Part shown: positions 1 to 64,000 of the stretch, piece after piece
Layout of the letters: each line of letters begins with the position of its first letter
Numbering within the stretch: position 1 is the stretch's first letter
The notes under the pieces: generated by a model
What the model was told of the DNA's origin: nothing
Database searches by the model: none
What the model saw: the letters and a program-made list of their open reading frames with translations, nothing else
Translations under genes and position numbers: made by a program
DNA from: an uncultured virus (IMG/VR IMGVR_UViG_3300042879_001731)
Taxonomy: Duplodnaviria > Heunggongvirae > Uroviricota > Caudoviricetes
Length of the DNA: 64,000 nucleotides
Direction: 5' to 3' (one strand)
Virus record (IMG/VR): IMGVR_UViG_3300042879_001731

Positions 1-240
1 TGCATCAAGCCAAAGAAATGGAGAAAAACAATATATGTGATGCTTGGGATAATGGATATGATAAAGGAACAAGAGATAGGATTGAAAAAATATCAAATCC
101 AGTTGGCAATGCAGAACAATACTACAATCAAACCTATAAATCGGAGTAAGATGAAAGAAGATAAATTTTTAATAAAATCATTGTTGTTAATTATAATCTC
201 AACAATATTAGGAGGGTTAGTTTATTCGTTGTTATTTAAA
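1..240. repeat. Direct repeat copy 1 (copy 2 at 30659-30898)
   Basis: 1-127 identical to 30659-30785; about 6 substitutions over the remaining ~113 nt. Confidence 0.97.
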
Positions 241-250
241 AACTATTAAG

Positions 251-415
251 ATGCCAGATATAGCAATGTGCAAGAATGAGACTTGCAAACTAAAAAAAAA
301 ATGTTACCGATATATGGCAGAACCATCTAAATATTGGCAGACATACGCAGACATAAAGCCTAACGAAAAAGGCGAATGTGATTACTTTATAAAATATATA
401 AAACCAAAAAAATGA
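251..415 (+). CDS. Small Cys-rich phage protein (54 aa, MPDIAMCKNETC...)
   Basis: Read manually; four Cys; stop overlaps the next start (ATGA). Confidence 0.65.
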   Translation: MPDIAMCKNETCKLKKKCYRYMAEPSKYWQTYADIKPNEKGECDYFIKYIKPKK

Positions 416-831
416 GTTACTCACTAAACAATATAAGAAACACAAAAAAAACATTCGGTAAGAACAAACGCTTTCTATTTGATGATTTCCTTATAGCTTG
501 TCCATTTTCTATTGAATACTTGAGACAGAAGAATAGAAAAGCTGAAGTGATGCAATGGCGACAAATAGGTATGAGCTGGTATGCTATGGAGTTTAATTCT
601 CTTACACAAGCTGGAGAGTTCTTTAATCACGATCATTCAACTGTTATACACGCTTTGAAATGTATTCAGGATAGAAAATGGAATCCGTCTTTAGATGAAA
701 AAGTAGATAAAATTCTAAATTTAATAGAACAAGAAATAGAATATAGCGATGAGATAGGAATACGTGAAGTTAATTCGCTTATGTATCTTGAAAAATTAAT
801 CAAAAAGAAACTTGCTTTTGTGGAAAAGTAG
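412..831 (+). CDS. DnaA C-terminal-like HTH DNA-binding protein
   Basis: RQIGM...SLTQAGEFFNHDHSTVIHA resembles the DnaA domain IV signature (RDHSTVIHA). Confidence 0.75.
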   Translation: MSYSLNNIRNTKKTFGKNKRFLFDDFLIACPFSIEYLRQKNRKAEVMQWRQIGMSWYAMEFNSLTQAGEFFNHDHSTVIHALKCIQDRKWNPSLDEKVDKILNLIEQEIEYSDEIGIREVNSLMYLEKLIKKKLAFVEK

Positions 832-861
832 TATATTTACAAACAATTAAAAACAAACACT

Positions 862-1395
862 ATGAAAAATTTATTTAAAGCGTTGGCTGATTTCCAACAA
901 GAAGTACCTGTAATTTTCAAGGCTACAACAGCAGGTAGCGGTAACTTTGCTTACCAGTATGCAGATCTACCTGCAATCTTTAATGTGATAAATCCGCTTC
1001 TACAAAAACACGGATTAGGATTCACGCAATTAACTAACCACAAAGAAGGTATTGACTATCTTACTACGGTAGTATTCCATGTAGAAAGCGGTGAGACTTT
1101 AGAGACATCGCTACGTTTGCTTCCTGAAGTAGAGTTGAAAGGTCAGAATATATTTCAGTCTTATGGTAGTCAACTTACTTACTTTAGACGTTATGGTATC
1201 AGTCAGATTTTAGGACTTGTAACTGACAAAGATACGGATGCTGTAGGTGAGACTACAAAGAAAAAGCCAAAGATTGACAATGATAGACTTGAAAAAGCTA
1301 TTGCAGCTGTTAAAAGTGGTAAATATGAATTAGCTGATATACCGTTAAACTTTGATTTAACTGATGAGCAAATAGAAATACTTGGAAAGGTATGA
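862..1395 (+). CDS. ERF-family single-strand annealing protein
   Basis: YQYADL...INPLLQKHGL, GSQLTYFRRYGISQILGLVTDKDTDA (ERF motif). Confidence 0.9.
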   Translation: MKNLFKALADFQQEVPVIFKATTAGSGNFAYQYADLPAIFNVINPLLQKHGLGFTQLTNHKEGIDYLTTVVFHVESGETLETSLRLLPEVELKGQNIFQSYGSQLTYFRRYGISQILGLVTDKDTDAVGETTKKKPKIDNDRLEKAIAAVKSGKYELADIPLNFDLTDEQIEILGKV

Positions 1396-1427
1396 AAGTA
1401 AGATGTTCAGCAATAGGGAAAGTATAA
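1392..1427 (+). pseudogene. Orphaned 5' end of exonuclease gene (MKVRCSAIGKV*)
   Basis: Start overlaps the ERF stop; resembles FRASSIGDL at the N-terminus of the 2026 exonuclease. Confidence 0.6.
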
Positions 1428-1435
1428 TTTTTTTG

Positions 1436-1443
1436 TATATTTG
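1436..1443 (+). promoter_or_regulatory. Bacteroidota-type -7 promoter element TATATTTG
   Basis: Matches TAnnTTTG; intergenic, upstream of the HNH gene. Confidence 0.7.
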
Positions 1444-1444
1444 C

Positions 1445-1532
1445 AAACGAGGATAGAATGGGTTGATCTCCATTTGAAAGCCGAAGCGTTTACGGTTTCC
1501 TCGTTTCTTTTTAAACGCAATTATTAAAACGC
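1445..1532 (+). ncRNA. Putative structured 5' leader RNA (three-way junction)
   Basis: Closing stem aaacgagga/tcctcgttt, two inner hairpins, loop gcgttta complementary to downstream taaacgc/aaaacgc. Confidence 0.5.
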
Positions 1533-1538
1533 AAAAAA

Positions 1539-2036
1539 ATGCAAGAACAATGGAAGCCAGTAGTCGGCTATGAAGGATTATATGAAGTATCAAATTTTGG
1601 TAGAGTTAAAAGTTTACCAAGATACAAAACAATAAAATCAGAAAAAATTTTAAAGCAAAATTTAAAATCTGAATATTTTTATGTTAGACTTTATAACAAA
1701 TCTTTATATCAAGATATAAAAGTACATCAATTAGTTTCAATGTCTTTTTTAGGATATAAAAGAAATGGATTGCAAGATGTAGTTGTAGATCATATTAATG
1801 AAAATAAACTTGATAATAATTTAAACAATTTGCAATTAACAACTCAAAGGTATAATTCATCTAAATCTAAAATTAGTAATACAGGAATTACAGGTGTTTA
1901 TAAAACTAAATACAATAAATTTAGAGCAAATATAAAAGTGGGTTCTAAACAAATTCATTTAGGATATTTTAAAACAAAAGAAGAAGCACATTTAGCTTAT
2001 CAAAACAAATTAAAAGAAATACAAAATGGAAGATAA
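1539..2036 (+). CDS. NUMOD4-HNH homing endonuclease with AP2-like C-terminus
   Basis: EQWKPVVGYEGLYEVSNFGRVKS (NUMOD4), VDHINENKLDNNLNNL (HNH), HLGYFKTKEEAHLAY (AP2-like). Confidence 0.92.
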   Translation: MQEQWKPVVGYEGLYEVSNFGRVKSLPRYKTIKSEKILKQNLKSEYFYVRLYNKSLYQDIKVHQLVSMSFLGYKRNGLQDVVVDHINENKLDNNLNNLQLTTQRYNSSKSKISNTGITGVYKTKYNKFRANIKVGSKQIHLGYFKTKEEAHLAYQNKLKEIQNGR

Positions 2037-2709
2037 AATATTATTTAGAGCAAGTTCAATAGGTGACTTAATGACTGAAAGTAGAACTAAATCAGAAAAA
2101 TTAAGCAAAACAGCAAAAGCGTATATTCAGAAAGTATTTAAAGAAAGAGAATTTGGATACTATGAGAATATAAATAGTAAGGCTATTGATAAAGGAATAG
2201 AAAACGAAGATGAAGCTATACAATTAGCGTCTGAAGTTTTAGGGTGGGATTTCGTAATTAAAAACGAAGAGAAATATTCAAATGAATATGTAAATGGAAC
2301 TCCTGATGTAATTACAAAGGACTTACTTGCAGATATTAAGTGTAGTTGGAATATGGGTACTTTTCCTATATTTGAAGAAGAAATACCAACTAAAAATTAT
2401 TGGTGGCAATTACAATGCTATATGTGGCTTACTGGACATTCTACCTCTGAATTGGTTTATGTACTCACAAATACACCCGAACAAATAGTTGAAGACGAAA
2501 TAAGACGTATGCACTGGAAGTTAAATAAAATTGACGAAGATTTAGACTTACGTGAAGCAGTACAGAGCCAACACAACTTTAATCACTTACCAAACGAACT
2601 ACGCATTAAAAGATTCATCGTAGAGAAAGACGAAAAAGCTATTGAGCAGATTAAAGAAAAAGTAGAGATAGCAAGAGACTATTATGAAACGCTAAAAAGT
2701 ATATTATGA
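2026..2709 (+). CDS. YqaJ/lambda-Exo-like PD-(D/E)XK exonuclease
   Basis: GTPD...DIKCS, YWWQLQCYMWLTG; partner of the ERF gene. Confidence 0.85.
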   Translation: MEDKILFRASSIGDLMTESRTKSEKLSKTAKAYIQKVFKEREFGYYENINSKAIDKGIENEDEAIQLASEVLGWDFVIKNEEKYSNEYVNGTPDVITKDLLADIKCSWNMGTFPIFEEEIPTKNYWWQLQCYMWLTGHSTSELVYVLTNTPEQIVEDEIRRMHWKLNKIDEDLDLREAVQSQHNFNHLPNELRIKRFIVEKDEKAIEQIKEKVEIARDYYETLKSIL

Positions 2710-2915
2710 AAACGGCAATGCAGGAACTAATTCATATTATGAGTAATAGTGTTAGTTTAGAAAACGGATTTGAATGGAAGAGGGTAGCTAATTTATTACT
2801 TGAAAAAGAAAAAGAGCAGATATTAAATGCTTTTGAAAATGGAGAGGTCTGCACATTATTTAAAAATGAAGATACTTCAGAACAATACTATAATAAAACC
2901 TTTAAATCAGAGTAA
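2706..2915 (+). CDS. Small MKTA...EQYYNxTFKSE family protein
   Basis: Paralogous to 30568-30807 at both termini. Confidence 0.75.
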   Translation: MKTAMQELIHIMSNSVSLENGFEWKRVANLLLEKEKEQILNAFENGEVCTLFKNEDTSEQYYNKTFKSE

Positions 2916-2916
2916 G

Positions 2917-3117
2917 ATGAAAGACACAATAGTAGAATCCGTTATTAAGCAATTTAAAGACCGCTCAGACGTCGGAATAGCTAAATACGGAGTAACACTT
3001 AACAGAGAAGATTTAAGCACGTTAGAATGGATAAATCATGCGCAACAGGAAGCTATGGATTTCTGCTTATATTTGGAGCGTTTAAAACAAGAATTTAATA
3101 ATCAAAAACAAAAGTAA
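2917..3117 (+). CDS. Small helical protein, possibly MazG/dNTP pyrophosphatase-like
   Basis: GIAKYGVTL...HAQQEAMDFCLYL; start moved to ATG 2917. Confidence 0.5.
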   Translation: MKDTIVESVIKQFKDRSDVGIAKYGVTLNREDLSTLEWINHAQQEAMDFCLYLERLKQEFNNQKQK

Positions 3118-3118
3118 A

Positions 3119-3340
3119 ATGAGAATACAAGATATATTACATTCAACAATAAAAAATCAATATAAAAATAATATTGATAAAGTAATAGAATATAAAACAG
3201 AAACAATATATGTGAAAACTACAAAAACAAATAAGAAAATTCTTTGTGATTTTTGTAATGAATTACAAATAAGTCAATCAGAATTTATTTCTCTATGTAT
3301 TGAAAATATTAAAAGATTTAATAACCAAAAACAAAAGTAA
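3119..3340 (+). CDS. Putative ribbon-helix-helix DNA-binding protein
   Basis: TIYVKTT...ILCDFCNELQISQSEFI pattern; flanked by 31-bp direct repeats. Confidence 0.5.
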   Translation: MRIQDILHSTIKNQYKNNIDKVIEYKTETIYVKTTKTNKKILCDFCNELQISQSEFISLCIENIKRFNNQKQK

Positions 3341-3341
3341 A

Positions 3342-3587
3342 ATGAGTTACGACAACACGAACACGGCAGTTATTTTTAAGAATAACAAGAAAGAAAACGA
3401 GAAACATCCTGACTACCGAGGGACTATTAACGTAGACGGAAGAGAATTAGAAATAAGCCTATGGATCAAAGAAGGTAAAGCAGGTAAATTCTTTTCGGGT
3501 AAGATTCAAGAACCATTTAAAAAAGAAAAAGAATTAAAAAGTTTCTCAGAAAAGATTGGTAAAGATTCTTCAGGTTTGCCATTTTAA
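3342..3587 (+). CDS. Putative small ssDNA-binding protein (DUF736-like)
   Basis: FKNNKKENEKHPDYRG...ISLW, C-terminal LPF tip. Confidence 0.7.
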   Translation: MSYDNTNTAVIFKNNKKENEKHPDYRGTINVDGRELEISLWIKEGKAGKFFSGKIQEPFKKEKELKSFSEKIGKDSSGLPF

Positions 3588-3611
3588 AACAAAAACTAAA
3601 GAAAAAAGTTA

Positions 3612-3718
3612 TATATTTGTAAAAGGTTTGCTCTCACACTATAAAACCTAAAAAAAATTAGTTTGTCCTGATTAACAAGTAGCGAGGTGAGAGCCGTGAA
3701 AGTTGGTCGGGACTTTTT
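3612..3718 (+). promoter_or_regulatory. TATATTTG promoter followed by two-hairpin kissing-loop leader/attenuator
   Basis: aggttt/aaacct and gtcctgattaac/gttggtcgggac hairpins with complementary loops gctctcac/gtgagagc; T-run after hairpin 2. Confidence 0.6.
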
Positions 3719-3735
3719 ATTTTAAATTATTTATC

Positions 3736-3924
3736 ATGTATTACAAATCAACAAACAATTACTATTTAATTAGCTGCAAAATTATTGATGATCCAGTTTC
3801 TGGAATATTAGGAATAGATGCAACATATTCAAATGGATTAATAGAACGAACTGAATATTTTAATATAGGTGAAAATATACCTACAATTCTTAATAACGAT
3901 GGCAAAAGAATTACCTTACTATAA
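3736..3924 (+). CDS. Hypothetical protein
   Basis: ORF track; ATG at 3736 after the leader. Confidence 0.5.
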   Translation: MYYKSTNNYYLISCKIIDDPVSGILGIDATYSNGLIERTEYFNIGENIPTILNNDGKRITLL

Positions 3925-4537
3925 GCACGAACCTTCTGAATGGTTAGAAGGAGAAATACAAATTTGTTCAGATGAAGCTATTGTATGTTTTATTAATTTA
4001 TGTTCAGGATATTGGTTGAAATTAGGATGCATGAGTTATGCATTTGCATTGCAAAAGTATTGCAGACGTAATGGAAATATATTGCAAGAGTTAGTTGATG
4101 CTGGTATGGTTGATTTAAATAATGAAAATATTTCAATAAAATTCCTTGACAAACAGCTTTCAGAGTTTAATAATGTTAGCGAAAAACGCAGTAAAGCTGC
4201 ACAAAAGAGATGGTCAGATGCAAATGCATTGCAAGTGCAATCCAAAAGCAATGCTATAAGAGAAGATAAGATAAGAGAAAAGAATATATTTATACCACCT
4301 ACATTTAATGATGTTTTAGAATATTGTATGCAAAGAAAAAATAATGTAGATATAAATAAATTTATAGACTTTTATGAATCTAAAGGTTGGATGATTGGTA
4401 AAAATAAAATGAAAGATTGGAAAGCATGTATTAGAACATGGGAAAAAACTTCGATAGAAGCTCCTAAACAACAAGCTAAATCTGAAGATCAAATAAGATA
4501 CGAACACGTAATGAAACAAATGGAACTGAACAAATGA
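3899..4537 (+). CDS. Phage replication initiator (lambda O/DnaT-like)
   Basis: MAKELPYYK N-terminus; C-terminal FIPPT...FIDFYESKGW...KDWKACIRTWE; directly upstream of helicase. Confidence 0.75.
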   Translation: MAKELPYYKHEPSEWLEGEIQICSDEAIVCFINLCSGYWLKLGCMSYAFALQKYCRRNGNILQELVDAGMVDLNNENISIKFLDKQLSEFNNVSEKRSKAAQKRWSDANALQVQSKSNAIREDKIREKNIFIPPTFNDVLEYCMQRKNNVDINKFIDFYESKGWMIGKNKMKDWKACIRTWEKTSIEAPKQQAKSEDQIRYEHVMKQMELNK

Positions 4538-5472
4538 TACTACAAAACGGACATAGCACACAATATCTAAACGACTATAAAAACGGGAAGATATCTCAAG
4601 GCTTGGGTATAGGATGCGTATTAGATGAATATATCAGATTTAAACGTAAACAACTCAATATCGTTTTAGGACATGATAACGTAGGTAAATCATATTGGAT
4701 GGAATGGTATTTCCTTGCGTTAGCTACTAACCATGATTTAAAAACTGTTGTTTGGATGGGTGAGAACTCAAGTGGTCAAGTAATGCGTGATTTGATACAG
4801 ATGTACTCAGGCAAACATTTTAAGGATTTAACTTACGATGAGATACGCAAACACGAATCATTTATTGAATACTATTTTAAATTCTTAAGCAATGAAAAAT
4901 TATACAAACCAAAAGAGGTTTTAGATATAATTGGTTCTACAGATGCTGATGTAGGATTTATTGACCCATTTACAGGATTAGATAGAGGTATGCAGCATTC
5001 AGATAACTATGAGTTTTTAAATACAACACGGCAATTTTGTAATCAAACTGGAAAGACTTTATATGTATCAACACATCCTAATTCAGAAAGTGGAAGAAGT
5101 GGTATGTTATACGGAGATGATTTTCCTGAATGGAAAGGACATTTAAAACCACCACTTAAAGCTCATATAGAAGGAGGAAAACCTTTCTTAAATCGTTGTG
5201 ATGATATGTTAATCATTCATAGATTAGTTAAACATCCTACAATGAAATATTCTACAATGATAGATATAGAAAAAATAAAAGACAGAGACACTGGTGGACA
5301 GTGTACTGAATTAGGTGTGCCATTACTATTTGATTTCAATAGTGGGTTAGGTTTTAAGATTGGCGGTATTGACCCTATAAAAAGACGAAATAATCCGATT
5401 AATAACGAAACACAATCTTTTTACAGGATATTAGAACAGAATGCTAACTTTGACGATCAATTACCTTTTTAA
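4534..5472 (+). CDS. DnaB/RecA-fold (SF4) replicative helicase
   Basis: Walker A GHDNVGKS, Walker B GFIDP, STHP, KIKDR. Confidence 0.8.
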   Translation: MILQNGHSTQYLNDYKNGKISQGLGIGCVLDEYIRFKRKQLNIVLGHDNVGKSYWMEWYFLALATNHDLKTVVWMGENSSGQVMRDLIQMYSGKHFKDLTYDEIRKHESFIEYYFKFLSNEKLYKPKEVLDIIGSTDADVGFIDPFTGLDRGMQHSDNYEFLNTTRQFCNQTGKTLYVSTHPNSESGRSGMLYGDDFPEWKGHLKPPLKAHIEGGKPFLNRCDDMLIIHRLVKHPTMKYSTMIDIEKIKDRDTGGQCTELGVPLLFDFNSGLGFKIGGIDPIKRRNNPINNETQSFYRILEQNANFDDQLPF

Positions 5473-5481
5473 ACACGAACT

Positions 5482-5745
5482 ATGGTAGATTACACATTAG
5501 CATTAATAAACATAGACCTAACAATAAACAAAATGTTGTTCAGGCTAAAATTAGAGGATTTAAGCGACAAAAAAAGAAAAGGAATACAAACTATCATCAA
5601 AGACTTAGAAAAGGCTTCAGAAGTCATTAAAATGCAAAATACAGAGATAGAATACCAAATACAAACTAACTCGAAATTGTATTTAGAGAATCTAAAGCTA
5701 AAAAGAATGATAGAAGAACTAACAAAAACAGGACTTGAATTATAA
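5482..5745 (+). CDS. Hypothetical coiled-coil protein
   Basis: ORF track; its TAA stop is the TAAC of hairpin site 1. Confidence 0.7.
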   Translation: MVDYTLALINIDLTINKMLFRLKLEDLSDKKRKGIQTIIKDLEKASEVIKMQNTEIEYQIQTNSKLYLENLKLKRMIEELTKTGLEL

Positions 5746-5833
5746 CGTTTTGCGTATATGTGCAGTACGCATAGATGGAACTTTAAATTAACAACAAATG
5801 CCGAAAGCGTATTGCACATATACGCTGTTAGGC
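5740..5833 (+). repeat. attC-like hairpin site A1 (long)
   Basis: ttataac, 19-bp stem 5752-5770/5807-5825, gttaggc (fits GTTRRRY). Confidence 0.85.
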
Positions 5834-5845
5834 GCAGTTAAAATT

Positions 5846-6070
5846 ATGGAAACGAAAGAAATAATAAAATTGATGTTGAAATCATCAGACCACAACCCAT
5901 ACACAGGGATGTTATCAAAGAAAGACAATTTAATCGCAGCGATTGACTTGGCTAAATTGTGTAAAGACTTTGCAGATAAAGGACAAATGGACGAAGCAAT
6001 GAACATTGAAAGTGAACAATGGGTTGTGGTCATTTCTGAACTCGAAGGTATGTCGCTTAATTGCGCCTAA
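5846..6070 (+). CDS. Cassette gene, hypothetical protein (METKEIIK..., 74 aa)
   Basis: Single ORF between sites A1 and A2; stop lies in gcctaac. Confidence 0.75.
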   Translation: METKEIIKLMLKSSDHNPYTGMLSKKDNLIAAIDLAKLCKDFADKGQMDEAMNIESEQWVVVISELEGMSLNCA

Positions 6071-6196
6071 CGTTTTGCAGATAAGCGAAGGCAAAGATTT
6101 AGAAACTAAAATTTTAACTTTAAAACAAATTTAATTATGAAAACGAGAACATCAATTTACCACAGAACCTTTGCTTTTGCTTATGTGCTGTTATAA
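6065..6196 (+). repeat. attC-like hairpin site A2 (long)
   Basis: gcctaac (fits RYYYAAC), 20-bp stem 6077-6096/6169-6188, gtta at 6190. Confidence 0.85.
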
Positions 6197-6264
6197 GCTG
6201 GCTGCGGATTATTAACTAAAAAATTAAATTGAAGCACTAAACAAAAGAATTAAAAAAAAGAGGG

Positions 6265-7038
6265 ATGGAAATAAATAAAATATACAACGAGAATTGCCTT
6301 GATACAATGGCTAAAATGCCTGATAATTTTATTGACTTAACTGTTACTTCACCGCCTTATGACAATTTGAGAACTTATAATGGCTATTGTTTTGACTTTG
6401 AAAATGTAGCTAAGGAACTTTACAGGGTGACTAAGGAACAAGGTGTTTTGGTTTGGGTAGTAGCTGATTCTGTGATAGATGGCTCTGAAAGTGGAAATAG
6501 TTTTAGGCAAGCATTGTATTTTAAGGAACAAGGATTTAACCTGCACGATACAATGATATATCAAAAAAACAGTTATCCGTTTCCGCCTACAAACAGATAT
6601 TATCAGCAATTTGAATATATGTTTGTTTTTAGCAAAGGAAAGCCTAAAACTACTAATTTACTAAAATGTGAAAGCGGTAACAAAAAGCGTAAATCTACAC
6701 AAAGGAATAAGGATGGAACGACAAGTTCATTTACATCAGAAGGTAACAAAGAAAGGATAATGGACAATGTTTGGATTGAAGATACTGGATATATGAGAAC
6801 GACAAAAGACAAATACGCATTTAAGCACCCTGCAATGTTTCCTGAAAGTTTATGTGAAAAACACATACAAACTTGGAGCAATGAGAGTGATTTGGTTTAT
6901 GATTGCTTTATGGGAAGCGGGACAACCGCTAAAATGGCAATTTTGAATAATAGAAAATATATTGGAAGTGAGATTTCAGAAGAATATTGTAAGATTATCG
7001 AAACTCGTATTAAAGAGTGCGGTGGGCTTTTTTTTTAA
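6265..7038 (+). CDS. Cassette-borne beta-class amino-DNA methyltransferase (N4-mC/N6-mA)
   Basis: TSPPY catalytic motif, HPAMFP, DCFMGSGTT SAM-binding motif. Confidence 0.93.
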   Translation: MEINKIYNENCLDTMAKMPDNFIDLTVTSPPYDNLRTYNGYCFDFENVAKELYRVTKEQGVLVWVVADSVIDGSESGNSFRQALYFKEQGFNLHDTMIYQKNSYPFPPTNRYYQQFEYMFVFSKGKPKTTNLLKCESGNKKRKSTQRNKDGTTSSFTSEGNKERIMDNVWIEDTGYMRTTKDKYAFKHPAMFPESLCEKHIQTWSNESDLVYDCFMGSGTTAKMAILNNRKYIGSEISEEYCKIIETRIKECGGLFF

Positions 7039-7086
7039 TTCTTTTGAAACGAAATTGTCAAACGAAGCAGGAACGTAGCAGCTTGC

Positions 7087-7156
7087 TTATAACACAAAAG
7101 CAGGCGCAGTATTATTGCGCTTGCTGACTGTTAGAAAGCCGTTTTAATGGCGTAAA
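7087..7156 (+). repeat. attC-like hairpin site A3 (short, putative resident site)
   Basis: taac 7090...gtta 7133; homologous to 32039-32105 including downstream cgttttaatggcgtaaa. Confidence 0.85.
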
Positions 7157-7171
7157 AATTAAACTTAGATT

Positions 7172-7696
7172 ATGAAAAAATGCCGTAACTGTCAAGAAAG
7201 ATTTAATCCTATACGTTCAACGCTTGAAAAGTATTGCCAAAAAGACGAATGTATCAGAGCAATGGTCTGCGAAACAAAAGCGAAACTCTGGAAGCAGAAT
7301 AAGAAAAAGATGAAAGAGGATATAATGACTGTTCAAGACTACATGAAAGTAGCACAGCAAACTTTTAATAAATATATCCGTCTTCGTGATCAAGGAAAGA
7401 ATTGTATTTCATGTGGCAAAATCCCAAAGAAAGAGAACGCAGGACATTTCTATTCAGCTGGAACACACACAGCAGTAAGGTTTGACGAACGAAATGTACA
7501 TTTACAATGTGAACACTGTAATTCATATTTGAGCGGAAACTTATTAATGTACAGAGACAACTTATTAATTAAGTTGGGATATGAAGAATTTGAACGTTTA
7601 ACAGTTGAAGCTATGTTAACACGAAAATACACACGAGAAGAATTAAAAGAAATAATTAACACATATAAGTTAAAAATAAAATCGTTTAAAAGTTAG
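7172..7696 (+). CDS. ninG: NinG/Rap-like HNH junction endonuclease
   Basis: FNKYIRLRD..CISCG...AGHF...RFDERNVHLQCEHCN. Confidence 0.9.
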   Translation: MKKCRNCQERFNPIRSTLEKYCQKDECIRAMVCETKAKLWKQNKKKMKEDIMTVQDYMKVAQQTFNKYIRLRDQGKNCISCGKIPKKENAGHFYSAGTHTAVRFDERNVHLQCEHCNSYLSGNLLMYRDNLLIKLGYEEFERLTVEAMLTRKYTREELKEIINTYKLKIKSFKS

Positions 7697-7738
7697 ACTA
7701 TATAAACAATAAAACTATATTTGACAAAAAATAACACT

Positions 7739-8047
7739 ATGAAAGATTACGACAGCTTTAGAATTTATGACTTTACTGGATTCGAGAAAGAGTTTGAGTT
7801 CAGCATGAAAGTAGACGGAAAGTGGCAAGATTTTACCTGTACTGCTGACTTCCGCGTTGTATATGATACACCTTCAGATAATTTCAATATGATCTTGGAT
7901 AAGGCAAAAGTGACGATGTACGATGCAACTAAAGAAGATTATGTGAACTATAGCCTAAATAAAGACGAATTCGATACCTTACAGGCTTGGATGCATGATT
8001 CAACTCATTGGGATGAGTATTATGAGTATATGAACTATAACGATTAA
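7739..8047 (+). CDS. Hypothetical protein
   Basis: ORF downstream of TATATTTG at 7716-7723. Confidence 0.65.
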   Translation: MKDYDSFRIYDFTGFEKEFEFSMKVDGKWQDFTCTADFRVVYDTPSDNFNMILDKAKVTMYDATKEDYVNYSLNKDEFDTLQAWMHDSTHWDEYYEYMNYND

Positions 8048-8192
8048 GCTATGTTTTTATATTTCTTAGTAATATCCTATTTGTCCTTAGTGTTTTCATA
8101 TATTTCATATAAGACAGAAAATATTATCTTTGCGTGTATCTTGTTAATCATAGCAGGTTTAAATTTAATTTGTTTAACTATATCTTGTTTCG

Positions 8193-8414
8193 ATGGCGGT
8201 GACTATAACATTTAACGACGAAGACCACAAAGAAGCTATAAACGCATTGAAAGTTAATGATTTTATACACTGTATGTGGGAGCTTGACCAATGGTTAAGA
8301 GCGGAATGTAAGTATAATGAAAAGCGAACAGAAAAAGAGATTGATGCTTTATATGAAGCAAGAGAAAAGCTCAATGACTTACTATACGAAAACGGATTAA
8401 AGCTATATGAATAA
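8193..8414 (+). CDS. Hypothetical protein
   Basis: ORF track. Confidence 0.7.
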   Translation: MAVTITFNDEDHKEAINALKVNDFIHCMWELDQWLRAECKYNEKRTEKEIDALYEAREKLNDLLYENGLKLYE

Positions 8415-8583
8415 GAAACAATACCTTCAACTACTACGTGAATACAGGGCGCATCGACGGTCAAAAGACTGGGTGCGCTCTTGGTTTTTTACGTCGGATC
8501 AAACTTATCCGTATTTACAGTTTATAAGGCTAAATCCTGAGGAATGAGAAAGATTTATAAGGCTATAACTTTAATTTGGCTAT

Positions 8584-9144
8584 ATGTCATCAATAGAATT
8601 TACAGAAAGGTCGACTGATTGGCTTAATAAAGTAGCTAAACATCATAAATTTTTTGTTGATGTTGTAGAGGGATTCGGAGAGAAATTCTACGCTGAAGAT
8701 ATAGTACAAGAGATGTACATAAGATTACATAAATACACTACATGGGATAAGATAGTAAAAGACGGAGAGGTTAATAAAGGCTTTATTTGGTTTGTGCTTC
8801 GTAATATATATGTGGATTTCTGTAAGCAAAAGAGTAGAATTGACAAGTGTGATTTAAACGAAGCTATATATGTATATGATGATAAGCAAGAAAAAGACGA
8901 ATCAATAGCTAAAAACGAAATAGATTGCAAGGTAGAGAAAGAAATAAATAGATGGCATTGGTACGACAAGATGTTATTTGAGCTTTACAGAGATTCAGGA
9001 ATGAGCATGAGAGAAATGGAATCAGCAACTAAAATAAGTCTTACATCTATATTTCATACGATTAAGCATTGTAAGCAAAGATTGAAAGAATCGGTAGGTG
9101 AAGACTACGAAGATTACAGGAACGGAGATTTTGAGTTATTATAA
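8584..9144 (+). CDS. ECF-like sigma-70 family sigma factor
   Basis: AEDIVQEMYIRL (region 2) and LFELY..GMSMREM...ISLTSIFHTIK (region 4 HTH). Confidence 0.85.
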   Translation: MSSIEFTERSTDWLNKVAKHHKFFVDVVEGFGEKFYAEDIVQEMYIRLHKYTTWDKIVKDGEVNKGFIWFVLRNIYVDFCKQKSRIDKCDLNEAIYVYDDKQEKDESIAKNEIDCKVEKEINRWHWYDKMLFELYRDSGMSMREMESATKISLTSIFHTIKHCKQRLKESVGEDYEDYRNGDFELL

Positions 9145-9463
9145 TATGTACAACGAATATTACAGCAAAGACGAAGCTCGTGAGCTTATATCTTATTTGA
9201 AGCGTGAGATTGAAAATATATTACGTGATCATAATGAGTTGCTAAATAAACACGAAGCCTTACAAGAGGAATTTGAACAACTAAAAGAAAGATATGTAAA
9301 TTTGGCACGATGAAGACAATTAAAGCGTATTTAGAAAATCAGAAGGAACTTGCGTATATTGGATATGCAAACAGCCTACAGAAAGAAAGTGTAAATTTAT
9401 TAGATAGTAAGCACTTTTTAGAAAGAATAGTACATTTAGAATTATTGTTAAAAGAGTTAAATA

Positions 9464-9847
9464 ATGGAAAAGAAAAGAGGGAGAAAGCCTAAAGCTAAAG
9501 GATTAGGTGATACTGTTGAGCAAGTATTAGAAGCTACGGGAGTGGCTAAAATAGCTAAGTGGGTACTCGGTGAGGATTGTGGATGTGATAAGCGTAAAGA
9601 AAAGTTAAATCAAATGTTCCCTTACAGAAAGATTAACTGCCTAACGGAAGACGAATATGTAATACTTGATACATTCTTTAGCAAAAACACGATAGAGATA
9701 AACCCAAGCGATCAACACGCCTTACTTAAAGTTTACAATAGAGTACTTAATGTAAAGCAAGAGCCTACTTCATGTGGTTCATGTTGGAGAGATATAGTAA
9801 TGCAGTTGAGAAAAATATATAACGAGTATAACGATGCCAATTCCTAA
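9464..9847 (+). CDS. Cys-containing conserved phage protein
   Basis: GLGDTV...DCGCDKRKEKLN, SCGSC. Confidence 0.75.
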   Translation: MEKKRGRKPKAKGLGDTVEQVLEATGVAKIAKWVLGEDCGCDKRKEKLNQMFPYRKINCLTEDEYVILDTFFSKNTIEINPSDQHALLKVYNRVLNVKQEPTSCGSCWRDIVMQLRKIYNEYNDANS

Positions 9848-10016
9848 GCCAAGCGGATCAGAAACGGAGAAAGAATTTATCAAACGCTGCATGGCTGATG
9901 ACAAAATGGTTAGTGAGTACACTGATATAGACCAAAGGTTTACTGTGTGCGTATCAAGTTTTAACGAAAACACGAACGATGTTAAAGCAGCCGAACAAAA
10001 TACAGGTGATAACTAA
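9834..10016 (+). CDS. Small conserved phage protein (MPIPKP...FIKRCM)
   Basis: ORF track; overlaps neighbouring genes. Confidence 0.65.
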   Translation: MPIPKPSGSETEKEFIKRCMADDKMVSEYTDIDQRFTVCVSSFNENTNDVKAAEQNTGDN

Positions 10017-10205
10017 TTACTACATAGTGATTATTAACCCTGAGTTACATTTAAAAACATGGAATGCAATAAAGCTAATGTTAGAAGTAGCAGAAGCAGA
10101 ATACACTTTGTACCATGACCACGAAATTACCCTAATCCACATGGAAGAGATAAGCAAAGAAGACTTTGAAGTGTATAACTATTCATTGAACTAAAACACG
10201 GACAA

Positions 10206-10637
10206 ATGGGAAGACCTAATAAGATACACAGCCCTGAACATCTATGGGAGTTATTCCAAGCGTATAAGAAAAACACGAAAGAGAATCCTTTTATTGTAAA
10301 AGACTATGTAGGTAAAGATGCCGAAATGGTATATAGAGAGAAAGAAAGACCTCTGACAATGGAAGGGTTGAATAATTATGTTTTTGACATGGGTATTATT
10401 CATGGATTAGATAACTATTTTGCTAACTCGAGAGGAAGATACAAGAAATTTTCAAGCATCTGTCGCGCAATTAAAGAACAAATACGACAAGATCAAATCG
10501 AAGGTGGCATGGCAGGAATGTATAATCCATCTATCACGCAGCGTCTAAACAACCTTGTAGAAAAGACACAGACTACAATAGTTGAACAACCGCTTTTTAA
10601 TTTGGAATCAGAAGAGGAGGAAGAAAACGAAGATTAA
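10206..10637 (+). CDS. terS: Terminase small subunit (P22 gp3-like)
   Basis: MGRP N-terminus, RPLTMEGL, GGMAGMYNPSITQRL; directly upstream of TerL. Confidence 0.8.
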   Translation: MGRPNKIHSPEHLWELFQAYKKNTKENPFIVKDYVGKDAEMVYREKERPLTMEGLNNYVFDMGIIHGLDNYFANSRGRYKKFSSICRAIKEQIRQDQIEGGMAGMYNPSITQRLNNLVEKTQTTIVEQPLFNLESEEEEENED

Positions 10638-10639
10638 AT

Positions 10640-11842
10640 ATGTTTAAAGTAACTACATCAATTAGGAAGATTCTCGCCCTGAAGAATCGTATTAAGATTA
10701 TACAGGGTGGAACTTCCGCTCTTTAGTCCCCTCTGAAAATAGTAGGAGGGGACGACCATGCAGGTAAGACGTTCGGTATTCTACCGATACTCATAGACAA
10801 AGCAGCAAGGCATTCAGGACTTGAGATAAGTGTAGTAGCTGAAACTATCCCACACTTACGTAGGGGTGCTTTAAAAGACTTTCTAAAGATAATGAAGTGG
10901 ACAGGTAGATACAATGATGAACACTTTAATAAATCACTTTTAAGATACGAATTTGGAAATGCAAGTATTATTGAATTCTTTTCGGCTGATGATAGTAGTA
11001 AGCTACGTGGTGCTCGTAGGGATATTTTATATATTAATGAGTGTAACAATGTCACTTTTGAATCGTATAACGAACTTGCTATTCGTACTAAAAAAGAAAT
11101 TTACTTAGACTTTAACCCAGCTAATGAGTTTTGGGTGCACACGGAATTGAAAGACGAACCTGATTCAGATTTCATAATTCTGACCTACAAGGATAACGAA
11201 GCCTTAGATCAATCCATAATAGACCAAATAGAAAAGAACAAGGAAAAGGCGAAGACCTCAGAGTATTGGCGTAATTGGTGGAATGTTTATGGATTAGGAT
11301 TGGTAGGAAGCCTTGAAGGAGTAGTTTTTAACAACTGGAAGTTAATAGATACCATACCTACCGAAGCAAGGTTGATAGGAATAGGCTTAGACTTTGGTTA
11401 TAGTGTTGACCCTACGGCAATAGTAGCTATATATACATACAACGGTTTACGAATTGTAAAGGAATTAGTTTACAGAAATGGAATGTTAAACACAGATATA
11501 GCAAGAGAATTGCCTAAAAATGTTGCTGTATATGCTGATAGTGCAGAGCCTAAAAGTATTGAAGAAATAAGAAGACAAGGAATAACGATAAAAGGCGTTA
11601 CAAAAGGTAAGGATTCTATCAACTACGGGATAGACGTAATGCAAAGACAAGAGTATTTAGTAACGTCAGACAGTACTAACCTCATCAAAGAGCTTCGTTC
11701 GTATTGTTGGGACACTGATAAGACAGGAGTGAGATTAAATAAACCAGCGGGAGGGAACGATCACATTATAGATGCACTACGTTACCACGAGATGGAAACT
11801 TTAGGATTAAATTCAAGTTATGGGACATACGCCATCCGTTGA
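10640..11842 (+). CDS. terL: Terminase large subunit (PBSX-like), interrupted by a 42-nt insert with in-frame TAG
   Basis: ATG 10640 in frame with ORF 10892; QGGTSA-[insert]-GKT Walker A, LYINE Walker B, DFNP, GLDFG, DHIIDALRY nuclease motifs. Confidence 0.9.
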
Positions 11843-11996
11843 GGAAATGATAGCAGTTGTACAAGCGTACATTAAGGAACGTACAGGAAGGAATGTGCGT
11901 ATAATATTTGATAACCCTATGAATCTTAGAAAGCATTTGATAATGCTAAATGAAGCATATAACCACGTTATGGCACAACAACAAAAAGAGCAATAA
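11820..11996 (+). CDS. Hypothetical protein (58 aa), homolog of 30909-31097
   Basis: Read manually; YIKERTGRNVRIIFDNP vs YIYMKTGRKVNIVFNNP. Confidence 0.7.
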   Translation: MGHTPSVEEMIAVVQAYIKERTGRNVRIIFDNPMNLRKHLIMLNEAYNHVMAQQQKEQ

Positions 11997-12116
11997 GATG
12001 CACTTTTAATTATATTTTGACGTATAAATCATTCAAAAACCTTTAATATTATATGTAATGACGTATAAAATATGCAAAAACGTTAAATTTATATGTAATT
12101 GCATATTCTAATTGAC

Positions 12117-12149
12117 ACTACAGAAACACGAAATAAAAGTTAGAATACT
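12117..12149 (+). promoter_or_regulatory. Putative phage-sigma late promoter 1
   Basis: AC-N15-AAGTTA-N7-ATG, one of four identically spaced copies. Confidence 0.7.
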
Positions 12150-12836
12150 ATGAAGTTAGAATTATTAATACCAACAAGTTTAGATGAGATACCATTAAAA
12201 GCCTATCAAGAGTTCAGAAAGACGGTTGAAGGTTCTAATGATGAAATATTCATATCTGAAAAGATGGTATCACTATTCTGTGGTATAGAGCTAAAAGATA
12301 TAGTAAGAATAAAAGCCACAGACCTATCAGATTTGGTAGAGCATTTCAATACATTATTTTCTCAGAAAAGTAAATTTAAACAACGCTTTAAGATTAATGA
12401 TGTTGAGTTTGGATTTGTTCCCAATTTGGAAACAATATCATGGGGCGAGTATATAGATGCAGAAAAGTATTTATCAAGCTGGGATAATATGCACAAAGCT
12501 ATGGCTGTGCTTTACAGACCTATCATAAAGACGAAAGGTGATAAGTACGAGATCATGGAATATGAAGGTACTGCTGATTTTGCAGAGCTAATGAAACTAA
12601 CACCTGTAAGTATAGCACTTGGCGCATCGGTTTTTTTTTGGACTTTAGGACTCGAATTGTTGGAGGCTTTAGCGCATTATTTGGGGAAGGAGACGAAGAA
12701 GATGAGCAAAACGACTGGAGCGAACAGTCACAATTTGGAAAGCAGTGGGGATGGTATCAATCAATCTATGCAGCAGCTAAAGGAAACATTCTTGAATTTG
12801 ATAGAATCACAAAACAACCACTTATTAAAATGTTAA
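12150..12836 (+). CDS. Putative tail assembly chaperone (G-like)
   Basis: Contains G-T9 slippery run at 12630-12639 with an overlapping -1 frame ORF. Confidence 0.6.
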   Translation: MKLELLIPTSLDEIPLKAYQEFRKTVEGSNDEIFISEKMVSLFCGIELKDIVRIKATDLSDLVEHFNTLFSQKSKFKQRFKINDVEFGFVPNLETISWGEYIDAEKYLSSWDNMHKAMAVLYRPIIKTKGDKYEIMEYEGTADFAELMKLTPVSIALGASVFFWTLGLELLEALAHYLGKETKKMSKTTGANSHNLESSGDGINQSMQQLKETFLNLIESQNNHLLKC

Positions 12837-12910
12837 CTTTTCTCACATTTGAGAAGCAAAAGACGGAAATAGAAATTAGACAGATTAAAAAACAACAGCA
12901 GAAATGGTAG
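12638..12910 (+). CDS. -1 frame extension (GT-like chaperone C-terminus)
   Basis: No ATG; opens at the T9 run and ends overlapping the next gene start. Confidence 0.6.
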   Translation: MDFRTRIVGGFSALFGEGDEEDEQNDWSEQSQFGKQWGWYQSIYAAAKGNILEFDRITKQPLIKMLTFLTFEKQKTEIEIRQIKKQQQKW

Positions 12911-13359
12911 GATTTTATAGTGTATTAGATAAATTAAAAGCGGAACTTATAGCAAGTCCATTCGTAAACACAGTCACAGAGGGAAGCATCTTTGAAGTAG
13001 ACTTGAATAAACAAACGATATTTCCTTTGTCGCATATTATGGTTAACAATGTGACAGTAGATCAGACTGTACTTAGATTCAATATAAGTGTAATCGCTAT
13101 GGATATAGTGGATATTTCTAAGAGCGAAACTACAGACGTATTTAGGGGTAATGATAACGAGCAGGATGTGTTAAATACTCAACTTGCAGTATGCCAAAGA
13201 TTAGCTGCTTCGATGTATAATGGTGCGCTTTCTGATTTAGGATATGAGATAGAAAGCTCTCCAAGTTGTGAGCCTTTTACAGAACGCTTTGAGAATTTAC
13301 TTGCAGGATGGACAATGACTTTTGATTTGGTAGTTCCTAACGAAATGAGTATCTGCTGA
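12904..13359 (+). CDS. Putative tail terminator/completion protein
   Basis: Size, position, C-terminal GWTMTFDLVV strand. Confidence 0.55.
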   Translation: MVGFYSVLDKLKAELIASPFVNTVTEGSIFEVDLNKQTIFPLSHIMVNNVTVDQTVLRFNISVIAMDIVDISKSETTDVFRGNDNEQDVLNTQLAVCQRLAASMYNGALSDLGYEIESSPSCEPFTERFENLLAGWTMTFDLVVPNEMSIC

Positions 13360-13892
13360 TGCAAAAAGACGAAGTACAAAAGGCTTTAGAACGCTTTAGA
13401 GATCATGTAGTAAACCAAGCTAAACGAAACCTTACACAAAAGGATAAAAACGTTTCTAAGAAGCTGCATCAGTCTATTAAGGGGGAAGTTAAAGCAATGC
13501 CTAATTCTATTGGTATGTATTTCTCAATGGAGGAATACGGGGCTTATCAAGATCAGGGCGTACGTGGTAAACGATCAAATGCTAAAGCTCCTAATTCACC
13601 TTTTAAATTCGGAACAGGAACAGGTAAGAAAGGTGGACTAACCGAAGCTATGGAAAAATGGGTGCAAAGACGGAGGATTCAATTTAAGAATAGAGATACA
13701 GGAAAGTTCATGAGTTACAAATCTACTGCGTGGATTATGACCAAGAGCATATATTCAAAAGGAATAAAGCCAAGCCTATTTTTTACTAAGCCATTTGAAG
13801 CAGCATACAAAAACTTACCTAACGAGTTAATAGATAAATACGGAATAGAAGCGAGTAAACTATTTTTTGATATAATTAAACAACCTAAATAA
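13359..13892 (+). CDS. Putative neck/tail-completion protein (HK97 gp10-like)
   Basis: Basic; YGAYQDQG, KGIKPSLFFTKPF. Confidence 0.6.
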   Translation: MQKDEVQKALERFRDHVVNQAKRNLTQKDKNVSKKLHQSIKGEVKAMPNSIGMYFSMEEYGAYQDQGVRGKRSNAKAPNSPFKFGTGTGKKGGLTEAMEKWVQRRRIQFKNRDTGKFMSYKSTAWIMTKSIYSKGIKPSLFFTKPFEAAYKNLPNELIDKYGIEASKLFFDIIKQPK

Positions 13893-14968
13893 TGGCTAAC
13901 ATATTTGCGAGATCACCTTTCATAGTAGAAATAAACGAGACTAATCAAATAGAAACGAAGATTGAATTGTTTATATGGAATGGTTATACTGCTGCACCTG
14001 CATCACCTACTTATACTATAAGTAAATTAATACCAAGCACATCAAATAGACAGACGTTATATAATATATCGCCATATATAAAAGAGTTCTTCACACATGC
14101 TATATTTCAAAATCTATACAACGCATATACAACTGGATTAAATACAAGTGAATGGTGTAATGTAAATATAAAGTTATACAAAAAGACGAGTACTACATTT
14201 TCACAAGTTGGATCAACTTTAAGCTACAAGGCATTCGATGGGTATAGTCTATACACACAAGGAGTGAACGAAGACTTGGGTGATTACCTATTAGACGAAG
14301 ATACCTACCTATATTGGTATGATAGTTCAGCTAATTTAGCTACTCAAAGAAATAAACGAGCAGGATGTGTTTCATTTATAGGGAATAATACTGACAAGGT
14401 AAAATACACAAACTTAGTAAGTGGCACAAGCATAACTCAAACACTAACACAATCACTTGTCTATACTGTTCCGAGAGTTCATCATACATATATGGCTTCT
14501 GGTAATAAATTAGAGATATTAAATGCTTCAGATACAGTATTATGGACTGGCACATTTAAGCCACAAGTTGAATGTAAATATACACCTGTTGTGATTGACT
14601 TTATAAATAAATACGGAGCGTGGCAGCGTGAGTTCTTTTTTAAAGCAAGTAAAAGCACCATAAATACTACTAACTCAACTTATAATTTATTGCAAAATAA
14701 TATATATGGGTACAATGTTTTAGAAGGTCAGAGAAAGACGTTTAATCATGTCATGTTAGAAAGTATTACTGTCAATTCAGATTGGCGTAATGATTCATAT
14801 GCGGAAGTGATAAGACAATTATCTATTAGTGATAGAATACTATTAAATGAAAGACCTGTTATTCTAAAAACTCAAAGCATAGAGCTTCAAAAGCAGATTA
14901 ATACTAAGATGATTAATTATAGCTTAGAATTTGAATATAGTAGTGATATTAATAATACTGTGGTATAA
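13892..14968 (+). CDS. Virion tail protein (distal-tail-like)
   Basis: FINKYGAWQ motif; position in tail cluster. Confidence 0.55.
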   Translation: MANIFARSPFIVEINETNQIETKIELFIWNGYTAAPASPTYTISKLIPSTSNRQTLYNISPYIKEFFTHAIFQNLYNAYTTGLNTSEWCNVNIKLYKKTSTTFSQVGSTLSYKAFDGYSLYTQGVNEDLGDYLLDEDTYLYWYDSSANLATQRNKRAGCVSFIGNNTDKVKYTNLVSGTSITQTLTQSLVYTVPRVHHTYMASGNKLEILNASDTVLWTGTFKPQVECKYTPVVIDFINKYGAWQREFFFKASKSTINTTNSTYNLLQNNIYGYNVLEGQRKTFNHVMLESITVNSDWRNDSYAEVIRQLSISDRILLNERPVILKTQSIELQKQINTKMINYSLEFEYSSDINNTVV

Positions 14969-17340
14969 TGCGCAAGGTACAGATATACATTGAGGGTCAA
15001 AGAATAGAGCTATTTCAAGACGAAGAGATACAGATTACTTCAAGCATTCAAAACGTACAGGATATAGCCAAAGTATTTACTGATTTCTCACAATCTTTTA
15101 CTGTTCCTGCATCAGAGTATAATAATCAAATATTTCAGCATTTCTATGAAAGCTCTATTGATGGAGCGTTGAATTATCAGATACGAAGAAATGCAAGGAT
15201 AGAAATAGATTTAATACCATTTCGTACTGGAAAAATTCAGCTTGAAAAAGCAAATATGAAAAAGGGTATGGCTGAAAGCTATACTATTACTTTTTACGGA
15301 GATATAAGAACGCTTCAAGATTTATTCGGAGATGACAAGCTAAATTCACTTAGTTTAGATGCGTATTCTCATGTGTATAATGGCACGGAAATAAAAACAC
15401 GGATTACTTCAAGCGCAAGTTATGATGTTAGATACCCTCTAATTAGTTCAAGCCGTTTGTGGCAATATGGTGGAGGAGGTCAGCAAGACATAAGCCAAAA
15501 CTCACACCATATACATTATACAGAATTATTCCCAGCTCTAAGAGTTAGTAAAATATTTCAAGCCATAGAGAATAAGTATTCAATAGATTTTCAAGGAATA
15601 TTTCTAAATGATAAGCGGTTCACTAATTTATATCTATGGTTAAAAAATAAGAATGTATATGACAATAATTCTGAAAAAGCATTTCCATTTAATAGCGAGG
15701 TAAGAACCTCAGGAGCATCAGTAGGAATTGAAATAGATACCAATTTAGATAACTTTAATATCCATTATAATAATTATAGTGCAGGTATTATTGATTATGG
15801 GGTTGAAGCATCGGGGCAGCCGTCTACTATGCACAAATTTAGAGTAGTGGTAAATAAAACAACTGTTCCTGCAATAAGCGGTGATTTTTGGCTTTTAGTT
15901 TATCGTAACGGAACATTATTAACAACTGTCTCAAACACGGAGGATGATTCACCATCTATAACTAATATTTTAGATTACACTTATTCAACACCTAACACAC
16001 CATCATTAAACGAAACTTTTAATTTCGTTGTAAGAAGCTCTATAAACGAAACATTTAATTGTTTTATACAATATGAACTAAAGACATCAGACGATGTAAC
16101 TATATTAGAGACGGCATCAATAAACGTTCCTACCGATTCAATAACGTTTACAAATAATGTGAATCTTAGTGGTAATATGCCCGACATGAAAGTCAATGAT
16201 TTTGTAGCTGGGATATTAAAAGTATTCAATCTTACTTGTTACGGAATTACGCCTACTACATTTCAGGTAGAGCCTTTAGAGAATTGGTATGCAAAAGGAC
16301 GGATAGTAGATGTTACTGAGTATACTGATATTGACAGCGTTGATATACAAAGAGTTCCGCTTTATAAGAATATAACTTTTAAATATCAAGATTCAGAATC
16401 ATTTTTAAACCAAGAGTTTTATAATACTTTCAATCGACACTATGGTTCTTTAGAGCAGACTTATCAATTTGATGGAGGTGATTATAAGATAGAGCTTCCA
16501 TTCGAGACTTTTCATCATCAAAAATTTACAGGAACTAATATTCAAGTAGCTTATTCTTTAAATACAAATTATGAGCCTGTAATACCTAAGCCTGTATTGT
16601 TATATATGAATGATCATGTAAGTACAAATGTGTCTTTTTATTATAATGACGGATCAACTACATCGCATATTACGCAATATATGCCATTCGGTCAGGATGT
16701 AATTTATAATTCAACACCATATTCATTGAATTTTGGTTATGATATTTCAACATATTTTCTAGAGGTTATAAATAACAATTTATTTTCTATTTATTATTAT
16801 AATTATCTATCTAATCTATACCAAAGAAAAAACAGATTATTTTATTATAAGGCTATTTTACCCACTTCTATATCTACAAGTTTAAAATTGAATGATAGGC
16901 TGAAGATTAGGGATAAAAGATATATTATAAACGAGATAAAGACGAATCTAAACACAGGTGAAGTTGATTTGGTTCTATTGTTAGATTTCAGACCTATTCA
17001 AAACAATAGCACACCTTTAGTTAAAAAGAATATATTAACTATAAGAAATGAAATATTATTCCCAGACAGAGCTGTTTCTGTAAATATAAATACAGGAGCA
17101 ACAGCAATTATTGCAACTCCTAATAGCTTAACATCAGAAGGTGAGGTGATATTTACACTTCCGTCTTTAACTCCAAGCTATACAATAATAGCTGAAAATT
17201 CAGATGACATAATCACGGAACAATTTGAATATATAAGGTCTGAGGAAAATAATAATATAACATATCAGATAGCACTTGAATATCTTTTTGAAGACGGTAG
17301 CAACGAAGCACAACCTTTTTATATAATACAAGAAGCATGA
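14968..17340 (+). CDS. Tail tip/hub protein
   Basis: 790 aa, FSQSFTVPAS N-terminus; precedes tape measure. Confidence 0.65.
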   Translation: MRKVQIYIEGQRIELFQDEEIQITSSIQNVQDIAKVFTDFSQSFTVPASEYNNQIFQHFYESSIDGALNYQIRRNARIEIDLIPFRTGKIQLEKANMKKGMAESYTITFYGDIRTLQDLFGDDKLNSLSLDAYSHVYNGTEIKTRITSSASYDVRYPLISSSRLWQYGGGGQQDISQNSHHIHYTELFPALRVSKIFQAIENKYSIDFQGIFLNDKRFTNLYLWLKNKNVYDNNSEKAFPFNSEVRTSGASVGIEIDTNLDNFNIHYNNYSAGIIDYGVEASGQPSTMHKFRVVVNKTTVPAISGDFWLLVYRNGTLLTTVSNTEDDSPSITNILDYTYSTPNTPSLNETFNFVVRSSINETFNCFIQYELKTSDDVTILETASINVPTDSITFTNNVNLSGNMPDMKVNDFVAGILKVFNLTCYGITPTTFQVEPLENWYAKGRIVDVTEYTDIDSVDIQRVPLYKNITFKYQDSESFLNQEFYNTFNRHYGSLEQTYQFDGGDYKIELPFETFHHQKFTGTNIQVAYSLNTNYEPVIPKPVLLYMNDHVSTNVSFYYNDGSTTSHITQYMPFGQDVIYNSTPYSLNFGYDISTYFLEVINNNLFSIYYYNYLSNLYQRKNRLFYYKAILPTSISTSLKLNDRLKIRDKRYIINEIKTNLNTGEVDLVLLLDFRPIQNNSTPLVKKNILTIRNEILFPDRAVSVNINTGATAIIATPNSLTSEGEVIFTLPSLTPSYTIIAENSDDIITEQFEYIRSEENNNITYQIALEYLFEDGSNEAQPFYIIQEA

Positions 17341-17491
17341 TTAAGAACATATTAGACTTATTAAAAATTGATGATTTCTACGGAAAGACGGAATTCATAG
17401 ACATCGCTAAGGGTCGTAATGAAATACCAACTACAATTAAGGCAGCGTACAAACAAGGCAAACGTAAGTTAAAAGAAAAAGACTATAAGTA

Positions 17492-19324
17492 ATGGCTGAA
17501 AAGAAAGTAATAGAACTCGAAATAAAAACGGAATCTGTAGGTTCATTAAAATCTCAGCTTCGTCAAGCTCAAGCAGAGGTAGCTGCTTTATCTGAAAAGT
17601 TTGGAGCAACATCTCAGGAAGCTATTAATGCGGCAAAGAAAGCAGCAGAGTTAAAAGATGCTATTGGAGATGCTAAAGCCTTGACTGATGCGTATAACCC
17701 TGATGCTAAATTTAATGCGTTAGCTACTTCTATTGGAGGTGTTTTAAATGGATTCCAAGCCTTTGAGGGCGCATTAGGTTTAGTTGGCGTTGAAAGCGAA
17801 GCTGTACAGGAACAGTTATTGAAAGTACAGTCTGCCATGGCACTTGCTGAAGGTGTCAATGGAGTTATGGAATCTGTTGAAGCGTTTAAGAATTTAGGCG
17901 CACAGATTAAGAGTGTAACTATTGTTCAAAAGCTACTGAATTTAGCCATGAAGGCGAATCCAATAGCATTACTTATTGCAGGTATTACAGCTTTAATAGC
18001 AGTAGGATATAAATTGGTTTCATGGTGGTATGAATCAGCAGCAGCAACCGAAAAGGCGAATGCAAGTTTAGACAGACATACCAAGGCTTTAGAACGTCAA
18101 GAGAAACAGCTTGAACGATCATCTAAAAGACTTAAAGATGCTAATCAATACCAATATGATTATGCTGCTGCAGCAGGTGCTTCATCTGAGCAATTAAGAA
18201 AATTAGCTCTTAAACATCAAGAAGAAGAGTTAGCACTTGCCAAAAAGAATCTTGAATTAGCTAAGTCTACATATTTACGTGAACAGGATATCCTAGCTTC
18301 TTACAGAGCAAATGATGCAAGTGAGGAATTACTTGAAAGACAAACAGAAATAGTTAAAAAAGCAAGGGAAGCCACAACTAATGCCCGTGAATCATTAATT
18401 CAAGAATATGATGCTTTAAAAGCATTACGAAGACAGCAAAAAGTAGAGATACGTCAAGAAGAAACAGATGCTAATAAAGAAGCAAAAGATAGAGAAAAAG
18501 AAGCTTCTGATAAAAGACTACAGGCTCAAAAAGATGCTGCTGAAAAAAGAAAGGAAATAAGACAAAATGAATTAGAAGATCAGAAAAGAATTGCTGATGA
18601 GAAAGCAAAATTTGAATTAGAACAAATTGAACTTGATGAAACAAGACAAGAACAAGCATATCAAAGAAAATTAGATGCAGCCGAAAAAGCAGCTGAAGAA
18701 GAAAAAGCACAAGAAGATAAATATAGAGCTGAAAAGTTAGCTCAAGAAGAAGCTGATGAGCAAAGACAAGAAGCGGCATGGAAAAGAGAGCAAGAAGGGA
18801 TTGAAAAATTACAAGAATTAAAATATCAAGCAGTATTACAGGGATTAACGTTAATTAGTGATTTATCTGAAGTATTTGGTAAGAAAGGAGAGAAACAAGC
18901 TAAGAAAGCATTTCAAATACAAAAAGCTGCAAGTATAGCAAGTGCATTAATTTCAACTTATCAAAGTGCTGTCAGTGCTTATCAATCTCAATTTGTGCCA
19001 CTACCTGATCCAACATCTCCTATTCGTGGAGCTGTTGCGGCTGGTATTGCTGTTGCAGCAGGTTTAGGTAGTGTTGCTAAAATATCATCTCAAAAGTTTG
19101 AAGGTGGTGGTGGTTCTGCTGGTGGTGGTGGCGGAAATATAACTGCTCCTGCTGGTGGCGGTTCTGCAATAACACCCAATTTTAATATAGTAGGCAATGC
19201 TCAAGCTACTAATCCACTTGCAGGTTTAGGAGGTCAGCCTTTACAAGCCTATGTCGTGAGTGGTGAAGTCACAACAGCTCAGAGTTTAGATAGGAATAGG
19301 GTTAATTACGCAACGTTTGGTTAA
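17492..19324 (+). CDS. Tape measure protein
   Basis: Ala-rich helical and long coiled-coil segments, hydrophobic stretches, Gly-rich C-terminus. Confidence 0.8.
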   Translation: MAEKKVIELEIKTESVGSLKSQLRQAQAEVAALSEKFGATSQEAINAAKKAAELKDAIGDAKALTDAYNPDAKFNALATSIGGVLNGFQAFEGALGLVGVESEAVQEQLLKVQSAMALAEGVNGVMESVEAFKNLGAQIKSVTIVQKLLNLAMKANPIALLIAGITALIAVGYKLVSWWYESAAATEKANASLDRHTKALERQEKQLERSSKRLKDANQYQYDYAAAAGASSEQLRKLALKHQEEELALAKKNLELAKSTYLREQDILASYRANDASEELLERQTEIVKKAREATTNARESLIQEYDALKALRRQQKVEIRQEETDANKEAKDREKEASDKRLQAQKDAAEKRKEIRQNELEDQKRIADEKAKFELEQIELDETRQEQAYQRKLDAAEKAAEEEKAQEDKYRAEKLAQEEADEQRQEAAWKREQEGIEKLQELKYQAVLQGLTLISDLSEVFGKKGEKQAKKAFQIQKAASIASALISTYQSAVSAYQSQFVPLPDPTSPIRGAVAAGIAVAAGLGSVAKISSQKFEGGGGSAGGGGGNITAPAGGGSAITPNFNIVGNAQATNPLAGLGGQPLQAYVVSGEVTTAQSLDRNRVNYATFG

Positions 19325-19342
19325 AATAAAAGTTAATAGGTC
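19311..19342 (+). promoter_or_regulatory. Putative phage-sigma late promoter 2
   Basis: CAAC-N15-AAGTTA-N7-ATG. Confidence 0.7.
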
Positions 19343-20254
19343 ATGAGAATTATAGAATTAATAATAGACGAGAAAGACGAAATGAGCGGTATCGAAGCCG
19401 TTAGTGTAGTTTCATCCCCAGCAATAGAAGAAAATTTTATTGCCCTAAACAAACAAGAAATACAACTAAAAAAGATAGACGAAGAGAAACGTATCTTGAT
19501 GGGTGCTGCTTTGATTCCAAATAAACAGATTTACCGAGTTAACGAAAAGAAAGAAGAATACTATATCTTTTTCAGTGAGCAAACTGTGCGTAAAGCATCT
19601 GAATTATTTTTAATGCGCTCAAATCAGAATAACGCTACCTACGAACACAAAGACAAATTAGAAGGTTTAAGCGTTGTTGAGAGTTGGATAATTGAAGACG
19701 AGAAATCGGATAAATCCCGATTATATGGCTTTGATTTACCAGTAGGTACATGGATGATTTCAATGAAGGTGAATAACGATGAGGTATGGGGAGACGTAAA
19801 AGAAGGCAAGGTTAAAGGTTTTTCTATTGAGGGATACTTTGCTGACAAATACGAAATGAGCCTTATTGATGAAAAGACGGAAGACGAAATTCTACTTGAA
19901 GCAATTAAAAAGATTATAATAGATGCCGAAAGACAAGAGTTACGTTCATATACAGACTACCCTAAAAAAGCAGTAGAGAACGCAAAGATAGCTATTAGAT
20001 ATGCTGAAGAAAATGGATGGGGTTCTTGTGGCACTTCTGTAGGTAAACAACGTGCTAATCAATTAGCCAATAACGAACCTATATCTGAAGAAACTATTTC
20101 ACGAATGGCATCATTTGAAAGACATAGACAAAACTCACAAAAAGAGTTAGGTGATGGATGTGGAAGATTAATGTGGTTAGCTTGGGGTGGCGATGAAGGT
20201 GTAGAATGGGCGCAACGTAAACTTCAACAGATAAGAAATGGCGAAGCAAACTAA
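19343..20254 (+). CDS. XkdF-like prohead serine protease with C-terminal extension
   Basis: VSVVSSPAIEENF, TYEH, VESW, GTWM, KGFSIEG. Confidence 0.85.
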   Translation: MRIIELIIDEKDEMSGIEAVSVVSSPAIEENFIALNKQEIQLKKIDEEKRILMGAALIPNKQIYRVNEKKEEYYIFFSEQTVRKASELFLMRSNQNNATYEHKDKLEGLSVVESWIIEDEKSDKSRLYGFDLPVGTWMISMKVNNDEVWGDVKEGKVKGFSIEGYFADKYEMSLIDEKTEDEILLEAIKKIIIDAERQELRSYTDYPKKAVENAKIAIRYAEENGWGSCGTSVGKQRANQLANNEPISEETISRMASFERHRQNSQKELGDGCGRLMWLAWGGDEGVEWAQRKLQQIRNGEAN

Positions 20255-20382
20255 CATTACCAACTTTCTTAAGAAGCCAAGAGTAAAACGTAAGGGCGTT
20301 CATGCAAAGAGTAAGACAAGCAAAATAAAGTCGAGTAAAAATTATGTTAAAGTTTATACAAGACAAGGTAAATAAAATAAGT

Positions 20383-20568
20383 ATGGCAAAGAAAAAAACA
20401 GTAAGCAAGACCTCACCTAAAGGCGGTAGACGTGGATGCCTATGCGAAGACGGAACGTATAAGGCAGAATGCTGTGATGGAACACTACAAGCGCAAGGTG
20501 TAGGAAGCACGGTAAATCAGGTTACAAGCAATGTCGTAAACACGAATACAGTAAGACAGATTAACTAA
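20383..20568 (+). CDS. Small Cys-rich basic protein
   Basis: GCLCEDGTYKAECCDG; start moved to MAKKK. Confidence 0.65.
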   Translation: MAKKKTVSKTSPKGGRRGCLCEDGTYKAECCDGTLQAQGVGSTVNQVTSNVVNTNTVRQIN

Positions 20569-20574
20569 AAAATA

Positions 20575-20606
20575 CAACAGAGTAAATAACCAAAAGTTAA
20601 TAAGAT
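20575..20606 (+). promoter_or_regulatory. Putative phage-sigma late promoter 3
   Basis: CAAC-N15-AAGTTA-N7-ATG. Confidence 0.7.
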
Positions 20607-21230
20607 ATGAAAACAAATGTATTAACACAAATTAAGCAGCTTCTTGGAATGGAAGTGAAGCTTGAAATGATGAAGCTTGCAGACGGAATGACAATGATTG
20701 AAGCTGATTCTTTTGAACCTGAAATGGCTGTAGTTATCGTAACTGAGGACGAGCAAAAAATCCCTTTGCCTGTAGGTGAGTACGAATTGGAAGATGGTCG
20801 TATTCTTGTTGTTGCAGTAGAAGGTATCATTGCAGAAATCAAAGAGAAAGAAGAAGAAGCTCCAGAGGTTGAAATCGAAGTAGAAGCACCTGAAGCTGAG
20901 ATGCCTCAAGTAGAAGTTGAAGCAGAAGCTGAAGTAGCTACTCCAAAAAAGACGGTTGAGTCAATCATTAAAGAAACATTCTTTAGCGAGATGGAAGCGT
21001 TGAAAGCTGAGAATGAAGAGTTAAAAGCTAAATTGGAAATGTTTTCAAAAGTTGAACCTACTACAGAAGTTACTACTGAAGAAACTACTGAAGAGGTTAA
21101 GGTCGAACTTGAAGAGGTAAAGCCTATTACTTTTAACCCTGAGAAAGAAAATAAAGTGGAAGGATTCAAATTTGCTTCTAAAAGAGCGAGAACTACAATG
21201 GATTCTATCCTTGAAAAATTAAATAAATAA
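20607..21230 (+). CDS. Capsid scaffolding protein
   Basis: Glu-rich, LPVGEYELEDG; between protease and MCP. Confidence 0.75.
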   Translation: MKTNVLTQIKQLLGMEVKLEMMKLADGMTMIEADSFEPEMAVVIVTEDEQKIPLPVGEYELEDGRILVVAVEGIIAEIKEKEEEAPEVEIEVEAPEAEMPQVEVEAEAEVATPKKTVESIIKETFFSEMEALKAENEELKAKLEMFSKVEPTTEVTTEETTEEVKVELEEVKPITFNPEKENKVEGFKFASKRARTTMDSILEKLNK

Positions 21231-21255
21231 ATATTAACTAATAAATTTTAAAAAA

Positions 21256-22209
21256 ATGCCAACAACAACATCAATTACTACTACTTATGCTGGCGAGTTC
21301 GCAGGTAAGTACATTGCTGCGGCACTTTTGTCTGCACCAACTTTAGAGCAAGGTGGTTTAACTATTCACCCAAATGTTAAGTACAAGCAAGTTATCCAAC
21401 GTGTTGCTACTGACGGAATCGTTAAGAACGCTACTTGTGATTTTGACGCTACTTCAACTTTAACTCTTACTGAAAGAGTATTGAATCCTGAAGAGTTCCA
21501 AGTTAACCTACAACTTTGTAAAAAAGACTTCCACCAAACATGGCAAGCAGCAGAAATGGGTTACGGAGCATTCGATGTTCTTCCTAAATCTTTCGCTGAT
21601 TTCCTTATCGCTCACGTAGCTGAGAAAGTTGCTTCACATATGGAAGGTGTTATTTGGGAAGGTAACAACGCTTCTGCAGGTGAGTTCTCAGGAATTATGC
21701 GCCAATTGGCTGTAGATGCTACTTTACCAGCTGCACAAGAGGTAGCAGGTACTACAGTAGATGCAGGTGACGTTATCGCTGAACTTGGTAAAATCGTAGA
21801 TGCTTGTCCATCACGTTTGTACGGACAACCAGATTTGAAATTGTATCTTTCTTCTAACATCGTACGTGCTTATATCCGTGCTTTGGGTGGATTTGGTGCA
21901 TCAGGTTTGGGTGCTAATGGTACAAACGCACAAGGTACTCAATGGTATACTAACGGATCACTTTCTTTCGATGGTATTCCAATCTTCTTAGCTTACGGTC
22001 TTGATGACAACAGAGGTCTATTAACTCAGTCTTCTAACCTACACTTCGCTACAGGTCTACTTTCTGACTTGAATGAAGTTAAAGTTATTGATATGGCTGA
22101 CCTTGATGGTTCTCAAAATGTACGTGTAATCATGCGTTTCACAGCTGATGCTAAGTATGGTTTCGCTGGAGACTGTGTTACTTACGGAGTTACTAACTCT
22201 GCTAACTAA
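21256..22209 (+). CDS. Major capsid protein
   Basis: 317 aa after scaffold; strong codon bias; followed by terminator. Confidence 0.85.
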   Translation: MPTTTSITTTYAGEFAGKYIAAALLSAPTLEQGGLTIHPNVKYKQVIQRVATDGIVKNATCDFDATSTLTLTERVLNPEEFQVNLQLCKKDFHQTWQAAEMGYGAFDVLPKSFADFLIAHVAEKVASHMEGVIWEGNNASAGEFSGIMRQLAVDATLPAAQEVAGTTVDAGDVIAELGKIVDACPSRLYGQPDLKLYLSSNIVRAYIRALGGFGASGLGANGTNAQGTQWYTNGSLSFDGIPIFLAYGLDDNRGLLTQSSNLHFATGLLSDLNEVKVIDMADLDGSQNVRVIMRFTADAKYGFAGDCVTYGVTNSAN

Positions 22210-22229
22210 TATTAACTGACTTAATTAAC

Positions 22230-22260
22230 GGGGAGGGCGGTTATTCTCCCTCCCTTTTTT
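22230..22260 (+). terminator. Rho-independent terminator
   Basis: gggaggg...ccctccc plus T7. Confidence 0.85.
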
Positions 22261-22282
22261 ATAACATTTAATACTTAAAATT

Positions 22283-22831
22283 ATGTCATGCGATATTTCT
22301 AACGGCGTAGCTGAGCCATGCAAAAGTAGCATTGGAGGACTTGATGCTATCTACCTAATCAATTATGGTGATTATACAGCTAATGATATTACTTACGACA
22401 ACACGAATACGGATCAGATTAATGATATAAATGGTGTTGCTACTGTTTATAAGTTTGATTTGAAAGGAGCTAACAGCTTCGAGCAAACAATTACTTCAAG
22501 CCGTGATAACGGAACTACCTTTGTTGAGCAAACTTTAACTGTTAGCCTTAAACAACAAAGCGCAGTTAAGCATAAATTGGTTAAATTATTAGCTTACGGA
22601 CGTCCTCACATCGTGGTAAGAACTCGTGCAGGTCAATACTTCCTTGCTGGTCTTGAGCGTGGAATGGATTTGACTACAGGTGTTATTTCTAACGGAACGG
22701 CAGCTGGTGACATGAATGGTTACACGCTTACTTTTGTAGGTCAAGAGAACATTCCAGCTAATTTCTTGAATTGTTCAACTGAAGCAGGACTTGTTACAGT
22801 TCTTTCTTCAGCTACTATTGTCACTTCATAG
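22283..22831 (+). CDS. Major tail tube protein
   Basis: GGLDAIY, NGTTFVEQTL, GYTLTFVG; followed by terminator. Confidence 0.75.
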   Translation: MSCDISNGVAEPCKSSIGGLDAIYLINYGDYTANDITYDNTNTDQINDINGVATVYKFDLKGANSFEQTITSSRDNGTTFVEQTLTVSLKQQSAVKHKLVKLLAYGRPHIVVRTRAGQYFLAGLERGMDLTTGVISNGTAAGDMNGYTLTFVGQENIPANFLNCSTEAGLVTVLSSATIVTS

Positions 22832-22855
22832 TGTTTCTTTCATAGTGGTTAGTTT

Positions 22856-22884
22856 AGGGAGGCTTAGGTCTCCCTTTTCTTTTT
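22856..22884 (+). terminator. Rho-independent terminator
   Basis: agggaggc ttag gtctccct plus T-rich tail. Confidence 0.75.
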
Positions 22885-22886
22885 CA

Positions 22887-22918
22887 AAACAATTTAGACA
22901 CATTCAAGTTAATAGAGT
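22887..22918 (+). promoter_or_regulatory. Putative phage-sigma late promoter 4
   Basis: AAAC-N15-AAGTTA-N7-ATG, immediately after a terminator. Confidence 0.7.
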
Positions 22919-23251
22919 ATGATTATCTTACAAGAGACAGGATCAGCGCAGAGTTTTAGTTTTATTCCTCGTTCGAGTGCGTATAATACGCTACAAATTA
23001 CGGATGAGCAGACAGGCGTTACTACAAACGTTACTATTACGTCAAGCGTTACAGGTAGTTACTATGATACTATCACGGCTACTTTTTCTTTAAAGCAAAA
23101 TCACTTTTATACTTTAACACTTAAGCAAAACACGGACATCGTTTACAAGGATAAGATATTCTGTACTAATCAGGCTATACCAACCTTTAGCGTAAACAAT
23201 GGTCAATATATAGTGAATACGTCAAATAACGACTTTATTTTATATGAGTAA
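22919..23251 (+). CDS. Beta-rich virion protein
   Basis: ORF track; position upstream of portal. Confidence 0.6.
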   Translation: MIILQETGSAQSFSFIPRSSAYNTLQITDEQTGVTTNVTITSSVTGSYYDTITATFSLKQNHFYTLTLKQNTDIVYKDKIFCTNQAIPTFSVNNGQYIVNTSNNDFILYE

Positions 23252-25124
23252 TATACACGTACTTAAACTGGCGCAATACGAACCGCCTGTAGTAGAAGAA
23301 AGTAAAAAACACGAATGGGTGACGTATGGTGAGAATAATTCTTACTATACTTTCCTCATGGAGCGTTATAAAAACTCTACTACAAACAACGCTATTATAA
23401 ACAACATCTCACGCCTAATCTACGGAAAAGGCTTGAGTGCTACCGATGCTAACAAAAAGCCTAACGAGTACGCTCAGATGAAAGCTATGATCAGCGCAGA
23501 AGATTTGCGTAAGGTAGTGTTAGACTTTGAGATGTTAGGACAAGCAGCGTTTCAAGTACATTACACAGCTGATAGAAAGAAAGTACAGAAACTTTATCAT
23601 ATACCTGTGCATTTGTTAGCACCCGAAAAGTGTAATAAAGACGGAGAAATTGAAGCTTATTACTACTCAAATAATTGGGAAGATATAAGAAACTATGCAC
23701 CTGAAAGAATCCCTGCATTTGGATTTAGTCAAGATAAAGTAGAGATACTAATCGTTCAGCCTTATTCTGTAGGGATGAAATACTTTAGCTACGTAGACTA
23801 TCAAGGAGGTATCCCTTATGCAGTTTTAGAAGAAGAAATTTCTAACTACCTTATCAATGAGGTTCAGCGTGGTTTTAGTGGTCGTATTGTAGTTAACTTC
23901 AACAATGGAGTTCCAACACCTGAAGAGCAAGACATAATCAAAAGCAAGGTTCTAAGCCAACTTTCAGGAACAGAAGGGCACAAAGTAATTGTAGCGTTTA
24001 ATAACAACTCTGAAAGCAAGACTACGGTTGATGCTATGCCTGTCAATGATGCTCCAGACTTGTATAACCAACTGAGTGAGGAATGCATGCGTAAGATCAT
24101 GCTTTCTCATAACGTTACTTCACCACTTCTTTTTGGTATTGCTACGACTACAGGATTTAGTTCTAACGCTGATGAGTTAAGAAATAGCGCAGTCTTGTTT
24201 GAAAACATGGTTATAAAGCCTAAACAAGAGATTATTTTAAAATCAATAGACACCATTTTAGCTTATAATGGCGTTGCTTTAGACCTTGAATTCATAGGTT
24301 TGAACCCATTGGATAGTGAGGGAGATTTGACCACAGGAGAATCAGCTACAAAAGTTATAGAGGGAATCAACTCACTTTCTCCACTTGTGGCAAATAAGGT
24401 ACTTGAATCAATGACACCTAACGAGATTCGTTCTTTGGTAGGTTTACCAGCAGAACAAGGAGGCTCAAACCTTGCGCCATCGGCTACGGAGTTAAGCGCA
24501 GAAGCTACAGACGAAGAGTTAGACGTACTATTAAACGACCTTGAGGGTGAAGTATTAGGAGACGAATGGGAGCGTGTTACAGAGCGTGAAGTAAAAGCGG
24601 ACAATATAAGTACTGAAGAGTGGGTAAATAATGCGTTAAATCCAAAGAAAAGCGTATTAGCGAAACTTGCTTCTATCATTAAATCTGAGCCGAGTAGAGA
24701 ATCTAATTTAGACAAGTCAGTTTATAAGGTTCGTTATGAATATTCAGAGCGTTATTCTAAGCCTAATTCAAGAGATTTTTGTGTTAAGATGATGTCTCGT
24801 ACTGCGAGTGGAGTGGTATATCGCTTAGAAGATATTGATAAGGCAAGTAGAGCAGGAGTTAATAAAGAGTTAGGACATAAAGGACAGGCATACGATTTGT
24901 TTAAATTCAAAGGTGGAGTTAATTGCTCACACTATTGGAAAGAGGTTCTTTATAAACTTAAGCAAAAAGACGGAAAGTATGTAGAGGATAAGTCTTTGAG
25001 TTCTTCAAATGAGGTTAGTTCAATACCTAAATCATACCAACCAAGACCTACAGGAAACGCACAAAGCAAAGTAGCACCTATTGATATGCCTAACAATGGG
25101 CATCACCCTAATTACGGAAAATAA
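23244..25124 (+). CDS. Portal protein with C-terminal minor-head-like domain
   Basis: YGENN...STTNNAII, HNVTSPLLFGI, MTPNEIRSLVGL; C-terminal SRDFC...KGGVNCSHYW. Confidence 0.8.
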   Translation: MSNIHVLKLAQYEPPVVEESKKHEWVTYGENNSYYTFLMERYKNSTTNNAIINNISRLIYGKGLSATDANKKPNEYAQMKAMISAEDLRKVVLDFEMLGQAAFQVHYTADRKKVQKLYHIPVHLLAPEKCNKDGEIEAYYYSNNWEDIRNYAPERIPAFGFSQDKVEILIVQPYSVGMKYFSYVDYQGGIPYAVLEEEISNYLINEVQRGFSGRIVVNFNNGVPTPEEQDIIKSKVLSQLSGTEGHKVIVAFNNNSESKTTVDAMPVNDAPDLYNQLSEECMRKIMLSHNVTSPLLFGIATTTGFSSNADELRNSAVLFENMVIKPKQEIILKSIDTILAYNGVALDLEFIGLNPLDSEGDLTTGESATKVIEGINSLSPLVANKVLESMTPNEIRSLVGLPAEQGGSNLAPSATELSAEATDEELDVLLNDLEGEVLGDEWERVTEREVKADNISTEEWVNNALNPKKSVLAKLASIIKSEPSRESNLDKSVYKVRYEYSERYSKPNSRDFCVKMMSRTASGVVYRLEDIDKASRAGVNKELGHKGQAYDLFKFKGGVNCSHYWKEVLYKLKQKDGKYVEDKSLSSSNEVSSIPKSYQPRPTGNAQSKVAPIDMPNNGHHPNYGK

Positions 25125-25624
25125 TGGCAGAAGCTTTATTAATAACGAGAACAGATATAGTTAAGTTTACTGCGGTAAATGGTAACGTTGATACAGATAA
25201 ATTTATTCAGTTTGTAAAGATTGCTCAGGATGTACACGTTCAATCTATCTTAGGAACTGATCTATTAAACAAGATTAAAGCTGACATCGTAGCAAATACA
25301 TTGAGTGGGAACTATCTTTCTTTGCTTACAAACTATGTTAAGCCACTTTTGATACATTGGGCAATGGTTGAATATTTACCCTTTGCAGCTTACACAATAG
25401 CTAATAAAGGCGTATATAAACACGAATCTGAAAACGCTACTACAGTAGATAAAGTGGAAGTTGATTTCTTAGTTGAAAAACAGAGGCAGATTGCTCAACA
25501 CTACACACAACGCTTTGTGGATTACATGAGTTTTAACAATAACCTATTTCCTGAATACAATTCTAATTCTAATGGAGATATGTACCCAAGAACGGATAAT
25601 AACTTTTCAGGCTGGATACTATGA
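25124..25624 (+). CDS. Head-tail adaptor protein
   Basis: Helical; AQDVHVQSILG; follows portal. Confidence 0.65.
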   Translation: MAEALLITRTDIVKFTAVNGNVDTDKFIQFVKIAQDVHVQSILGTDLLNKIKADIVANTLSGNYLSLLTNYVKPLLIHWAMVEYLPFAAYTIANKGVYKHESENATTVDKVEVDFLVEKQRQIAQHYTQRFVDYMSFNNNLFPEYNSNSNGDMYPRTDNNFSGWIL

Positions 25625-25690
25625 AAAAATACAAACCGAAAGACAACAATATAAAGAAGTTAAAGTTATACTTACAGAAAGTAGAAAAAG

Positions 25691-25909
25691 ATGGCGAACG
25701 ACATAGGATGGGGAGCAGCAGTAAGTAATTTAATCGGATGGGGTAAGCCTTCGGAAGATGGTGATAACTTTATCAATGAAACCACTACCGATTTAATAGA
25801 AACTGAAACGGATGAATTTCTACTTACTGAAGCTCCATCTGTAGATATTGTTGGATGGGGTGAGTCATACGATTATTCATACTGGGGAGATACAATACCT
25901 GAAAGATAA
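25691..25909 (+). CDS. Small virion protein
   Basis: Repeated IGWG motifs. Confidence 0.55.
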   Translation: MANDIGWGAAVSNLIGWGKPSEDGDNFINETTTDLIETETDEFLLTEAPSVDIVGWGESYDYSYWGDTIPER

Positions 25910-25919
25910 AATATAAAAA

Positions 25920-26546
25920 ATGGCAGAAAAGAAAATAAGTCAATTAACAGCGAAAGGTGCTACTATTGCAGACACGGATTTAGTAGTCATCTCTGAAAGT
26001 GCAGGCGGTGGTTCTTATGTAAGTAAAAGCGTAACAGGTGCAAATATCAAAGCATTGGTTACTGATGCTAATCTAACTACTACAGACATCACTACAAACA
26101 ACGTAAGCACAACAAAACACGGATTCGTTCCTAAAGCTCCAAACAATACTACACAATTCTTGAGGGGTGATGCTTCTTGGGCTTCTCTTCCAGCTGAATT
26201 AGTTATTGCAGCGAGTGATGAGACAACTGCTTTAACAACAGGAACTGCAAAAGTAACTTTTAGAATGCCATACGCAATGACTGTTACTTCTGTTCGCGCT
26301 TCTCTTTCGACTGCTCAGGCTTCAGGCTCTATTTTTACTGTTGATATTAACGAAGGTGGAACTTCAATACTTTCTACAAAACTAACAATAGACAACACCG
26401 AAAAGACTAGTACAACTGCTGCAACTGCCGCTGTAATTTCTGACAGCTCACTTGCTGATGATGCTGAGATCACAATAGACATCGACCAAATCGGCAACGG
26501 AACAGCTAAAGGATTGAAAGTAATATTGATCGGTACAAGAGCATAA
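25920..26546 (+). CDS. Fibre/decoration protein
   Basis: KKISQL start, FLRGDASW collar motif, beta-sandwich C-terminus. Confidence 0.65.
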   Translation: MAEKKISQLTAKGATIADTDLVVISESAGGGSYVSKSVTGANIKALVTDANLTTTDITTNNVSTTKHGFVPKAPNNTTQFLRGDASWASLPAELVIAASDETTALTTGTAKVTFRMPYAMTVTSVRASLSTAQASGSIFTVDINEGGTSILSTKLTIDNTEKTSTTAATAAVISDSSLADDAEITIDIDQIGNGTAKGLKVILIGTRA

Positions 26547-26550
26547 AGTT

Positions 26551-27369
26551 ATGAGCTTTATTATTAATCCATATCAAGTACAGCCAAGCGTTCCTGCATT
26601 TAGCTTTTTGCTTGACACATACACAGGAGCTGCTGGTGCGTATTCAGTTACAAGAAGATTATCATCTACTTATACTGGATCATTAATTCGTGTTCGTAGA
26701 AGCTCAGACAACACAGAGCAAGATATAGGATATACTACAGGTAACTTATTGGATGAATCTGCATTAACTTCTTTTGTTGGGGCGAATAATGGTTTTGTAA
26801 CTAAAGTATATGATCAGAGTGGCAATACAAAAGATTTGACTCAATCAACAGCAGCAAGCCAACCACAAATCGTATCATCAGGAACAATATTAACGCAAAG
26901 TGGAAAGCCTAAAATGTCGCTTGCATCTAATAAATGGATAACTGCTGCAATACCTACAGCAACACGAAGAGATACATATTTTGTAACAAATAATGATTCC
27001 GATACAGCATGGTTATATCCAGATGATTTTGGTGGAAATTCCGCGTATGGATATGTATCTGCCAATGGGGATGGTTCAACGAATTTATATTATAATCCAG
27101 CAAGTACACCATCTTTATACGTGAATAATTCACTTCAATCACCTACTACAAGATCACAGGTGTATTCAGCATTGAATGGGTATAAATTAGTTGGACATGA
27201 GAATTTTTGTACGAATACAGGTGTCGTTTGGTTAGCTTTCAATTTAGGAAAATATAGTGGATATGAATATGGCGGTTCATTTCAAGAAATAATAATTTAC
27301 AATTCAGACCAATCCTCTAATCGTTCAGGAATAAATAGTAATATTAACACATTCTATTCAATCTACTAA
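26551..27369 (+). CDS. Putative receptor-binding protein (LamG/AbfB-like fold)
   Basis: AYSVTRRL..YTGSLIRVRRSSDNTEQDIG, YDQSGN, EIIIY. Confidence 0.65.
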   Translation: MSFIINPYQVQPSVPAFSFLLDTYTGAAGAYSVTRRLSSTYTGSLIRVRRSSDNTEQDIGYTTGNLLDESALTSFVGANNGFVTKVYDQSGNTKDLTQSTAASQPQIVSSGTILTQSGKPKMSLASNKWITAAIPTATRRDTYFVTNNDSDTAWLYPDDFGGNSAYGYVSANGDGSTNLYYNPASTPSLYVNNSLQSPTTRSQVYSALNGYKLVGHENFCTNTGVVWLAFNLGKYSGYEYGGSFQEIIIYNSDQSSNRSGINSNINTFYSIY

Positions 27370-27605
27370 TGGAAATTACAGGCTATAAATACTACACAGA
27401 ACAAGCAGTTATTGATGCAAGAGAAGCGTGTGATGCTTATTATGGAATTCCTGTTTCTACAGATGATGTTACACAAAATTGGGTTGATTATCAAATGGCT
27501 GAATTTAATGATCCTATTTTTTGGTATATAAGATATGATGATTCACTTGATGTAGTATTAGGTACACCTGAAATATTTGATATTGAAATACCACCATTAA
27601 ATTAA
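27369..27605 (+). CDS. Hypothetical protein (possible fibre chaperone)
   Basis: Coupled to the preceding gene. Confidence 0.55.
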   Translation: MEITGYKYYTEQAVIDAREACDAYYGIPVSTDDVTQNWVDYQMAEFNDPIFWYIRYDDSLDVVLGTPEIFDIEIPPLN

Positions 27606-27615
27606 TTTTATAAAC

Positions 27616-27882
27616 ATGACTGCCATAGCAATAATTGAAGCTACTAAAAAGAACGGTATTTCGGTGCTATTGGCATCTGCTGTGATTTGGCTTAATGGGC
27701 GTTTAAGCGATATTGAAGAAAAATATGCAGCCGTAGAAATGCGGCTGTATGATTGTTTAGAAGACAAGTCACAATCTTCATCTGTAAATCATAATATAAA
27801 AAAAGAATATATTTACGCAATACTACCGAAAGAAGAAAACTATGGAAGGATTAAGAGAAAGATGGAAAGCAAAAACTCCTGA
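27616..27882 (+). CDS. Membrane protein in lysis cluster
   Basis: One hydrophobic segment followed by coiled coil. Confidence 0.55.
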   Translation: MTAIAIIEATKKNGISVLLASAVIWLNGRLSDIEEKYAAVEMRLYDCLEDKSQSSSVNHNIKKEYIYAILPKEENYGRIKRKMESKNS

Positions 27883-28045
27883 GTTCTGGAAGAAAATACA
27901 AAAAGTTGGAATAATTGCAGGAGTTATAGGGGGTGCTTTACTTAGCTCACCTATTAGCTTACCAACAGCAATAGCTACAGGAGCGACATATTTAGTTGTA
28001 ATAGGAACAACTACTGCTACGCTTAGCCAACTTACCAAAGAGTAA
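27842..28045 (+). CDS. Putative holin
   Basis: Two TM-like segments, KTPEFWKK, upstream of endolysin. Confidence 0.7.
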   Translation: MEGLRERWKAKTPEFWKKIQKVGIIAGVIGGALLSSPISLPTAIATGATYLVVIGTTTATLSQLTKE

Positions 28046-28063
28046 CTTACCAAACAGTAAACT

Positions 28064-28519
28064 ATGAATTTATCTAAACACGTAACACGTGCGGAATTTG
28101 AACGCAGTGAAACAGCCATAAATCACGGCATCCCTAATTTCATGAATGAATTTGAAATCCAAAGAGCTATATTATTATGTCAAAATGTATTTGAGCCTAT
28201 ACGCGCTTATGTTGGCAGACCTATACGAATAAACTCAGGATTTAGAAGTGCAGCATTAAATAGGAGAATCGGAGGCGCATCCAGTTCGCAGCATTGCATG
28301 GCTGAAGCTATGGATTTAGATTTACATGACAGACAGTTGTTTGAATGGATTTTGGATAATATAGAGTTTGATCAAGCGATATTTGAAGGCGGAACTGAAG
28401 AAAAGGCGGATTGGTTTCATATATCATACAGAAAAGGTCGTAACCGCAAACAGGCTTTAAGAATGATAAAGAAAGGCGGAAAGACTACATACGTACCTTA
28501 CAAAAGAAAGAATGCGTAA
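28064..28519 (+). CDS. Peptidase M15-family endolysin
   Basis: SGFRS..LN..IGGA.SSQH..AEAMD, WFHISY. Confidence 0.9.
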   Translation: MNLSKHVTRAEFERSETAINHGIPNFMNEFEIQRAILLCQNVFEPIRAYVGRPIRINSGFRSAALNRRIGGASSSQHCMAEAMDLDLHDRQLFEWILDNIEFDQAIFEGGTEEKADWFHISYRKGRNRKQALRMIKKGGKTTYVPYKRKNA

Positions 28520-29279
28520 AAGACTATTTTTTGATATTGAGACCTCATTTAATATTGGTTTCTTTTGGCGAAGTGGATATAACCAAACTATTACACCTGA
28601 ACAGATACTTCACGAACGAGCAATTATTTGTATATGTTGGAAGTGGGAAGGAAAGGATGAGATCCATAGTTTAACATGGGATAAAAAGCAGTCTGATAAA
28701 GGGCTGCTTTCTGCTTTTATTAAAGAGTTAAACAAAGCTGACGAGATAGTAGCACATAACGGAGATAGGTTCGACGTAAAATGGCTACGCACACGCTGTT
28801 TAAAACATGGTCTTGATATGTTCCCCTCATACCAATCTATTGACACGCTTAAAACGGCTAAAAAACTGTTTAATTTCAATTCTAATAAGTTGGATTATAT
28901 AGCCAAGTTTTTAGGTGTCGGTGAAAAGATGGATACTGGCGGGTTAGATTTATGGAAAAAGATAGTATTTGATAAAGATCAAGAGGCTTTAAACCACATG
29001 GTAAAATACTGTTTACAAGATGTAGCTATTTTGGAAAAAGTATTTAACATTATAAACAAATATGAAAAACCTAAAGTTAACTATGCTACGCTTCATTATA
29101 ACGAGAAGTATTCATGCCCTGAGTGCGCATCTACCAACATACAACTCAGAAAAACTTACACTACTTCTATGGGGACTATACGACATAATATGAGGTGTAA
29201 GGAATGTAAAAAACCTTATACAATAAGTCAAAAAATTTATTCTGATTATATAAAAGATAGGTTACGAAATAAATTGTAA
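28512..29279 (+). CDS. DnaQ/RNase H-like 3'-5' exonuclease with C-terminal Zn ribbon
   Basis: FDIET, HNGDRFD, YCLQDV, CPEC...CKEC. Confidence 0.85.
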   Translation: MRKRLFFDIETSFNIGFFWRSGYNQTITPEQILHERAIICICWKWEGKDEIHSLTWDKKQSDKGLLSAFIKELNKADEIVAHNGDRFDVKWLRTRCLKHGLDMFPSYQSIDTLKTAKKLFNFNSNKLDYIAKFLGVGEKMDTGGLDLWKKIVFDKDQEALNHMVKYCLQDVAILEKVFNIINKYEKPKVNYATLHYNEKYSCPECASTNIQLRKTYTTSMGTIRHNMRCKECKKPYTISQKIYSDYIKDRLRNKL

Positions 29280-29318
29280 CTTTGCTTATCATAAAATTTT
29301 TGTTAGGTCATAGTGTTT

Positions 29319-29342
29319 AAGCCCTCTTCGGAGGGTTTTTTT
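29319..29342 (+). terminator. Rho-independent terminator (UUCG loop)
   Basis: gccctc ttcg gagggt plus T-run. Confidence 0.85.
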
Positions 29343-29384
29343 ATTGTCAACAATCAAGTGTTAATTATTTTTTTGTTAAAAAAC

Positions 29385-29416
29385 TTGCAGTTATTAACAG
29401 AATGTATTTATATTTG
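29385..29416 (+). promoter_or_regulatory. Host-sigma early promoter
   Basis: TTG near 29385 and TATATTTG 29409-29416 ahead of small early ORFs. Confidence 0.7.
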
Positions 29417-29439
29417 TCGAAACAATTAAAGAAAACACT

Positions 29440-30334
29440 ATGAAAAAACAGTTAAAAGAAGCTCAAATGCTTATCCTAAGAGCAAGTCAGCTTTTAGAAA
29501 TTTGTGAAGAAGCACAAAAGAAGGTTGATTATATGTGTAGATGGAATGTAGAAACAGCAATTCCTAACGGATTTGATATTCATTCTGACGAAGACATAGA
29601 ATTCCAACAAAAAGTAGTAGAACGTATTTGGAGAAGCTACAAAATCTTAGTAACTAAAATTAATGAGACAGCACTATGAAATCAATTAATCCATTCAAGA
29701 AGGTAACAGAGGCATTTAATCAGCATATAAAGCCTACTATATTAGAAAACGAGTTCATACCTAATAACGGAGTGAAACACGGAGACTTAAAAAGGTATTG
29801 GAATAATTACAATGCTCAGTTAGTAAACAGAATTTCAGAAATAAAAAGCTATGAAAAGACACTTTGAACAAATTACAGAATTAGAAGAAGCTGAATGGAA
29901 TTTAGCATTATCAAAAAAACAATATGAAAGGTGTAAGATTGCTATTGAAACAGGAAACTGGGAAGGTTATCCTGAATCTTTAAAAGGAAGAAAACAAACA
30001 TTATCAATGCTAAAAGAAATTATTGAATTATTAGAACTTAAAATAGAAAAATTAAAATGAAAAAAATACTACATTTTTTCGGTTTAGAAACTCGTGAAGA
30101 AATTATGGAGTTTAAACAAAGAAGAGCAGCAAAACCTTTTTTAATGATGCTTAAAAGAATTACTGAATTAGAAAACAGAGTTAAACAATTAGAAGATGAA
30201 AAGCTATAAAATAACGTACAAGGTAAAAGTAAAGGAGTGGGAAACTCGCTATTTAATAGTAAGAGCCTATACAAAAGACGAAGCTAAAGAACGCTTCACA
30301 ATGTGGAAAGGATTAATAACAGATATAAACGAGA
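29440..30334 (+). other. Run of small coupled early hypothetical ORFs (29440-29679, 29676-29867, 29851-30060 and shorter ones)
   Basis: Overlapping start/stop codons. Confidence 0.65.
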
Positions 30335-30335
30335 T

Positions 30336-30566
30336 ATGAAACAGACAGCAGTACAATGGTTATGGTTGCAAATTGGAAACTTTCCAACAATGGAAAATCT
30401 CAGGACAAATATTGATAAATTGCTTGAACAAGCCAAAGAAATGGAGCAAGTAGAAAAGATTAAGGCACAGATTGAAGCAGTCAGAGCAGTAGATACTTAT
30501 GGTTTGATACACATGCTTAAATATTATGAACAACAACTTAAAGAATTAACCTTAAAAAATAAGTAA
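30336..30566 (+). CDS. MKQTAVQWL family small protein
   Basis: EQAKEME core shared with the next gene. Confidence 0.7.
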   Translation: MKQTAVQWLWLQIGNFPTMENLRTNIDKLLEQAKEMEQVEKIKAQIEAVRAVDTYGLIHMLKYYEQQLKELTLKNK

Positions 30567-30567
30567 G

Positions 30568-30807
30568 ATGAAAACAGCATTACAATGGTTTATTCAACAA
30601 ATAAAATATATAAATATAATTGTACCAAAAGAAAATTCAGATAAACTTTTATCAATGATGCATCAAGCCAAAGAAATGGAGAAAAACAATATATGTGATG
30701 CTTGGGATAATGGATATGATAAAGGAACAAGAGATAGGATTGAAAAAATATCAAATCCAGTTGGCAATGCAGAACAATACTACAACGAAACCTTTAAATC
30801 AGAGTAA
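30568..30807 (+). CDS. MKTA...EQYYNETFKSE family small protein
   Basis: Spans the repeat junction; paralog of 2706-2915. Confidence 0.8.
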   Translation: MKTALQWFIQQIKYINIIVPKENSDKLLSMMHQAKEMEKNNICDAWDNGYDKGTRDRIEKISNPVGNAEQYYNETFKSE

Positions 30808-30898
30808 GATGAAAGAAGATAAATTTTTAATAAAATCATTGTTGTTAATTATAATCTCAACAATATTAGGAGGGTTAGTTTATTCGTTATTGTTTAAA
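30659..30898. repeat. Direct repeat copy 2; junction between phage A and phage B
   Basis: Matches 1-240. Confidence 0.97.
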
Positions 30899-30908
30899 TA
30901 TTCATAAA

Positions 30909-31097
30909 ATGAAAGATAAACATGCGATAATTTTAATACCTCCAATAGGAATTATGGTTAAGGAGGTCGAGATGTATATATATATGAAGACCGGACGAAA
31001 GGTAAATATAGTTTTTAACAATCCATTCCACATGCATGAACATATTGAAATGCTGAGGGATGCATATAAAATTATTAAAACAGATGAATTCAGGTGA
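30909..31097 (+). CDS. Hypothetical protein, homolog of 11820-11996
   Basis: Shared YI..KTGR.V.I.F.NP motif. Confidence 0.7.
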   Translation: MKDKHAIILIPPIGIMVKEVEMYIYMKTGRKVNIVFNNPFHMHEHIEMLRDAYKIIKTDEFR

Positions 31098-31380
31098 CAA
31101 AGTGATATGCATTGATGATAGTATCAGAGTTGATGTAATGCCAACTATAGTTAAGTATTATAAAAACTGGGTAAATAAAGATCAGGTATATACCGTTAGG
31201 CATGTCGTTGACAACGATGGAATTGTAGATGGAGTGCTACTAGAGGAGATACATAATAGTCCTATTTACATCGAGCTTATTGACAAGAATCAGGAGCCAG
31301 CGTTTGGCATGTTCAGATTTGCATTGCTACAGGAAGATAAAGTATTAGAAAATGCAGAATATTTTTTAGAGATTTTATGA
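31084..31380 (+). CDS. Hypothetical protein (SH3-like GDKVICID start)
   Basis: ORF track; start moved to 31084. Confidence 0.65.
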   Translation: MNSGDKVICIDDSIRVDVMPTIVKYYKNWVNKDQVYTVRHVVDNDGIVDGVLLEEIHNSPIYIELIDKNQEPAFGMFRFALLQEDKVLENAEYFLEIL

Positions 31381-31470
31381 AAAAGATCATTAGGCCTATA
31401 GAAAAGAAAAGATATAGGGATCAATTAATGTGGAATTATTTTATAGATTTATTAATTAAAAACACAAGTT

Positions 31471-31761
31471 ATGAAAAAAGAAAAAATAGATCAGGCTATG
31501 TTGCACTGTTACAGGCAGCTCTTCGCTCATTCGAATCCTCCGGCAGACTTTGACAAGTTAGTTGAGAATGCCACTATAAACGATCGAGGTCAAAAGGAGA
31601 TACCTTTTATGGACTACGAGATAGACGAAAGTTTATTTGAGTCTATAGTAGATCAGACGATAAAAGACTTTAAGATCAAGCCAGAGCACACGAGGAAGAG
31701 TTTTAGAATAGCTATACTCTTGGGCTGTTCACCAAAATTTAAGAGAGATGAAAATAAATAA
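31471..31761 (+). CDS. Hypothetical protein
   Basis: ORF track. Confidence 0.7.
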   Translation: MKKEKIDQAMLHCYRQLFAHSNPPADFDKLVENATINDRGQKEIPFMDYEIDESLFESIVDQTIKDFKIKPEHTRKSFRIAILLGCSPKFKRDENK

Positions 31762-32041
31762 TACAAAATGGTTGTATACGGACAAGGCTGGCAGGGAACA
31801 CGAGGTAAAGTTTGATGATTGTGAAAAAGAAAATTTCTGCGATGAGGTCAAGAAGCATGATGCACACTACGACAATACGAACGGAAGTCTGTACAAGTTT
31901 GCTGAGGACTACGGGCTGAATGCGTATGAGTTCGACATAATTAAACGCATTACAAGATGCCGAAAGAAGGGTCAGTTTAAGGAAGACCTAGAGAAGACAA
32001 AGAGAGTTATTGATTTATATCTTAATGAGTTTATTAGCTAA
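31748..32041 (+). CDS. DUF3310-like (T7 gp1.7-like) protein
   Basis: AHY...IIKRITRCRKKG...EDLEK; its stop is the TAA of the hairpin site. Confidence 0.65.
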   Translation: MKINNTKWLYTDKAGREHEVKFDDCEKENFCDEVKKHDAHYDNTNGSLYKFAEDYGLNAYEFDIIKRITRCRKKGQFKEDLEKTKRVIDLYLNEFIS

Positions 32042-32105
32042 CACAAAAGCAGGGATTGTTTTAATGATCCTTGCTAACTGTTAAAAGTCGTTTTAATGGC
32101 GTAAA
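32039..32105 (+). repeat. attC-like short site B0 (apparently empty)
   Basis: taacacaaaagcagg...cttgctaactgtta...cgttttaatggcgtaaa, homologous to 7090-7156. Confidence 0.85.
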
Positions 32106-32128
32106 TTAATTAATTAAAAACAAAAATT

Positions 32129-32506
32129 ATGAAAGCTTGGAATGATTTAGAAAAAGAAGTAAGCCTGTATTGGACAGGTGACGACAAAAATCCAGACAGT
32201 TATTGGTATATAGATCATGGCGTGAAGATAGAGAGATTTAAAGATGGACATTTTGAACTGTCCAACGCCATGGCATCAGGTGATTTTTATAAGCCTTTAA
32301 GCAAAGACCAGGTAGAGGTATTTGAAACTGAAGGATGGTTAAAAGGTTGTTATAAAGTATGCATAGATACATATTCAATTAGACTTTTTAACTTAGAGAA
32401 GTTAATTCTTATGAACCCTGAGAGCGATGAACTTATTTTTCGTAAAATTAATATCGAAAAAAAGATAAAAAGATATCTTGAATTAGTAGATAATTTAGTA
32501 ATTTAG
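32129..32506 (+). CDS. Hypothetical protein
   Basis: ORF track. Confidence 0.7.
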   Translation: MKAWNDLEKEVSLYWTGDDKNPDSYWYIDHGVKIERFKDGHFELSNAMASGDFYKPLSKDQVEVFETEGWLKGCYKVCIDTYSIRLFNLEKLILMNPESDELIFRKINIEKKIKRYLELVDNLVI

Positions 32507-32521
32507 TAACCCGTTTTGCTA

Positions 32522-33364
32522 ATGTACTCTTCAGGATATATATATAAGATAACATCACCATCCAATAAAATATATATTGGACAAGCAGTTAATATATCTA
32601 GAAGAAAAAGCAGGTATAAATCTTTTGACTGTAAAGAACAAACAAAGCTATATAGATCTTTAAAAAAATATGGTTTTGAAAATCATAAGTTTGAAGTTAT
32701 AGAGGAATGTGCTTTTGACCATTTGAATATTAGAGAGAGATACTGGCAAGAATTTTATGAAACTTTAGGCATCAATGGATTAAATTGTTTTTATGTTGAG
32801 ACGAACAATCTTCCAAGAATTGTTTCTGATGAAACTAAACAAAGAATTAAACAAGGATTAGTTGGAAAAATTAAATCAGGAAAAGATCATTATGCTTTTG
32901 GTAAAAAACTTACTGATGAACAAAAAGAATTCTTATCAAGAATAAACACTGGTAAAAAGATGCCAAAAAGTGCTATAGAAAAAATGACTGGAAAGAATAA
33001 TCCTAACTATGGCAAGGCACTTCCTGAATGGCATAAGAAAAGATTATCTGAACTTCAGAAGGAAAGATTCAAGGACAAGTCTAATCATCCCTTTACAGGA
33101 AGAAATCATAAAGAAGAATCAAAACAAAAAATGTCAAACGCCAAAAAAGGCATAAAACTTAATAAAGAATGGAGAGATAAAATAGTTGAATCAATTAAAG
33201 ATAGATACTGCGAATATAAAGACAAGATAGTTCTTGACTTAAGTACAGGTATTTATTATTACAATTGTGCTGATGCTGCTAGATATAATAATATGAATAG
33301 CACAACATTATCACATATGCTCGTAGGAAGCAAAAGAAACAAAACAAATTTAATTTACGTTTAA
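32522..33364 (+). CDS. GIY-YIG homing endonuclease (NUMOD3-like repeats)
   Basis: GYIYKITSPSNKIYIGQ, RERYWQ, HKEESKQKMS. Confidence 0.9.
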   Translation: MYSSGYIYKITSPSNKIYIGQAVNISRRKSRYKSFDCKEQTKLYRSLKKYGFENHKFEVIEECAFDHLNIRERYWQEFYETLGINGLNCFYVETNNLPRIVSDETKQRIKQGLVGKIKSGKDHYAFGKKLTDEQKEFLSRINTGKKMPKSAIEKMTGKNNPNYGKALPEWHKKRLSELQKERFKDKSNHPFTGRNHKEESKQKMSNAKKGIKLNKEWRDKIVESIKDRYCEYKDKIVLDLSTGIYYYNCADAARYNNMNSTTLSHMLVGSKRNKTNLIYV

Positions 33365-33374
33365 TTTTAATTTT

Positions 33375-33857
33375 ATGAAAAAACATTGGAGAAATTTGAT
33401 TCAAGATCAAAAGTATTTAGGTTCTTGGGATTTAGAAGCTGATGGCAAATATTCATCTGTAGTTGTAACTATTGATAGAATTTATGTTGGGGACTTTTCA
33501 TCGCAGGGAGGAACAGAGAAAAAGCCATTTGCAAAACTAAAAGAGTTTGAAAAGCCAATGGTACTTCAGGCTGAAAACTTCAAACGACTAGAAAACTTTT
33601 TTGGATCATTTGATTACAACACATATGTTGGAAAGCAAATAGTTTTAGGTGTAGAGTCAATAAAATTCAAAGGAGATATTGTTCCTGCATTGCGTTTCAG
33701 TACTCGGCCGTTACCTGTAGCACAGAAGCCTGAGCTTCCTGCTGCTGCGCTTACTAAAGCTATTGAGTCCGTTAAGTCTGGCAAGCGATCTATAGAGGAT
33801 ATCGAGGCCAAGTACTCACTTACTGCTGATCAGAAAGAAGCCATTTTAAACGCATAG
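33375..33857 (+). CDS. Putative ssDNA-annealing/binding protein
   Basis: Upstream of exonuclease; C-terminal domain similar to that of the ERF at 862. Confidence 0.6.
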   Translation: MKKHWRNLIQDQKYLGSWDLEADGKYSSVVVTIDRIYVGDFSSQGGTEKKPFAKLKEFEKPMVLQAENFKRLENFFGSFDYNTYVGKQIVLGVESIKFKGDIVPALRFSTRPLPVAQKPELPAAALTKAIESVKSGKRSIEDIEAKYSLTADQKEAILNA

Positions 33858-33861
33858 TTTT

Positions 33862-34629
33862 ATGGATTGGCTAATGTTTCGCGCATCAGCGTGCGCTCCG
33901 TTATTTACGGGTGAAGATGGGCTGACTGACAAGCAACAAGAAGAGTTGTTATCTTTGTTGGATAAAGACAAGAGGACCGCTATCCAGGAGCAAAAGATGT
34001 TAGATCTTATTGCCAAGAGAGATGCAGATCCTGAATTACCAAAGGGAGCAAAGACTTACATTGAGAGTCTTGTAGATCAGCATGTATACAAGTACGAGGA
34101 CTATATTGATAATAAGTATGTACGCAAGGGTATTGCTGTGGAAGACAGCGAGGATGAAAACATCAACAAGAGTGCTATTAAGATTGCCAATTCTTTGTTT
34201 TTTAGTGAGTATTGCAAGTCTAGTTCTTATCTTAAGAAAGGTAAATTCCATGGTCATCCGGACATTGAGGATGAGGACGAGGAGATGATAATTGATATCA
34301 AGTCGTCTTGGAATAAGAAGACTTTCCCAAAACGTCCTGAAGATGGTGAGAACTCTCAGTATGAGTGGCAAGGCAAATTATATTGCTACATGAAAGGATG
34401 GAAAAAGTTCAGATTGTGTTATGTTCTTATGTCAACACCTGAAGAGCTTGTGCCAGACAATGAGCATGGCAGTTTACATTACGCAGACGATCTATCTTTA
34501 AATTTACGTGTCACATGTGTTGACTATGAGTTGACAGACAAAGACATCGAGAAGATAGAGCGTAGAGAAAAGGCGGCAGTTAAGTATGCCAAAGAATATT
34601 ATAAATTTTTAATTAATAAAAACAAATAA
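33862..34629 (+). CDS. YqaJ/lambda-Exo-like PD-(D/E)XK exonuclease
   Basis: FRASA, GHPD...DIKSSW, YEWQGKLY; homolog of 2026-2709. Confidence 0.85.
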   Translation: MDWLMFRASACAPLFTGEDGLTDKQQEELLSLLDKDKRTAIQEQKMLDLIAKRDADPELPKGAKTYIESLVDQHVYKYEDYIDNKYVRKGIAVEDSEDENINKSAIKIANSLFFSEYCKSSSYLKKGKFHGHPDIEDEDEEMIIDIKSSWNKKTFPKRPEDGENSQYEWQGKLYCYMKGWKKFRLCYVLMSTPEELVPDNEHGSLHYADDLSLNLRVTCVDYELTDKDIEKIERREKAAVKYAKEYYKFLINKNK

Positions 34630-34630
34630 A

Positions 34631-34963
34631 ATGAGACACGTAGAAAAAGCTGCACTTAAGTTCATAGAAGAATTTGGCGGCAGCACATTTATTGAAATTG
34701 AAAACATAGAAGATGTAAAAGGAGTTGCACCTATTGTAAAGTTTACTATTCAATCTGATCCTATTAGCGAGGTTGGAGTGAATGGTGTTCAGGCATTGGA
34801 TATGCTCAAGTATGTTAAGTGTTTGTTTGAATCTTTGAACGAAGCATTTCCTTGTAGGGAGAACGCTCTAACAATCACGAAAATTGAGGAGGCTATCCAT
34901 TGGCAGGATGCAAGAACAAAAGATCGCGAACGAAGAAACGTTGAAGGTAAAAATCTTAAGTAA
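34631..34963 (+). CDS. Tad1-like anti-defence nucleotide-signal sponge
   Basis: RENALTITKIEEAIHW...R..DR..RNVEG.N.K resembles the Tad1 C-terminal pattern as recalled. Confidence 0.75.
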   Translation: MRHVEKAALKFIEEFGGSTFIEIENIEDVKGVAPIVKFTIQSDPISEVGVNGVQALDMLKYVKCLFESLNEAFPCRENALTITKIEEAIHWQDARTKDRERRNVEGKNLK

Positions 34964-34985
34964 TAATCAATAAAAACAAATAAGT

Positions 34986-35336
34986 ATGTTTAAAGTTCAA
35001 GCAAACGTTAAGAGCGTTGGTCAGACTGTTAGCGTGTCTGAGAAATTTAGTAAGAGAGAGTTGGTTGTGGAGATTCCAGACGACAAGTACCCTCAGATTG
35101 TACAGTTTGAGGCGACTCAAGATAAGTGCCAACTGCTTGACAGCATTGGGTCAGGACAGCAGGTAGAGATTACGTTCGCTCTTCGTGGCCGTGAGTGGAC
35201 AAATGCATCAGGCGAGACTAAGGTATTTAATACGTTGAATCTTGTACGTATTGAAGCAGTTGGCGGATCATCAATACCTGCTCCAGTTATAGCAACAGTT
35301 GTCTCTACAGAAGACGACTCTGATATTCCGTTCTAA
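34986..35336 (+). CDS. DUF3127-like OB-fold SSB
   Basis: KFSKRELVV...YPQ, LRGREW, acidic DDSDIPF tail. Confidence 0.85.
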   Translation: MFKVQANVKSVGQTVSVSEKFSKRELVVEIPDDKYPQIVQFEATQDKCQLLDSIGSGQQVEITFALRGREWTNASGETKVFNTLNLVRIEAVGGSSIPAPVIATVVSTEDDSDIPF

Positions 35337-35599
35337 AACGGAAGTAATATTTTGACATTTCATTTTTTAATTTAACAAAAAACAAAATGGTATCAACTAT
35401 TATTTTAATTTGTTTATTGAGTGTTAGATTTTTCTACCATACATTTAGACATAAAGAAACTATGAAGGGTGAATATAATTCATTTCATGCTTTATTCACA
35501 TCAGTCATATATCTTGTATTGTATTACTATGCAGGATTATTTGACAAATTCTAATTTAACAATGGGCAGGTGAGATTCCTGCCCTAAACTTTTTATCCG

Positions 35600-37966
35600 A
35601 TGATTACAATTTTTAAAAACATAAACGAAACAGGTAAGCCCTACTACATATCTGTAGAGAATGCTTTAGGTCGGATAAGAGATGGTAAGAGCAAGTCATT
35701 GCTTGACAAGATAAGAGTTACTGAGGACAAGGAGGAGAGGAACGAGCTAAAGAAAAAGCTACCTAGTGTTTGTTTCGGAGGGCGTTTTGCATCTAGAGCT
35801 GACAATGAGCTTATTAGTCCGTCTGGTATTATGTCTATCGATTTCGATGGGTTTGAGACAGATGACGAGCTGAAGGCCAAACGTTTTGAGCTAGAGATGG
35901 ATGACTATACTTACGCTCTGTTCACATCTCCGTCAGGTAATGGACTAAAGGTTCTAGTTAAGATACCATCTACAGATCCTAAAGGATACAAGGCATATTT
36001 TAAGGCTATACAGCAGTACTATAATTGCCCTAATTTTGATCGGTCATGCAGCAATATATCTCGAGTTACCTATGAATCTTTTGATCCGCAGGTTTACATT
36101 AACCAAGATAGTGTAACCTGGACAGAGATGGAGGAAGAGAAAAAGCCTGAAGTAAGAAAGGTAACTATTGCTATTGACGATCAAAACAAAACGATAGAGT
36201 TCCTTCACAAGTGGTGGGAAAAAGACTATGGACTTGTTTCTGGCAGCCGGAATCAAAACTTATTCATCCTTGCATCTGCCTACAATCAATACGGTATATC
36301 TTTACAGGATGCTGTTGACTCTCTATCAAGATTTGAACAGCCTGATTTTAGTGCGCTTGAGATACTTGCAACAGTTACATCAGCTTACAAGAATACATCT
36401 GAGCATAACACAAAGAAATTTGAAGATAAGGAGAAGGTAGATGCTGTTAAGGAACTAGTTGCTAGATCAGTTCCTATAGAATCAATAAGAGAACTTGTAC
36501 CTGAAGCAACCACCGAGGTTATCTCGGAGATATCCAATGAGATATGCGAGAGCGAGTTTTGGTTCAAGTCAAAGAAGGACATGCGCGTATCATTCATCAA
36601 TCACAAGTATAGAGACTTCCTTGTTGACAATGGATATATGAAATTTTATCCAGCGAAAGACAGTTCATTCATGCTTGTTCATGTAAATGGTAATGTAATA
36701 AACGAAGTATTAGATGATAATGTTCGTGACTTTGTATTTGACTATTTATACAACATGGATGACAAGAGTGTATATGATGCTTATGCAGAGAAGATAAAGT
36801 TAGGTAAAGAAGACTTTCTAGCATTCCTTCCAAACGTTAGGCCTAAGTTCTTAAGAGATGGGAAAAAACATTCTTATATATACTTTAGAAACTGTGCTGT
36901 AAAGATTACCTCTAAAAACATAGAGACAATAAGCTATGAGGAGTTAGGTGGATTTGTTTGGGAAAGACAAATAATTAATAGAGATTATAAGCCTTTGGAT
37001 TATTCAGATTCTGAGTACAAGCGATTTATAACTAATATATCAGGGAATGATCCAGACAGGTTAAGGACGATGGAGTCAACTATAGGGTATATGATGCACA
37101 ATTACAATGATAGTGCTTACAATCCGGTAGTAATTTTAAATGATGAGATGATATCCGACAAGCCTGAAGGTGGTACTGGTAAAGGTATATTCGTTAATGG
37201 TATAGCTAAGTTAAGGAACGCTGTCTTTATTGATGGAAAGAAGTTTGATCCAAAAGATAAGTTCCAATATCAACGCGTAACTCCTGATACACAAATACTT
37301 GCTTACCAAGATATAGACAAGAACTTTAGGTTTGATTTGTTGTTTTCTCAGGTGACTGACGGTATGACTGTAGAGATGAAGAATCAGAAGCAGTTATACT
37401 TTCCGTTCGAAGAAATACCAAAGATGGTAATCACTACTAACCATGCCATAAAAGGTGATGGCAACTCTGACGAACGAAGAAGATGGGAACTTGAGTTTAC
37501 TCAATATTATAAAAATGGATTTACTCCATTCCAAGAGTTTGGACATAACTTATTTGATGGATGGACAGATAAAGAGTGGTGCAGATTTGATAACTATATG
37601 ATATCAAACCTTCAACTTTATTTATCAAAAGGTCTTGTTAGAAGTAAATTTAAAAACCTAAAAGTAAGAAAACTTGAAGCTGCCACATCATCTGAATTTA
37701 GAGAATGGGTTCTTGGTAAGGATAAGAAATATGACCTTAATACAGGAATAGAATATCTTGGTCAAGACTTACTTAATGACTTCTGCATGAACTATCCTGA
37801 TTATGGACTTACTGGTAAGATAAAGATAACCCACAGAACGTTCTATAGATGGTTAGATGAGTATGCTAAGTATAGATATGGGACAAAGTTGATTGAGTTC
37901 CATGGCTTCAATGGCAAGGTAGTTAGATTTATAGATGGAGAAAAACAAACAGAATTATGTATATAG
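35600..37966 (+). CDS. Primase-helicase (BT4734/VirE-N-like + PriCT + SF3-like ATPase)
   Basis: LKKKLPSVCFGG, SIDFD, FTSPSGNGLK, GSRN, GGTGKG, ITTNH. Confidence 0.85.
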   Translation: MITIFKNINETGKPYYISVENALGRIRDGKSKSLLDKIRVTEDKEERNELKKKLPSVCFGGRFASRADNELISPSGIMSIDFDGFETDDELKAKRFELEMDDYTYALFTSPSGNGLKVLVKIPSTDPKGYKAYFKAIQQYYNCPNFDRSCSNISRVTYESFDPQVYINQDSVTWTEMEEEKKPEVRKVTIAIDDQNKTIEFLHKWWEKDYGLVSGSRNQNLFILASAYNQYGISLQDAVDSLSRFEQPDFSALEILATVTSAYKNTSEHNTKKFEDKEKVDAVKELVARSVPIESIRELVPEATTEVISEISNEICESEFWFKSKKDMRVSFINHKYRDFLVDNGYMKFYPAKDSSFMLVHVNGNVINEVLDDNVRDFVFDYLYNMDDKSVYDAYAEKIKLGKEDFLAFLPNVRPKFLRDGKKHSYIYFRNCAVKITSKNIETISYEELGGFVWERQIINRDYKPLDYSDSEYKRFITNISGNDPDRLRTMESTIGYMMHNYNDSAYNPVVILNDEMISDKPEGGTGKGIFVNGIAKLRNAVFIDGKKFDPKDKFQYQRVTPDTQILAYQDIDKNFRFDLLFSQVTDGMTVEMKNQKQLYFPFEEIPKMVITTNHAIKGDGNSDERRRWELEFTQYYKNGFTPFQEFGHNLFDGWTDKEWCRFDNYMISNLQLYLSKGLVRSKFKNLKVRKLEAATSSEFREWVLGKDKKYDLNTGIEYLGQDLLNDFCMNYPDYGLTGKIKITHRTFYRWLDEYAKYRYGTKLIEFHGFNGKVVRFIDGEKQTELCI

Positions 37967-38319
37967 AATATATAGATGGAGAAAACAAAGATGCCATATC
38001 TTTTCTCATTGATAAGATAGGTAAAAAGGAAGGATCTGATAGATTCATTCTTGCAGTAAGAGATGGGCTTAATATGTCTGGAGATAAACTAGTTTGGTGG
38101 GTTGATTTATTTAATAAGTATCATAACCACGATGATTATAGTTATGCTAATATTTTAAGAACAAGAAGGCATTTCAAAAATATTGCCTTTACTTATCTTG
38201 ATAGTGGTAATTATAAGATGTTTAATACATGGATAAGGAATTGGTCCAATATGCTTATTGTTTGTCGTCACGCATATCCAGAGAAATGGTCAGTAAAAAC
38301 CTCAGAGAATACCAAGTAG
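37957..38319 (+). CDS. Hypothetical protein
   Basis: ORF track. Confidence 0.6.
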   Translation: MYIEYIDGENKDAISFLIDKIGKKEGSDRFILAVRDGLNMSGDKLVWWVDLFNKYHNHDDYSYANILRTRRHFKNIAFTYLDSGNYKMFNTWIRNWSNMLIVCRHAYPEKWSVKTSENTK

Positions 38320-39542
38320 AGAACGCAAAGAAGGGATGCGCCATACTTAAGGAATTAGGTTTGGTGTATCTCTCTATGCAGGTTCGTTGTGGCAAAACAG
38401 CAACTTCCATGGAGGTGGCTAAGTTATACGGAGCCAAGAAGGTTCTGTTCCTCACTAAGAAGAAAGCTATCTCATCTATACAGTCAGACTATGAAGACTT
38501 CGGATATTCCGAACACTTCGAAATTATGATTGTGAATGATGAGAGCATGCACAAAATTGAAGATCCAAAATCTTTTGATTTAATTGTGCATGACGAACAT
38601 CACCGTTTTGGTGCGATACCTAAGCCTGGAATGTCTACTAAGTTATTTAGAAGTTTGTTTGCTGATAAGCCTATGATATTTCTTTCAGGGACCCCTGCAC
38701 CCGAATCTTTCAGTCAGATGTACCATCAGTTTTGGGTATCCAACAAATCACCATGGAGCAGATACGCTAATTTCTATAAATGGGCGGCAGATTATGTGAA
38801 TGTAAAGCAAAGAAAAATAAATAGCTTTATGGTGAACGACTACTCTGCAGGAATAGAGGAAAAGATAATGGGCGATATATCTAAATATATGCTTACATAT
38901 ACGCAGGAGCAGGCAGGCTTTCAATCAAAGATAGATGAAGAAGTATTGTATTGCAAAATGCTACCAAAAACGTATAAAATTGCAAATCAGTTATTGAAGG
39001 ACTTAGTGGTTGAAGGAAAAGAAGAAGTTATACTTGGCGATAAACCCGCCAAGTTGCTACAAAAGATTCATCAGTTATACAGCGGAACGATTAAGTTTGA
39101 ATCCGGTAAATCTATTGTATTAGATACAACAAAGGCTGAGTTTATTAAAGAAAGATTTGCAGGAAAAAAGCTAGGTATATTTTATGTATTCAAAGCGGAA
39201 TTGGATGCATTAAGACAGGTTTACGCGGATAATATTACTACAGATCTTGATGAATTTAATTCAACAGATAAGTCTATAGCTTTACAAATTGTATCAGGCC
39301 GTGAGGGTATATCCTTAAAAAATGCTGACTATCTTGTGTTCTATAATATACAGCACAGTGCTGTGTCGTATTTCCAGGGAATAGACCGCATGACTACCAT
39401 AGATAGACTTAACAATAAGGTCTATTGGATATTTTCAGAAGGAGGCATTGAGGAGAAAATATATAAAGTAGTAAAGAGTAAGAAGAAGTATACAGTTAAC
39501 ATATTTAAAAAAGATTACTCAATAACTTCCCAAAAGTCTTAA
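38286..39542 (+). CDS. SF2 (SNF2-like) helicase
   Basis: LREYQ, RCGKT, DEHH, SGTP, REGISL, QGIDR. Confidence 0.88.
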   Translation: MVSKNLREYQVENAKKGCAILKELGLVYLSMQVRCGKTATSMEVAKLYGAKKVLFLTKKKAISSIQSDYEDFGYSEHFEIMIVNDESMHKIEDPKSFDLIVHDEHHRFGAIPKPGMSTKLFRSLFADKPMIFLSGTPAPESFSQMYHQFWVSNKSPWSRYANFYKWAADYVNVKQRKINSFMVNDYSAGIEEKIMGDISKYMLTYTQEQAGFQSKIDEEVLYCKMLPKTYKIANQLLKDLVVEGKEEVILGDKPAKLLQKIHQLYSGTIKFESGKSIVLDTTKAEFIKERFAGKKLGIFYVFKAELDALRQVYADNITTDLDEFNSTDKSIALQIVSGREGISLKNADYLVFYNIQHSAVSYFQGIDRMTTIDRLNNKVYWIFSEGGIEEKIYKVVKSKKKYTVNIFKKDYSITSQKS

Positions 39543-39607
39543 ATATTTATACATTTGGTATAGTAATAATCAGCCAAAAGTTTTAAAAAATTGAAGTTTT
39601 GGCCGTT

Positions 39608-39738
39608 TATATAACGGCTGACGCTATACGAAGGTGGGGATTAAAAGTACTGAACCCTGACTTACCACAAAAGTAAATTAGAAGTACTAATGTACAAATT
39701 TGGCACACAGCCCCACTTTTGTATAGCGTATGTTATAG
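39608..39738 (+). repeat. attC-like hairpin site B1 (long)
   Basis: taac 39612, 19-bp stem 39621-39639/39711-39729, gtta 39732. Confidence 0.85.
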
Positions 39739-39757
39739 GCTGTAAAATTTACGGATT

Positions 39758-40015
39758 ATGAAACAAGAATATCCAAAGAAAGAAAAAGTTTATGTAGTTG
39801 CAACACACCATTACTGTTTTAGAGTAGGTGAGCCATCTGAAATAATTGGCGTTAAAATGGGGCAACCTGACGAGAAATCAAAGCCAAGATTGGTTTATGA
39901 AGTAGAATATTCAGATGGCGTTAGAGATGAAATATGTGTATCTGAAATAGGAATGAATTATCAACTACTGACTTTTGCTGATGTTAAAAGTGGAAGGTTT
40001 AATACGGAGCAGTAA
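39758..40015 (+). CDS. Cassette gene, hypothetical protein (85 aa)
   Basis: Single ORF between sites B1 and B2. Confidence 0.8.
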   Translation: MKQEYPKKEKVYVVATHHYCFRVGEPSEIIGVKMGQPDEKSKPRLVYEVEYSDGVRDEICVSEIGMNYQLLTFADVKSGRFNTEQ

Positions 40016-40033
40016 GGTAGTAAATTTTATTGC

Positions 40034-40161
40034 CTATAACGGTGAATTATTGGAGCAGTTGCCCATCAAAATATTGACAAACTTAAATTGAAACACAAAT
40101 GATAAAAAAACCACAGAACCCCGATACGAAGGAGGCAATTGCTTCCAATAATATGTTAGCT
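40034..40161 (+). repeat. attC-like hairpin site B2 (long)
   Basis: taac 40037, stem 40046-40063/40134-40152 with bulged T, gtta 40155. Confidence 0.85.
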
Positions 40162-40206
40162 TTTGGTTTTTGGCGAAACCTCAAATGCTATTTAGAACTG
40201 CCATTT

Positions 40207-40413
40207 ATGAGTAAGTGGAGAAGGAGAGAAAAAATTACACACATACCGATATGCTTAGGGCTTACCGTTTCGTGGAGTGATTACGACTTTGAATTGTGTG
40301 ATATGGAAGAATACTTTCCGAGAGGCAGAAAAGACGGTAAGCATAGATTGACTATATCGTGTGGAATTTTTTATTGGTGGATACGACTAACTTTCTATTC
40401 GCCAAAAACTTGA
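40207..40413 (+). CDS. Cassette gene, hypothetical protein (start may be 40099, inside the site loop)
   Basis: Single ORF between sites B2 and B3. Confidence 0.6.
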   Translation: MSKWRRREKITHIPICLGLTVSWSDYDFELCDMEEYFPRGRKDGKHRLTISCGIFYWWIRLTFYSPKT

Positions 40414-40466
40414 AGCTAACAGTCGCATAGGCATCCGCTTTAGTGGTGCTTATGCTTTGTTATGTG
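40414..40466 (+). repeat. attC-like hairpin site B3 (short, putative resident site)
   Basis: taac 40417, gcataggcatccgct/agtggtgcttatgc, gtta 40459. Confidence 0.8.
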
Positions 40467-40537
40467 TCCAGTTTTTTGAGTAAAAAACATGACATTAAAT
40501 CGGTAAATATCCGAGTATTAATTAATAATTTAGCAAG

Positions 40538-40855
40538 ATGAGCGGAGGAAAATGGGAATATATTCAGTATAGACTGAATGACATTGTTGACGATATAAAG
40601 TCAGAGATAGAAAAAAGTGGTCGTGAGAAGACGGTCAAAGAGATTAAAGAAGAATATTGGTATGATCCTGAATGGTATGAAAAATATCCTGAAGATAAGT
40701 TTCACTACAAGTATCCAGATGAAGTCATTGAAGAGTTCAAGAAGGCCATAGAGATAATAGGAAAGGCAGAAACGTATATACATCGTATAGACTGGCTGTT
40801 ATGTGGTGACGATGGAGATGAAACATTTATTAAAAGATTAAAAGAAGAATTATGA
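40538..40855 (+). CDS. Conserved phage hypothetical protein
   Basis: MSGGKWEY...RIDWLLCGDDG. Confidence 0.75.
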   Translation: MSGGKWEYIQYRLNDIVDDIKSEIEKSGREKTVKEIKEEYWYDPEWYEKYPEDKFHYKYPDEVIEEFKKAIEIIGKAETYIHRIDWLLCGDDGDETFIKRLKEEL

Positions 40856-41226
40856 GGCAGTTAGTATATAATGCAGTAAAATGTCTTGAATGTGGAGAGA
40901 GTATAGTTAGTTACCATCGACACGATTATAAGACATGTGGATGCCCAAACAGCGCTATGGTAGACGGTGGAACAGCATACGGTAGATATGGAGCTAAAGA
41001 CATGAATAAGATTGAAAAGATAGATGTCTATGACGATGACGACTTTGAGTTAGTAAGGAAGTATGCCACAAGAGGTAGCCGAGGTCCAAATGGAGATCAG
41101 CCTTTATCGTGGATTGCGATATGCGATATGGATGATGATTACCTTCAGGCTGTATTAGATTATGGGGGCCCTGAGTGGCACTTAAATATTATCAAAAAAG
41201 AAATTGAATATAGGAGCAAAGTTTAA
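40852..41226 (+). CDS. Zn-binding hypothetical protein
   Basis: CLECG..SYHRHDYKTCGC...VDGG. Confidence 0.75.
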   Translation: MRQLVYNAVKCLECGESIVSYHRHDYKTCGCPNSAMVDGGTAYGRYGAKDMNKIEKIDVYDDDDFELVRKYATRGSRGPNGDQPLSWIAICDMDDDYLQAVLDYGGPEWHLNIIKKEIEYRSKV

Positions 41227-41243
41227 TTTTTAAATGTAATTTT

Positions 41244-41591
41244 ATGGAATGCAAAGAATGTTTTGGAAGTGGGCAATATGAGATAGGCCCAGAGTGCGAT
41301 AAGCCAGCAAGCATGTGTTGTGGCGGATGCTATAAGAAAGTTAAATGTGAAAAATGCAATGGAACTGGAATTATTAAGATGAATACACCAATAGATGAAA
41401 TTTACAGAATGTGGCACAGTAAAGATCAAAGAGAATTTGATAGATGGTTTGCTGTGAACAAAAATACATTGAATAAAAATTTGATGGAAATGATGGAAAA
41501 AGCATATTATGCCGGATTCAATGAAGAACTTCCTTTCGCTAGTTTTGAAGATTATATAAATGGAATCGAAAATACAGGCGAAACTGATTAA
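41244..41591 (+). CDS. DnaJ-type CxxCxGxG zinc-finger protein
   Basis: CKECFGSG, CEKCNGTG. Confidence 0.65.
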   Translation: MECKECFGSGQYEIGPECDKPASMCCGGCYKKVKCEKCNGTGIIKMNTPIDEIYRMWHSKDQREFDRWFAVNKNTLNKNLMEMMEKAYYAGFNEELPFASFEDYINGIENTGETD

Positions 41592-41853
41592 AGAATTAGA
41601 GTCCAAGGGGTACTACGTTCTTAAACTATCTGTAACCAATAAGCCTGGCATACCTGACCTTGTTGCAATACCAAAGGACTGCAATGCTGTCTTTATTGAG
41701 GTAAAGCAGAAGGGCAAGAAGCCAAGAGAGCTTCAGAAGTATAGAATGAAAGAGCTATCTGATCACGGAATTAAAGCATACGTATATGATGGAACCTGGA
41801 GTATATATAGCGGAGATAGAGATGAAGGCTGTTCCGGCAGCGAAGAATTCTAG
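41560..41853 (+). CDS. VRR-NUC/Holliday junction resolvase
   Basis: ESKIQ...GIPDL...FIEVK...LQ. Confidence 0.9.
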   Translation: MESKIQAKLIKELESKGYYVLKLSVTNKPGIPDLVAIPKDCNAVFIEVKQKGKKPRELQKYRMKELSDHGIKAYVYDGTWSIYSGDRDEGCSGSEEF

Positions 41854-42032
41854 ACTTCATCCTATATCAATAAAATACGACAAATATCCTATATTGTTAG
41901 ACGAACATGGTAATATACCATATGAATGCAAAAAAAGAACATGCAAAAATCTTATGGGAGATAAGTCTGTAAACTATGAAAGGTATATAGTTACATTAAA
42001 ATATAAAAACGAAAAATTTAGCACAAAAACAT

Positions 42033-42440
42033 ATGGAAATTGAAAAATTAATGATGGCTAGAAATTATTTTGAGAAAGCCAAAGGAAAAAGAATTGGAAC
42101 ATGGATGTCCGAATTGAGAAGACAATTTGTAATTAGAATGGATAAAGATGGTGCTGAATCAAAGCACATTAAAGCAATAACATTCTTAGGTCATGATCAG
42201 ACATGGCATTACTTAAATAGATGCAAACCTAATCCACAAGTAGAGAAGATAGTTATTGAAAACATGGATGAATGGATAGAAAAGGGATTATATCCAATAT
42301 CTGTTAGAGTTAGGTTAGCTAATGGATATGACAAGATGGAATATGTTTTAAATGAAGACCCATCATACAAAGCTAAGTCATCTAGAAATATAAAATTAAT
42401 CATGTCAAAAAAATGGGATGAGATAATTGATGGTTTATAA
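42033..42440 (+). CDS. Hypothetical protein
   Basis: ORF track. Confidence 0.65.
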   Translation: MEIEKLMMARNYFEKAKGKRIGTWMSELRRQFVIRMDKDGAESKHIKAITFLGHDQTWHYLNRCKPNPQVEKIVIENMDEWIEKGLYPISVRVRLANGYDKMEYVLNEDPSYKAKSSRNIKLIMSKKWDEIIDGL

Positions 42441-42476
42441 TTTGTTAATAAATCAAATAGTCTTATATTTGGCGGC

Positions 42477-42641
42477 ATGAATAATTACATACAGTACGTT
42501 AATAGCACAATGAAAGAGATAAATGATCTTTGTGCTGAACTGTATGAGTCTTTGGCTGACCGAAATGACGAAGAATCAAAAGAAGTCATAAGAAAACTTG
42601 TAAAAGTTTTGAGAGACATCCAAAAATCCAACGATGAGTAA
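42477..42641 (+). CDS. Small helical protein, probably leaderless
   Basis: Read manually; ATG 5 nt after TATATTTG (42464-42471). Confidence 0.6.
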   Translation: MNNYIQYVNSTMKEINDLCAELYESLADRNDEESKEVIRKLVKVLRDIQKSNDE

Positions 42642-43797
42642 AAACGTAAAGAAAAGAATCGAGGAGCTTTATAATGACGGCATACAATCAAAGTCAGAAA
42701 TAGCCAGAAGGTTAAAATCAGAGTTTCCAGAACTATCATTTGACGCAATAAGATTTAAAGCGTCAAGATACATAAAGAGGATAAGTAACGTTGCTTTTTA
42801 CGAAGAATGCGAGAAGATAGGTATAGACCCTAATACTGTTAATCACTACTGGTATAAAGGAAAGCATTATTCTATAAATGTTAAAGGGGATTTAGACAAT
42901 TCATTAGGTATAGACTTTGAAAAAGTTATATCTGACTGCATGAGTAATTATAGTCCAGTTAGTAAAATTAAACATTCGGAAGATTATGAAATGTTTGATA
43001 GATTAATATGGACAGATGTGCATGTTGGTATGGATGCCAGTAGAAACTCATTAGCATTGTATCCATCTGAATGGAATGCAGATGTTTTATTCAGGAGAAT
43101 TCATGAAATGGCAGATTTTGTTTTAAACAATAAGACTGGAAGTATACTTATAATTGATGAGTTAGGAGATTTTATGGACGGATGGGATGGCGAGACAACA
43201 AGAAAAGGCCATAAACTACCACAAAATATGACTAATGAAGAAGCTTTCGACACAGCTTTAAAGGCTAAAATTCTTCTTGTAAGTTTATTAGCTAGTAGTT
43301 ATGACTACATATATTGCAACAATATATGTGAAGATAATCACGCTGGATCATTTGGATATATTGTTAATTCAGCATTTAAAAATGTTGTTGATTGTAAGTT
43401 TAATAATGTAGAGGTTAAAAATCATCAGAGATTTATAAATCATTATATATTTGGAGTGCATGCATTTATAATAACTCATGGAAAAGATTCTCGTAATTTG
43501 AAATTTGGATTTAAACCTGTTTTGGATCCTAGAACTTCTGAAAAAATATCTCAATATATAAGACATAATTCTGAGCTAAGATCAATAGACAATATTGAAT
43601 TTAGCAAAGGTGATTCACATCAATGTCTTTTTGATATGTGCACATCTGATGAATTTGATTATTTTAATTATCCAGCATTTAGCCCATCATCTGAATGGGT
43701 TCAAACAAATTTCAAGAAAGGAAAGTCTGGATTTGTAATGCAAAATATATCTAAAAATACATCTCAAAAAATTACAAAAACATATTTCTTTAATTAA
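42634..43797 (+). CDS. Calcineurin-like metallophosphoesterase with N-terminal HTH
   Basis: TDVHVG, LGDFMDG, DNH, THG, GDSH. Confidence 0.75.
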   Translation: MSKNVKKRIEELYNDGIQSKSEIARRLKSEFPELSFDAIRFKASRYIKRISNVAFYEECEKIGIDPNTVNHYWYKGKHYSINVKGDLDNSLGIDFEKVISDCMSNYSPVSKIKHSEDYEMFDRLIWTDVHVGMDASRNSLALYPSEWNADVLFRRIHEMADFVLNNKTGSILIIDELGDFMDGWDGETTRKGHKLPQNMTNEEAFDTALKAKILLVSLLASSYDYIYCNNICEDNHAGSFGYIVNSAFKNVVDCKFNNVEVKNHQRFINHYIFGVHAFIITHGKDSRNLKFGFKPVLDPRTSEKISQYIRHNSELRSIDNIEFSKGDSHQCLFDMCTSDEFDYFNYPAFSPSSEWVQTNFKKGKSGFVMQNISKNTSQKITKTYFFN

Positions 43798-44507
43798 TGA
43801 TTTATAAATGTGTTATATATAAAATAACTTCACCTTCTAATAAAATATATATTGGTCAGAGTAAAAATGTAAATAAGAGATTTAAGCAATATCAAAAAAT
43901 GAATTGTAAAACTCAAAAAGTATTACTTAATTCATTAAATAAATACGGAGCAGATAATCATATATTTGAAGTCATAGAAGAATGTGCTTTTGAAGATTTA
44001 AATATTAGAGAGAGATATTGGCAGGAATATTATAATTCATTAGCTCCAAATGGATTAAATTCCATGCTTACAGAGTCTAAAGATTCTCCTAGAGTTGTAT
44101 CAAAATCAACTTCAATTAAATTATCTGAATCCAAAATAGGAAATAAAAACCCTATGTATGGAAAGAAAAAGACTGATGCTCAAAAAGAATATTTATCATT
44201 AAAATTTAAAGGAAGAGTGTTTACAGATGAATGGAAAAGAAAAATACAGGAATCTAAAATTAAATCTGGCAAGCATAAACATGGAAAGCCAATGTCAGAA
44301 GAAACAAAACAAATGTTAAAACTTGCTCTAATAGAAAAATTTTCTGGATTTAATAATACAAGATCAAGGATAGTTCTTGATGTAGAAACTGGAATATTTT
44401 ATTATAACGTTAATGACGTTTCATTGTATAATAACATACATAAAGAAACATTAAGAGCTATGCTTAAAGGTAGAATTAAAAACAAAACTAAATTTATATT
44501 TGCATAA
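43797..44507 (+). CDS. GIY-YIG homing endonuclease, paralog of 32522
   Basis: IYKITSPSNKIYIGQ, FEVIEECAF..LNIRERYWQE. Confidence 0.9.
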   Translation: MIYKCVIYKITSPSNKIYIGQSKNVNKRFKQYQKMNCKTQKVLLNSLNKYGADNHIFEVIEECAFEDLNIRERYWQEYYNSLAPNGLNSMLTESKDSPRVVSKSTSIKLSESKIGNKNPMYGKKKTDAQKEYLSLKFKGRVFTDEWKRKIQESKIKSGKHKHGKPMSEETKQMLKLALIEKFSGFNNTRSRIVLDVETGIFYYNVNDVSLYNNIHKETLRAMLKGRIKNKTKFIFA

Positions 44508-44524
44508 AATATATGATTGTGAAC

Positions 44525-44558
44525 AAAAGAAACCCCTGGTTTGCGCCAGGGGATTTTT
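44525..44558. terminator. Bidirectional terminator between convergent arms
   Basis: A-run, cccctgg/ccagggg stem, T-run. Confidence 0.85.
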
Positions 44559-47500
44559 TATCTGTTCTTGTATTTTTTATTATATATTACAATGGCATTC
44601 TTTGATACTTTTCTTCCTGAAGCAGCCATTGCTTTATTTAGACTACTAACTTCCTCTGAATCCAAATCAGTTCCGTATCTGTTGTAAAGTTTCAACGCCT
44701 GTACTTCAGGTGTATCTTCATAGATTATATCTAGAATTGATTTATCCACATTCATATTTCTAATGTAGGCGTAATATTTTTCTACATATTTACGAACATC
44801 TTTTTTGTCAAAATTATCTTTGACCATATCTATCAATTCGCCATTAGTCATTTTTTCACCTTTGTCATATATTGACTTTATCTCGTTGTATACTTTCTGC
44901 TCTTTATTGTATATTTCAGTTTCTATTAGCATTTCTTTTGCTTCAGCTTCATCTTGTTTTTTATACATTAAGATATCTTTATTTGTTTTTCTAACAAGTT
45001 TCCTTTCTGCAGATTCAAATACTTTTCCAAGTCCTTCTGTAAATTCTTTTCCAAAAGAACTGTCTTTAGTAAATACACCATTAGCAGCACCATTAAATAT
45101 TGCTATTGTAGGGTTTGTATTTTCACTCGTAATTATTTTTTCTACAAATGCTTTTGTTCTTATTGGTGAAAGACCCAACTTAGGTGCCAACACTTTATAA
45201 ATATCTTCTACTTTATTATCATATATACCTTCAGATGTAGGATCTATTTTTTTGTTTTTAGGTTCTCTAAATACTTTTTCTCCTGTGAACGTATCTTCAT
45301 TGAAATGATATGTAAGTAATCCAGATACAAGTGGGTTTCTTGACATTATATCAGATGGCATAAGTGGAGTAGACATTTCTATAGATGTGTTTATTACTTT
45401 ATCATCTAATTTGTATGAATCACCAAGTAAATGTTTATACAAATATTGTTCTGATATCGTACTTAAAACAGATAGTAATGGAAGCTTTTTGATTCTTACA
45501 TATGTATACTCTCCATTCTCATCTACATTTCCTGTAAATATTATATGATAGTTTGCTTTTTCGTAATCACTTAATGATGCTAAAGTGTTTGCTATTTTCT
45601 TTTTCTTCTCCTCTTCATCATCACCAGGGATAGCTTTTGCTAATGCAGCTAAAGACATACCAGCAACACTTCCTGCCATTAAAGATGCTTGTATCATTGA
45701 CGATGCAAAAGCAACTGGATTTTTTCTAGCATAATCTAATGGTCTTCTAAAACCTTGAAGTGATGCATTTAAATATGGCATTACAAGATCTGCTTGTTTA
45801 GCCCAGTCACCACCTTGACTAAAATCTATAGTTTCTCTAGCCTCTCTTGTAGCTTCATACATTATATCCTCAAGATCTTGACCTGTAGGTTCAGTGCCAT
45901 TCTCTTTTTTATAATCTGATATTAAGTCATTTTTAACCTTATCGTATACAGATAATCTAAATGCAACTTCAGATGTCTCTCCTAAGAATGCCATAGCTTT
46001 TCCATATCCAAGAATTAATTTGTGTATCGGACTAAATATCTTAAATCCTGGATTTAACTCTTTTATGGCTCTAATACCATCATTTGACATATAGTCCATT
46101 GCTCCACCATGTTCTACATATTCTCTATATGTTTTATTTAGAGTGTCTTTCTGTATGGCTTTTCTAAAGAAGTTCTTAGTAAAATCCCATCCTAATCTCA
46201 ATCCACCAAGCACCTTAAATTTGCCCAATCCTTTTGAGTATACATCAGAGAACAATAATATATTTTGGAAGTCAACAGCGGTGTTACCAATTATAAATAA
46301 TGGGTTACCACCTGTAGCAAAGAAACGAAGTATCTGACCACCAGTTAACTTACCAATCAATTCAAATCCTTTGTTTTTGTTTTTTATATCTAACAATTGA
46401 TTTGCAAAACTTTCCTTGACTATAATATATTGTTGAACACCATTTTTATAATAGTTTATTTTTCTATATCCAAGCGGAAGTTTTTCATCGTCATATTTAC
46501 GTTTTGGCCTGCCATCTTTGTAAGATCCAATAATAGGATTATCTGTAATCATAAATTCAGATAGTGCTATCTTTTCTTCAGCCGTGGAGTTTTCTACAGC
46601 TTTGGCAAATTCTCTCAACATTTTATTTTCAAATGCACGAGATTCAACCGTTTCTATATTCATCATTAAAAGCCATCTTGAGTCAGTTATAATTTCATTC
46701 TCATTCTGATCAGTTAATTTCATTATATCTTTTTTAGATACTCCTAATCTAGCAGCTTCCTTGTCTATATCTCCTATATCAGTATCTTCTGAAATTAAAT
46801 ACTTTAATGTCTTTATAGGAGAATATTCTAAGTCTCTTAAGCTTTCATATGTCTCTTTAACTATTCTTCCAGACTCATATAATTTATCTAGGTTTTCTCT
46901 AAATACATCAAAGTATGCATCTGCTCTAGAATTTAATTTATCAAAAGTAGCATCTCCTATTTCTGATCTAATTTTAGCTAAATCATTTTGAGCATTAACT
47001 TCTGAATAACCACCCATACCTCTATATGGATTCATTCCATTTGCTTTTCTGTTTTCATTTACAGATATTACACGCCTTGCATATATTATCTTATCAAGAG
47101 CATCTAGTTGCTTTTTATTTAATCCTTTATATATTTTTCCTTCAGCCTCTTTAAATCTAAATGCAGCTAATCCCTTTGCCCCGGCTTTGTTTATAAGAAG
47201 ATTGTACGCTCTTCTAGCATCTACTCCACTTATACCTTTTATAATTCTCTTAGCTGCAGCTTGTCTATCAAGAAACTTCTGTCTTATAAATCTTAATGCC
47301 CTAACTACTATATTGCCTTTTTTCTTTTTATTTAAAGCTTCTTTGCTTTTATTGAATATCTCATCAATCGACATTGATCCAGCTACACCTGCAGACATTG
47401 CATTTGTTATCTGCTGCTGTGTATAACCTTGATTTAACAAGTACTGTGTAATTGCAGCATCAGAGAAACCATTCTGTCTAGCTGTAGATATGATTTGAGT

Positions 47501-50500
47501 CATACCTTGAGGTGTTTGCTTTCTAGCTTCGAATGAATTGTCTATTGCAGATATGCTTTTTACACCAGCACCATATGGAGCAACTACCTGTGACTTTTGA
47601 GCTTCTGCTGTTATGTTTGAGTATTTGTCTTTTATTTCTTTTGGCATTATGTCAAATGCATTCACTTTTTTATTTGGAACACCTATTACTTCTCCAAGTA
47701 AATCATTCTCATAAGTTGAGTGCTGTGATTTTCCGCCAACAGATTTTGGCTTTAATACCAACATGATATCATTCATCTTGAAATTATTTTCTTTATAGAA
47801 TCCATCTCTTAATTCATTAGGATCTATAAACGCATTGTAATTTTCAAGTACTTCTTTTAATCTTGTTCCCTTTTTAGTTTTTACATCTTCAAATGCATTT
47901 AGCAATTTTTTTCTATCTGGCGATTGTTTAATTGAATCCCAACTATCATGAGACTCCATAACCTCTCTGACAGCTTTTATTGGATTAGATTCTAATACAT
48001 CTTTTTTAAATGAATTAAAATCTCCTACTCTTTCTTGAAGTAACTCAAATACACTTACATTAAAAAACTTACTAGCAGTAGGGCTTCCACTTATTATGAA
48101 TATGTAATCAGAAGAATTTATAAATCTGTTAAGTTCTTTAGCTGATTTTCCAGATGCCCAAATTATGCTTTTATCTCTATTTTTAGGATCTAATGCATAG
48201 GATGGACCTGCATCTAAATAATGTTCTTTACCTATTACATTATCAAAATACATTCCTCGTCCCAATTGGTCAGCAACCCAGAACCATACTTTCTGATTTT
48301 TATTAGATATCTCATTTATCAATGATTCTATATCTACCAAATCTTTTTCTGTTACAAAAGACAAATCAAATTTTTTGTCTATAGCTACAGCTTCTTGCTT
48401 TCTAGATAATTTGTTTATTATAGAAGGTATAGATATGAATGTAGATGATCCTTCAGCTATAGCTTTAATATCATTACTTGTAATCTCTTCACCTTTAGCA
48501 ACTTTTTGTGAGACAGTATTCATAAAGTCAATAACTTCTCTATCAGTTAATGGCTTTAATCCAAATATCTTTGCGATTCTATCTAAAAATCTTCTTATCA
48601 GATTTTGAGTTGTAGTAGGTAGAGTTACATAATTGTCTGCCAGGATAGCAAACAATTCAGCCAACTTCTCTTCATTCTGAATATTTTCCTCATAGTTTGA
48701 AGCAAAGTCATTAAGATAAGATATAACCTGCCCTGCTCCTTCTACATTAACCAAAGATTTTCTAACAGCGTCTATCATTGCTTTGGTTAATCTTTGCGCC
48801 TCAAGATCAGTATTTATTCCGTTAAGTATAACAGCATGAAATACTTCGTGAGCTGCAGTTCTATTGTTTGCCTTAGAAGCATTTATATGTATAGTCTTAG
48901 TCTTTGGATTATATTCTCCTGCAGATGATTGTGAACGACCCTCTTCGTTTGTTGCTTTTCGATATGACTTATCATTATCGTGAACTACAAATTTAACACT
49001 AGGCAAAATTTTGGATATTGACTTGGCTGCATTAACTATTGACTCAGCAACCTTTTTGTTATCCTTAGATATTTTAATGCCTTTAAATTGCTCATCAATC
49101 TGTTCATCTGTACCTTCTAGTAGTTTACCAAGTGCTTCAACTTCCGCTTGAACTTCAGGAGCAACTGCCTCTTCAGTTGTTACTTCTTCTGCGACTGCTG
49201 TTGGTTCAGTAGGTAATGACATTTCGGCTCTATCTGATTTCTCAAATAAATCACCAATATTTTCTTTATTATAGTCAACTTGAATCTGCCCATCAATTAC
49301 AGGTCTATATCCTTGATCGTAAAGATTTTCAGCTTCATTCTCTTTTACAGTGATAGAAGATGGAGATAATTTTTCAGCTTCAAATACAACTATATTTTTT
49401 ACTCCTTGTTTTTCATTTAAAGATAAATCTTCATCTATAAATGAAGCAGCTTCAAATCCTTTGTTTTTTAAAGAATCAAATAATTTTTGTTTATTGTCAT
49501 CTCCAATATAAGTTTCTTCAAATCTTGGATCTATTAATTCATACAATCTTGATTCATCATTAACTTCTACTCCAAGTTCAGATATAGCATTTGTTACATC
49601 TTGTTCAGATGCTACAGCATTTTTAGGTATAGTATATTTAATAACATTTCCTTGATTGCCTTTAGCGTATTCAGTAGCTTGATTTTTATCTTCTGTTACA
49701 TAAATATCACCAGTCTTTTCATCCATTGATCCACCATGATAGACATCAATAGTTTCTACCCCTTCTTCTTGGACACCCCTGCCTTCGACAGGGCGATTGC
49801 CAAGATCTGTGCCTTGCTGCGTGGTTTCCCCGACTGGCCTTTCTCCTTCCCTGACTTGAGGTTGTCCTTCATTAACTCCCTCACGTTGTAAGCCACCGCC
49901 TTCTGCTGTGACTTCTTCGACTGGTTTTGTGCTTTCTTTAACGGCATTTTCTGATATGTTTTTAAGTTCGTTATTAATATCGGCAATTCTTGCCTTTTGC
50001 ACTGCAACAAGATTTTCATCTTTTCCTGCAATTTCTTTTTCTATTTTTGATCTTTCTATCAATAAGTCAAAAGACTTATTTCTATTTTCGTCAGTGATAT
50101 TATCAGGAAGTTTTTCAAATGTATTTGCAGTTTCATTAACAGCATCTATTTGTTTTTGTCCTTCTTCCTTAGTTAATTCACCATTAACTATTTTAGTTTT
50201 TATTTTTGTTACCATCATTGACCTAAGTTCTGAATCAGTAACAGATTTTTCTAAAATCTCAATAGCTAATTTGTTTTTGTTAGATATACCATCAGTTATT
50301 GCTTTAGTAGCTTGAACTGGAGACTGCATAATAGCACCTCCCATCGCTCCTAAATATGCAGCTTCAAATGATTGAGCAAGTAAACTTTCAGGTTCTTCAA
50401 ACATTTTTTTGCCTTTCATGGCATTATAAATCTTCTTTATACTTCCTTCTGCAAGTTCTTGTGCAAATTCAGTAGAACCTTCTACAAGAGCACCCCCAGC

Positions 50501-52246
50501 TACATTTATAGCCCCCTTAGCTAACAATGCTTTTACATTTGTATTTATTGCTTGTTCAAGCATCTCAGCAGTAGCATCTTTTGGAAGATCTCCAACTGTT
50601 TTTAATAATACTTTATTTATTATTGATTTTGATATTGGATTTTTAGACATTATTTTTTCTAATCCAAATTTTTCAAGCCATCCAACAGTAAGACCTATAG
50701 TGCTTGCCACTAATGTTTTTTCAAGTTCAGGTACTCCGTTAAAATCTGGATTATCATCCATTTCATCTTTAACATCGTAATATGTTTGAGCGTAAAAAGA
50801 AGGAAGCGTAGCAACGCCACCACCTCCTACGGCAGCTCCTATACTATTGCTTAAACTAAATAGTACTTTCTCTATATCACTTCTTTCTTTAGATGTAGCA
50901 AATTCTTGAGTAGTATAATCTGAACCTATTAACTTAATAAGTTCCTCTTGCGATGATCTTTCAAGTCCGGCAAATCTCCATATGTTTGTAGCTCCTTTTA
51001 AGAAGTTATTTATCATTGCTCCTCCAGTGGAACCTTTTCCTTCTTTAAACAACATATACTCTCCAGCAATGTCGTCTAATTTTGTTTGATATGATTTACT
51101 TAATTGTAGATTTTGATCTAATGAACTAGTTTCTTTATTTAGCATTTCAGCTCTTCCTTCTAATGCTAATTTTCTTTCTGTTAGTTCTGGAGTTTCAATG
51201 CCATTATTTCTTTCAAGATCTGCTTGCCATCTTACAACTTCATCATCATATTCTTTAGACTTTCTATTAAGATCAACACTAACTCTTGCTATGTCATTAA
51301 GACTATTGCTTATATATCTATTTTGTTTTGCAATCTCATCTTTATTTCCATAAACAGCGGCAACTCTAGCCCTTACTTCAGCATCGTCTTCTTTTCCCTT
51401 TGTCTGTTTAGCTTTATTTATATCAGTCATAAGAGCATCCATTCTGCTCTTATTATACTTCATAGCTTCTTTTTCTTTTTCTTTTAACTTTAGTTGAGTC
51501 TTTATATCTAAAGCTAATTCGTCCGGTATTTCTGCAGACATATTTGAGAAAGCATCGCTTTTTAAACTTTCTCTTTGTTTTGGAGTTATGTTTTTTATTG
51601 CTGATATTTCATCATCAATTTTATTGTACCTTTCTCTATCAATGGTATTTATATTTTCTTTAAGCCATGCTTTTAATCTAACTGCTTCAGATGAATCTCC
51701 TTCATCTGTCCAATTGTCAAGCATAAATACTTCAGAATTCTTTCCATCTTGCGTTATAACTCTAATCCTATCTCCAACTCCTGTTTGTTCAAAGTTAAAA
51801 CCTAAACGCCCATAATTTTTTTGAAGATATGGTACAACTTTTTCTTCTTCGTTATCTATAAGTTTGCCAGATATGCCTTCAAATCCTTCAGAAGGAACTA
51901 TATTTTTTTTGTATTGTTTATTAAGACCAATTATAGCATTTGAGTCCTTTACTGTAACCCAATCTTTCCCTGGTTCTTTTCTTTGCCAGTTATTATTTAT
52001 AATTCTATATTGATTGTCTTCTTTAGTTGGAAAGTTTGTAAATACTTCCACTTTATTTTTTGATACAGAAGTACCCAAAGGCTTTTGAGTTTCCTTGGAT
52101 GGAGTACCCGAAGAAATAGGTTTTGGTTTTTGTACGGATGGTGATACCGTAGTTTCTTTTTTTTTTACAGGTTGGAATTTTTCCCAAGGTTTTTGCTCTT
52201 GAGATTCACTTGCATATATTTCCCACGGTTTTTTTTCGTCTGGCAT
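44558..52246 (-). CDS. Giant polyvalent/internal virion (ejection) protein, ~2560 aa
   Basis: ART-like VYHG...IYVT...ATEYA, zincin AHEVFH...EEKLAE, LPD38-like IDFSQGG...PYLNASLQG. Confidence 0.75.
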   Translation of the reverse strand: MPDEKKPWEIYASESQEQKPWEKFQPVKKKETTVSPSVQKPKPISSGTPSKETQKPLGTSVSKNKVEVFTNFPTKEDNQYRIINNNWQRKEPGKDWVTVKDSNAIIGLNKQYKKNIVPSEGFEGISGKLIDNEEEKVVPYLQKNYGRLGFNFEQTGVGDRIRVITQDGKNSEVFMLDNWTDEGDSSEAVRLKAWLKENINTIDRERYNKIDDEISAIKNITPKQRESLKSDAFSNMSAEIPDELALDIKTQLKLKEKEKEAMKYNKSRMDALMTDINKAKQTKGKEDDAEVRARVAAVYGNKDEIAKQNRYISNSLNDIARVSVDLNRKSKEYDDEVVRWQADLERNNGIETPELTERKLALEGRAEMLNKETSSLDQNLQLSKSYQTKLDDIAGEYMLFKEGKGSTGGAMINNFLKGATNIWRFAGLERSSQEELIKLIGSDYTTQEFATSKERSDIEKVLFSLSNSIGAAVGGGGVATLPSFYAQTYYDVKDEMDDNPDFNGVPELEKTLVASTIGLTVGWLEKFGLEKIMSKNPISKSIINKVLLKTVGDLPKDATAEMLEQAINTNVKALLAKGAINVAGGALVEGSTEFAQELAEGSIKKIYNAMKGKKMFEEPESLLAQSFEAAYLGAMGGAIMQSPVQATKAITDGISNKNKLAIEILEKSVTDSELRSMMVTKIKTKIVNGELTKEEGQKQIDAVNETANTFEKLPDNITDENRNKSFDLLIERSKIEKEIAGKDENLVAVQKARIADINNELKNISENAVKESTKPVEEVTAEGGGLQREGVNEGQPQVREGERPVGETTQQGTDLGNRPVEGRGVQEEGVETIDVYHGGSMDEKTGDIYVTEDKNQATEYAKGNQGNVIKYTIPKNAVASEQDVTNAISELGVEVNDESRLYELIDPRFEETYIGDDNKQKLFDSLKNKGFEAASFIDEDLSLNEKQGVKNIVVFEAEKLSPSSITVKENEAENLYDQGYRPVIDGQIQVDYNKENIGDLFEKSDRAEMSLPTEPTAVAEEVTTEEAVAPEVQAEVEALGKLLEGTDEQIDEQFKGIKISKDNKKVAESIVNAAKSISKILPSVKFVVHDNDKSYRKATNEEGRSQSSAGEYNPKTKTIHINASKANNRTAAHEVFHAVILNGINTDLEAQRLTKAMIDAVRKSLVNVEGAGQVISYLNDFASNYEENIQNEEKLAELFAILADNYVTLPTTTQNLIRRFLDRIAKIFGLKPLTDREVIDFMNTVSQKVAKGEEITSNDIKAIAEGSSTFISIPSIINKLSRKQEAVAIDKKFDLSFVTEKDLVDIESLINEISNKNQKVWFWVADQLGRGMYFDNVIGKEHYLDAGPSYALDPKNRDKSIIWASGKSAKELNRFINSSDYIFIISGSPTASKFFNVSVFELLQERVGDFNSFKKDVLESNPIKAVREVMESHDSWDSIKQSPDRKKLLNAFEDVKTKKGTRLKEVLENYNAFIDPNELRDGFYKENNFKMNDIMLVLKPKSVGGKSQHSTYENDLLGEVIGVPNKKVNAFDIMPKEIKDKYSNITAEAQKSQVVAPYGAGVKSISAIDNSFEARKQTPQGMTQIISTARQNGFSDAAITQYLLNQGYTQQQITNAMSAGVAGSMSIDEIFNKSKEALNKKKKGNIVVRALRFIRQKFLDRQAAAKRIIKGISGVDARRAYNLLINKAGAKGLAAFRFKEAEGKIYKGLNKKQLDALDKIIYARRVISVNENRKANGMNPYRGMGGYSEVNAQNDLAKIRSEIGDATFDKLNSRADAYFDVFRENLDKLYESGRIVKETYESLRDLEYSPIKTLKYLISEDTDIGDIDKEAARLGVSKKDIMKLTDQNENEIITDSRWLLMMNIETVESRAFENKMLREFAKAVENSTAEEKIALSEFMITDNPIIGSYKDGRPKRKYDDEKLPLGYRKINYYKNGVQQYIIVKESFANQLLDIKNKNKGFELIGKLTGGQILRFFATGGNPLFIIGNTAVDFQNILLFSDVYSKGLGKFKVLGGLRLGWDFTKNFFRKAIQKDTLNKTYREYVEHGGAMDYMSNDGIRAIKELNPGFKIFSPIHKLILGYGKAMAFLGETSEVAFRLSVYDKVKNDLISDYKKENGTEPTGQDLEDIMYEATREARETIDFSQGGDWAKQADLVMPYLNASLQGFRRPLDYARKNPVAFASSMIQASLMAGSVAGMSLAALAKAIPGDDEEEKKKKIANTLASLSDYEKANYHIIFTGNVDENGEYTYVRIKKLPLLSVLSTISEQYLYKHLLGDSYKLDDKVINTSIEMSTPLMPSDIMSRNPLVSGLLTYHFNEDTFTGEKVFREPKNKKIDPTSEGIYDNKVEDIYKVLAPKLGLSPIRTKAFVEKIITSENTNPTIAIFNGAANGVFTKDSSFGKEFTEGLGKVFESAERKLVRKTNKDILMYKKQDEAEAKEMLIETEIYNKEQKVYNEIKSIYDKGEKMTNGELIDMVKDNFDKKDVRKYVEKYYAYIRNMNVDKSILDIIYEDTPEVQALKLYNRYGTDLDSEEVSSLNKAMAASGRKVSKNAIVIYNKKYKNR
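49756..49947 (-). CDS. Nested out-of-frame small basic protein (MPLKK...AIALSKAG)
   Basis: Resembles a widespread phage small-protein motif; A-rich start context. Confidence 0.6.
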   Translation of the reverse strand: MPLKKAQNQSKKSQQKAVAYNVRELMKDNLKSGKEKGQSGKPRSKAQILAIALSKAGVSKKKG

Positions 52247-52248
52247 AT

Positions 52249-53772
52249 TTATTGTTTTTTCCAATTATTCTGATTAGATGGATCTCCTCCTAGAAATTTA
52301 TAACCACCAACTATATCTCCCTTTTTAGGTGTGGTTGTCTTAGTATTACCACTCAACCCTTTTGCAGTTCTATATTGAGTTCTTCCTTCTCTATATCTAG
52401 TTGTAGCATCAGCTTTACTACTACCACCTACAGCATAAAATGCTAATCCTTCTGGGTCAGTTGCTATATCTACTGGGTCTCCAACCATGTAGTTATCAGA
52501 AACTGGATATACTTTAACAGTTCCATTTTCAAACTTATATCTATACTTACTGCTTAATCCGCTAAAATTTTTAGTTCCGCCTTTGCCTCCTTCAGGAGTC
52601 ATTCCAAATGCATCCAATGTAGCGATATATCCTAGTTGGAATTTTTTAAGATCTTCTTTTTGTTTAGCTATATCTTTTTCTTCAGAATAAGTCATTCCAT
52701 CTCCACCATCGCCTCTACTAGGAGCAAATCCTCTTTCTTCTTTTCTTTTATTTACAAGGCTAACTTCAATATAGTCCTCAACTACCGACTGAGCATCCTT
52801 AATCATTTTTTCATTTATAACAGGCTGATATTTACCATCGTTATCTTGAACAACTTGAATTAAGTTTTCTCGGTTATATTTGTCTGCAAATTGAGCCTTC
52901 TCATCTTCAGACATTTGTTTGCCTGTAGCAAGTTCTTTATTAGATATTGCTTTTTGAATAAGGTTTATTCTTTGTTGTTCTGTATAATATTCTTGATAAT
53001 TTAAATTGGAATTATCTAACAATACAGAAACTACTGCTCTAGGGTTATTTGTATCTACAATCGATCCTATCAAATCAGCTTTAGCATTGTTATAGAATTC
53101 TTTATTCAATCTTATATCTTCTTCAGATACAACTGATCCGCTAGTTTGTAAATCCTCAAGAACCCAAGGCTCCCAATTTTTGATAACACTTTCAACTGTA
53201 TCAGCTACCTTTATTTTTTTATCTACAACATTATTCATGTTAGTATAATTCCTAACATTTTGGTATGTGCCATCATTTCCTACAACAAAAAAATCACCAT
53301 TGTTACCAACATCTAATTTTTTATTTGCAATATTCATCAGATCTGAATTTATTCCAGCAGAAAATATCATATGAGCAGACGCATCACCATCCTCAATAGC
53401 TTTATTTATTCCAACTACATAGCTATCTAAATTCTTAGACGCAGTTGTAAATGCATCAAATGAATCATTTAAATTATTTATTTTTCTTTGGTACTCAGAT
53501 CTTGTAATTTCTCCAGACTTTAACTGTCTGTTCCATTCCATGGATTTTTGTCTAGCTGCATCTAAACCTTTAAATGTAAATTCATTAAATGGTTGACTTT
53601 GTGTAGACTCCCAAGAGTTTAGTCTGTTACCTATATCTGTAAAAAGCTTTTCATCGGCAGCCTTTCTTTCTTCCCTTGCTTTAAGACCTTGATCTATATC
53701 TGTCTTAACGCCTTTAGCTAAAGAAAGCCAATCAATAGACTTGCCTGGTATATATCCTGCGTATTCTTGCAT
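52249..53772 (-). CDS. Putative internal virion/ejection protein
   Basis: Helical 507 aa; precedes the giant protein. Confidence 0.55.
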   Translation of the reverse strand: MQEYAGYIPGKSIDWLSLAKGVKTDIDQGLKAREERKAADEKLFTDIGNRLNSWESTQSQPFNEFTFKGLDAARQKSMEWNRQLKSGEITRSEYQRKINNLNDSFDAFTTASKNLDSYVVGINKAIEDGDASAHMIFSAGINSDLMNIANKKLDVGNNGDFFVVGNDGTYQNVRNYTNMNNVVDKKIKVADTVESVIKNWEPWVLEDLQTSGSVVSEEDIRLNKEFYNNAKADLIGSIVDTNNPRAVVSVLLDNSNLNYQEYYTEQQRINLIQKAISNKELATGKQMSEDEKAQFADKYNRENLIQVVQDNDGKYQPVINEKMIKDAQSVVEDYIEVSLVNKRKEERGFAPSRGDGGDGMTYSEEKDIAKQKEDLKKFQLGYIATLDAFGMTPEGGKGGTKNFSGLSSKYRYKFENGTVKVYPVSDNYMVGDPVDIATDPEGLAFYAVGGSSKADATTRYREGRTQYRTAKGLSGNTKTTTPKKGDIVGGYKFLGGDPSNQNNWKKQ

Positions 53773-53782
53773 AGTAAATTTA

Positions 53783-54397
53783 TTAACCGAATGCTATTTT
53801 ATTGGCTTGATCTTCAGTAGCCCCAGCATCTATTAATTTTTGGTATTTGTTTTGCATTGCTTTATAGTCAAGTGACTGCAATCCTGCTATATCCCCTGCA
53901 ACCATTCCAAGACCACCAATCATTCCTTGTATACCTTGTTGAGCATTCATTCTAGCTTGAGCAGCTGCTGTTTGGGAGCCAGTAAGTCTAGCTTCAAGCA
54001 AATCTCTTTGAGCTTGTAAGTTTCTCTGTTGAACACCTTGTTCTGCTTGTCTTTTGGCTAAATCAACATCAAAGTTCATTTGAGCTTGACGTTGCATATT
54101 CTCAGCATTTTGTTGAAGTCCAGCTTGATATATGTTTGCTGCTTGAGCAGCGCCTTCAGCCCCCATTCCTTGAATAGCTTGAGTAGCCTGTGCTGTTTGT
54201 GCGGCTGTTTGTTGAGCCTGAAGTCCACTTATATCTGGTGCCTGCAATCCTTTGAAAGCATTTATTTCTTTAATGTTTTGCAATTGCTGTCCAAACATAT
54301 TTGCAGCACGTTGAGCTTGTTTGGCTTGTTGGAAATTTTGTATCGCTGATATTCCGGAGGCAACTGCTGATAATCCCCCTAAAATTGCTCCTACCAT
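53783..54397 (-). CDS. Putative internal virion/ejection protein (Gln/Ala/Gly-rich)
   Basis: Hydrophobic Gly-rich N-terminus and Q/A coiled coil typical of podovirus pilot proteins. Confidence 0.65.
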   Translation of the reverse strand: MVGAILGGLSAVASGISAIQNFQQAKQAQRAANMFGQQLQNIKEINAFKGLQAPDISGLQAQQTAAQTAQATQAIQGMGAEGAAQAANIYQAGLQQNAENMQRQAQMNFDVDLAKRQAEQGVQQRNLQAQRDLLEARLTGSQTAAAQARMNAQQGIQGMIGGLGMVAGDIAGLQSLDYKAMQNKYQKLIDAGATEDQANKIAFG

Positions 54398-54416
54398 CTT
54401 TGTTTTGTTATGTTCA

Positions 54417-54424
54417 CAAAGATA
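54417..54424 (-). promoter_or_regulatory. TATCTTTG -7 element (also at 55207, 62730, 63432)
   Basis: caaagata on +; four intergenic copies. Confidence 0.7.
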
Positions 54425-54434
54425 GTCAATTTTT

Positions 54435-55202
54435 CTATGTTGGGAAACTTAAGAACGAATTTGTATTAATATGGAACAATCCAACATAGTTGATATTATG
54501 ATTGGTAAGAGTTGCTTGCATATAATATCCTCTTGGTCCATAAGATTCTGCCGTACTATCCTTAGCAAATACTATTATATCACCAGGAACTAATGCCGTT
54601 GCTGATGCAGATGTTAACGTTATGCTTGTTGGAGTATGTGATGCCACCTGTCCTGCATATACCAATCCCCCTGTATATATTTTATATATCTTGTCCCACT
54701 GACTTATAGATGTTCCAATGTTAAAGTCAAATTCGATAGTAAATGCAATCGCGTCATATGATGTCAATTGACCCACTCCTTGTGTAGATGTAGCCTTTAG
54801 ATCTATGGTGTTGTTATCGCGTCTAATATGCGCAAACCAATGACCTTCTTTTGGCACAAACCAACTTTTATCAATCATACCTGTATTTAAATCTGTCTCT
54901 ACATCTACATCCCAAGTATCTGTGCTATACATGGATATAGTCTTAAATACTTTCGGAGAAAAAGGATCGTCATTAAAAATAGTTGTCATAGTAGATGGAT
55001 AATTAACACCATCACCATCTTGATCCGGAACATCCTCTAAATAAAATTGATTTCGTATAGGGTTTTCGTTATGCTTGTATAGACTTCCATTTCTCCAAGT
55101 ATAAAAATTGTTATTCATTCCGGTCATCCAATCTGGTATATAAGACCAAAATGATGTCCATGAATCAGTAGAAGTAGAAAATGTTAATGTCTGTTCAGCC
55201 AT
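54435..55202 (-). CDS. Tail stabilisation/nozzle protein, C-terminal part
   Basis: TLTFS...WTSFWSYIP..M, KEGHWFA, RGYYM. Confidence 0.6.
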   Translation of the reverse strand: MAEQTLTFSTSTDSWTSFWSYIPDWMTGMNNNFYTWRNGSLYKHNENPIRNQFYLEDVPDQDGDGVNYPSTMTTIFNDDPFSPKVFKTISMYSTDTWDVDVETDLNTGMIDKSWFVPKEGHWFAHIRRDNNTIDLKATSTQGVGQLTSYDAIAFTIEFDFNIGTSISQWDKIYKIYTGGLVYAGQVASHTPTSITLTSASATALVPGDIIVFAKDSTAESYGPRGYYMQATLTNHNINYVGLFHINTNSFLSFPT

Positions 55203-55218
55203 ACTGCAAAGATACTAA

Positions 55219-56979
55219 TTATGGACAAGTATATATATCGCACACTTTACCTGTCTCACAAATCTTAATTACGTCTGATGTTCCGTATACAACATACCAT
55301 TTTCCACCTCCAAAGAATGATTCTGCACTAGCTTGATTTGTATATGTTCTTATAATATAATCACCAACAACAGGAGTGTCTCCTGCTCCATTTTGATACA
55401 ATACGCTATAAAGTGGAGAAGTGATAGCACATGCCTCTGCACTTGTGTTACCAAAGTTCTCAACGTCTATTAAGAATGGTTTGTAATTTTTTGCCGACAC
55501 TATAGATATTGTTATTGTTTCTGCTAAAGATGTTCCAAAACAATTTGTAGCTTCAACATCAAAACTAAATTCACAATCATCATTTACAACTCCAGATATG
55601 GTTCCATTTATAGTGTCAAATGATAATCCTTTTGGCAACACATATGATAAACATGGACCATTAAGTAAATAAGATCCGTCACCACCTACAATTGTAGGAG
55701 CAGCTGAAGAACATATTATTTCAGTTTGACCTATATTTACAGTTACATTTTTTGAATTTGAATTACAGTCTGTATAATTAAATACAGTTCCTGTAGTACC
55801 ACCATTCAATATATATTCATCGCATGATGTTATTATATTCCAACTTGTTGGATTATTTGTAGCTTCTAATTTTACGTTTACACTTTGCCCCAATACAAAT
55901 ACAAAAGAAGCTTCTGTAATAGTTGGAACTTCAGTCTCTTCACAATTACAGTTTCCTATATTAGCAACTATTCCATCTTCACCAACTAACGCATAAATAC
56001 CAGCATAAGAATCTGTTGTATTTATCTGATGATACGCATTATTGCCATTGTATAATATAGTACCAGCTTCACTTATTTCATATATCCTATCTCCATTGGT
56101 AGGCAATAAATTAATACCATCATGATAATACTCACCATTTGGAATTTGGGAACATACATTTGATAGATCACCATCCGTAGTGTTTATAAAAAATGGTTTT
56201 AAAGTTGGTTCTACATTTGTAATTGTAAATCCAGAATTGTTAATTGGAGCAGATACATACAACGATGCCTTTTTTGACTCTGAAAATTTATTAAACCTAA
56301 TTTGACCTGTACCATTATTAACCAATCCATCGTATGGATAAGATAGTTTTATATCTTTTGGATCTACACCAGCATCTATTAATTCATTATAATTAGAACT
56401 TGAATTTAATCCAACATACCCAGTATCACCAACAGTTGCATTATTCCATCTTAATTGATATCTAATTGGACTACTATCTGTAACATAATCAAATCCAGCT
56501 ATGCCTTTATCTGTAGAATATTCAACTTCAATAATTCTTTCTGTTTTTTTACCAGAGTATGATATTGATCCTATGTCTAATTTATCAGTATAATCCCATA
56601 TTAAATATAAATTTGGATAGTCATTTGGATTATTAAACACAAAATCACCAACGTAACCCAATGATATATTATATACAACTGGAATTTCAGTAGCTAATGA
56701 AATTATAATGTCTCTATCACTTGATTCGTAATCAATATCTGTAACCAAGTAATATACTTTATTGTTCATAGATGGATCAAACTGCCTGACAGCGTTATAA
56801 TCATTTGAGTCAAAACCAGCAACAACAGTAACCAAATCACCATCTGCAGGTATATAATCAATTCCGCCTATTCCAGTTAACGTATCGAATAACGCAATTC
56901 CAGTTTCTTGTAAAGAAACATTTTTAAAATTATAATTTGAACTTCCTGAAAATGAGAATCCTTGATTTATATTTTCCAT
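55219..56979 (-). CDS. Virion protein with putative Ig-like domains, Cys-rich
   Basis: LPKGLSFDTINGTISG (He_PIG-like). Confidence 0.6.
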   Translation of the reverse strand: MENINQGFSFSGSSNYNFKNVSLQETGIALFDTLTGIGGIDYIPADGDLVTVVAGFDSNDYNAVRQFDPSMNNKVYYLVTDIDYESSDRDIIISLATEIPVVYNISLGYVGDFVFNNPNDYPNLYLIWDYTDKLDIGSISYSGKKTERIIEVEYSTDKGIAGFDYVTDSSPIRYQLRWNNATVGDTGYVGLNSSSNYNELIDAGVDPKDIKLSYPYDGLVNNGTGQIRFNKFSESKKASLYVSAPINNSGFTITNVEPTLKPFFINTTDGDLSNVCSQIPNGEYYHDGINLLPTNGDRIYEISEAGTILYNGNNAYHQINTTDSYAGIYALVGEDGIVANIGNCNCEETEVPTITEASFVFVLGQSVNVKLEATNNPTSWNIITSCDEYILNGGTTGTVFNYTDCNSNSKNVTVNIGQTEIICSSAAPTIVGGDGSYLLNGPCLSYVLPKGLSFDTINGTISGVVNDDCEFSFDVEATNCFGTSLAETITISIVSAKNYKPFLIDVENFGNTSAEACAITSPLYSVLYQNGAGDTPVVGDYIIRTYTNQASAESFFGGGKWYVVYGTSDVIKICETGKVCDIYTCP

Positions 56980-56981
56980 AT

Positions 56982-59900
56982 TTATCCTTTTTGGAATGAT
57001 TCATTACCTGAATGAGAAACACCCATAACTATCACTTTTCCTAATCTTCCTCTAGCTTGCGTCAATATAAACTCTGCTTTCAAACCATCACAATAAGTAA
57101 CTTCAAATTTAACAGTTCTATTTAAACCTGTGTTGTTTAAAGAAACAGTGGCATTTATATCTTTTGATCCTGATCCTTCACTTGGGTAATCTGTAACCCA
57201 CTCAGTACCATATCCTGTATCAACTAAAGATAATTCCCATTCGATATCTGTATTTATGCTAAACATGTAATATCCAAGTGGTCCATTTTTTGGAACAGAG
57301 AACTTCTCTCTATTTATTGTCAATATACATGGAAGAACTCTCTGTTCGTTTGTAGACAATACATACATATTGTCATACGGATCATATGCTCCTATTTTCT
57401 GAGTAGTAGGATTGTCTTTCATCAAATCTCTAAAATAATCATTCAATCCATATGAAGATATTTCATCAATCTGATTCTCACTAAGTCTAAGCACAACGCC
57501 CCTTCTTGCATCAGTAAAAAACAATTGAGTTCCATATTTTGCAAATGACTCTGGGTTTTTACTTATGCCCCATTCTCCTGACATTGGTATTTGAGTTCCA
57601 AGCACTTCTGGTATTGTTACTATTTGACCGCCTCCTATAGAGTCAAACATTACATTTTTACCGTATAAAACATTTGATATTTTATTCTCTTGAAACACTA
57701 ATAAGTCTGTGTCTCTAGCGTATAATTTTTGAATTGAACCAAAATCTCTATCTAAATATTTAAAGTTTGAAAGAGATAAATTAAATTCATTTAGTCTATT
57801 CAGTGCAGTATTATATTGATAAACGCCACTATAGCAAATAGACGCTTCGTTTCTTATTTGTTTATAATTTTCTATTGGAACTTGAACTCTTACACTAAAT
57901 CCTTTTGTTGTTTGATTAAAGTCATCGTATATTCTATCTGATTCCAATCCATTCCCCCATGACCATCCATTATTATCAGTATTAAATGACATAGGTTTGT
58001 TTATTTCTATTTTTGCAGGTGTTGTTGCGTCATCTTGATCTTGTTCTTCTGTATTAAAAAACGAAACAGTACCAGGAGTCTCTGGCCCAGATCCTGGCCA
58101 TGGAGCATCTATAACTATAGTATATAAGTCAGGAACTTGAGTTACAGTCCAAGTATCATTAAGACCTGGTATTTCAGTTACAACATTTACTTTATCGCCT
58201 ACATTAAAATAATGAGGAACAGTTTTATCAAATTGAACAAGTTTGGTATATTCACCATCTGCAAACTGAAAATCATTGTAATGCCAAAGTACTATATGTT
58301 TCCCATCTACTATTGGATAAGTTTGAAACAATTCGTGATATATGTCTGAATCGTCTTCAATTGCAGATGTTTCACAAATATTTAAATTTTGCTGTTGTGT
58401 AATCTTGAAATTAACAACAAGCTTATTTTGTTTGTTATTATCTTGACCTGGACCACTATAAAAGGAAGCTGCTGTAGATCCATCATTTCCTGGGTTTGCA
58501 GGTACATCTGAGAATATAAACATTCTTACTGGCCACTCAGAATTGCTCAAATTATCTATATCTCCTATTATGTTATTTGAATTAAATGTTGTGTTAACAC
58601 CTGGAACTAATTGCCAATTTTTACCTCTTCTGAATACAACTCTTGATCCTTTTTTATTTTGTCCGTCTGTTCCTATATAATTAAATAAATTTCTCGCTCC
58701 AGATTCATACCACCACTCTTCTATATTATCATAATCTTGAGGAGACGGTGGAAATGGAATTTCTGGTTGCGTAAATCCTCCTGGATTATATGTATCCTCT
58801 ACAACTTGAATTCTTATTAGTGCACCTGTCAATATTTTTTTATCATTTGGAGGAGCATCATTCAACCATGTACTTGGTATTACTGCTGCACAATTGTTTT
58901 TTAAAATATAACTAGGAACTATAGCATTACTACTTACATGACCTAATTGACTTACTATATCATTAAAAGAAGCTCTACAATTAAAAATCCATCTATCACC
59001 AACATTATATGTAGATTGATTGAATATCACATTAAAATAATATGCAATATTTGTTGACACTCCTTCAGATATAGGTATATCAGATTCAATAAGTACATTA
59101 TTATTTTGAAGAGTATATTTGTTTATTGAATTTTTATATACAGAGTAAGTTGTAGGGCTATCTATTTGTATGGTTATCCTAGTATCTTCATTATCATCAT
59201 TATAATATTTTGCATATGATAATCCAAGAGTATTTGGAAGAGATATTCCATTTGAGTTTCCACTTCCATAAAATATTGGTCTTTCAACCCAACTTTCAGT
59301 AGGATAATTGCCTGGTGTTTGATATAATGTAAATGGAGACATTGGAATTATTGGAAGTGACGACAAAGGAGTCACCGCGCCTCCACCAATTCCAGTGGAT
59401 GAAGACGAATCTACATTAGATCCTGATAGTTCATTAGGAGTGTCTATTTTTATTTTAAAGTATAATCCAGCAATAGCATTAGATACAAAACCCTCAGGTT
59501 TTACTTCTATTTCTAATATCTTGTATTTTTTATTTGAATATGTAGGCCCTGAAGATATAGATTTAAAAATTACATATTCTCCAACTTGTATTTTACTTGC
59601 ATCCGATTCATTTATTAAAAAATATTTAAATAAATTATCAGTATATGAAATTATTGGAAATACATTATAATATGATTTTTTGCTTTGTTTTACATATACC
59701 CTATAATGTGTAGCCCAACAAGGTGGATTATTTTTTATGCTTAATACAATAGTATTTGATTTATCTGAATATAATGAAGGTATATATGTTGTATTACCAG
59801 TTAAATTACTAGGATATAATGGAGGAGCCGTAAGGACAGTTGACATTCTACCATATTTATCAAGATAAACTAATCCAATCTCGTAATCTCTATCTGATCT

Positions 59901-61073
59901 CCATGTAGATTTTGGATTTTCCTCATCAGAACTGCTCTGCTTTAATGTTAATGTATAATTTATATTTATATCATTGCCAAAGCAATCTACTATGTTTCTG
60001 AATTGAACATAATTACCATATGCTAATCTATTTCCTACTATATCTTGTGATTTAGCAAGCAAAGGGACATTGTCATATAGCCTAGTCACTTGATCATTTG
60101 GAAGTGCCGCATATACCTTGTTGTTGTTGAATGAAATAGTATATGACGAATCGTCCGGTATCTGAAGTTCAGATTTTGATATTGTATCTATAATACTAGT
60201 ATTTATATTTTTTGTGTCCTTTACAAATACTTGTATTTCTTTTACAAATTCATTTCCAGTCTCAATGGTTAATTTAACTGAATTGTAAAAGTTAGTCATT
60301 GACTTATTGTTTCCTACTCCGTAATCATAATTATATGACTTCGGCATAAATGCAACAGCCGAAAATGGAGACATTGAACTATATTGATCGTCAACATACT
60401 TATATCTATATGAAAAATATAGAAATTTCTCTGATATATTATTTGTGTTGTATACACTTAAATCATTATATAAATAAATACTTGGAGCAAACAAAGGCGG
60501 CTCTAGTACAACATCTATATCTTTATCTATTCTAGGGTCATCTATTTGATATCCTGAAGTTCCAGTGGGGTCAGATTTTACTCTAGTAATATTTATTCTT
60601 CTTGGAGGATTATAATTATCAGTCCAATATAAATAGTTGTTCTCATCATTTCCTCTTATGAAATTAACTCCTGTAATAGGAAATTCTTTTCTAAAATTAA
60701 GTTTTGACGGAGTCTCTTGGTTCAATTTGTTTGATTGTAAAACTCTTACAGCAATACCTGTAGGTTCATCATATTCATATATGCCATCAAATAAATCTCC
60801 AGCTACAAACCAATATATTTTACTGAATGCTTCATATTCAACACACCCAATAGTCTTTGCTGTATCTTCGTCTAATTGCTCAAATCCAGCTAAAGTACCA
60901 ATATCAACAACACGAGAGTTGCCCATTTTATTTTTAGCAACACCAGCATCTTCTCCCTTGCTTACGTTTACATCTATATTTAAAGCATCGCGATATTGAT
61001 TCTTTGGCATTAACCTCTCATCGAGGTCTTTATTCATTGAACCACTAATAAACGTATTATTAAATTCCGGCAT
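56982..61073 (-). CDS. Tail stabilisation/nozzle protein (P22 gp10/crAss muzzle-like), N-terminal part
   Basis: MNKDLDERL...YRDALNI, WTDNYNPPRRINI, GSIQKL, GISKNPESF, FTDARRG; C-terminal BACON-like domain. Confidence 0.75.
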   Translation of the reverse strand: MPEFNNTFISGSMNKDLDERLMPKNQYRDALNIDVNVSKGEDAGVAKNKMGNSRVVDIGTLAGFEQLDEDTAKTIGCVEYEAFSKIYWFVAGDLFDGIYEYDEPTGIAVRVLQSNKLNQETPSKLNFRKEFPITGVNFIRGNDENNYLYWTDNYNPPRRINITRVKSDPTGTSGYQIDDPRIDKDIDVVLEPPLFAPSIYLYNDLSVYNTNNISEKFLYFSYRYKYVDDQYSSMSPFSAVAFMPKSYNYDYGVGNNKSMTNFYNSVKLTIETGNEFVKEIQVFVKDTKNINTSIIDTISKSELQIPDDSSYTISFNNNKVYAALPNDQVTRLYDNVPLLAKSQDIVGNRLAYGNYVQFRNIVDCFGNDININYTLTLKQSSSDEENPKSTWRSDRDYEIGLVYLDKYGRMSTVLTAPPLYPSNLTGNTTYIPSLYSDKSNTIVLSIKNNPPCWATHYRVYVKQSKKSYYNVFPIISYTDNLFKYFLINESDASKIQVGEYVIFKSISSGPTYSNKKYKILEIEVKPEGFVSNAIAGLYFKIKIDTPNELSGSNVDSSSSTGIGGGAVTPLSSLPIIPMSPFTLYQTPGNYPTESWVERPIFYGSGNSNGISLPNTLGLSYAKYYNDDNEDTRITIQIDSPTTYSVYKNSINKYTLQNNNVLIESDIPISEGVSTNIAYYFNVIFNQSTYNVGDRWIFNCRASFNDIVSQLGHVSSNAIVPSYILKNNCAAVIPSTWLNDAPPNDKKILTGALIRIQVVEDTYNPGGFTQPEIPFPPSPQDYDNIEEWWYESGARNLFNYIGTDGQNKKGSRVVFRRGKNWQLVPGVNTTFNSNNIIGDIDNLSNSEWPVRMFIFSDVPANPGNDGSTAASFYSGPGQDNNKQNKLVVNFKITQQQNLNICETSAIEDDSDIYHELFQTYPIVDGKHIVLWHYNDFQFADGEYTKLVQFDKTVPHYFNVGDKVNVVTEIPGLNDTWTVTQVPDLYTIVIDAPWPGSGPETPGTVSFFNTEEQDQDDATTPAKIEINKPMSFNTDNNGWSWGNGLESDRIYDDFNQTTKGFSVRVQVPIENYKQIRNEASICYSGVYQYNTALNRLNEFNLSLSNFKYLDRDFGSIQKLYARDTDLLVFQENKISNVLYGKNVMFDSIGGGQIVTIPEVLGTQIPMSGEWGISKNPESFAKYGTQLFFTDARRGVVLRLSENQIDEISSYGLNDYFRDLMKDNPTTQKIGAYDPYDNMYVLSTNEQRVLPCILTINREKFSVPKNGPLGYYMFSINTDIEWELSLVDTGYGTEWVTDYPSEGSGSKDINATVSLNNTGLNRTVKFEVTYCDGLKAEFILTQARGRLGKVIVMGVSHSGNESFQKG

Positions 61074-61075
61074 GT

Positions 61076-61984
61076 CTATTTAATTATTTTCCCTTGACCC
61101 CTTAAAGACATTATTAATCTAGAAGGATGAATATTAGACAATCTTAATTTAGCATTTCTAAGTAGTGAAGATTTTTTCTTTTCAGCTCTTCTTATAATGT
61201 ACTCTTGAACGGCATATTTATTGTCAAGTATAGCCCATTTGATATATGCATATAAAAAGTCTTCTGCAAATTTATGAACTGATACTTTATCGTCATCTCC
61301 ATTTTCTAATCCATCAGATACATATTCAATAACAATAAGTTGGTTTCTTGCACCAGAACTAAAATCAAATACACCTTGATCTTTACTAACAGTAAATGTA
61401 GGATTCTGATTAGCTATTTCAGGATCAAGTCCATATCTTCCTCCAACCTTATAACCAAAATACCATCTATTTTCATAACACCACCCCCAACATCCATCAT
61501 AAGCAGATGGACCAAAATATTGAGTCATCTGACCAGTTTTTATTTCAAGAACAGATGTTCCTGTAATTATTTCTCCGTCCTGATCAAATAGTATTTCATT
61601 ATTGTTATCCTGTAAATATGCAACAGCAGTTTGTGTTTGTCTATTTTCATGCATTGGATATAGAACACCCTCTACATTAATAGAGATACGAACGTAATTT
61701 ACATAGTCAGGAGGCATAACTAATTTAAGACTATCTCCAAGATATATCTCAACTTTTTTTATAGATCTTGCGGCATCATAATTCAATTCTTGTATGCCTC
61801 TTTTTGCGTGAAAAACAACTTCATGTCTTTTTACATTGTTAAGTAACTTATCGTCACCTATATTCATTAACATGAAATTATTTACAATGTCAGAAATTGA
61901 CACATATTGATACGATCCCCAATTTGTATCTGTAGGCGCATTGCCCCCATTGTTGTAGTATTGTTCGTTACTTATGTATGGCAT
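61076..61984 (-). CDS. Tail ring/adaptor protein
   Basis: HAKRGIQELNYD, PPDYVNYVRIS, EYVSDG. Confidence 0.65.
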   Translation of the reverse strand: MPYISNEQYYNNGGNAPTDTNWGSYQYVSISDIVNNFMLMNIGDDKLLNNVKRHEVVFHAKRGIQELNYDAARSIKKVEIYLGDSLKLVMPPDYVNYVRISINVEGVLYPMHENRQTQTAVAYLQDNNNEILFDQDGEIITGTSVLEIKTGQMTQYFGPSAYDGCWGWCYENRWYFGYKVGGRYGLDPEIANQNPTFTVSKDQGVFDFSSGARNQLIVIEYVSDGLENGDDDKVSVHKFAEDFLYAYIKWAILDNKYAVQEYIIRRAEKKKSSLLRNAKLRLSNIHPSRLIMSLRGQGKIIK

Positions 61985-61987
61985 ATA

Positions 61988-62725
61988 TTAGTTTTTTAAT
62001 TGGACTCCTTGCATTTCCTTAGAGTCCATTATTTGAACTACGTCATTTTCTCCAATAGATACACCTGCATATTGTAATATCTTAATTGCAACTTTTGGCA
62101 TGTCACTTAATGGCAATTCAAAATCTTGATAATCTGTGGCAGAAGCAGTAAATAAAGGCTCTCCACCAGATAGAGACACATATGTCCATTTAGGATCTTT
62201 TGGATGCCTAACATATGCCATTGTTACATCATCTATAATACTTGAAGGATATACACTTATACTTGCTGTATCAAATGTGTTATAATCATTTAATGTATAT
62301 ACTGGATATCTTTCTGTAGGAGCAACAAGATTTGAATTTATTAAATATAATATTTTATTAAATGAAATCTTTTCTATCTCAGTATTATTATTGTATGTTA
62401 ATCTTATAGCCTGGTATTGTTTTGGTGTAAGAATATCATTGTCGCCAGGAGCATAGAACTTATTAGATATAGTGTCATATGTCAACGTAATATTTACTAA
62501 AAATCTATCTATAACTTCAGCTAGTCTTTCAGGTATATCTGAATATCCTGAATTTTCTAACCTTGCATTTCTTTTATTAAGATGATTACTATAGTTATAA
62601 AAATACTGTTCAAATATTTCTAATTGAGCTTGTTTAGCAAATAGGTTAAATTCCTCCGGAGTAACATACCCTCTATTGTCTTTGCTTAATACAGACAATA
62701 CAGTATTTCTAACATCGTTAATCAT
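61988..62725 (-). CDS. Tail tubular A/ring protein
   Basis: KDNRGYVTPEEFNLFAKQAQ, YVRHPKDPKW, DFELP. Confidence 0.65.
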   Translation of the reverse strand: MINDVRNTVLSVLSKDNRGYVTPEEFNLFAKQAQLEIFEQYFYNYSNHLNKRNARLENSGYSDIPERLAEVIDRFLVNITLTYDTISNKFYAPGDNDILTPKQYQAIRLTYNNNTEIEKISFNKILYLINSNLVAPTERYPVYTLNDYNTFDTASISVYPSSIIDDVTMAYVRHPKDPKWTYVSLSGGEPLFTASATDYQDFELPLSDMPKVAIKILQYAGVSIGENDVVQIMDSKEMQGVQLKN

Positions 62726-62739
62726 AATGCAAAGATAAT

Positions 62740-62769
62740 AAAAAAGGCACTAACAATTAGTGCCCTTTA
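62740..62769 (-). terminator. Rho-independent terminator
   Basis: ggcactaa/ttagtgcc stem with A-run on +. Confidence 0.75.
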
Positions 62770-62794
62770 TTACCATGTTGTTATATATGCAGTA

Positions 62795-63415
62795 TTAGTT
62801 ATATACTCTTATTTCTATCGGAGTATTATATAGTAGTTCATTTAAATTTCCACTAACCAATCCTGTTCTTATATAAACATTTCCAAGTTCAACAAATGTT
62901 GAAAATTGATTTGACACACTGCCTGTTTGGTTTATTAATACAAAAGTCTTATTAGAATCAAAATCACCATTTATTACGTATGCACCATTTGATTCATAAT
63001 CATATGTTACATCAAAATCTAAAGTATTCTCCAAAACTGTTGCTACTGGGGTTCCTGTGTTGTAATCTAGCTGTCCATCAATACCCCAACTTGCAGGAGT
63101 AGTGCCTGTAGCAACAAATTTTGTTCCTATATTATTATTAGGTGCACCTACATTTGTGAAATCCCAATTACTACCTGCATTATCAATTATTTCATAAGTA
63201 ACTCCTATTGTTAAATCACCTGTCCCAATACTCATAACATCATCTCCACCACTTTGTGTTAATAAAGCTGCGTAAACCTTATAAGGTCTAGATGCATAAA
63301 TTATGTCCTCAATGGTGCAAATTTCTGTATTTTCATTTATAACTGCAGATTTTGTCTCTGTTAAATTTACAGAAGGTGATGCTCCTATGAATTTTGTTCC
63401 TTGCTTGATTGCCAT
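62795..63415 (-). CDS. Putative virion decoration protein
   Basis: YKVYAALLTQSG...IEIRVY; own promoter and terminator. Confidence 0.6.
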   Translation of the reverse strand: MAIKQGTKFIGASPSVNLTETKSAVINENTEICTIEDIIYASRPYKVYAALLTQSGGDDVMSIGTGDLTIGVTYEIIDNAGSNWDFTNVGAPNNNIGTKFVATGTTPASWGIDGQLDYNTGTPVATVLENTLDFDVTYDYESNGAYVINGDFDSNKTFVLINQTGSVSNQFSTFVELGNVYIRTGLVSGNLNELLYNTPIEIRVYN

Positions 63416-63492
63416 ATTTATATTTTTTTTGCAAAGATAACAAAAAAGGGTCAACAAAATGTCAACCCTTTACTATGGATATATATGAATTA

Positions 63493-64000
63493 TTATGATT
63501 CGTATTCTCTCAATAGAAATTTATATGACTCTTGACCTTCCTCTGTTTTTAACCATGCGGATAGTGCTGTTTCTGGAGTCTCATTCAGTGGAACAGAAAA
63601 CGCACGTTTTCTATTATCTTTTAAGTTAAAATGAACATCTCTTCCATGATTTCTAGTGGCAAAATAGCCATCTTTAAATGCACGAAATGCTATATCTTCA
63701 ATTACTAATTCAGGATCTTCTAAAGAGTCCATAAAGTCTTGAGGATATGCCTCAGCAATATTCATAATTTCCCATTTTAGTTCACTTGATGACATCTTAT
63801 CTGTATTTTTACCTGTAAATACACGAATAACTGAAGCCATTCTATCTGGAGTCAATGATCTAGCTGCAATTTTAGCATCAAGAACAAGATCTTCATTTTT
63901 AAGTTTTTCTTCAGCATCTTTAGCTGGATCCCATTCGAAAAATACATCTCCATTTTCTGGATGCAATTTTAAGAATTCATATAAAACAGGATTCTTATCT
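63493..64000 (-). CDS. Structural-module protein, 5'-truncated by the window edge
   Basis: Frame open to the window end. Confidence 0.6.
   Translation of the reverse strand, partial: DKNPVLYEFLKLHPENGDVFFEWDPAKDAEEKLKNEDLVLDAKIAARSLTPDRMASVIRVFTGKNTDKMSSSELKWEIMNIAEAYPQDFMDSLEDPELVIEDIAFRAFKDGYFATRNHGRDVHFNLKDNRKRAFSVPLNETPETALSAWLKTEEGQESYKFLLREYES

Follow-up and report, generated by a model that had tools for sequence, protein, structure and literature searches.

The window analysed here, a stretch of 64,000 nucleotides from an uncultured lake virus of the Caudoviricetes (IMG/VR record IMGVR_UViG_3300042879_001731), harbors at 5482..7696 a short array in which three hairpins bounded by TAAC and GTTA alternate with two units of a single gene each, flanked by an 87-aa backbone gene on the left and ninG on the right (Table 1). 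All coordinates and counts of the original prediction agree with this layout, and the two ends of each gene unit are, as it had stated, inverted complements of each other. The TAA stop of the 87-aa gene is at the same time the start of the first TAAC core. The stem of the first hairpin (H1) is 95% complementary, and this hairpin was recovered independently by repeat search. When the 226 TAAC..GTTA intervals of the whole window are ordered by energy per base, H1, H2, and H3, of 88, 126, and 44 nt, take places 1, 2, and 17. H1 and H2 start with TAACG and all three end with CTGTTA, while their stems differ and only the 4–5-base cores are common to them. The ORF in the loop of H2 is truncated, being cut at the GTTA core. 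In the first gene module (G1), the sole exception to pairing of the ends is a G:T at position 11, and its 74-aa ORF has no Pfam or PHROG match and belongs to no known family. The second gene module (G2) encodes an N6_N4 methyltransferase (Pfam PF01555, 2e-47), which is probably an anti-restriction gene; its ends contain a G:T pair and a T-T mismatch.

Table 1. Hairpin modules, gene modules, and flanking genes in the window.
Feature	Position	Strand	Remarks
Backbone gene, 87 aa, no family	5482..5745	+	From the ORF list
Hairpin module H1, TAACG...CTGTTA	5743..5830	+	19-bp stem with one G:T pair on the + strand
Gene module G1, 74-aa ORF 5846..6070	5827..6071	+	Ends GTTAGGCGCAGTTAA / TTAATTGCGCCTAAC, 14/15
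Hairpin module H2, TAACGTTTTGCAGATAAGCG...GCTTATGTGCTGTTA	6068..6193	+	Truncated ORF in the loop
Gene module G2, N6/N4 DNA methyltransferase 6265..7038	6190..7093	+	Ends GTTATAAGCTGGCTGC / GCAGCTTGCTTATAAC, 14/16
Hairpin module H3 (resident site)	7090..7133	+	Together with 7134-7165, 76/76 identical in five relatives
NinG/Rap junction endonuclease, backbone gene right of the array	7172..7696	+	Pfam 3.5e-37; PHROG 4.9e-51
Solitary H3-like hairpin	32039..32083	+	81.6% homology to 7090-7162, starting exactly at TAAC
Hairpin module, second array	39612..39735	+	Repeat search and hairpin ranking
Gene module, ORF 39758..40015, 85 aa, no family	39732..40040	+	19/21 inverted ends, G:T at position 11
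Hairpin module, second array	40037..40158	+	Stem of about 20 bp with G:T pairs, read by eye
Gene module, 86-aa ORF, no family	40155..40420	+	ATG start at 40153 overlaps the GTTA core
Terminal hairpin module, second array	40417..40462	+	Hairpin ranking

The second phage-like part of the window harbors a further array of two cassettes at 39612-40462 and a half site at 32507. The solitary homologue of H3, which extends over 32039-32113, shows compensatory changes in the stem. Two units of the window, 5827-6071 and 39732-40040, pass a strict unit test of the form GTTA-N6-G...T-N6-TAAC.

Plain counts of complementary ends (12/14, or an extension score of at least 10) gave no excess over other 4-base cores in this AT-rich DNA. 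Because these counts were at background, they were replaced by a signature at arm position 11 together with core controls. By this measure, a G:T pair at position 11 is found in 41 of 71 units with the GTTA core and in 0–6 units for each of eight control cores, and an A:C pair in one of the 71. The unit detector itself favours complementarity; only three observations are unaffected by this choice, namely the G:T signature, the controls with other cores, and the location next to a recombinase gene (see below). Among 56 distinct hairpin modules, 98% start with TAACG and 100% end with TGTTA, and the strand carrying the G:T pairs folds better in 48 of the 56 (p=1.7e-8). Such asymmetric G:T pairs indicate that selection for folding acts on one of the two DNA strands. 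In phages, 43 of 44 cassette ORFs are encoded on the G:T strand; in bacteria, 58 of 63 are encoded on the other strand. RNA folding as the cause of the wobble pairs was considered and is ruled out, since phage and bacterial arrays do not share the same coding strand. A search of Rfam gave nothing relevant to the hairpin sites at E values up to 10. Every site contains AAC and GTT, whereas the full 7-base consensus that bounds attC sites, RYYYAAC/GTTRRRY, is found in 12 of 125 unit ends; the exact fit to this consensus that had been predicted for the locus is valid for the first unit and not for the second, which reads GTTATAA. In bacterial arrays of this system the hairpins are uniform within one array, like the attC sites of chromosomal integrons.

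Relatives whose flanks are 86–97% identical have three different contents between window positions 5749-5755 and 7088-7089. In four relatives (L002, L003, L007, and L008) homology to the region of the 87-aa gene ends at 5749-5755, and two (L002 and L003) have other hairpins in place of H1. Among more distant relatives, one (L009) has no contents at the locus, and two (L005 and L006) have a C5 methylase without hairpins. An exact search with 16 bases of the left junction returned 13 loci, consisting of eight chance matches and five true relatives, and an empty resident hairpin site was found in none of the relatives. The G2 methylase unit is also found in an unrelated phage contig (L082), where 97% identity extends over 6182..7093 only, that is, from GTTA to TAAC, and the hairpins that flank the unit, on the left as on the right, differ in all six contexts compared. 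At both G2 ends, the first 15 bases are unchanged in a locus whose protein is only 64% identical (L089), and nearly unchanged in two others with proteins of 63% and 61% identity (L091 and L101). Hairpins homologous to H2 occur with other flanks (L057, L082, and L163), and variants of the H2 loop are seen in metagenome contigs (joints from 6092/6093 to 6173). Contigs from four other lake metagenomes break or rejoin at 5749/7089, 6068/6071, 6183-6200, and 7093, and in contigs of three other lake metagenomes the TAAC end of G1 is joined to a different hairpin, with loose ends at 6071; this comparison is one of contigs, to which circles, strand, and rare excision events are invisible. A single metagenome contig has one joint that goes back, from 6200 to 6058.

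Homology breaks at TAAC as well as at GTTA, and the comparison shows that phages swap DNA precisely at these two 4-base cores. The precise presence or absence at the TAAC/GTTA cores that had been proposed as the test of mobile single-gene cassettes is thus seen among relatives, and the cargo that separates the 87-aa gene from ninG, two genes, is recent and replaceable. Other parts of the original prediction find no support: a fixed pair of a gene plus its own attC does not agree with a methylase unit flanked by different hairpins in every context, nor does the single G|TT crossover of a classical cassette agree with breaks at both cores. A single fixed crossover would predict neither breakpoints at two cores nor hairpins that reassort separately from genes.

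A tyrosine recombinase was found neither among the 65 window ORFs scanned, of which 34 belong to part A and 31 to part B, nor in a record that is rated 100% complete and matches the window without a difference over the compared 4.7 kb, and tblastn with 14 recombinase sequences as query gave no hit in the phage, in line with what had been predicted. As the gene for the Xer-like recombinase described below is absent from the phage, the array is an orphan. The phage does encode an Erf-like annealing protein, an exonuclease, SSB, and NinG. A scan of 61 ORFs near 19 other arrays, at distances of up to about 3 kb, likewise revealed no tyrosine recombinase; the recombinase came to light by whole-record search. 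A 170-kb phage contig carries at least 15 consecutive units, the last of which ends 20 nt before a 298-aa PF00589 gene. Relatives of this recombinase were gathered from viral records with an alignment query (a single-protein query of viral contigs gave 2 loci), and a unit is present in 58 of the resulting 80 loci, the other 22 being without a strict unit. The unit lies within 400 nt upstream of the recombinase in 39 of the 56 viral loci with at least 1 kb upstream, and within 400 nt downstream in one of the 77 with at least 1 kb downstream; the phage recombinase gene stands at the array end and is co-oriented with it. Furthermore, a unit was found in 35 of 80 recombinase loci of Bacteroidota chromosomes, within 400 nt in 23 of them, while 45 are without a strict unit. 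In the core control, 83 GT/AC units were counted at GTTA and a mean of 3.7 at other cores. The arrays of the window have no nucleotide match in the 80 bacterial recombinase loci. What suggests a link between the enzyme and the arrays is their adjacency.

The array of this phage is likely to belong, as an orphan, to a gene-cassette system that is integron-like and differently built, worked by a Xer-like enzyme in trans. In this system, two kinds of modules alternate, hairpins running from TAACG to TGTTA and gene modules running from GTTA to TAAC. The first 13–20 bases of a gene module pair with its last 13–20, a G:T being fixed at position 11. A short Xer-like tyrosine recombinase would recognise the folded strand and exchange strands at the cores. 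Since the enzyme gene is absent from the present phage, cassettes would be inserted, lost, or replaced only when the enzyme comes from a co-infecting phage or the host. Supply in trans, as originally proposed, is plausible because other phages and Bacteroidota chromosomes have the same unit type next to a gene for a recombinase. The alternation of hairpin and gene modules characteristic of the recombinase-linked arrays is found in the window, and their recombinase gene at the array end is missing from this phage. The Erf, exonuclease, and NinG of the phage could also contribute to exchange.

The sites might instead be genuine attC sites of a classical integrase-less cluster (CALIN), recombined by an integron integrase IntI of the host. 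The AAC...GTT triplets, the imperfect palindromes, and the methylase cargo fit such a cluster, and integron sites, too, have one recombinogenic, better-folding strand, as the sites here appear to have from the ratio of 41 to 1 and the folding of 48 of 56 hairpins. Qi et al. (2023; PMC9892861) described clusters of attC sites without integrase in virulent phages, predicted in 17 phages, and five of the six sites tested recombined with IntI1. One of these sites, P12002L_attC1 from Polaribacter phage P12002L, reads, when reverse-complemented, as a TAAC..GTTA hairpin of the present type (L161, 30008-30056), and HattCI had called it as attC; it is, however, the sole site of the six that failed with IntI1 (Qi et al., 2023). 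That report and the present analysis agree on single genes between AAC...GTT imperfect palindromes in phages without integrase and on DNA methyltransferase as cargo, and differ in the reading, which was there one of classical attC sites serviced by IntI; the available sections contain no mention of paired unit ends, the G:T signature, breakpoints at two cores, or a Xer-like recombinase.

The enzyme beside the arrays does not favour IntI. On the NCBIfam integron-integrase model TIGR02249 it scores 155 bits, in two stretches, against a cut-off of 265, and its best matches are XerA (206 bits) and the archaeal XerA of P. abyssi (PDB 4a8e); it apparently lacks the IntI insertion. Because the linked recombinase is short, Xer-like, and below that cut-off, the classical integron of the original prediction is unsupported. 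The hairpins without a fixed gene partner also argue against it, as the rarity of GTTRRRY ends may do, and the available part of the IntegronFinder 2.0 preprint gives only one complete integron in Bacteroidetes proper. Altogether, servicing by a classical integron appears improbable. The resemblance to integrons, especially the sedentary chromosomal ones, lies in the exchange of cassettes at an AAC/GTT core in a folded, strand-asymmetric palindrome. Unlike in integrons, the recombinase is found at the array end and is not divergent at its start, the cassette ends pair over 13–20 bases across the gene, and hairpins and genes reassort separately.

It is similarly unlikely that the hairpins are regulatory elements, such as terminators or processing and stabilising stems, between which genes are shuffled by Erf, exonuclease, and NinG. 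This reading would draw on the recombination genes of the phage, on the intergenic position of the hairpins abutting stop codons, and on phage transcripts, in which G:U pairs would be stable. It has a known counterpart in the PeSLs of T4-type phages, virulent phages in which small accessory genes are shuffled between stem-loops in hyperplastic regions (Arbiol et al., 2010, PMC2839356; see also Comeau et al., 2014, PMC4122927) and for which mini-circles have been described (Arbiol et al., 2010). PeSLs, however, are conserved promoter-plus-terminator repeats recombined by homology, while the present hairpins have 5-base cores and a linked site-specific recombinase. With only five bases in common and differing stems and loops, the three hairpins of the locus are not repeats long enough for homologous recombination, for which they would provide scant substrate. 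The complementary end pair that each gene unit has of its own is unexplained by direct-repeat recombination, the arrays tightly adjoin a tyrosine recombinase, and, as the better-folding strand is non-coding in the bacterial arrays, a transcript there would carry A-C mismatches.

Elements of the IS605 family insert 3′ of TTAC or TTTAAC-like words. Single-strand transposition by an IS200/IS605-type HUH enzyme with a short target word beside a hairpin, which would suit the TAAC word 4–5 bases before the hairpin and the favoured strand, is scarcely credible for symmetric TAAC...GTTA sites whose adjacent enzyme is a tyrosine recombinase, and no HUH transposase was found in the 65 window ORFs (PHROGs) or in the 61 ORFs beside 19 other arrays (Pfam).

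The pdif modules of Acinetobacter plasmids are bounded by XerC/XerD sites in alternating orientation, each a 28-bp duplex dif-like site (11-6-11). They resemble the present modules in that inverted sites enclose every module, large or small, and in the implied part of a Xer-type recombinase. Unlike the conserved duplex sites of pdif, the arms of the present sites vary, pair with each other, and have wobble pairs on one strand; such variable self-pairing arms with wobble pairs on one strand point to folded single strands. We found no published description of a Xer-linked TAAC/GTTA cassette architecture in Bacteroidota and their phages, and the available part of a MITE survey (PMC11602168) holds nothing bearing on these sites.

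Integrons are the textbook bacterial device for capturing and shuffling genes and are thought to depend on IntI. To our knowledge, they are nearly absent from Bacteroidota. Judged from the comparisons above, the present system appears widespread and integron-like, and the two small accessory genes of this phage are carried in its swappable cassettes. The chances seem about even that it represents a second, independent kind of integron in Bacteroidota and their phages, in which a minimal recombinase of the Xer type acts on a folded-DNA site of two parts, made of a generic TAACG...TGTTA hairpin and the paired ends of the cassette itself with their fixed G:T. The system may serve virulent phages as a reservoir from which they exchange small genes, anti-restriction methylases among them, and enzyme-less arrays like the present one would be serviced in trans during co-infection. 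The inverted polarity of the sites relative to the genes between phage and bacterial arrays may reflect separate cassette pools or a link to single-strandedness during replication. If true, the picture of integrons would be broadened by a parallel system that relies on a plain Xer-like enzyme and is common in the phages and chromosomes of Bacteroidota. It would offer a new, simple pair of recombinase and site to study, and it would explain how integrase-less virulent phages swap counter-defence genes such as methylases with base-pair precision.

The region 5740..7156 of the window, claimed from the sequence alone to be an integron-like cassette array without an integrase, is indeed a cassette array, and the finding is real. 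Two module types take turns in it, hairpins running from TAAC to GTTA and genes running from GTTA to TAAC, and the 4-base cores are common to both. Rechecking returned all three hairpins, and the complementarity of the unit ends, as originally described, and similar modules are found further along the window.

Modules of the cassette arrays in the window
Feature	Position	Description
Hairpin module H1	5743-5830	TAAC...GTTA
Gene module G1	5827-6071	74-aa ORF; terminal 15 bases inverted complements, 14/15
Hairpin module H2	6068-6193	TAAC...GTTA
Gene module G2	6190-7093	methyltransferase; terminal 16 bases inverted complements, 14/16
Hairpin module H3	7090-7133	TAAC...GTTA
Solitary hairpin	32039-32083	in second phage-like part
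Second array, H-G-H-G-H	39612-40462	in second phage-like part; first gene module ends pair 19/21

The solitary hairpin is a homologue of 7090-7162 with compensatory stem changes, and the homology starts exactly at TAAC. A motif, CGTTTTAATGSCG, repeats directly after or within several hairpins (window 7134-7162 and 32084-32113): it occurs in the right flank of H3, in the H3 copy of the second phage part, in P12002L_attC1 of a Polaribacter phage and at a loose end in one lake-metagenome sequencing run (X2). The second part also harbors two GIY-YIG homing-endonuclease genes at 32507-33364 and 43797-44507 (PHROG 314, ~2e-30 and 2e-28), the former beginning 6 bases past a TAACCCGTTTTGC half site, a placement that resembles insertion into, or next to, a hairpin module. 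The start of a small ORF of 19 codons is encoded by the H2 loop together with the right arm (6137-6199), and the stop of this ORF lies right behind the GTTA core. Some cassette ORFs may begin inside the hairpin, because a homologue of H2 in the related viral locus L057 (6420-6641) begins an ORF of 73 aa that has a lipoprotein-like signal and runs across the core into the following unit.

Bases 1 to ~30885 are a tailed-phage genome of 30.7 kb, and a different, second phage-like stretch follows from ~30886. An exact 227-base repeat (1-227 = 30659-30885) is spaced by 30,658 bases, with divergence afterwards: the first part resembles a genome of 30.7 kb that is either circularly permuted or carries a terminal repeat, with another phage behind it. 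The matching IMG/VR record has a length of 32,142 bases and starts 803 bases before the window. By PHROG scan, the 34 ORFs of the first part encode Erf-like annealing protein, HNH endonuclease, exonuclease, SSB, primase/helicase, N6/N4 DNA methyltransferase, NinG/Rap, sigma-like factor, terminase, portal, tape measure, endolysin and polymerase exonuclease subunit, and include no integrase, transposase or other recombinase. Judged by the portal protein (33% identity), the closest cultured relatives are phages of Nonlabens (Flavobacteriia), and the DNA of the window is present in lake-water metagenomes. In the second part, a 2568-aa ORF without a PHROG match (44558-52264, minus strand) lies beside large virion-protein genes.

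The original prediction took invariant gene content among relatives as evidence against mobility at the TAAC/GTTA cores. Among viral contigs searched with NinG (best 80 of 376 kept), the contents differ precisely there, which favors mobility. In four relatives (L003, L002, L007 and L008) with flanks 86-97% identical to the window, homology ends at 5749-5755 and restarts at 7088-7089; between the flanks is either one different cassette (DUF7715 protein, ends 13/14 complementary) or a two-small-ORF unit (ends 12/13). Among more distant relatives, L009 has no insert and its two backbone genes overlap, and L005 and L006 have a C5 methyltransferase at the array position without a hairpin. Furthermore, L082, the complete 34-kb contig of an unrelated phage, shares the methyltransferase unit at 97% identity, the match being limited to 6182-7093, that is, from GTTA to TAAC, with different hairpins on either side. 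This unit was found in six contexts, in which the flanking hairpins differ on both sides. In L089, both arms are unchanged over their first 15 bases while the protein is only 64% identical; in L091 and L101, the arms differ by 1-3 bases and the proteins are 63 and 61% identical. H3 with its right flank is identical (76/76) in five relatives whose adjoining genes are just 86-97% identical. Contigs of four other lake metagenomes were also compared: one joins 5749 to 7089 via 562 foreign bases, which are the L003 allele, loose ends bunch at 6068/6071, 6183-6200 and 7093, and H2 occurs with alternative loops. The methyltransferase gene itself (6265-7038) has 65-75% nucleotide identity to genes of phages of unrelated hosts (Staphylococcus, Variovorax and cyanobacteria), which fits wide horizontal spread.

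A single integron-type crossover had been expected, located in the G|TT of each hairpin's right end, but the breaks fall at both cores and not at one fixed point. H3 remains with the right-hand backbone while the left-hand gene varies, a break at TAAC, and H2-like hairpins in L057 and L082 have different sequences on both sides, breaks at TAAC and GTTA. Given these junctions, both cores are breakpoints, and hairpins reassort independently of genes.

In this AT-rich DNA, plain counts of complementary ends gave no excess over background. A signature independent of these counts, and above background, is a G:T pair at position 11. When Watson-Crick pairing was demanded at positions 5-10 and 12-15 in the window and 158 related loci, 41 of 71 distinct GTTA-core units had G in the left and T in the right arm, and only 1/71 had A/C; eight control cores gave 0-6 G:T pairs each, among 8-109 units per core. 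Across 125 units, the left arm has the consensus GTTA-NNN-GC-N-G and the right arm T-TGC-NNN-TAAC. Likewise, 56 distinct hairpin modules, each flanked by two such paired (strict) units, start with TAACG (G in 98%) and end with TGTTA (T in 100%), a further G:T pair on the same strand as that of the arms. This strand is more stable in folding than its complement in 48/56 (Wilcoxon p=1.7e-8).

PF00589 is absent from the record matching this phage (no difference in the 4.7 kb that were compared; rated 100% complete) and from the complete L082 record, and tblastn of 14 recombinase sequences against the window and related loci L001-L161 gave no match. PF00589 was found once in a 170-kb phage contig, which carries at least 15 consecutive strict units over 16 kb, every one with G:T, with N6_N4, MT-A70 and Dam methyltransferases as cargo for the most part. 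This array stops 20 nt short of a co-oriented gene for a tyrosine recombinase of 298 aa. The top model for this protein is archaeal XerA (206 bits, below the cut-off of 220), followed by XerD and XerC; with the integron-integrase model it reached 155 bits, split over two stretches, against a cut-off of 265. Among solved structures it is closest to Pyrococcus abyssi XerA (1.4e-44), and the match to Vibrio IntI4 is split in two pieces. The IntI-specific insertion, the defining feature of integron-type recombinases as described by Smyshlyaev et al. (2021), would thus be missing.

Of the 80 viral loci collected with an alignment of 14 relatives of this recombinase, 58 carry a strict unit and 39 carry more than one. 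A unit ends ≤400 nt upstream of the recombinase gene in 39/56 loci with ≥1 kb upstream, G:T always being on the gene's strand; only 1/77 with ≥1 kb downstream has a unit starting ≤400 nt downstream. Among 80 bacterial loci, mainly from Flavobacteriales, Sphingobacteriales and further Bacteroidota but including one Desulfitobacterium, 35 have a strict unit and 17 have more than one; in 23, a unit lies no further than 400 nt from the gene. The signature is found in 83/103 of their GTTA-core units, the mean of other cores being 3.7. A GTTG...CAAC core carries it in 48/69 units of these loci (L166-L245), which suggests a variant core of some bacterial arrays.

The hairpins could be purely regulatory RNA elements; the main argument against this is that the G:T strand is coding in phages and non-coding in bacteria. 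Among phage units filled at least half by an ORF, the ORF is on the G:T strand in 43/44, whereas in bacterial arrays it is on the opposite strand in 58/63: site polarity relative to genes is inverted between the two. The wobble pairs mark a DNA strand, because a transcript-selected structure would track the coding strand, which the G:T strand does not. In phages, array and recombinase share a strand and the array comes first; most bacterial loci start with the recombinase, followed by cassettes co-oriented with it.

Phages with integrase-less cassette arrays have already been published: Qi et al. (2023; PMC9892861) describe attC clusters without integrase in 17 phages, with cargo including methyltransferases, and P12002L_attC1 as the only one of six tested sites that failed to recombine with IntI1. 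Read on the opposite strand, this site is a TAAC...GTTA hairpin adjoining a methyltransferase in Polaribacter phage P12002L. Bacteroidetes proper are credited with just one complete integron in the IntegronFinder 2.0 preprint. PeSL cassettes of T4-type phages, the other known phage shuffling device, are based on homologous promoter-terminator repeats. As in chromosomal integrons, hairpins within one bacterial array are near-copies, and only the arms vary between cassettes. No description of arrays of the TAAC/GTTA site type linked to an Xer-like recombinase was found in the full-text literature covered, which consists largely of journals open without subscription; the Xer-linked architecture, G:T-marked paired cassette ends, two-core exchange and inverted polarity between phage and host arrays appear undescribed. 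The system to which the array belongs works like an integron, but it falls outside the classical integrons. As to mechanism, what goes past exchange at the cores we infer. The window array is an orphan member of an integron-like, non-classical system.

Follow-up and report, generated by a model that had tools for sequence, protein, structure and literature searches.

A stop-containing hairpin gap within the Walker A codons of a phage large terminase gene as a candidate translational bypass element

The stretch of DNA analysed here (the window; 64,000 nucleotides), from an uncultured lake-water phage, carries a single large terminase gene, terL, abutted by a terS-like gene with no endonuclease gene between the two. 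The features at this locus are as follows.

10206..10637, + strand: terS-like gene, DNA-packaging protein gp3 family (Pfam GP3_package, 1e-10)
10640..10720, + strand: terL ORF1, codons 1-27, ending at the proposed take-off codon GCT (10718-10720) (translation, relatives)
10721..10762, + strand: 42-nt coding gap consisting of CTT, TAG, hairpin, spacer GACCAT and proposed landing codon GCA (gap-free relatives, gap family)
10726..10753, + strand: GC-rich hairpin of 9 pairs (10726-34/10745-53) with a 10-nt loop (folding, covariation)
10763..11842, + strand: terL ORF2, 359 codons plus stop, starting GKTFGIL and containing the rest of Walker A and both domains (Pfam, relatives)

The P-loop encoded by terL (10640-11842) is interrupted, as GGTSA/GKT, by 42 nt that include a TAG. 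ORF1 is opened by the ATG at 10640 and encodes MFKVTTSIRKILALKNRIKIIQGGTSA up to GCT at 10718-10720, after which come CTT, TAG (10724-26) and, counted from the end of the TAG, 36 further nucleotides whose last codon is GCA (10760-62). The terL frame downstream of the insert continues as GKTFGIL, in the same frame, to a stop at 11840-42. If read through, this frame has 400 codons; once 10721-10762 is removed it has 386, matching the nearest relatives in length exactly (consensus IIQGGTSAGKTFGIL). More than 100 relatives have a TerL of exactly 386 amino acids and lack the insert. This layout, and the 386-aa product obtained on removal, had been reported in a preliminary description of the locus, and every statement held when re-checked on the sequence.

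The terL product is predicted to be a PBSX/Terminase_3 large terminase with an ATPase domain and an RNaseH-like nuclease domain; its matches to PF04466 Terminase_3 (3.8e-11) and PF17288 Terminase_3C (1.7e-12) each pass the Pfam cut-off. Compared with nine selected relatives, seven of which are 385-387 aa long and two of which are truncated gene calls, the protein is 82-95% identical. A DNA search against cultured phages gave no match, and the closest cultured TerLs, from Flavobacterium phages (52.7% identity), have no sign of a gap.

The insert is real DNA: in three independent lake metagenome runs that belong to other studies (X2, X3 and X4), contigs bridge 10721-10762 with 0 differing letters and 0 gaps. 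An assembly artefact is dismissed, since all three span the gap. The nearest record, G001, served as a stand-in for the window's own assembly. An identical gap is present in a 32,142-nt IMG/VR record that is rated 100% complete and has one Terminase_3 match.

Related gaps form a family of 37 unique junctions (hereafter types) from 77 loci, namely 44 loci in viral contigs, 32 in metagenomes and the window itself, and as these sequences are related the counts do not represent independent events. The metagenome matches numbered 36, of which 32 are genuine and some come from the same contigs as viral loci; the other four (L169, L171, L172 and L189) are unrelated sequences and were dropped as false positives. 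Gap lengths range from 36 to 44 nt and are not multiples of three in 15 of the 37 types, and some related inserts contain TAA or several stops. The gaps lie at four adjacent Walker A codons, with take-off at codons 25-28, in a search that is blind to sites outside these codons and to Gln coded CAA. With the same flank patterns, no gaps of 1-23 nt were found among the matches listed (at least 120 loci), and none of 55-85 nt. All 120 insert-less viral loci among the matches listed have a contiguous terL.

Both parts of the interrupted gene are preserved in insert-bearing relatives. A TerL N-terminus is encoded by the 27 codons preceding the gap in 44/44 viral loci, and an open downstream frame of 356-366 codons follows in 43 of these, the 44th ending at the edge of its locus. 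For metagenome loci, the roughly 240 downstream codons in hand are open in all 32 genuine cases. Of the 77 loci, 64 have a start codon where one is expected; the L001 type, once aligned, has a non-start first codon. Variation at codon positions 1, 2 and 3 is 0.245, 0.228 and 0.511, respectively, in ORF1 codons 1-25 of insert-bearing relatives. Third-position variation is likewise dominant in ORF2, and this codon-position pattern shows both ORFs to be under purifying selection, evolving as coding sequence. The N-terminal 27 residues are alike in insert-bearing and insert-less relatives.

In a FastTree tree, TerLs with and without the insert are intermixed. The tree requires at least 8 insert changes, and well-supported branches force at least 5 of these. 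Some insert-bearing/insert-less pairs of TerLs are less than 1% apart. The tree leaves out 11 identical insert-bearing proteins, L025 (short downstream) and 12 of the 120 listed database proteins whose length or GKT position was unfit.

The stem gtcccctc/gaggggac noted in the preliminary description is confirmed and has one further pair, giving 9 in all (10726-34 with 10745-53). Folding of 91 nt gave a minimum free energy of -34.3 kcal/mol (z -3.26), which none of 200 shuffles equalled. The two-arm hairpin pattern occurs once in the window compared with 0.00 expected (100 shuffles), and it is the sole perfect stem of at least 8 bp with at most 2 A/T pairs in this 33% GC sequence. Those other GC-rich hairpins of the window that were compared with the ORF list are located between ORFs. 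The preliminary description had also pointed to relatives as the place to look for same-site inserts with stem covariation, and these exist: among 22 unique relatives of the window's insert, 93.4% of stem cells are paired versus 80.3% in shuffles (0/500 as high), with both-sided changes at 5 of the 9 pairs. GNRA tetraloops are among the loops of several related inserts. In 37/37 types, spanning all four codon positions, the C-run of the hairpin begins 6-7 nt past the take-off codon, and in 37/37 the take-off codon is outside the hairpin. An intrinsic terminator was considered and rejected; the hairpin has no T-tail and is not listed by a terminator scan. A search of Rfam at E up to 10 found no credible match to the insert, only chance-level matches to snoRNA or miRNA families.

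The gap is flanked by matched codons. In the window these are GCT (take-off) and GCA (landing), which are synonymous Ala codons in frame with each other, and in-frame synonymous codons flank the gap in 32/37 types, where they restore GTSAGK or GTSSGK; such pairs were not demanded by the search patterns. The identity of the pair follows its position: ACT/ACA for Thr, TCC or TCG/TCA for Ser, and GCY or GCG/GCA or GCT for Ala, with further pairs being TCG/TCT for Ser at position 27 and GGR/GGA or GGC for Gly (for example, GGG/GGA). Landing codons are A-ending in 30/37 types, and take-off codons are non-A-ending in 35/37. The take-off Ala is GCY in 23 of 24 class-A types, versus 37 of 120 insert-less genes among the matches listed. 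From the codon pairs themselves, take-off and landing codons are predicted to be readable by one tRNA. Five of the 37 types instead pair GCC with GTT or GTA, which would need a G-U pair at the middle position and counts against bypass.

Other signals around the gap are less regular. The codon after take-off in the window is CTT, a common Leu codon (17.7 per 1000) that is neither stop nor rare. A stop directly follows take-off in only 3/37 types, so an adjacent stop is not a family feature, which also counts against bypass; the earlier remark that one codon separates GCT from the stop, unlike in gene 60, was therefore justified. A G-run lies 4-13 nt before the landing codon, where the G-rich arm resembles a Shine-Dalgarno (SD) site. 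SD-assisted landing is doubtful here, because GGAG or GAGG occurs upstream of only 1 of 57 window genes, and the phage or its host apparently does not use SD sites.

Among insert-bearing viral loci, 18 of 43 have an I-HmuI-like HNH gene directly upstream of terL, overlapping its start, compared with 1 of 120 insert-less loci among the matches listed (Fisher p = 2.5e-11). The gene encodes NUMOD4 and HNH_3 domains, with or without NUMOD1. In locus L012, the terS and terL homologues are separated by precisely one 586-nt HNH segment, a clean insertion relative to the window. The one insert-less locus that has the HNH gene, L106, counts against the association. This linkage points to a selfish-element or immunity origin of the gap rather than to packaging regulation, a role that had been proposed in the preliminary description and finds no support here. 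The window lacks the HNH gene between terS and terL. A distant HNH ORF is present at 1539-2036.

On these data, the 42 nt at 10721-10762 are quite probably a gene-60-like translational bypass cassette, one that probably gives immunity against the endonuclease. Ribosomes most likely hop, because an essential motor gene is cut by a stop-containing hairpin common to dozens of relatives. The GCT-to-GCA hop suggested in the preliminary description is the reading favoured by the comparative data, that is, by inserts at the same place, synonymous pairs, covariation and purifying selection on both parts of the ORF. The ribosome would translate terL codons 1-27, whereupon the peptidyl-tRNA(Ala) on the wobble-read GCT (10718-20) would lose codon-anticodon pairing, with a very stable C/G-rich hairpin 6 nt downstream. 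The ribosome would then slide past hairpin and spacer with no decoding, and the same tRNA would re-pair at GCA (10760-62). Decoding would restart at GGT AAG ACG to give the normal 386-aa TerL with its P-loop GGTSAGKT.

As to origin, the gap may be the immunity half of a mobile cassette, with the I-HmuI-like HNH homing endonuclease gene at the terS-terL boundary as its other half. Highly conserved Walker A coding DNA, presumably the nuclease's recognition target, would be broken by the gap. Gaps apparently spread by gene conversion driven by the homing endonuclease, and the window would represent a lineage that kept the gap while the nuclease gene is absent at that place.

The 386-aa length of relatives demands exact removal of the gap at some level, and this could in principle occur in RNA: host or phage enzymes would excise a hairpin mini-intron of 36-44 nt and rejoin the message, an explanation we consider unlikely. 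The conserved, covarying hairpin could serve nuclease recognition, and RNAfold often pairs both flanks, which would bring the junctions together. However, RNA removal does not predict position-dependent synonymous pairs in 32/37 types or the bias toward A-ending landing codons; it also lacks any plausible Rfam match at the threshold given above, and the insert is far smaller than self-splicing introns. RNA excision, which the preliminary description had offered beside hopping, is thus compatible with the data yet leaves the matched codons unexplained. Little credence is likewise given to the more specific proposal of a hairpin micro-intron that an unnamed phage or Bacteroidota enzyme pair excises and religates and that the homing endonuclease spreads. 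We know of no mRNA splicing of this sort in bacteria, and if true, such a micro-intron would be mRNA splicing of a kind new to bacteria and their phages. A hop between other codons, leaving Gly24 (GGA, 10709-11) and landing on GGA or GGC in the G-rich 3' arm to build a substitute P-loop, appears quite improbable. A Gly-Gly pair with GxxxxGKT spacing does exist in the GCC/GTW types L005, L020, L025 and L178, and the window's GGA at 10745-47 is in frame with ORF2. This hop would nevertheless make the window product one residue longer than every relative, most types (L016, class C and class D among them) either lack its codon pair or have it out of frame, and the proposal ignores the constant 6-7 nt from the assigned take-off codon to the hairpin. 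The substitute P-loop would be GGDNVGKT- or GGEKVGKT-like in place of GGTSAGKT.

It is very improbable that the allele yields no full-length TerL, being defective or split (a pseudogene, or a gene restarted to give an N-terminally truncated protein), such that the phage is helper-dependent or dead. In one related insert, gene callers place the start of a 369-aa product (P0036, 35 member sequences), and the window has an ATG at 10758 with AGGAGG upstream. That ATG is out of frame and missing from many types, so restart at this position was rejected; more generally, an in-frame start codon is not conserved and a restart would split GxxxxGKT. ORF1 also remains under coding constraint in insert-bearing lineages, its N-terminus and downstream frame are as intact as described above, and many samples, as well as a record rated complete, carry the allele. 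Least credible, to the point of being barely worth entertaining, is readthrough or reassignment of the TAG, with the insert translated and TerL tolerating 14 extra P-loop residues, a number that the preliminary description had correctly given. The 42-nt insert with its one TAG would encode ...LKIVGGDDHAGKT, which again contains GxxxxGKT, and the Pfam Terminase_3 alignment starts at residue 35. Since 15/37 gap lengths are not multiples of three, readthrough is ruled out family-wide, and among the other gaps are ones that hold TAA or several stops. An in-frame TAG pattern is not seen in the window's other genes, and the G-rich stem arm produces the GG codons incidentally. For the same two reasons, frame-shifting gaps and Gly codons that derive from the arm, an alternative code or an insert-encoded substitute P-loop (LKIVGGDDHAGKT) was rejected.

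Phage terL P-loop regions are also sites of inteins and group I introns with homing endonucleases. As with these elements, the nuclease would target the most conserved terL DNA, and the insertion would mark the invaded allele and be removed during expression; unlike the present gaps, they are removed by protein or RNA splicing. The insert is not an intein because stops or frame shifts are present, and it is not a known intron because it is 36-44 nt long and matches no Rfam family. We found no description of such a terL hairpin gap in the literature.

If the favoured reading, translational bypass, is correct, the closest precedent is the T4 gene 60 family. Its inserts are described as sharing one site to within a codon and as lying between codons that match except at the wobble base; their stem-loop covaries and has stable tetraloops, their 3' part is rich in A and U, and they disrupt the target site of an endonuclease linked to them (bioRxiv 10.1101/2022.08.31.505936). 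The terL gaps resemble the T4 gene 60/MobA cassette in being stop-containing non-coding inserts in an essential, conserved phage gene, at a site that is constant across lineages to within a codon or two. In both, take-off and landing codons are either identical or distinguished by the wobble base alone. A covarying stable stem-loop with some GNRA loops, an A/U-rich stretch before landing and a link to an HNH-type homing endonuclease, with some lineages keeping the gap and losing the nuclease, are further likenesses. The differences are several. The interrupted gene is terL instead of a topoisomerase subunit gene, and gaps are 36-44 nt versus 50 (20-50) in the gene 60 family. The hairpin follows the take-off codon by 6-7 nt, whereas the gene 60 hairpin contains that codon, which counts against bypass; the adjacent stop, a gene 60 feature, is confined to the few types noted above. 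An SD sequence aids gene 60 bypassing, in contrast to the apparent lack of SD use here. The nuclease gene is upstream, between terS and terL, and terL is not split, unlike the arrangement of the T4 cassette. The nascent chain would also be very short compared with that of gene 60, because take-off is at codons 25-28.

Two other systems bear on this comparison. The byps of Magnusiomyces capitatus mitochondria are 27-55 nt long and occur at 81 sites in 12 genes (as summarised in bioRxiv 10.1101/2022.08.31.505936). They share with the terL gaps short length, GC-richness in an AT-rich genome, apparent independence of SD sites, an A/U-rich 3' part, matched codons and mobility; unlike byps, the gaps here occupy one site in one gene, and the window has a single such hairpin. 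For the large terminase genes of Streptomyces phage Hau3 and of two prophages, a candidate UUA-triggered bypass of 7-10 nt blocks has been described (PMC10732093). Both cases involve a coding gap in a phage large terminase that is missing in close relatives and for which a hop is proposed. The Hau3 gaps differ in being 7-10 nt, beginning with a rare 'hungry' UUA codon and lying at other positions; they lack a linked endonuclease, and sensing of the host state is their proposed role (PMC10732093).

Efficient long-range bypassing is established in the T4 gene 60 family and in a single lineage of yeast mitochondria (bioRxiv 10.1101/2022.08.31.505936). If bypass in terL is true, it would constitute a second, unrelated phage family of long-range bypassing. 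To launch ribosomes, a stable hairpin 6-7 nt past a wobble-read P-site codon may then suffice, with no SD site or adjacent stop, and long-range hopping would in that case be modular and repeatedly evolved. The 37 variants, with four take-off positions, five codon families and gaps of 36-44 nt, provide a natural mutational series, which in apparently SD-free hosts could be used to test which signals hopping truly needs. Bypass gaps would also be a third route, beside introns and inteins, by which homing endonucleases enter essential genes. Phage annotation and terL-based phylogenies are affected as well, because gaps make gene callers split or truncate terL, as in the 369-aa P0036.

The 42-nucleotide insert (10721-10762) within the Walker A motif of the large terminase gene (terL) represents a genuine coding gap that is both conserved and mobile. 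From comparison among relatives, the most likely explanation is a new family of bypass cassettes, resembling that of the phage T4 bypassing gene 60. The sequence observations of the preliminary description are all correct. The terL frame reads MFKVTTSIRKILALKNRIKIIQGGTSA and then CTT TAG (TAG at 10724-26), and after 36 more nucleotides continues in the same frame, from GKTFGIL onward, for 359 codons to a stop at 11840-42. Removal of the insert does leave a TerL of 386 amino acids (400 codons minus 14), exactly the length of most of the best 120 database hits; insert-less relatives of this length have the junction sequence IIQGGTSAGKTFGIL. The GC-rich stem noted earlier in the insert (gtcccctc/gaggggac) extends to 9 bp, with 10726-34 pairing with 10745-53 (folding z -3.26). 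No other GC-rich perfect stem in the window, whose phage DNA has a GC content of 33%, is as strong, and the two-arm pattern occurs once there, against 0.00 expected. The window carries one terL copy.

10206-10637: terS, gp3-like, directly before terL
starts 10640: terL, large terminase, with Terminase_3 / Terminase_3C domains

Pattern scans in which only QGGT upstream and GKTFGI downstream were fixed detected inserts at the same terL site in 44 viral contigs and 36 metagenome matches. Four of the latter are unrelated sequences and were dropped, and several others are the same contigs as viral loci, leaving, with the window, 77 loci and 37 distinct junctions (types). Gap lengths, with the landing codon counted in, are 36, 37, 38, 39, 40, 41, 42, 43 and 44 nt, and are not multiples of three in 15 of the 37 types. 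Gaps of 55-85 nt were absent from the scan of this site, as were inserts of 1-23 nt among the matches listed for contiguous (insert-less) alleles, of which IMG/VR contains at least 120.

The 27 codons preceding the gap correspond to the TerL N-terminus in all 44 viral-contig loci, and a downstream frame of 356-366 codons is open in 43, the other (L025) ending at the locus edge. Metagenome loci extend no more than about 240 codons past the gap, and this stretch stays open in every one of the 32 genuine loci. Of the 77 loci, 64 have a start codon where one would be expected; the L001 type lacks one at the aligned first codon, which an upstream HNH frame overlaps. Among insert-bearing loci, differences at codon positions 1/2/3 are 0.245/0.228/0.511 in codons 1-25 and 0.269/0.173/0.559 downstream, and the small upstream ORF, with its third-position-rich differences, therefore evolves as protein-coding. 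The gap has also led to truncated public annotations: protein clusters P0036 (35 members of 369 aa) and P0039 (353 aa) start TerL within a related insert or downstream of one (LKLVGGGDNAGKT...).

The codon before the gap and the last gap codon are synonymous and in frame in 32 of the 37 types, and skipping between them restores GTSAGK, or GTSSGK in one lineage. None of this matching was demanded by the search patterns. The other five types have GCC/GTT or GCC/GTA, in which a G-U pair is allowed at the middle position.

Table. Matched take-off/landing codon pairs and number of unique types
ACT/ACA: 4
TCC/TCA: 3
TCG/TCA: 2
TCG/TCT: 1 (position 27, lineage with Ser for Ala)
GCT/GCA (the window's own): 13
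GCC/GCA: 2
GCC/GCT: 2
GCG/GCA: 1
GCT/GCT: 1
GGG/GGA: 1
GGA/GGA: 1
GGA/GGC: 1

The landing codon has a final A in 30 types, whereas the take-off codon ends in another base in 35, and of the 24 types with an Ala take-off codon 23 use GCY, compared with 37 of the 120 insert-less genes listed. A single tRNA with U34 that gives up a wobble pair at take-off and forms a Watson-Crick pair on landing would fit this bias. Across four take-off positions, the C-run of the 5' arm begins 6-7 nt past the take-off codon in every type, and a mostly A/U-rich spacer of 4-13 nt separates the G-run of the 3' arm from the landing codon. Hairpins in the 22 viral types have 7-14 pairs (-13 to -23 kcal/mol), several with GNRA tetraloops (GCAA, GAAA, GTAA). 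Their stems covary: 93.4% of cells are paired versus 80.3% after shuffling, and both sides change in 33 cells versus 12.4 (0/500 shuffles as high in each case), while slid controls give 54-66%.

The insert is not peculiar to one defective genome, as had been considered: the nearest virus record, G001 (32,142 nt, CheckV 100%), shares 1,701 nt with the window at 100% identity, insert included, and Terminase_3 matches it only once. Contigs of three lake-water runs from other studies also bridge the insert without differences; a fourth run is possibly the window's own source. These runs, the G001 allele and the family of related gaps contradict an assembly artefact, and a dead or split terL is contradicted by the open frames, the coding-type evolution upstream, the single terL and the 100% rating of G001. 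Stop readthrough is contradicted by the family's gap lengths.

The sequence data require exact skipping of the gap. The preliminary description proposed either a hop from GCT to GCA or excision of the RNA. We prefer bypassing because it accounts for codon pairs that change with position yet stay matched and in frame, for the asymmetry at the wobble base and for the fixed geometry between P-site codon and hairpin; RNA excision would also remove the gap, but leaves all three unexplained, and we regard it as improbable. In four of the five GCC/GTW types the ribosome could instead hop from Gly24 into the hairpin arm and so produce a substitute P-loop, but this does not work in general across types. 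In bypassing of the window's gap, peptidyl-tRNA(Ala) would depart GCT (10718-20) and re-pair at GCA (10760-62).

Sufficient upstream DNA is present in 43 insert-bearing viral loci, and in 18 of these the terL start is overlapped by an ORF of 182-189 aa that ends in ...AYKFKWQYV. Representatives have NUMOD4 and HNH_3, with or without NUMOD1, and are I-HmuI-like; their nearest cultured homologues are annotated as HNH homing endonucleases. The HNH of L026 is more distant, and L016 has a GIY-YIG-like ORF scoring under the Pfam cut-off. Only 1 of the 120 insert-less loci listed has the HNH motif (Fisher p = 2.5e-11, for loci that are phylogenetically non-independent). In this locus (L106) the C-terminal motif lies directly upstream of terL, and the nuclease could be inactive, of different specificity, or facing a resistant target sequence. 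With the window as reference, the HNH gene amounts to 586 nt inserted cleanly at the exact boundary of terS and terL, and it accompanies gaps of the Thr, Ser, Ala and Gly classes. The window has the gap and no nuclease gene at this position; 8.6 kb upstream of terL lies an ORF with 38% identity over about 79 aa to the relatives' terL-adjacent HNH.

1539-2036, + strand: free-standing HNH homing-endonuclease-like ORF (NUMOD4 3.5e-16, HNH_3 3.2e-09, weak AP2)

Other gap-bearing loci without an HNH gene upstream of terL are L011, L019, L029, L017 and L018; in L011 the interval from terS to terL is about 85-90 nt longer than in the window, perhaps because part of a deleted endonuclease gene remains. 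By analogy with gene 60 and MobA, the homing endonuclease of its cassette, the gap may shield the DNA that encodes Walker A from the linked nuclease; immunity of gene 60 DNA to MobA via its gap is reported in a 2022 preprint (bioRxiv 10.1101/2022.08.31.505936).

A FastTree phylogeny of TerL C-terminal parts (33 non-identical insert-bearing, 108 insert-less) implies a minimum of 8 gap gains or losses, and well-supported branches make at least 5 of these unavoidable; in this tree the insert-less rows are the window's nearest hits, and deep clades are sampled by insert-bearing loci alone. Label shuffles average 30.1 changes (0/500 as low as observed). Some insert-bearing TerLs, such as that of L017, are within 0.3-0.6% of insert-less ones.

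The comparative picture that the 2022 preprint gives for the gene 60 family, whose cassette it terms unique, is matched by the terL gaps point by point. The introduction of a December 2024 bypassing preprint names gene 60, terminase candidates of Streptomyces phage Hau3 and Magnusiomyces mitochondria as cases. Searches of freely available main texts gave no account of hairpin gaps at the Walker A motif of TerL. Unlike in T4 gene 60, the codon after take-off in the window, CTT, is common; the stop is one codon further on, as noted earlier, and a nearby stop is missing in many types; the hairpin is downstream of the take-off codon; take-off follows just 25-28 residues; and the window phage lacks signs of Shine-Dalgarno use (1/57 genes). 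Missing Shine-Dalgarno sites and an A/U-rich 3' part are shared with the short bypassed inserts (byps) of Magnusiomyces capitatus mitochondria, as the 2022 preprint summarises them. The phage's gene leaders are A-rich, typical of Bacteroidota, which fits with its BT4734-like primase and Flavobacterium-phage affinity.

That primase lies in the part of the window beyond the expected end of G001 (about 31340-64000). G001 is offset by 803 nt and would end near 31.3 kb, so either the window genome is larger than the G001 record or two entities are joined.

35600-37966: BT4734-like primase
44558-52264, minus strand: 2568-aa ORF
56982-61073, minus strand: crAss muzzle-like protein

Within 10744-10796, an out-of-frame ORF of 12 codons begins at an ATG (10758) that follows AGGAGG after 8 nt. 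It is probably a chance feature, as relatives do not conserve this ATG and the phage lacks Shine-Dalgarno use. None of four other GC-rich hairpins of the window (22231-22254, 22856-22875, 35564-35584 and 44533-44552) interrupts a frame as that of terL does; all lie between ORFs and are probably terminators. RNAfold structures of 10716-10768 and of relatives often enclose the gap through base pairing between the take-off flank (CUUCCGC) and the landing flank (GCAGGUAAG); both strands of this complementarity are coding, and it is present in insert-less genes too.

Follow-up and report, generated by a model that had tools for sequence, protein, structure and literature searches.

A hairpin in a phage genome, probably an empty recombination site within an integron-like system of gene cassettes carried by phages of Bacteroidota-type hosts

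A short hairpin at positions 32039 to 32083 of the DNA analysed here (site B) is probably, at odds we put near 75%, an orphan recombination site that holds no cassette and belongs to an integron-like system of gene cassettes found in phages of Bacteroidota-type hosts. In the mechanism we propose, exchange would occur on the coding strand, within the AAC that lies at the hairpin's 5' foot. A cassette entering the site would be inserted between the ..TAA of the upstream gene and the C of the resident site, leaving the resident hairpin on the 3' side of the cargo. Where the upstream gene takes its stop codon from the TAA of TAAC, such an insertion would keep that stop intact. In related phages, a putative recombinase would act from just 3' of an array of sites, its gene preceded by an attI-like sequence that forms no hairpin. 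Searches of 66 window ORFs against Pfam and of 30 against PHROGs gave no tyrosine recombinase, nor did a search of a complete record of one of the two phages concerned, and the sites would therefore depend on supply in trans (from a co-infecting phage or the host) or be relics. Site B may still be active.

Site B and its relatives in two phage genomes

The whole stretch of DNA that was analysed, hereafter the window (64,000 nt), consists of two phage-like genomes, phage A and phage B. An IMG/VR record of 32142 b that is rated complete (G001) corresponds to window positions -802 to 31339 and is the complete record of phage A.

1 to ~29300: phage A, with ERF, exonuclease, SSB, N6/N4 methyltransferase, NinG, terminase, structural genes, M15 lysin and exonuclease (Pfam/PHROGs)
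~29440 to 64000: phage B, with primase, helicase and two GIY-YIG endonucleases, and crAss-type muzzle proteins on the - strand (Pfam/PHROGs)
5482..5745, + strand: gene X of phage A, 87 aa; its TAA stop falls in the first TAAC box (5743-5746), which marks the left edge of the variable cargo
5798..6070, + strand: ORF of cassette 1, phage A, 90 aa from an ATG in the hairpin loop or 74 aa from 5846; its stop lies within the TAAC of site A2
6265..7038, + strand: cargo of cassette 2, phage A, an N6/N4 DNA methyltransferase (PF01555, E 2e-47)
7172..7696, + strand: NinG/Rap junction endonuclease, the backbone gene 3' of the phage A array
31748..32041, + strand: ORF upstream of site B, 97 aa, PHROG 25460 with no assigned function; its stop codon is the TAA with which the site's TAAC box opens
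32129..32506, + strand: ORF downstream of site B, 125 aa, beginning MKAWNDL; it also directly follows a B-like site in the related sequence L032

A Pfam family match was sought for the cassette 1 ORF and none was found. Searches of a phage-genome collection with 31000-33400 and with 4600-8000 returned only distant single-gene matches.

A scan for AAC...GTT hairpins gave 13 matches over both strands of the window, versus 1-5 in 10 mononucleotide shuffles. Seven sites lie on the + strand.

5743..5830, + strand: site A1, a long hairpin with a 19-bp stem and an in-frame ATG at 5798 in the loop; its right end, GTTAGGCGCA, is complementary to TGCGCCTAAC before A2
6068..6193, + strand: site A2, a long hairpin (20-bp stem) whose right end, GTTATAAGC, can pair with GCTTATAAC just ahead of A3
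7090..7156, + strand: site A3 (7090-7133) with its conserved flank, a terminal, receptor-type site that is constant in all phage A relatives regardless of cargo
32039..32083, + strand: site B, an unoccupied attC-like hairpin in which TAACA (32039-32043) pairs with TGTTA (32079-32083) and the inner stem joins 32048-32057 to 32066-32075
32084..32105, + strand: conserved flank 3' of site B, common to A3; it holds a 17-mer (32089-32105) and the mini-hairpin GYC-GTTTTAAT-GGC
39612..40462, + strand: second small array, in phage B, with sites 39612-39735, 40037-40158 and 40417-40462 and ORFs 39758-40015 and 40099-40413 between them

On the + strand, site B consists of a 5-bp TAACA/TGTTA stem, a 4x3 internal loop and a 9-10-bp stem that contains a conserved G:T pair at 32052/32071; its loop is rich in TTTTAA. 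Folded as DNA, the + strand reaches -5.6 kcal/mol (z -2.0) versus -4.1 (z -1.05) for the - strand. The initial annotation, made from the sequence of the window alone, had placed a site at 32039-32105 overlapping the stop codon of a core gene. The sequence reads as quoted there, and TAA 32039-32041 does end the ORF 31748-32041. The description of that ORF as a core gene is not supported: its homolog is located elsewhere in six of seven more distant phage B relatives. In two of these seven (L131 and L136), the gene that precedes this ORF in the window abuts the MKAWNDL gene, with zero sites between.

The proposed homology between site B and A3, downstream flank included, was borne out when the two halves of the window were compared by blastn: 7090-7162 (A3 with its flank) and 32039-32113 are 81.6% identical over 76 nt, one of just four similarities detected between the halves. 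The flank 17-mer occurs in exactly two copies in the window, at 7140-7156 and 32089-32105, with up to 3 mismatches allowed (shuffle mean 0.22). It is also present in 42 viral-contig loci, and in other sites of the attC-like phage family it forms the apical loop and arm. A scan of genome contigs with the 17-mer gave 76 loci, most of which we read as matches due to chance or to a coding motif conserved among Cytophagales/Sphingobacteriales genes; one locus (L046) holds a clear family site and three (L060, L077, L095) a possible one.

Comparison likewise established covariation within the stems. Across six distinct B/A3-type sites, seven of ten inner-stem pairs have changed on both sides and 97.8% of cells are paired; the covariation score, the percentage of cells paired and the number of both-side changes were each reached by 0/500 shuffles, and the count of further pair types was matched by 43/500. 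In nine sites of the TAACG class, 10/12 pairs have changed on both sides, with a covariation score again reached by 0/500 shuffles. The apical stem of site B is thus different from that of A3 yet self-complementary through compensatory changes, as the initial annotation had observed, and these changes favour the proposed fold. Site B is one of a large family of attC-like sites that occur in freshwater and marine phages whose hosts are of Bacteroidota type. A homolog of A1 (76% over 113 nt) lies within the array of another phage record, G002, which also holds the flank motif of the window. The family has departures from its usual form: the first site of L025 has no hairpin (TAAC + 7 nt + GTTA), and in L037 the hairpin is inverted, which places A:C on the + strand.

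The suggestion that short sites are resident receptors and long ones mobile is not supported by the wider sample, in which 29/207 unique sites in recombinase-linked arrays are 60 nt or shorter and short sites stand before cassette ORFs in the L017 array. The true mark of receptor-type sites may instead be the base after AAC, which is A in A3, B and 40417-40462, versus G in 191/207 unique array sites.

The A3/B site is not ancestral to the backbone: in L147 gene X abuts NinG with no site between them. Junctions lie at start-codon microhomology (ATGAAA in L131 and L136) where the A3/B site and its flank are missing, and likewise in L147; ordinary phage mosaicism therefore also moves these pieces.

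Cassette borders, cassette ends and the neighbouring recombinase

Allele comparisons established where the junctions lie. Between L015 and the window, homology ends at 5749 and resumes at 7089, with 562 different bases between (1339 nt in the window). For L025, L038 and L040 it ends at 5755 and resumes at 7088, with 419 bases between. The backbone therefore retains gene X up to its TAAC, and A3 as a complete hairpin. Differences among the three phage A cargo alleles are confined to the interval from the TAAC at 5743 to that at 7090, and each allele has a first hairpin of its own; gene X (80-100% identical to the window copy) is followed by three different first sites, and A3 is constant. Cutting 5746-7092 out of phage A leaves ...TTATAA+C-ACAAAAGCAGG, the stop-plus-site arrangement predicted by the initial annotation. 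Contigs matching 4800-8000 in four lake metagenomes from four studies gave the same picture: one is the 562-nt allele with borders 5749/7089, others diverge directly before 6067/6068 or directly after 7093, and contigs from other lakes have in common with the window only 6067-6200.

A phage A relative with an empty site was sought among 80 NinG loci and none was found. The corresponding search for a phage B relative with a cassette at site B gave L032, in which the order is: homolog of the upstream gene, TAAC, a site with a 19-bp stem, GTTATGGGCAGTAAT, a Mom-family ORF (PF25680, E 5e-34), ATTATTGCCCATAAC, a B-like site, the flank and the same downstream gene. The Mom cassette lies exactly between TAAC and the B-like site, and its trailer is complementary to its leader at 14/15 positions. 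L032 is the occupied allele of site B that the initial annotation had proposed to look for.

Isolates of the Polaribacter phage Freya, whose flanks are 100% identical, have gained and lost cassettes. Freya_9 is Freya_10 without 3794-4100: the hairpin that the cassette carried upstream of its gene has been lost with it, and the last site is retained. Empty alleles that keep the long first site had been named in the initial annotation as a refuting outcome. The parental contexts ..ttaccAAC|GTTCTACAG.. and ..ttgctAAC|ACCCCTAT.. yield the product ..ttaccAAC|ACCCCTAT.. (Freya_9 reads AAC|ACCCC). Junctions of the same type occur in Freya_5 and Freya_1, so that all three mapped Freya junctions fall inside AAC. 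In Freya_1, the empty allele, the recombinase gene directly follows the resident sequence. Across the four independent comparisons (phage A alleles, L032, Freya and lake contigs), every junction maps to the coding strand's 5' AAC; the right-arm GTT, where breakpoints at G|TTA had been named as the contrary outcome, has none. Of the crossover at TAA|C proposed in the initial annotation, the left TAAC box stands; as to the exact bond, sequence places the cut only within AAC. By analogy with IntI, which cuts between A and C (Nivina 2016, PMC5027507), the scissile bond would be AA|C.

Comparison also established the anatomy of the cassettes. The cassette ends in the window are complementary over 10, 9, 9 and 8 nt; in the phage B array, GTTATAGGC pairs with GCCTATAAC and GTTAGCTT with AAGCTAAC. 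In 43 arrays of related phages, contiguous complementarity between the right end of one site and the sequence before the next averages 10.8 nt and reaches at least 8 nt in 161/230 neighbour pairs, compared with 5.1 nt (15/230 at 8 nt or more) for the two ends of a single site and 5.3 nt (20/187) when the next site but one is used. Such pairing is a hallmark of integron cassettes and alone is silent on which side of the hairpin is cut. A cassette consists of its own hairpin site, a leader that begins with GTTA, a gene, and a trailer ending in ..TAA and complementary to the leader; in the circular cassette, the ends would pair as a 9-15-bp stem below the hairpin, akin to the R box of attC. The same leader/trailer frame surrounds different genes behind different hairpins (L003 versus G002), and A2-like hairpins are found with other genes in lake contigs. 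Given these mixed combinations of hairpin, frame and gene, 'hairpin + gene' is no indivisible unit. The first ATG of cassette ORFs is often within the hairpin loop. In L032 the Mom domain begins at residue 34 and a second in-frame ATG overlaps GTTATG, giving two candidate starts.

The L017 contig carries at least 10 sites followed at once by a gene for a 267-aa tyrosine recombinase, and in G002 an array at 4418-7816 precedes a recombinase gene at 7917-8720. The best family matches of the 267-aa protein are to the XerA, XerC and XerD models (XerA, 167 bits; cut-off, 220). Against the integron integrase model TIGR02249 it scores 153.8 bits in two stretches (cut-off, 265; profile, 315 positions), and every family match is below the cut-off of its family. 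Relatives of this recombinase occur in 228 viral stretches, of which the best 80 were kept, and 43 of these 80 have 4 kb on both sides. All 43 loci have at least two co-oriented sites upstream (255 sites upstream and 12 downstream in total, with up to 12 in 4 kb), and in all 43 the recombinase gene lies just 3' of the array in the same orientation, a link between array and enzyme that this comparison establishes. A conserved non-hairpin sequence beginning ..ATAAC-TAT.. lies ahead of the recombinase gene and is attI-like. Cultured phages with homologs are Polaribacter phages Freya and Leef and Cellulophaga phage Ingeline. When site-bearing records were searched for a tyrosine recombinase, one of five was positive. 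Two MAGs that hold a site encode recombinase homologs of 46-47% identity, with one nearby hairpin only, on the strand opposite to the recombinase gene. The 267-aa Xer-like tyrosine recombinase is the likely enzyme of the system and presumably acts on these sites.

Strand polarity and alternative explanations

The initial annotation had noted that nearly all stem mismatches in the window are G-T on the + strand, and had taken the sense strand as the folded one. We counted 13 G:T pairs and one other mismatch in the seven stems. Among 221 unique array sites scored strand-symmetrically, 309 mismatches are of the G:T type and 53 of the A:C type on the coding strand (263 G(5')-T(3'), 46 T-G, 28 A-C and 25 C-A), and an independent set of 50 sites gave 58 G:T versus 17 A:C. 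Folding energies compared by strand, a check suggested along with that claim, favoured the + strand in 7/7 window sites as DNA (sum -86.6 vs -71.4 kcal/mol) and in 6/7 as RNA. A scan that demanded a longer 5' spacer found 255 sites upstream on the recombinase strand, compared with 15 on the other. The bottom strand of classical attC sites, which is the one recombined, is marked by G:T pairs (1.24 vs 0.39 per site) and better folding (Nivina 2016, PMC5027507). By that yardstick the coding strand would be the recombined strand here, because the G:T pairs and the better folding are found on it; the G:T bias is equally compatible with a fold in mRNA. The sense (coding) strand is thus probably the strand that folds, as the annotation had it, and by analogy would also be the one exchanged; the signatures behind this are indirect but agree with one another, whereas the crossover position comes from direct comparison of alleles.

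A reading that keeps the classical integron polarity would make each hairpin the attC of the gene upstream, with a folded bottom strand and crossover at G|TT; site B would then be the attC of the ORF 31748-32041. We consider this extremely unlikely. The sites do have the layout of attC (AAC...GTT, two stems, internal loop), their left boxes often contain stop codons as in many integron cassettes, and the complementarity of cassette ends suits both polarities equally, but the comparisons speak the other way: of the two hairpins around the lost gene, Freya_9 has only the 3' one, a single backbone gene X precedes three different first sites with A3 constant, the window phage B has the B-like site and not the first site of L032, contigs that share the methyltransferase end diverge directly after the TAAC at 7093, and the G:T pairs are on the coding strand. 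In Polaribacter phage P12002L, such sites were classed as attC by tools of the IntegronFinder type (Qi 2023, PMC9892861), yet P12002L_attC1, a family member by its TCGTTTTAATG loop, was the one of six sites that IntI1 failed to recombine, according to the same paper. Replication slippage that needs no recombinase, in which the hairpin and the paired ends juxtapose two AAC repeats and the polymerase skips from one to the other, would leave alleles that differ by deletions only. Every junction does lie in a repeated AAC, often with similar preceding bases (for example ..attgttaccAAC and ..attgttgctAAC). What slippage leaves unexplained is that cargo of unrelated kinds occupies one position (methyltransferase, Mom, three phage A alleles) and that arrays of up to 12 sites per 4 kb lie beside a recombinase in strict orientation, and we regard it as very unlikely, although short direct repeats at a palindrome's foot are known to give rise to precise deletions.

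The hairpins could also act chiefly at the RNA or regulatory level, in processing or stabilising transcripts, as terminators, or in binding a regulator at the GTTTTAAT loop, with genes shuffled by homologous or microhomology recombination. Promoter-stem-loop cassettes have been reported in T4-type phages, and these sites would then resemble them. Such a role would account for a fold on the transcribed strand that tolerates G:U pairs (the + strand being favoured as RNA in 6/7 sites), for a loop/flank motif conserved across unrelated stems, for start codons within or just past hairpins, and for conserved leader/trailer frames around different genes; it would also accommodate relatives that lack the site and have junctions at ATGAAA, and the fact that most site-bearing phages searched have no recombinase. 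It accounts poorly for junctions in a 3-nt AAC between sites of unrelated sequence: homologous recombination has no substrate there. Nor does it give an obvious RNA role to the 9-15 nt of complementarity that is the rule at cassette ends, or explain a tyrosine recombinase after the array in 43/43 loci. Rfam searches at the gathering score found zero families within the window, and at E up to 1 the sole match in L017, L003, L032 and L053 was a tRNA in L003. We judge this explanation unlikely, and a role in RNA and one in site-specific recombination could coexist.

Two kinds of mobile element were also considered. A transposon with terminal inverted repeats is rejected, there being no target duplication around the GTTA...TAAC ends in the L032 sequence, and IS200/IS605-type single-strand transposition seems unlikely, as the two ends of each cassette pair together here.

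Returning to site B as an unoccupied site of an integron-like system, we can sketch a broader and tentative picture, whose odds we place a little short of even. Bacteroidota phages, from 30-kb siphoviruses to crAss-like and jumbo phages, would share an exchange system parallel to integrons, with a short Xer-like recombinase, a folded coding strand and a site ahead of each gene; sites such as B and A3 would be portable landing pads for picking up cassettes in trans at co-infection. If the coding strand is the folded substrate, each cassette would therefore carry its site, and often its own start region, before its gene. If this is true, landing pads would let phages without a recombinase gain anti-restriction cassettes (methyltransferase, Mom) in trans, which would explain how virulent phages of abundant aquatic Bacteroidota swap single anti-defence genes. 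Freya_1 to Freya_10, which are cultured and isogenic, already differ by whole cassettes and make the question directly testable.

Relation to integrons and other known systems

To our knowledge, no system other than integrons is yet well understood in which genes are collected and reordered by recombination of folded single-stranded hairpins, and cassette expression is held to require the strict bottom-strand polarity of integrons. A system with the same site logic but the opposite polarity, a recombinase below the IntI threshold and an array co-transcribed toward that recombinase would therefore separate the mechanistic necessities of integrons from their historical accidents. Site B helps to show that the cut lies on the side of the hairpin opposite to that used by bacterial integrons and, probably, that the opposite strand is folded.

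We compared the phage sites with the features of classical integrons as given in Nivina 2016 (PMC5027507). Both have imperfect AAC...GTT hairpins with two stems, an unpaired spacer and a variable loop (seven window sites, with covariation in two alignments); complementary ends of each cassette and crossover in the conserved AAC; one strand marked by G:T pairs and better folding; and arrays beside a tyrosine recombinase and a non-hairpin attI-like site, with small accessory genes as cargo. There are also differences. The recombined AAC of the phage sites is 5' of the hairpin on the coding strand, which is 'top-strand' recombination in classical terms and therefore puts each site upstream of its gene, whereas a classical attC is 3' of the gene, crosses over at its right end (G|TT) and is recombined as the bottom strand, an arrangement that the phage sites do not show. 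The phage-array recombinase, at 267 aa, falls below the TIGR02249 cut-off, a score that an IntI-type integrase reaches in addition to having the insertion specific to IntI. Classical intI adjoins attI at the insertion end and is divergent from the cassettes; the phage recombinase is likewise at the insertion end, but 3' of the array and co-oriented with it. Paired cassette ends span 9-15 nt in phages versus 7 in integrons; the asymmetry of the phage sites is in the spacer (4-5 nt vs 1-2 nt), that of classical sites in bulged bases of the inner stem; and the hosts of the phage system are phages. The system is integron-like in its working and stands outside the integrons by three criteria of membership: enzyme, polarity and gene order.

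Qi 2023 (Front Microbiol, PMC9892861) described integrase-less attC clusters (CALINs) in virulent phages with DNA methyltransferase cassettes, among them Polaribacter phage P12002L. The three sites at 5743-7133 and the three at 39612-40462, with no recombinase among the 66 ORFs screened, are CALINs by the same definition; site B itself is single. P12002L carries sites of the attC-like family described here on the coding strand of its early genes, and P12002L_attC1, as given in the supplement to that paper, has the same TCGTTTTAATG loop as the phage family sites. The sites were treated there as ordinary attC (bottom strand, G|TT) and assayed with IntI1; section 3.4 and the supplement give P12002L_attC1 as the sole site of six that was not recombined. 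A cognate Xer-like recombinase and reversed polarity are absent from the discussion in section 3.4, and the text of the paper contains neither 'Flavobacteri' nor 'Bacteroid'. Freya_1 to Freya_10 are cultured phages with the present system, and have 0 to ~10 cassettes before the attI-like sequence and the recombinase gene; their resident site is not a hairpin, unlike site B. Bartlau 2021 (ISME J, PMC8776804) read the Freya integrase as a sign of a possible temperate lifestyle, and the words cassette, hairpin, indel and 'variable region' are absent from its main text. Our full-text literature searches gave no description of a Xer-like recombinase with such arrays, nor of reversed polarity.

The system also has features of Xer/dif recombination. 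The recombinase best matches XerA, XerC and XerD, and the hairpin-less site of L025, with two 15-nt inverted arms around 7 nt, resembles a double-stranded core site. These matches are below their cut-offs, however, and the phage sites are long hairpins in arrays, in contrast to the single 28-30-bp dif site. The window sites, in a stretch where no recombinase was found, may belong to a phage system with the Xer-like recombinase: the TAAC(G)...GTTA form, the polarity and the end pairing are all present in them, and the A1 homolog and the flank motif link them to the array of G002.

Arrangement of the two phages and two of their ORFs

The phage A and phage B parts of the window meet in a short junction region, and two ORFs, one in each phage, are also of note:

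10638-11842: large-terminase ORF, phage A (only 316 aa; Pfam N-terminal domain match begins at profile position 66)
29280-29440: junction region between phages A and B
32516-33364: GIY-YIG/NUMOD3 homing-endonuclease ORF, phage B

The first 260 nt of the window (1-260) are repeated with 95% identity at 30659-30918, within the early region of phage B, and the IMG/VR record that matches phage A (G001) ends at window position 31339, in the same early region that holds this repeat. A and B may lie in tandem, or assembly may have joined them via sequence that they share.

The endonuclease ORF is absent from a close phage B relative (L032), whose homology skips from window position 32512 to 33360. 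The gene is a free-standing one that one of these two relatives has and the other lacks. A stretch of 254 nt with no called ORF precedes the large-terminase ORF; the terminase gene could be split or interrupted, or it may carry a frameshift.

A loop motif carried on unrelated stems

Unrelated stems at four loci (L017, L029, L039 and L003) carry one conserved loop motif, (C)GTTTTAAT(G), which also occurs as a mini-hairpin in the flanks of sites A3 and B (7140-7156 and 32089-32105). These observations suggest that the motif is a protein-binding element.

In genome contigs from Spirochaetia/Treponema (L053, L059, L068, L081, L085 and L120), two to three successive hairpins precede the match to the 17-mer of the A3 and B flanks. 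Their stems differ, and every loop is CGTTTTAATG-like (one reads CGTTTCAATG); the same loop motif is therefore reused in another phylum.

Cassette frames and variant sites

A common leader (GTTATAAGTATGTAAAACAAAAATTATACAA) and a common trailer (..ATTACTTATAAC) frame two cassettes with unrelated genes and different preceding hairpins, one at L003 (1474-1912) and one in G002, a phage record with a cassette array and an Xer-like recombinase (L122, reverse strand, 7158-7576).

At L037 (- strand, ~1167-1248), the 28-nt hairpin is the exact reverse complement of that in the L003-type site, with outer boxes unchanged; it is a flipped version of it. The terminal loop of A2-like sites (window 6093-6173) is variable: in contigs from three lake metagenomes, the stem is retained and the loop is swapped for 28-33 other bases. 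Lastly, the first site of a phage A relative (L025, 1820-1850) has no hairpin: it consists of TAAC, 7 nt and GTTA, and its 15-nt arms can pair with the end of the cassette. This hairpin-less site resembles a double-stranded core site.

Follow-up and report, generated by a model that had tools for sequence, protein, structure and literature searches.

Positions 39612-40462 of the window, by which we mean the whole stretch of 64,000 nucleotides with its two phages, A and B, probably form an array of two cassettes that belongs to a gene-cassette system of Bacteroidota phages, integron-like and defined by structure. Because the window encodes no Xer/IntI-like tyrosine recombinase, the phage B stretch is a recombinase-less integron-like array, which closely resembles the phage CALINs described by Qi et al. 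2023 (PMC9892861). The system is common to many more phages than the two in the window and is also present on Bacteroidota chromosomes. Integron-like gene shuffling in Bacteroidota phages and their hosts is a little-described system, and within the openly accessible literature, the only directly relevant prior description is that of Qi et al. 2023.

The array lies on the + strand and runs B1, cassette 1, B2, cassette 2, B3; every feature of the site-gene-site-gene-site order proposed by the first-pass annotation was found in its place. All three sites are built alike, from TAAC, 4-5 nt, a hairpin, 1-3 nt, and GTTA, and they have no sequence in common beyond these cores. B1 (39612-39735, +, 124 nt) is a class-I long site that reads TAAC, ggctg, a 19-bp stem with two G.T pairs (39621-39639/39711-39729) around a 71-nt loop, at, and GTTA. 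B2 (40037-40158, +, 122 nt) reads TAAC, ggtga, a stem with one bulged T and one G.T pair (40046-40063/40134-40152), at, and GTTA, and its 70-nt loop contains ACCACAGAACC. The short site that ends the array, B3 (40417-40462, +, 46 nt), reads TAAC, agtc, a stem with one bulged T (40425-40438/40445-40455), ttt, and GTTA; the single bulged T noticed earlier in B2 and in B3 thus reappears in their predicted folds. When the sites were folded as single-stranded DNA on both strands, the + strand folded better for B1, B2, and B3 alike, the values for B1 being -25.5 kcal/mol on + (z -5.2) and -22.0 on -.

Cassette 1 (39732..40040, +) has 21-nt ends (39732-39752/40020-40040) that pair at 19 of 21 positions (90%), and cassette 2 (40155..40420, +) has ends (40155-40177/40398-40420) that pair at 20 of 23, both with a G.T at position 11. 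These are the end matches that the first-pass annotation had reported; taken 1 nt wider, the repeat of cassette 2 (40154-40177/40398-40421) measures 24 nt with 21/24 paired (88%). The cargo gene of cassette 1, c1 (39758..40015, +), encodes a hypothetical protein of 85 aa that matches no Pfam or PHROG family, has 9 unnamed homologs of 66-93% identity in the protein collection, and meets viral hypothetical clusters only, all scoring <0.9, in the protein atlas. The cargo gene of cassette 2, c2 (40153..40413, +), also encodes a hypothetical protein, of 86 aa in the best model, in which the ATG consists of the 'at' spacer of B2 plus the G of its GTTA and the stop lies inside the right cassette end. 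Alternative starts are found at 40099, within the B2 loop, and at 40207, and two homologs align from ML(A/T)(F/L)GFWR on and not upstream. These two are the only relatives of c2 in the large protein collection, and searches returned neither a Pfam or PHROG family nor an IMG/VR relative. ORF starts inside site loops also occur in two other array-bearing contigs, L011 and L015.

An array of the same build is carried by phage A (5743..7133, +), where site A1 (5743-5830, +) is followed by a first cassette with a 74-aa ORF (5827-6071, +), site A2 (6068-6193, +), a second cassette encoding an N6_N4 DNA methylase (6190-7093, +), and site A3 (7090-7133, +). The first-pass annotation had regarded the stems of the two phages as unrelated, which is not wholly so: A2 and B1 have a CGAAGG/CTTTTG stem core in common, and a lone short site of phage B (32039..32083, +) is homologous to A3 (82% over ~75 nt), the homology extending ~30 nt downstream and including CGTTTTAATGGCGTAAA. 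The loop word said to be shared by A2 and B2, ACCACAGAACC, does occur exactly twice in the window, at 6159 in the A2 loop and at 40110 in the B2 loop, and a near copy, ACCACAGACC, is found at the corresponding place in the loop of a third site, which lies on an unrelated viral contig of 256 kb. Conserved loop sequence is represented by the class-I loop, CGTTTTAATG, and ACCACAGAACC. A 15-nt AT-rich loop word matched viral contigs almost entirely by chance, only L093 and L200 matching beyond the word among the matches listed.

The sites and the paired cassette ends both exceed chance expectation. A strict scan for TAAC, hairpin, and GTTA returned 7 + strand sites, namely those of the two arrays plus the lone site, all closed by TAAC/GTTA cores and all of the form TAAC-N4-5-hairpin-N1-4-GTTA, against a mean of ~2 strict sites on both strands together in shuffles (n=30). 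Pairing of GTTA...TAAC ends with a score of at least 12 was seen 4 times in the window, whereas 100 Markov simulations averaged 0.87 and 3 of them reached 4; cassettes 1 and 2 score 17.8 and 19.1, and at least 17 was attained in 0/100 simulations.

B1 is a member of a covarying class-I family of 45 sequences whose stems have 95.9% of cells paired, compared with 83.5% in shuffles, a value that 0/500 shuffles reached, while slid controls for the same alignment gave 41-53%. Double-sided changes numbered 125 against 38 expected, and the two conserved class-I G.T pairs keep the same DNA strand in 41 and 44 of the 45 sequences. The cassette ends were collected at a score of at least 13 (46 matches versus 3 in reversed-sequence controls), which gave 36 distinct cassettes. 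Their ends form a 15-bp stem, Watson-Crick at positions 1-15 in 27-36 of the 36 cassettes, with position 11 set apart as a G.T pair in 33 of them and with pairing that fades past position 15; in this form the earlier remark that end pairing is longer than the 7-bp R box of integrons applies generally, with a near-invariant G.T at position 11. The variable bases of the ends covary among cassettes, and the inner six end bases vary between the 36 cassettes and covary as well. Since both site stems and cassette ends covary, structure rather than sequence is what is conserved, and this supports the previously suggested structure-recognized system, the recombination itself being what we infer. Sites and cassettes are also linked in position, for among 18 class-I sites whose downstream sequence was tested, 17 have such a cassette directly 3' of them. 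Three phage stem types are coupled to the following 10 nt in 19/19 sequences, and the preceding flank is variable.

The locus is hypervariable, and at least one of its cassettes is found elsewhere; both points bear out the first-pass annotation, which had made its idea depend on variation among relatives and on comparable flanks around cargo homologs. The genes c1 and c2 and the next ORF are absent in 80/80 helicase-anchored relatives, in which the distance from helicase to VRR-NUC ranges from overlap to ~2.8 kb, and in the closest relative, whose helicase is 90% identical, both site and cassette are missing. Cassette 1 recurs at 91.6% nucleotide identity over 311 bp (39740-40050) in L084, an otherwise unrelated 49-kb viral contig, where it is bounded by GTTA...TAAC inside an array of the same build and where homology is limited to the cassette. 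The following site is common to both copies and the preceding one is not; this observation and the coupling of stem types to the 10 nt after them disagree on which side of a site moves with a cassette. The arms of B2 have homologs, altered by compensatory changes, in the site downstream of c1 in L084. Short sites homologous to B3, with compensatory stem changes and at the same backbone position, are present in L005, L007, L008, L010, and L011. When GenBank phages were searched by distant blastn with 38200-41300, one weak helicase match was all that resulted. Phage B comes from lake water.

The boundaries of the array are visible in related sequences. A backbone hairpin (GCCAAAAG.../...TTTTGGC; 39566..39610, +; 17 nt, 82%) lies between the helicase stop and the array, outside the cassettes, and a stretch homologous to it sits downstream of the array in the relative L011; arrays are therefore inserted at different backbone points. 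Beyond B3, a conserved backbone block (40463..40537, +), consisting of a degenerate TCCAGT hairpin and then AAATCGGTAAATATCCGAGTAT..., lies upstream of the next gene, and the same block directly follows the helicase in L004 and a short site in L007 and L011. In metagenome contigs, homology ends exactly at 39612 in runs X1 and X9, has loose ends at 40040/40042 in X2 and X9, and is regained or lost at 40465 in X3 and X2; one X3 contig diverges from 39580 and has 39580-40464 swapped for 547 other letters. Uncovered stretches in the contigs of X2, X3, and X9 were not counted as absence. Neither a recombination event nor a circle nor an empty junction was seen among the metagenome contigs, where rare forms would not show.

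Outside phages, the B1 site family has 26 matches in genome contigs, mostly of Bacteroidota; one of them, L281 (Litorimonas), was judged a chance match. The class-I chromosomal variant is nearly identical in Pedobacter, Lacihabitans, Chitinophaga-like, and Flavobacteriales genomes, and the cargo at chromosomal loci is typical integron cassette cargo. The arrays are short, with 1-3 cassettes per 8-kb locus. In 40 kb around the Lacihabitans locus, the strict scan found one strong site and fewer matches than its reversed-sequence control; many chromosomal sites end in GTTG and so escape the strict scan, which therefore gives no chromosomal array lengths. Genes lie opposite the folding strand in 35 of 46 chromosomal flanks and on the same strand in 34 of 37 viral flanks. 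That orientation flips while the G.T pairs keep their DNA strand argues for a constraint at the level of DNA rather than mRNA.

This observation bears on the alternative that survives best, although we consider it unlikely, namely, that the hairpins and gene-flanking stems are elements of RNA processing, stability, or translation in an early transcript and that the genes move by ordinary or illegitimate recombination. Such a role would suit the position of viral sites on the sense strand, where their non-Watson-Crick pairs are G.U, their location between codirectional genes, and the start codons in or at sites (the c2 ATG over GTTA and the loops of L011 and L015), and it is also favored by the lack of a recombinase at most arrays and by loops that carry conserved sequence which integron attC loops do not need. 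However, chromosomal sites are antisense to their genes, and their mRNAs would have C.A mismatches at the G.T positions. An RNA role would moreover leave unexplained the invariant TAAC/GTTA cores, the homology breaks that fall there, and the linkage to a recombinase where one is present. Between 39400 and 40700, terminator-like sites number 0, and promoter-like matches do not rise above the shuffle level (5 versus 5.5 in shuffles). Rfam 15 gave 0 matches at gathering score over the whole window and chance-level matches only (E 0.3-3) in 39500-40600 and 5650-7250, which also disposes of known ribozymes and riboswitches.

The second alternative, that the array is a CALIN made up of ordinary integron cassettes with genuine attC sites, captured from host integrons and mobilized back into them by a host IntI, seems to us a good deal less likely still. 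Integron attC sites are about 57-141 nt long, a range that takes in B1 and B2 but not B3, and have the RYYYAAC form. TAAC...GTTA cores, a hairpin, bulged bases, and the logic of the cassettes all fit attC, and at one chromosomal locus, L286, recombinase and array are laid out divergently. On the other hand, the bases after GTT in B1, B2, and B3 (ATAG, AGCT, and ATGT) do not match the RRRY of the attC form G|TTRRRY given by Qi et al. 2023 (PMC9892861); the outer stem is 15 bp rather than 7, and phage genes lie on the folding strand. The same paper bears on the sole bench-tested member of the site family, P12002L_attC1 (NC_028924 30008-30056) of Polaribacter phage P12002L, a phage with two such sites. 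There, this site was called attC by HattCI only and not found by the attC covariance model, and verified IntI1 recombinants were obtained for the other five of the six phage sites but not for this one (Qi et al. 2023, PMC9892861).

Recombinases linked to the sites likewise point away from IntI. A tyrosine recombinase lies within 4 kb of a site in 3/26 genome loci, one of the three being IS91 linked, and a recombinase or a remnant lies within ~5 kb in 3 of 30 array-bearing viral records; the other 27 have none, and these include each of the 4 records with a completeness of 90% or more. The linked enzymes are Xer/IntI-like tyrosine recombinases without the IntI insertion, as they score 172-198 bits against the integron-integrase model, with its cutoff of 265, and align to it in two stretches that skip positions ~182-238, the IntI-specific insertion. 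Their closest solved relatives are an archaeal XerC/XerA-like enzyme, aligned in one stretch, and IntI4, aligned in two. An integron integrase above the cutoff was found in 0/5 site-bearing genomes. In the window, scanning of 67 ORFs revealed no tyrosine or serine recombinase or transposase, and tblastn found no such recombinase either.

It is most improbable that the cassettes are MITE-like or IS200/IS605-like elements moved by an end-recognizing transposase: their terminal inverted repeats do start with GTTA, end with TAAC, and have a conserved GTT roughly one helical turn further in, but the six bases between the conserved parts vary and covary, which argues for pairing rather than a shared protein-binding sequence, the cassettes always adjoin a hairpin site instead of being scattered, no HUH or DDE transposase Pfam family was found among the 67 window ORFs, and no target-site duplications were seen. 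Mobility by homing endonucleases was rejected as the cause, as neither of the two GIY-YIG genes of phage B is at the array and arrays also occur in phages of other build. The junction-resolving nucleases beside the arrays, NinG of phage A and VRR-NUC of phage B relatives, were set aside as mobilizers, their proximity reflecting the neighborhood of an early/replication module.

Returning to an integron-like, structure-defined cassette system, our results lead us to speculate about how it might operate; the recombination, its enzyme, its single-stranded substrate, and the cut position are all deduced from sequence and by comparison. At each site the + strand, taken as single-stranded DNA, folds with TAAC paired to GTTA around the hairpin, just as the bottom strand of an integron attC site does. 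The stretch of 15-24 nt after GTTA pairs with the 15-24 nt before the next TAAC, and, the cassette ends being complementary, an excised and circularized cassette would rebuild one long hairpin, in which the 15-bp outer stem with its position-11 G.T leads through an asymmetric internal loop to an inner hairpin. An Xer/IntI-like tyrosine recombinase could then recognize this fold and exchange one strand at the TAAC/GTTA core; by analogy with integrons, the folded strand would be cut after AA and before C, and replication would resolve the product. We propose that the recombinase acts in trans, from the host or a coinfecting phage, since it is encoded by neither of the two window phages. As a presumed outcome, single-gene cassettes would be inserted, deleted, and swapped in the early-gene region. 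With the cargo genes of phages on the folding strand, the sites are also transcribed and can supply start codons, as for c2.

We also put forward, tentatively and with less confidence than the identity of the array itself, that Bacteroidota and their phages may possess a second, independent kind of integron. It would use a plain Xer-like recombinase without the IntI insertion, acting on folded single-stranded sites with the 15-bp stem and its G.T at position 11. The recombinase-less arrays of lytic phages would be inverted relative to chromosomal ones, so that the site could double as leader, and sometimes as start codon, of the gene carried, and phages and hosts might draw on cassette pools that change hands in the presence of a partner with a recombinase. 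Integrons, the textbook means of single-gene capture, are thought to need a specialized integrase. If confirmed, our proposal would mean that the capture of cassettes has evolved or diversified outside IntI as well, in a system with integron cassette logic and three departures from it: the stem would be longer and marked in a different way, the Xer-like enzyme would be simpler, and the system would reside mainly in lytic phages of an aquatic phylum that is abundant. It would account for part of the single-gene mosaicism in phage early regions and would provide a defined mobile pool of phage accessory genes, including methylases and many small unknowns, to mine for antidefense functions.

Several known systems resemble parts of what we describe. 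The Vibrio repeats are the attC family of a sedentary chromosomal integron, ~125 nt long, with high identity across cassettes and typical of one species. A site of ~125 nt kept at high identity across many cassettes is found here too, but it spans classes within a phylum and extends into phages, and its arrays hold 1-3 cassettes per 8-kb locus. In T4-type phages, the promoter-early stem-loop (PeSL) cassettes have similar direct repeats that recombine by homology. Like them and like morons, the cassettes of phage B are single accessory genes in a hyperplastic early region, have stem-loop flanks, and vary between close relatives; in contrast to PeSL cassettes, neighboring sites share only their 4-nt cores and their fold, the cassettes have inverted ends of their own, and similar promoter-plus-stem-loop direct repeats were not found at the phage B array.

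Xer recombination of the CTX-phi type acts on folded single-stranded phage DNA. The simple Xer-like recombinase that we propose would similarly act on a one-strand hairpin, but here there is no dif-like site, and a cassette would move rather than a whole phage genome. An 'integron-like' subgroup of tyrosine recombinases is named by Smyshlyaev et al. 2021 (PMC8138268). A close likeness is that to phage CALINs and integrons, with which the system has in common single-gene cassettes in a row, ...AAC/GTT... hairpins, structure that counts over sequence, complementary cassette ends, bulged stem bases, the lack of a nearby integrase, and DNA methylase cargo (phage A and P12002L). A CALIN is a cluster of at least two attC sites with no integron integrase close by; phage B has three sites in 850 bp and no integrase in the window, and the label depends on whether the sites are taken as attC. 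In integrons, IntI lies next to the array, whereas the window has none, and the 7-bp R box contrasts with a 15-bp outer stem and its fixed G.T at position 11; here the spacers are asymmetric (4-5 versus 1-3 nt), and the loops are conserved. An integron cassette consists of one ORF and a site, with complementary ends, and this is also the makeup of the present cassettes, whose ends pair over 15-24 nt. Finally, the ORF of an integron cassette lies opposite the folding strand, an arrangement from which the viral loci depart, their genes being on the folding strand, and which the chromosomal variant shows.

Our results favor, as the best-supported explanation and a probable one, the view that the phage-B locus is a recombinase-less array of an integron-like cassette system. 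From the helicase stop to the next conserved block, this array comprises three sites and two cassettes, namely, site B1 (39612-39735), cassette 1 (39732-40040), site B2 (40037-40158), cassette 2 (40155-40420), and site B3 (40417-40462), and the alternating build with matching ends claimed in the first-pass annotation is indeed present, with complementarity of 19/21 for the ends of cassette 1 and 21/24 for those of cassette 2. All three sites share one layout (TAAC, 4 to 5 nt, stem, loop, stem, 1 to 3 nt, GTTA), which recurs in the three sites of phage A and in a lone site at 32039-32083, and the strict site motif occurs seven times on the + strand versus about two times in shuffles, both strands together. 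The end-pairing scores of the two cassettes were 17.8 and 19.1, and pairing this strong was absent from 100 Markov simulations of the window. Folded on both strands, as had been proposed, all three sites were steadier on the + strand than on the - strand (B1, -25.5 versus -22.0 kcal/mol; B2, -11.7 versus -10.2 kcal/mol; B3, -8.5 versus -6.6 kcal/mol). Neither cargo gene matched a Pfam or PHROG family; there are nine homologs without a name for cargo 1 and two for cargo 2, and an atlas search of both genes returned viral hypothetical clusters only. Homolog alignment places the cargo 2 start at the ATG at 40153-40155, a codon that the site spacer forms together with the G of GTTA, and because the gene starts at GTTA and stops inside the right cassette end, it fills its cassette.

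The locus is polymorphic. The first-pass annotation expected it to vary among phage-B relatives, and across 80 IMG/VR loci fetched via the helicase (46 to 90% identity), gene content does differ, both cargo genes and the 105-aa ORF that comes next lack any tblastn match, and the helicase-to-VRR-NUC spacing ranges from overlap up to about 2.8 kb. In the closest relative, L004, a conserved TCCAGT-hairpin block that comes after B3 in the window directly follows the helicase; this position is occupied by a single different gene plus a short site in L007 and by yet another gene, a long site, a 163-nt cassette, and a short site in L011. Four sites and three cassettes are found in L043. The 105-aa ORF after the array (40538-40855) is missing in all 80 relatives, and a DUF7695 gene directly follows the conserved promoter-like block in L004 and L011; for these reasons, the ORF is probably another insertion, although one without TAAC/GTTA sites. 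In four relatives (L071, L072, L074, and L075, about 2700-5050 in each), the helicase match falls into two pieces about 0.8 to 1 kb apart, which suggests that the gene is interrupted by an intron, an intein, or an endonuclease gene.

Cargo 1 has a single close IMG/VR relative (95% aa), in viral locus L084, whose only matches to the whole 64-kb window are 311 bp at 91.6% and one 70-nt loop match. The 311-bp stretch is window 39740-40050, which runs from the left end and stops shortly beyond TAAC, and the L084 site loop matches that of B1 at 74% over 70 nt. The cassette 1 counterpart is likewise flanked by such sites, and another cassette, its ends paired 10/10, comes after it; the TAAC/GTTA hairpin flanks predicted for cargo homologs in other phages were thus found for cargo 1. 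On which neighboring site would travel with a cassette, the data point both ways: three phage stem types are linked to the next 10 nt in 19/19 sequences; cassette 1, in contrast, shares its following site with L084. Contigs from public lake-water and other metagenome runs, of which X1 is possibly the source sample, lose homology at 39612 (X1 and X9), 39741 (X1 and X2), 40040/40042 (X2 and X9), and 40465 (X2), and in an X3 contig that retains both flanks, 547 other letters stand where the window has 39580-40464. These contigs, which are blind to rare forms, appear to agree with a mobile locus and to tell the same story as the relatives and L084. Our data demonstrate the cassette logic, the covariation, the polymorphism, and the breakpoints; what we infer is recombination, the enzyme that would perform it, and the site at which it would cut.

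An IMG/VR search with a 15-nt word of the B1 stem returned 60 loci, 22 of which carry B1-like (class-I) sites by the 3'-arm pattern. Two more fell at least one base short of that pattern: L260 still adopts a B1-type fold and was kept in the analyses, and L207 has no paired site. The remaining loci were rejected as chance matches in coding sequence. Downstream sequence was tested for 18 B1-like sites, and 17 of them precede a cassette with mutually pairing near and far ends. When all fetched loci were scanned for GTTA...TAAC pairing, 46 cassettes reached a score of at least 13, versus 3 in reversed-sequence controls. When these were collapsed to 36 distinct cassettes and oriented by longest ORF, end positions 1 to 15 were Watson-Crick paired in 27 to 36 of 36, with G.T at position 11 in 33/36, and pairing dropped to 13 to 16 of 36 past position 15. 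Between the conserved GTTA and GTT lie six bases that vary among cassettes and covary. In a genome collection, the class-I pattern occurs in 26 stretches. One of these, L281 (Litorimonas), was judged a chance match without cores; the others are mostly from Bacteroidota, Pedobacter and Lacihabitans isolates among them. L281 was left out of the class-I alignment, which used 45 of the 46 distinct sequences found (exact duplicates removed). Paired cells in this alignment amount to 95.9% versus 83.5% in shuffles (0/500 equal it), with 125 double-sided changes versus 38 expected and 41 to 53% pairing in slid controls. The inner 11 pairs are set by the search pattern, and the covariation is located in the outer 7 to 8 pairs, which that pattern leaves free. 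A second class consists of short sites with a conserved CGTTTTAATG loop, about 7 different stems, and about 20 instances. One chromosomal class-I variant, with stem GGGCTTGG... (L266-L289, core about 4001-4093 in each), is nearly identical in Pedobacter, Lacihabitans, Chitinophaga-like, Cytophagales, and Flavobacteriales genomes, so that its conservation crosses classes; two direct repeats, each about 30 nt long, lie in its loop.

The main rival explanation, that the sites act at the RNA level, seems unlikely to us. Genes lie on the folding strand in 34 of 37 flanks at viral loci and opposite to it in 35 of 46 flanks at genome loci, and two conserved G.T pairs occupy one and the same DNA strand at viral and genome loci alike; since gene orientation differs while the G.T pairs keep their strand, this fits a constraint at the DNA level. 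In phages, an RNA role may exist alongside the DNA role.

Because the 100% match of IMG/VR record G001 (32,142 bp; CheckV 100% complete) to window 1-31339 ends there, the window is a junction of two phage genomes with its border at 31339/31340, the remainder being phage B. A terminal-repeat-like repeat of about 255 bp (95%) links 6-260 and 30664-30918. Phage B encodes a primase, an SNF2-like helicase (38229-39542), a VRR-NUC nuclease, two GIY-YIG endonucleases, and crAss-type muzzle proteins, and since its proteins match crAss-type muzzle domains (54435-55202 and 56982-61073), it is probably a crAss-like podovirus of a freshwater Bacteroidota host. The closest named phages of phages A and B alike infect Flavobacteriia, at a low identity of 29 to 45%. 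The two GIY-YIG/NUMOD3 homing endonuclease genes of phage B (32516-33364 and 43797-44507) are free-standing, one of them just downstream of the lone site at 32039-32083, and phage A has an HNH/NUMOD4 endonuclease (1539-2036). A 110-aa ORF (34631-34963) weakly matches the Acb2/Tad1 hairpin domain of anti-defense sponges (E 0.001; 19.7 bits, below the 27-bit cutoff).

Of the 26 genome loci, three (L274, L280, and L286) have a tyrosine recombinase no more than 4 kb away, which in L286 is divergent from the gene row, and a recombinase or remnant occurs in 3 of 30 array-bearing viral records, each within about 5 kb of a class-I site; recombinases are absent from all four array-bearing viral records that are at least 90% complete, and an ORF domain scan and tblastn found no such gene in the 64-kb window. 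The closest solved relatives of the site-linked recombinases are an archaeal Xer-like enzyme and IntI4. In viral contig L232 (35-1400), together with L304, an Xer-like recombinase gene is enclosed in a segment bounded by GTTA...TAAC (score, 13.3). This gene points the same way as the cassette genes and is two units away from a class-I site, an arrangement resembling that of an enzyme borne as cassette cargo.

Integrase-free attC clusters in virulent phages, including Polaribacter phage P12002L, are described by Qi et al. (2023; PMC9892861), and P12002L_attC1 of that study belongs to the present family as a short site that carries the CGTTTTAATG loop (NC_028924, 30008-30056). In that study, HattCI alone predicted attC1, and the active attC2 differs from it in sequence. 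P12002L (L303) has two family sites (30008-30056 and 38879-38936) that adjoin DNA methyltransferase genes and lie upstream of a NinG gene, which is the neighborhood of the phage A methylase cassette (6190-7093; NinG, 7172-7696). In the literature searched, neither the 15-bp stem nor the site classes nor the Xer-like partner were found described. The evidence does not support membership in canonical integrons, which is very improbable, as attC1 alone of six sites gave no verified IntI1 recombinants in the study of Qi et al., and the recombinases of L274, L280, and L286 score 172 to 198 bits against the integron-integrase model, under its cutoff of 265, and align to it in two pieces that skip the IntI insertion region.

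The chromosomal cargo (PhnB-like, DinB_2, GrpB, AHSA1, glyoxalase, PIN, and methyltransferases) is typical of integron cassettes. In integrons, the folding strand is the one opposite to the genes, and the orientation of chromosomal genes relative to the folding strand agrees with this rule.
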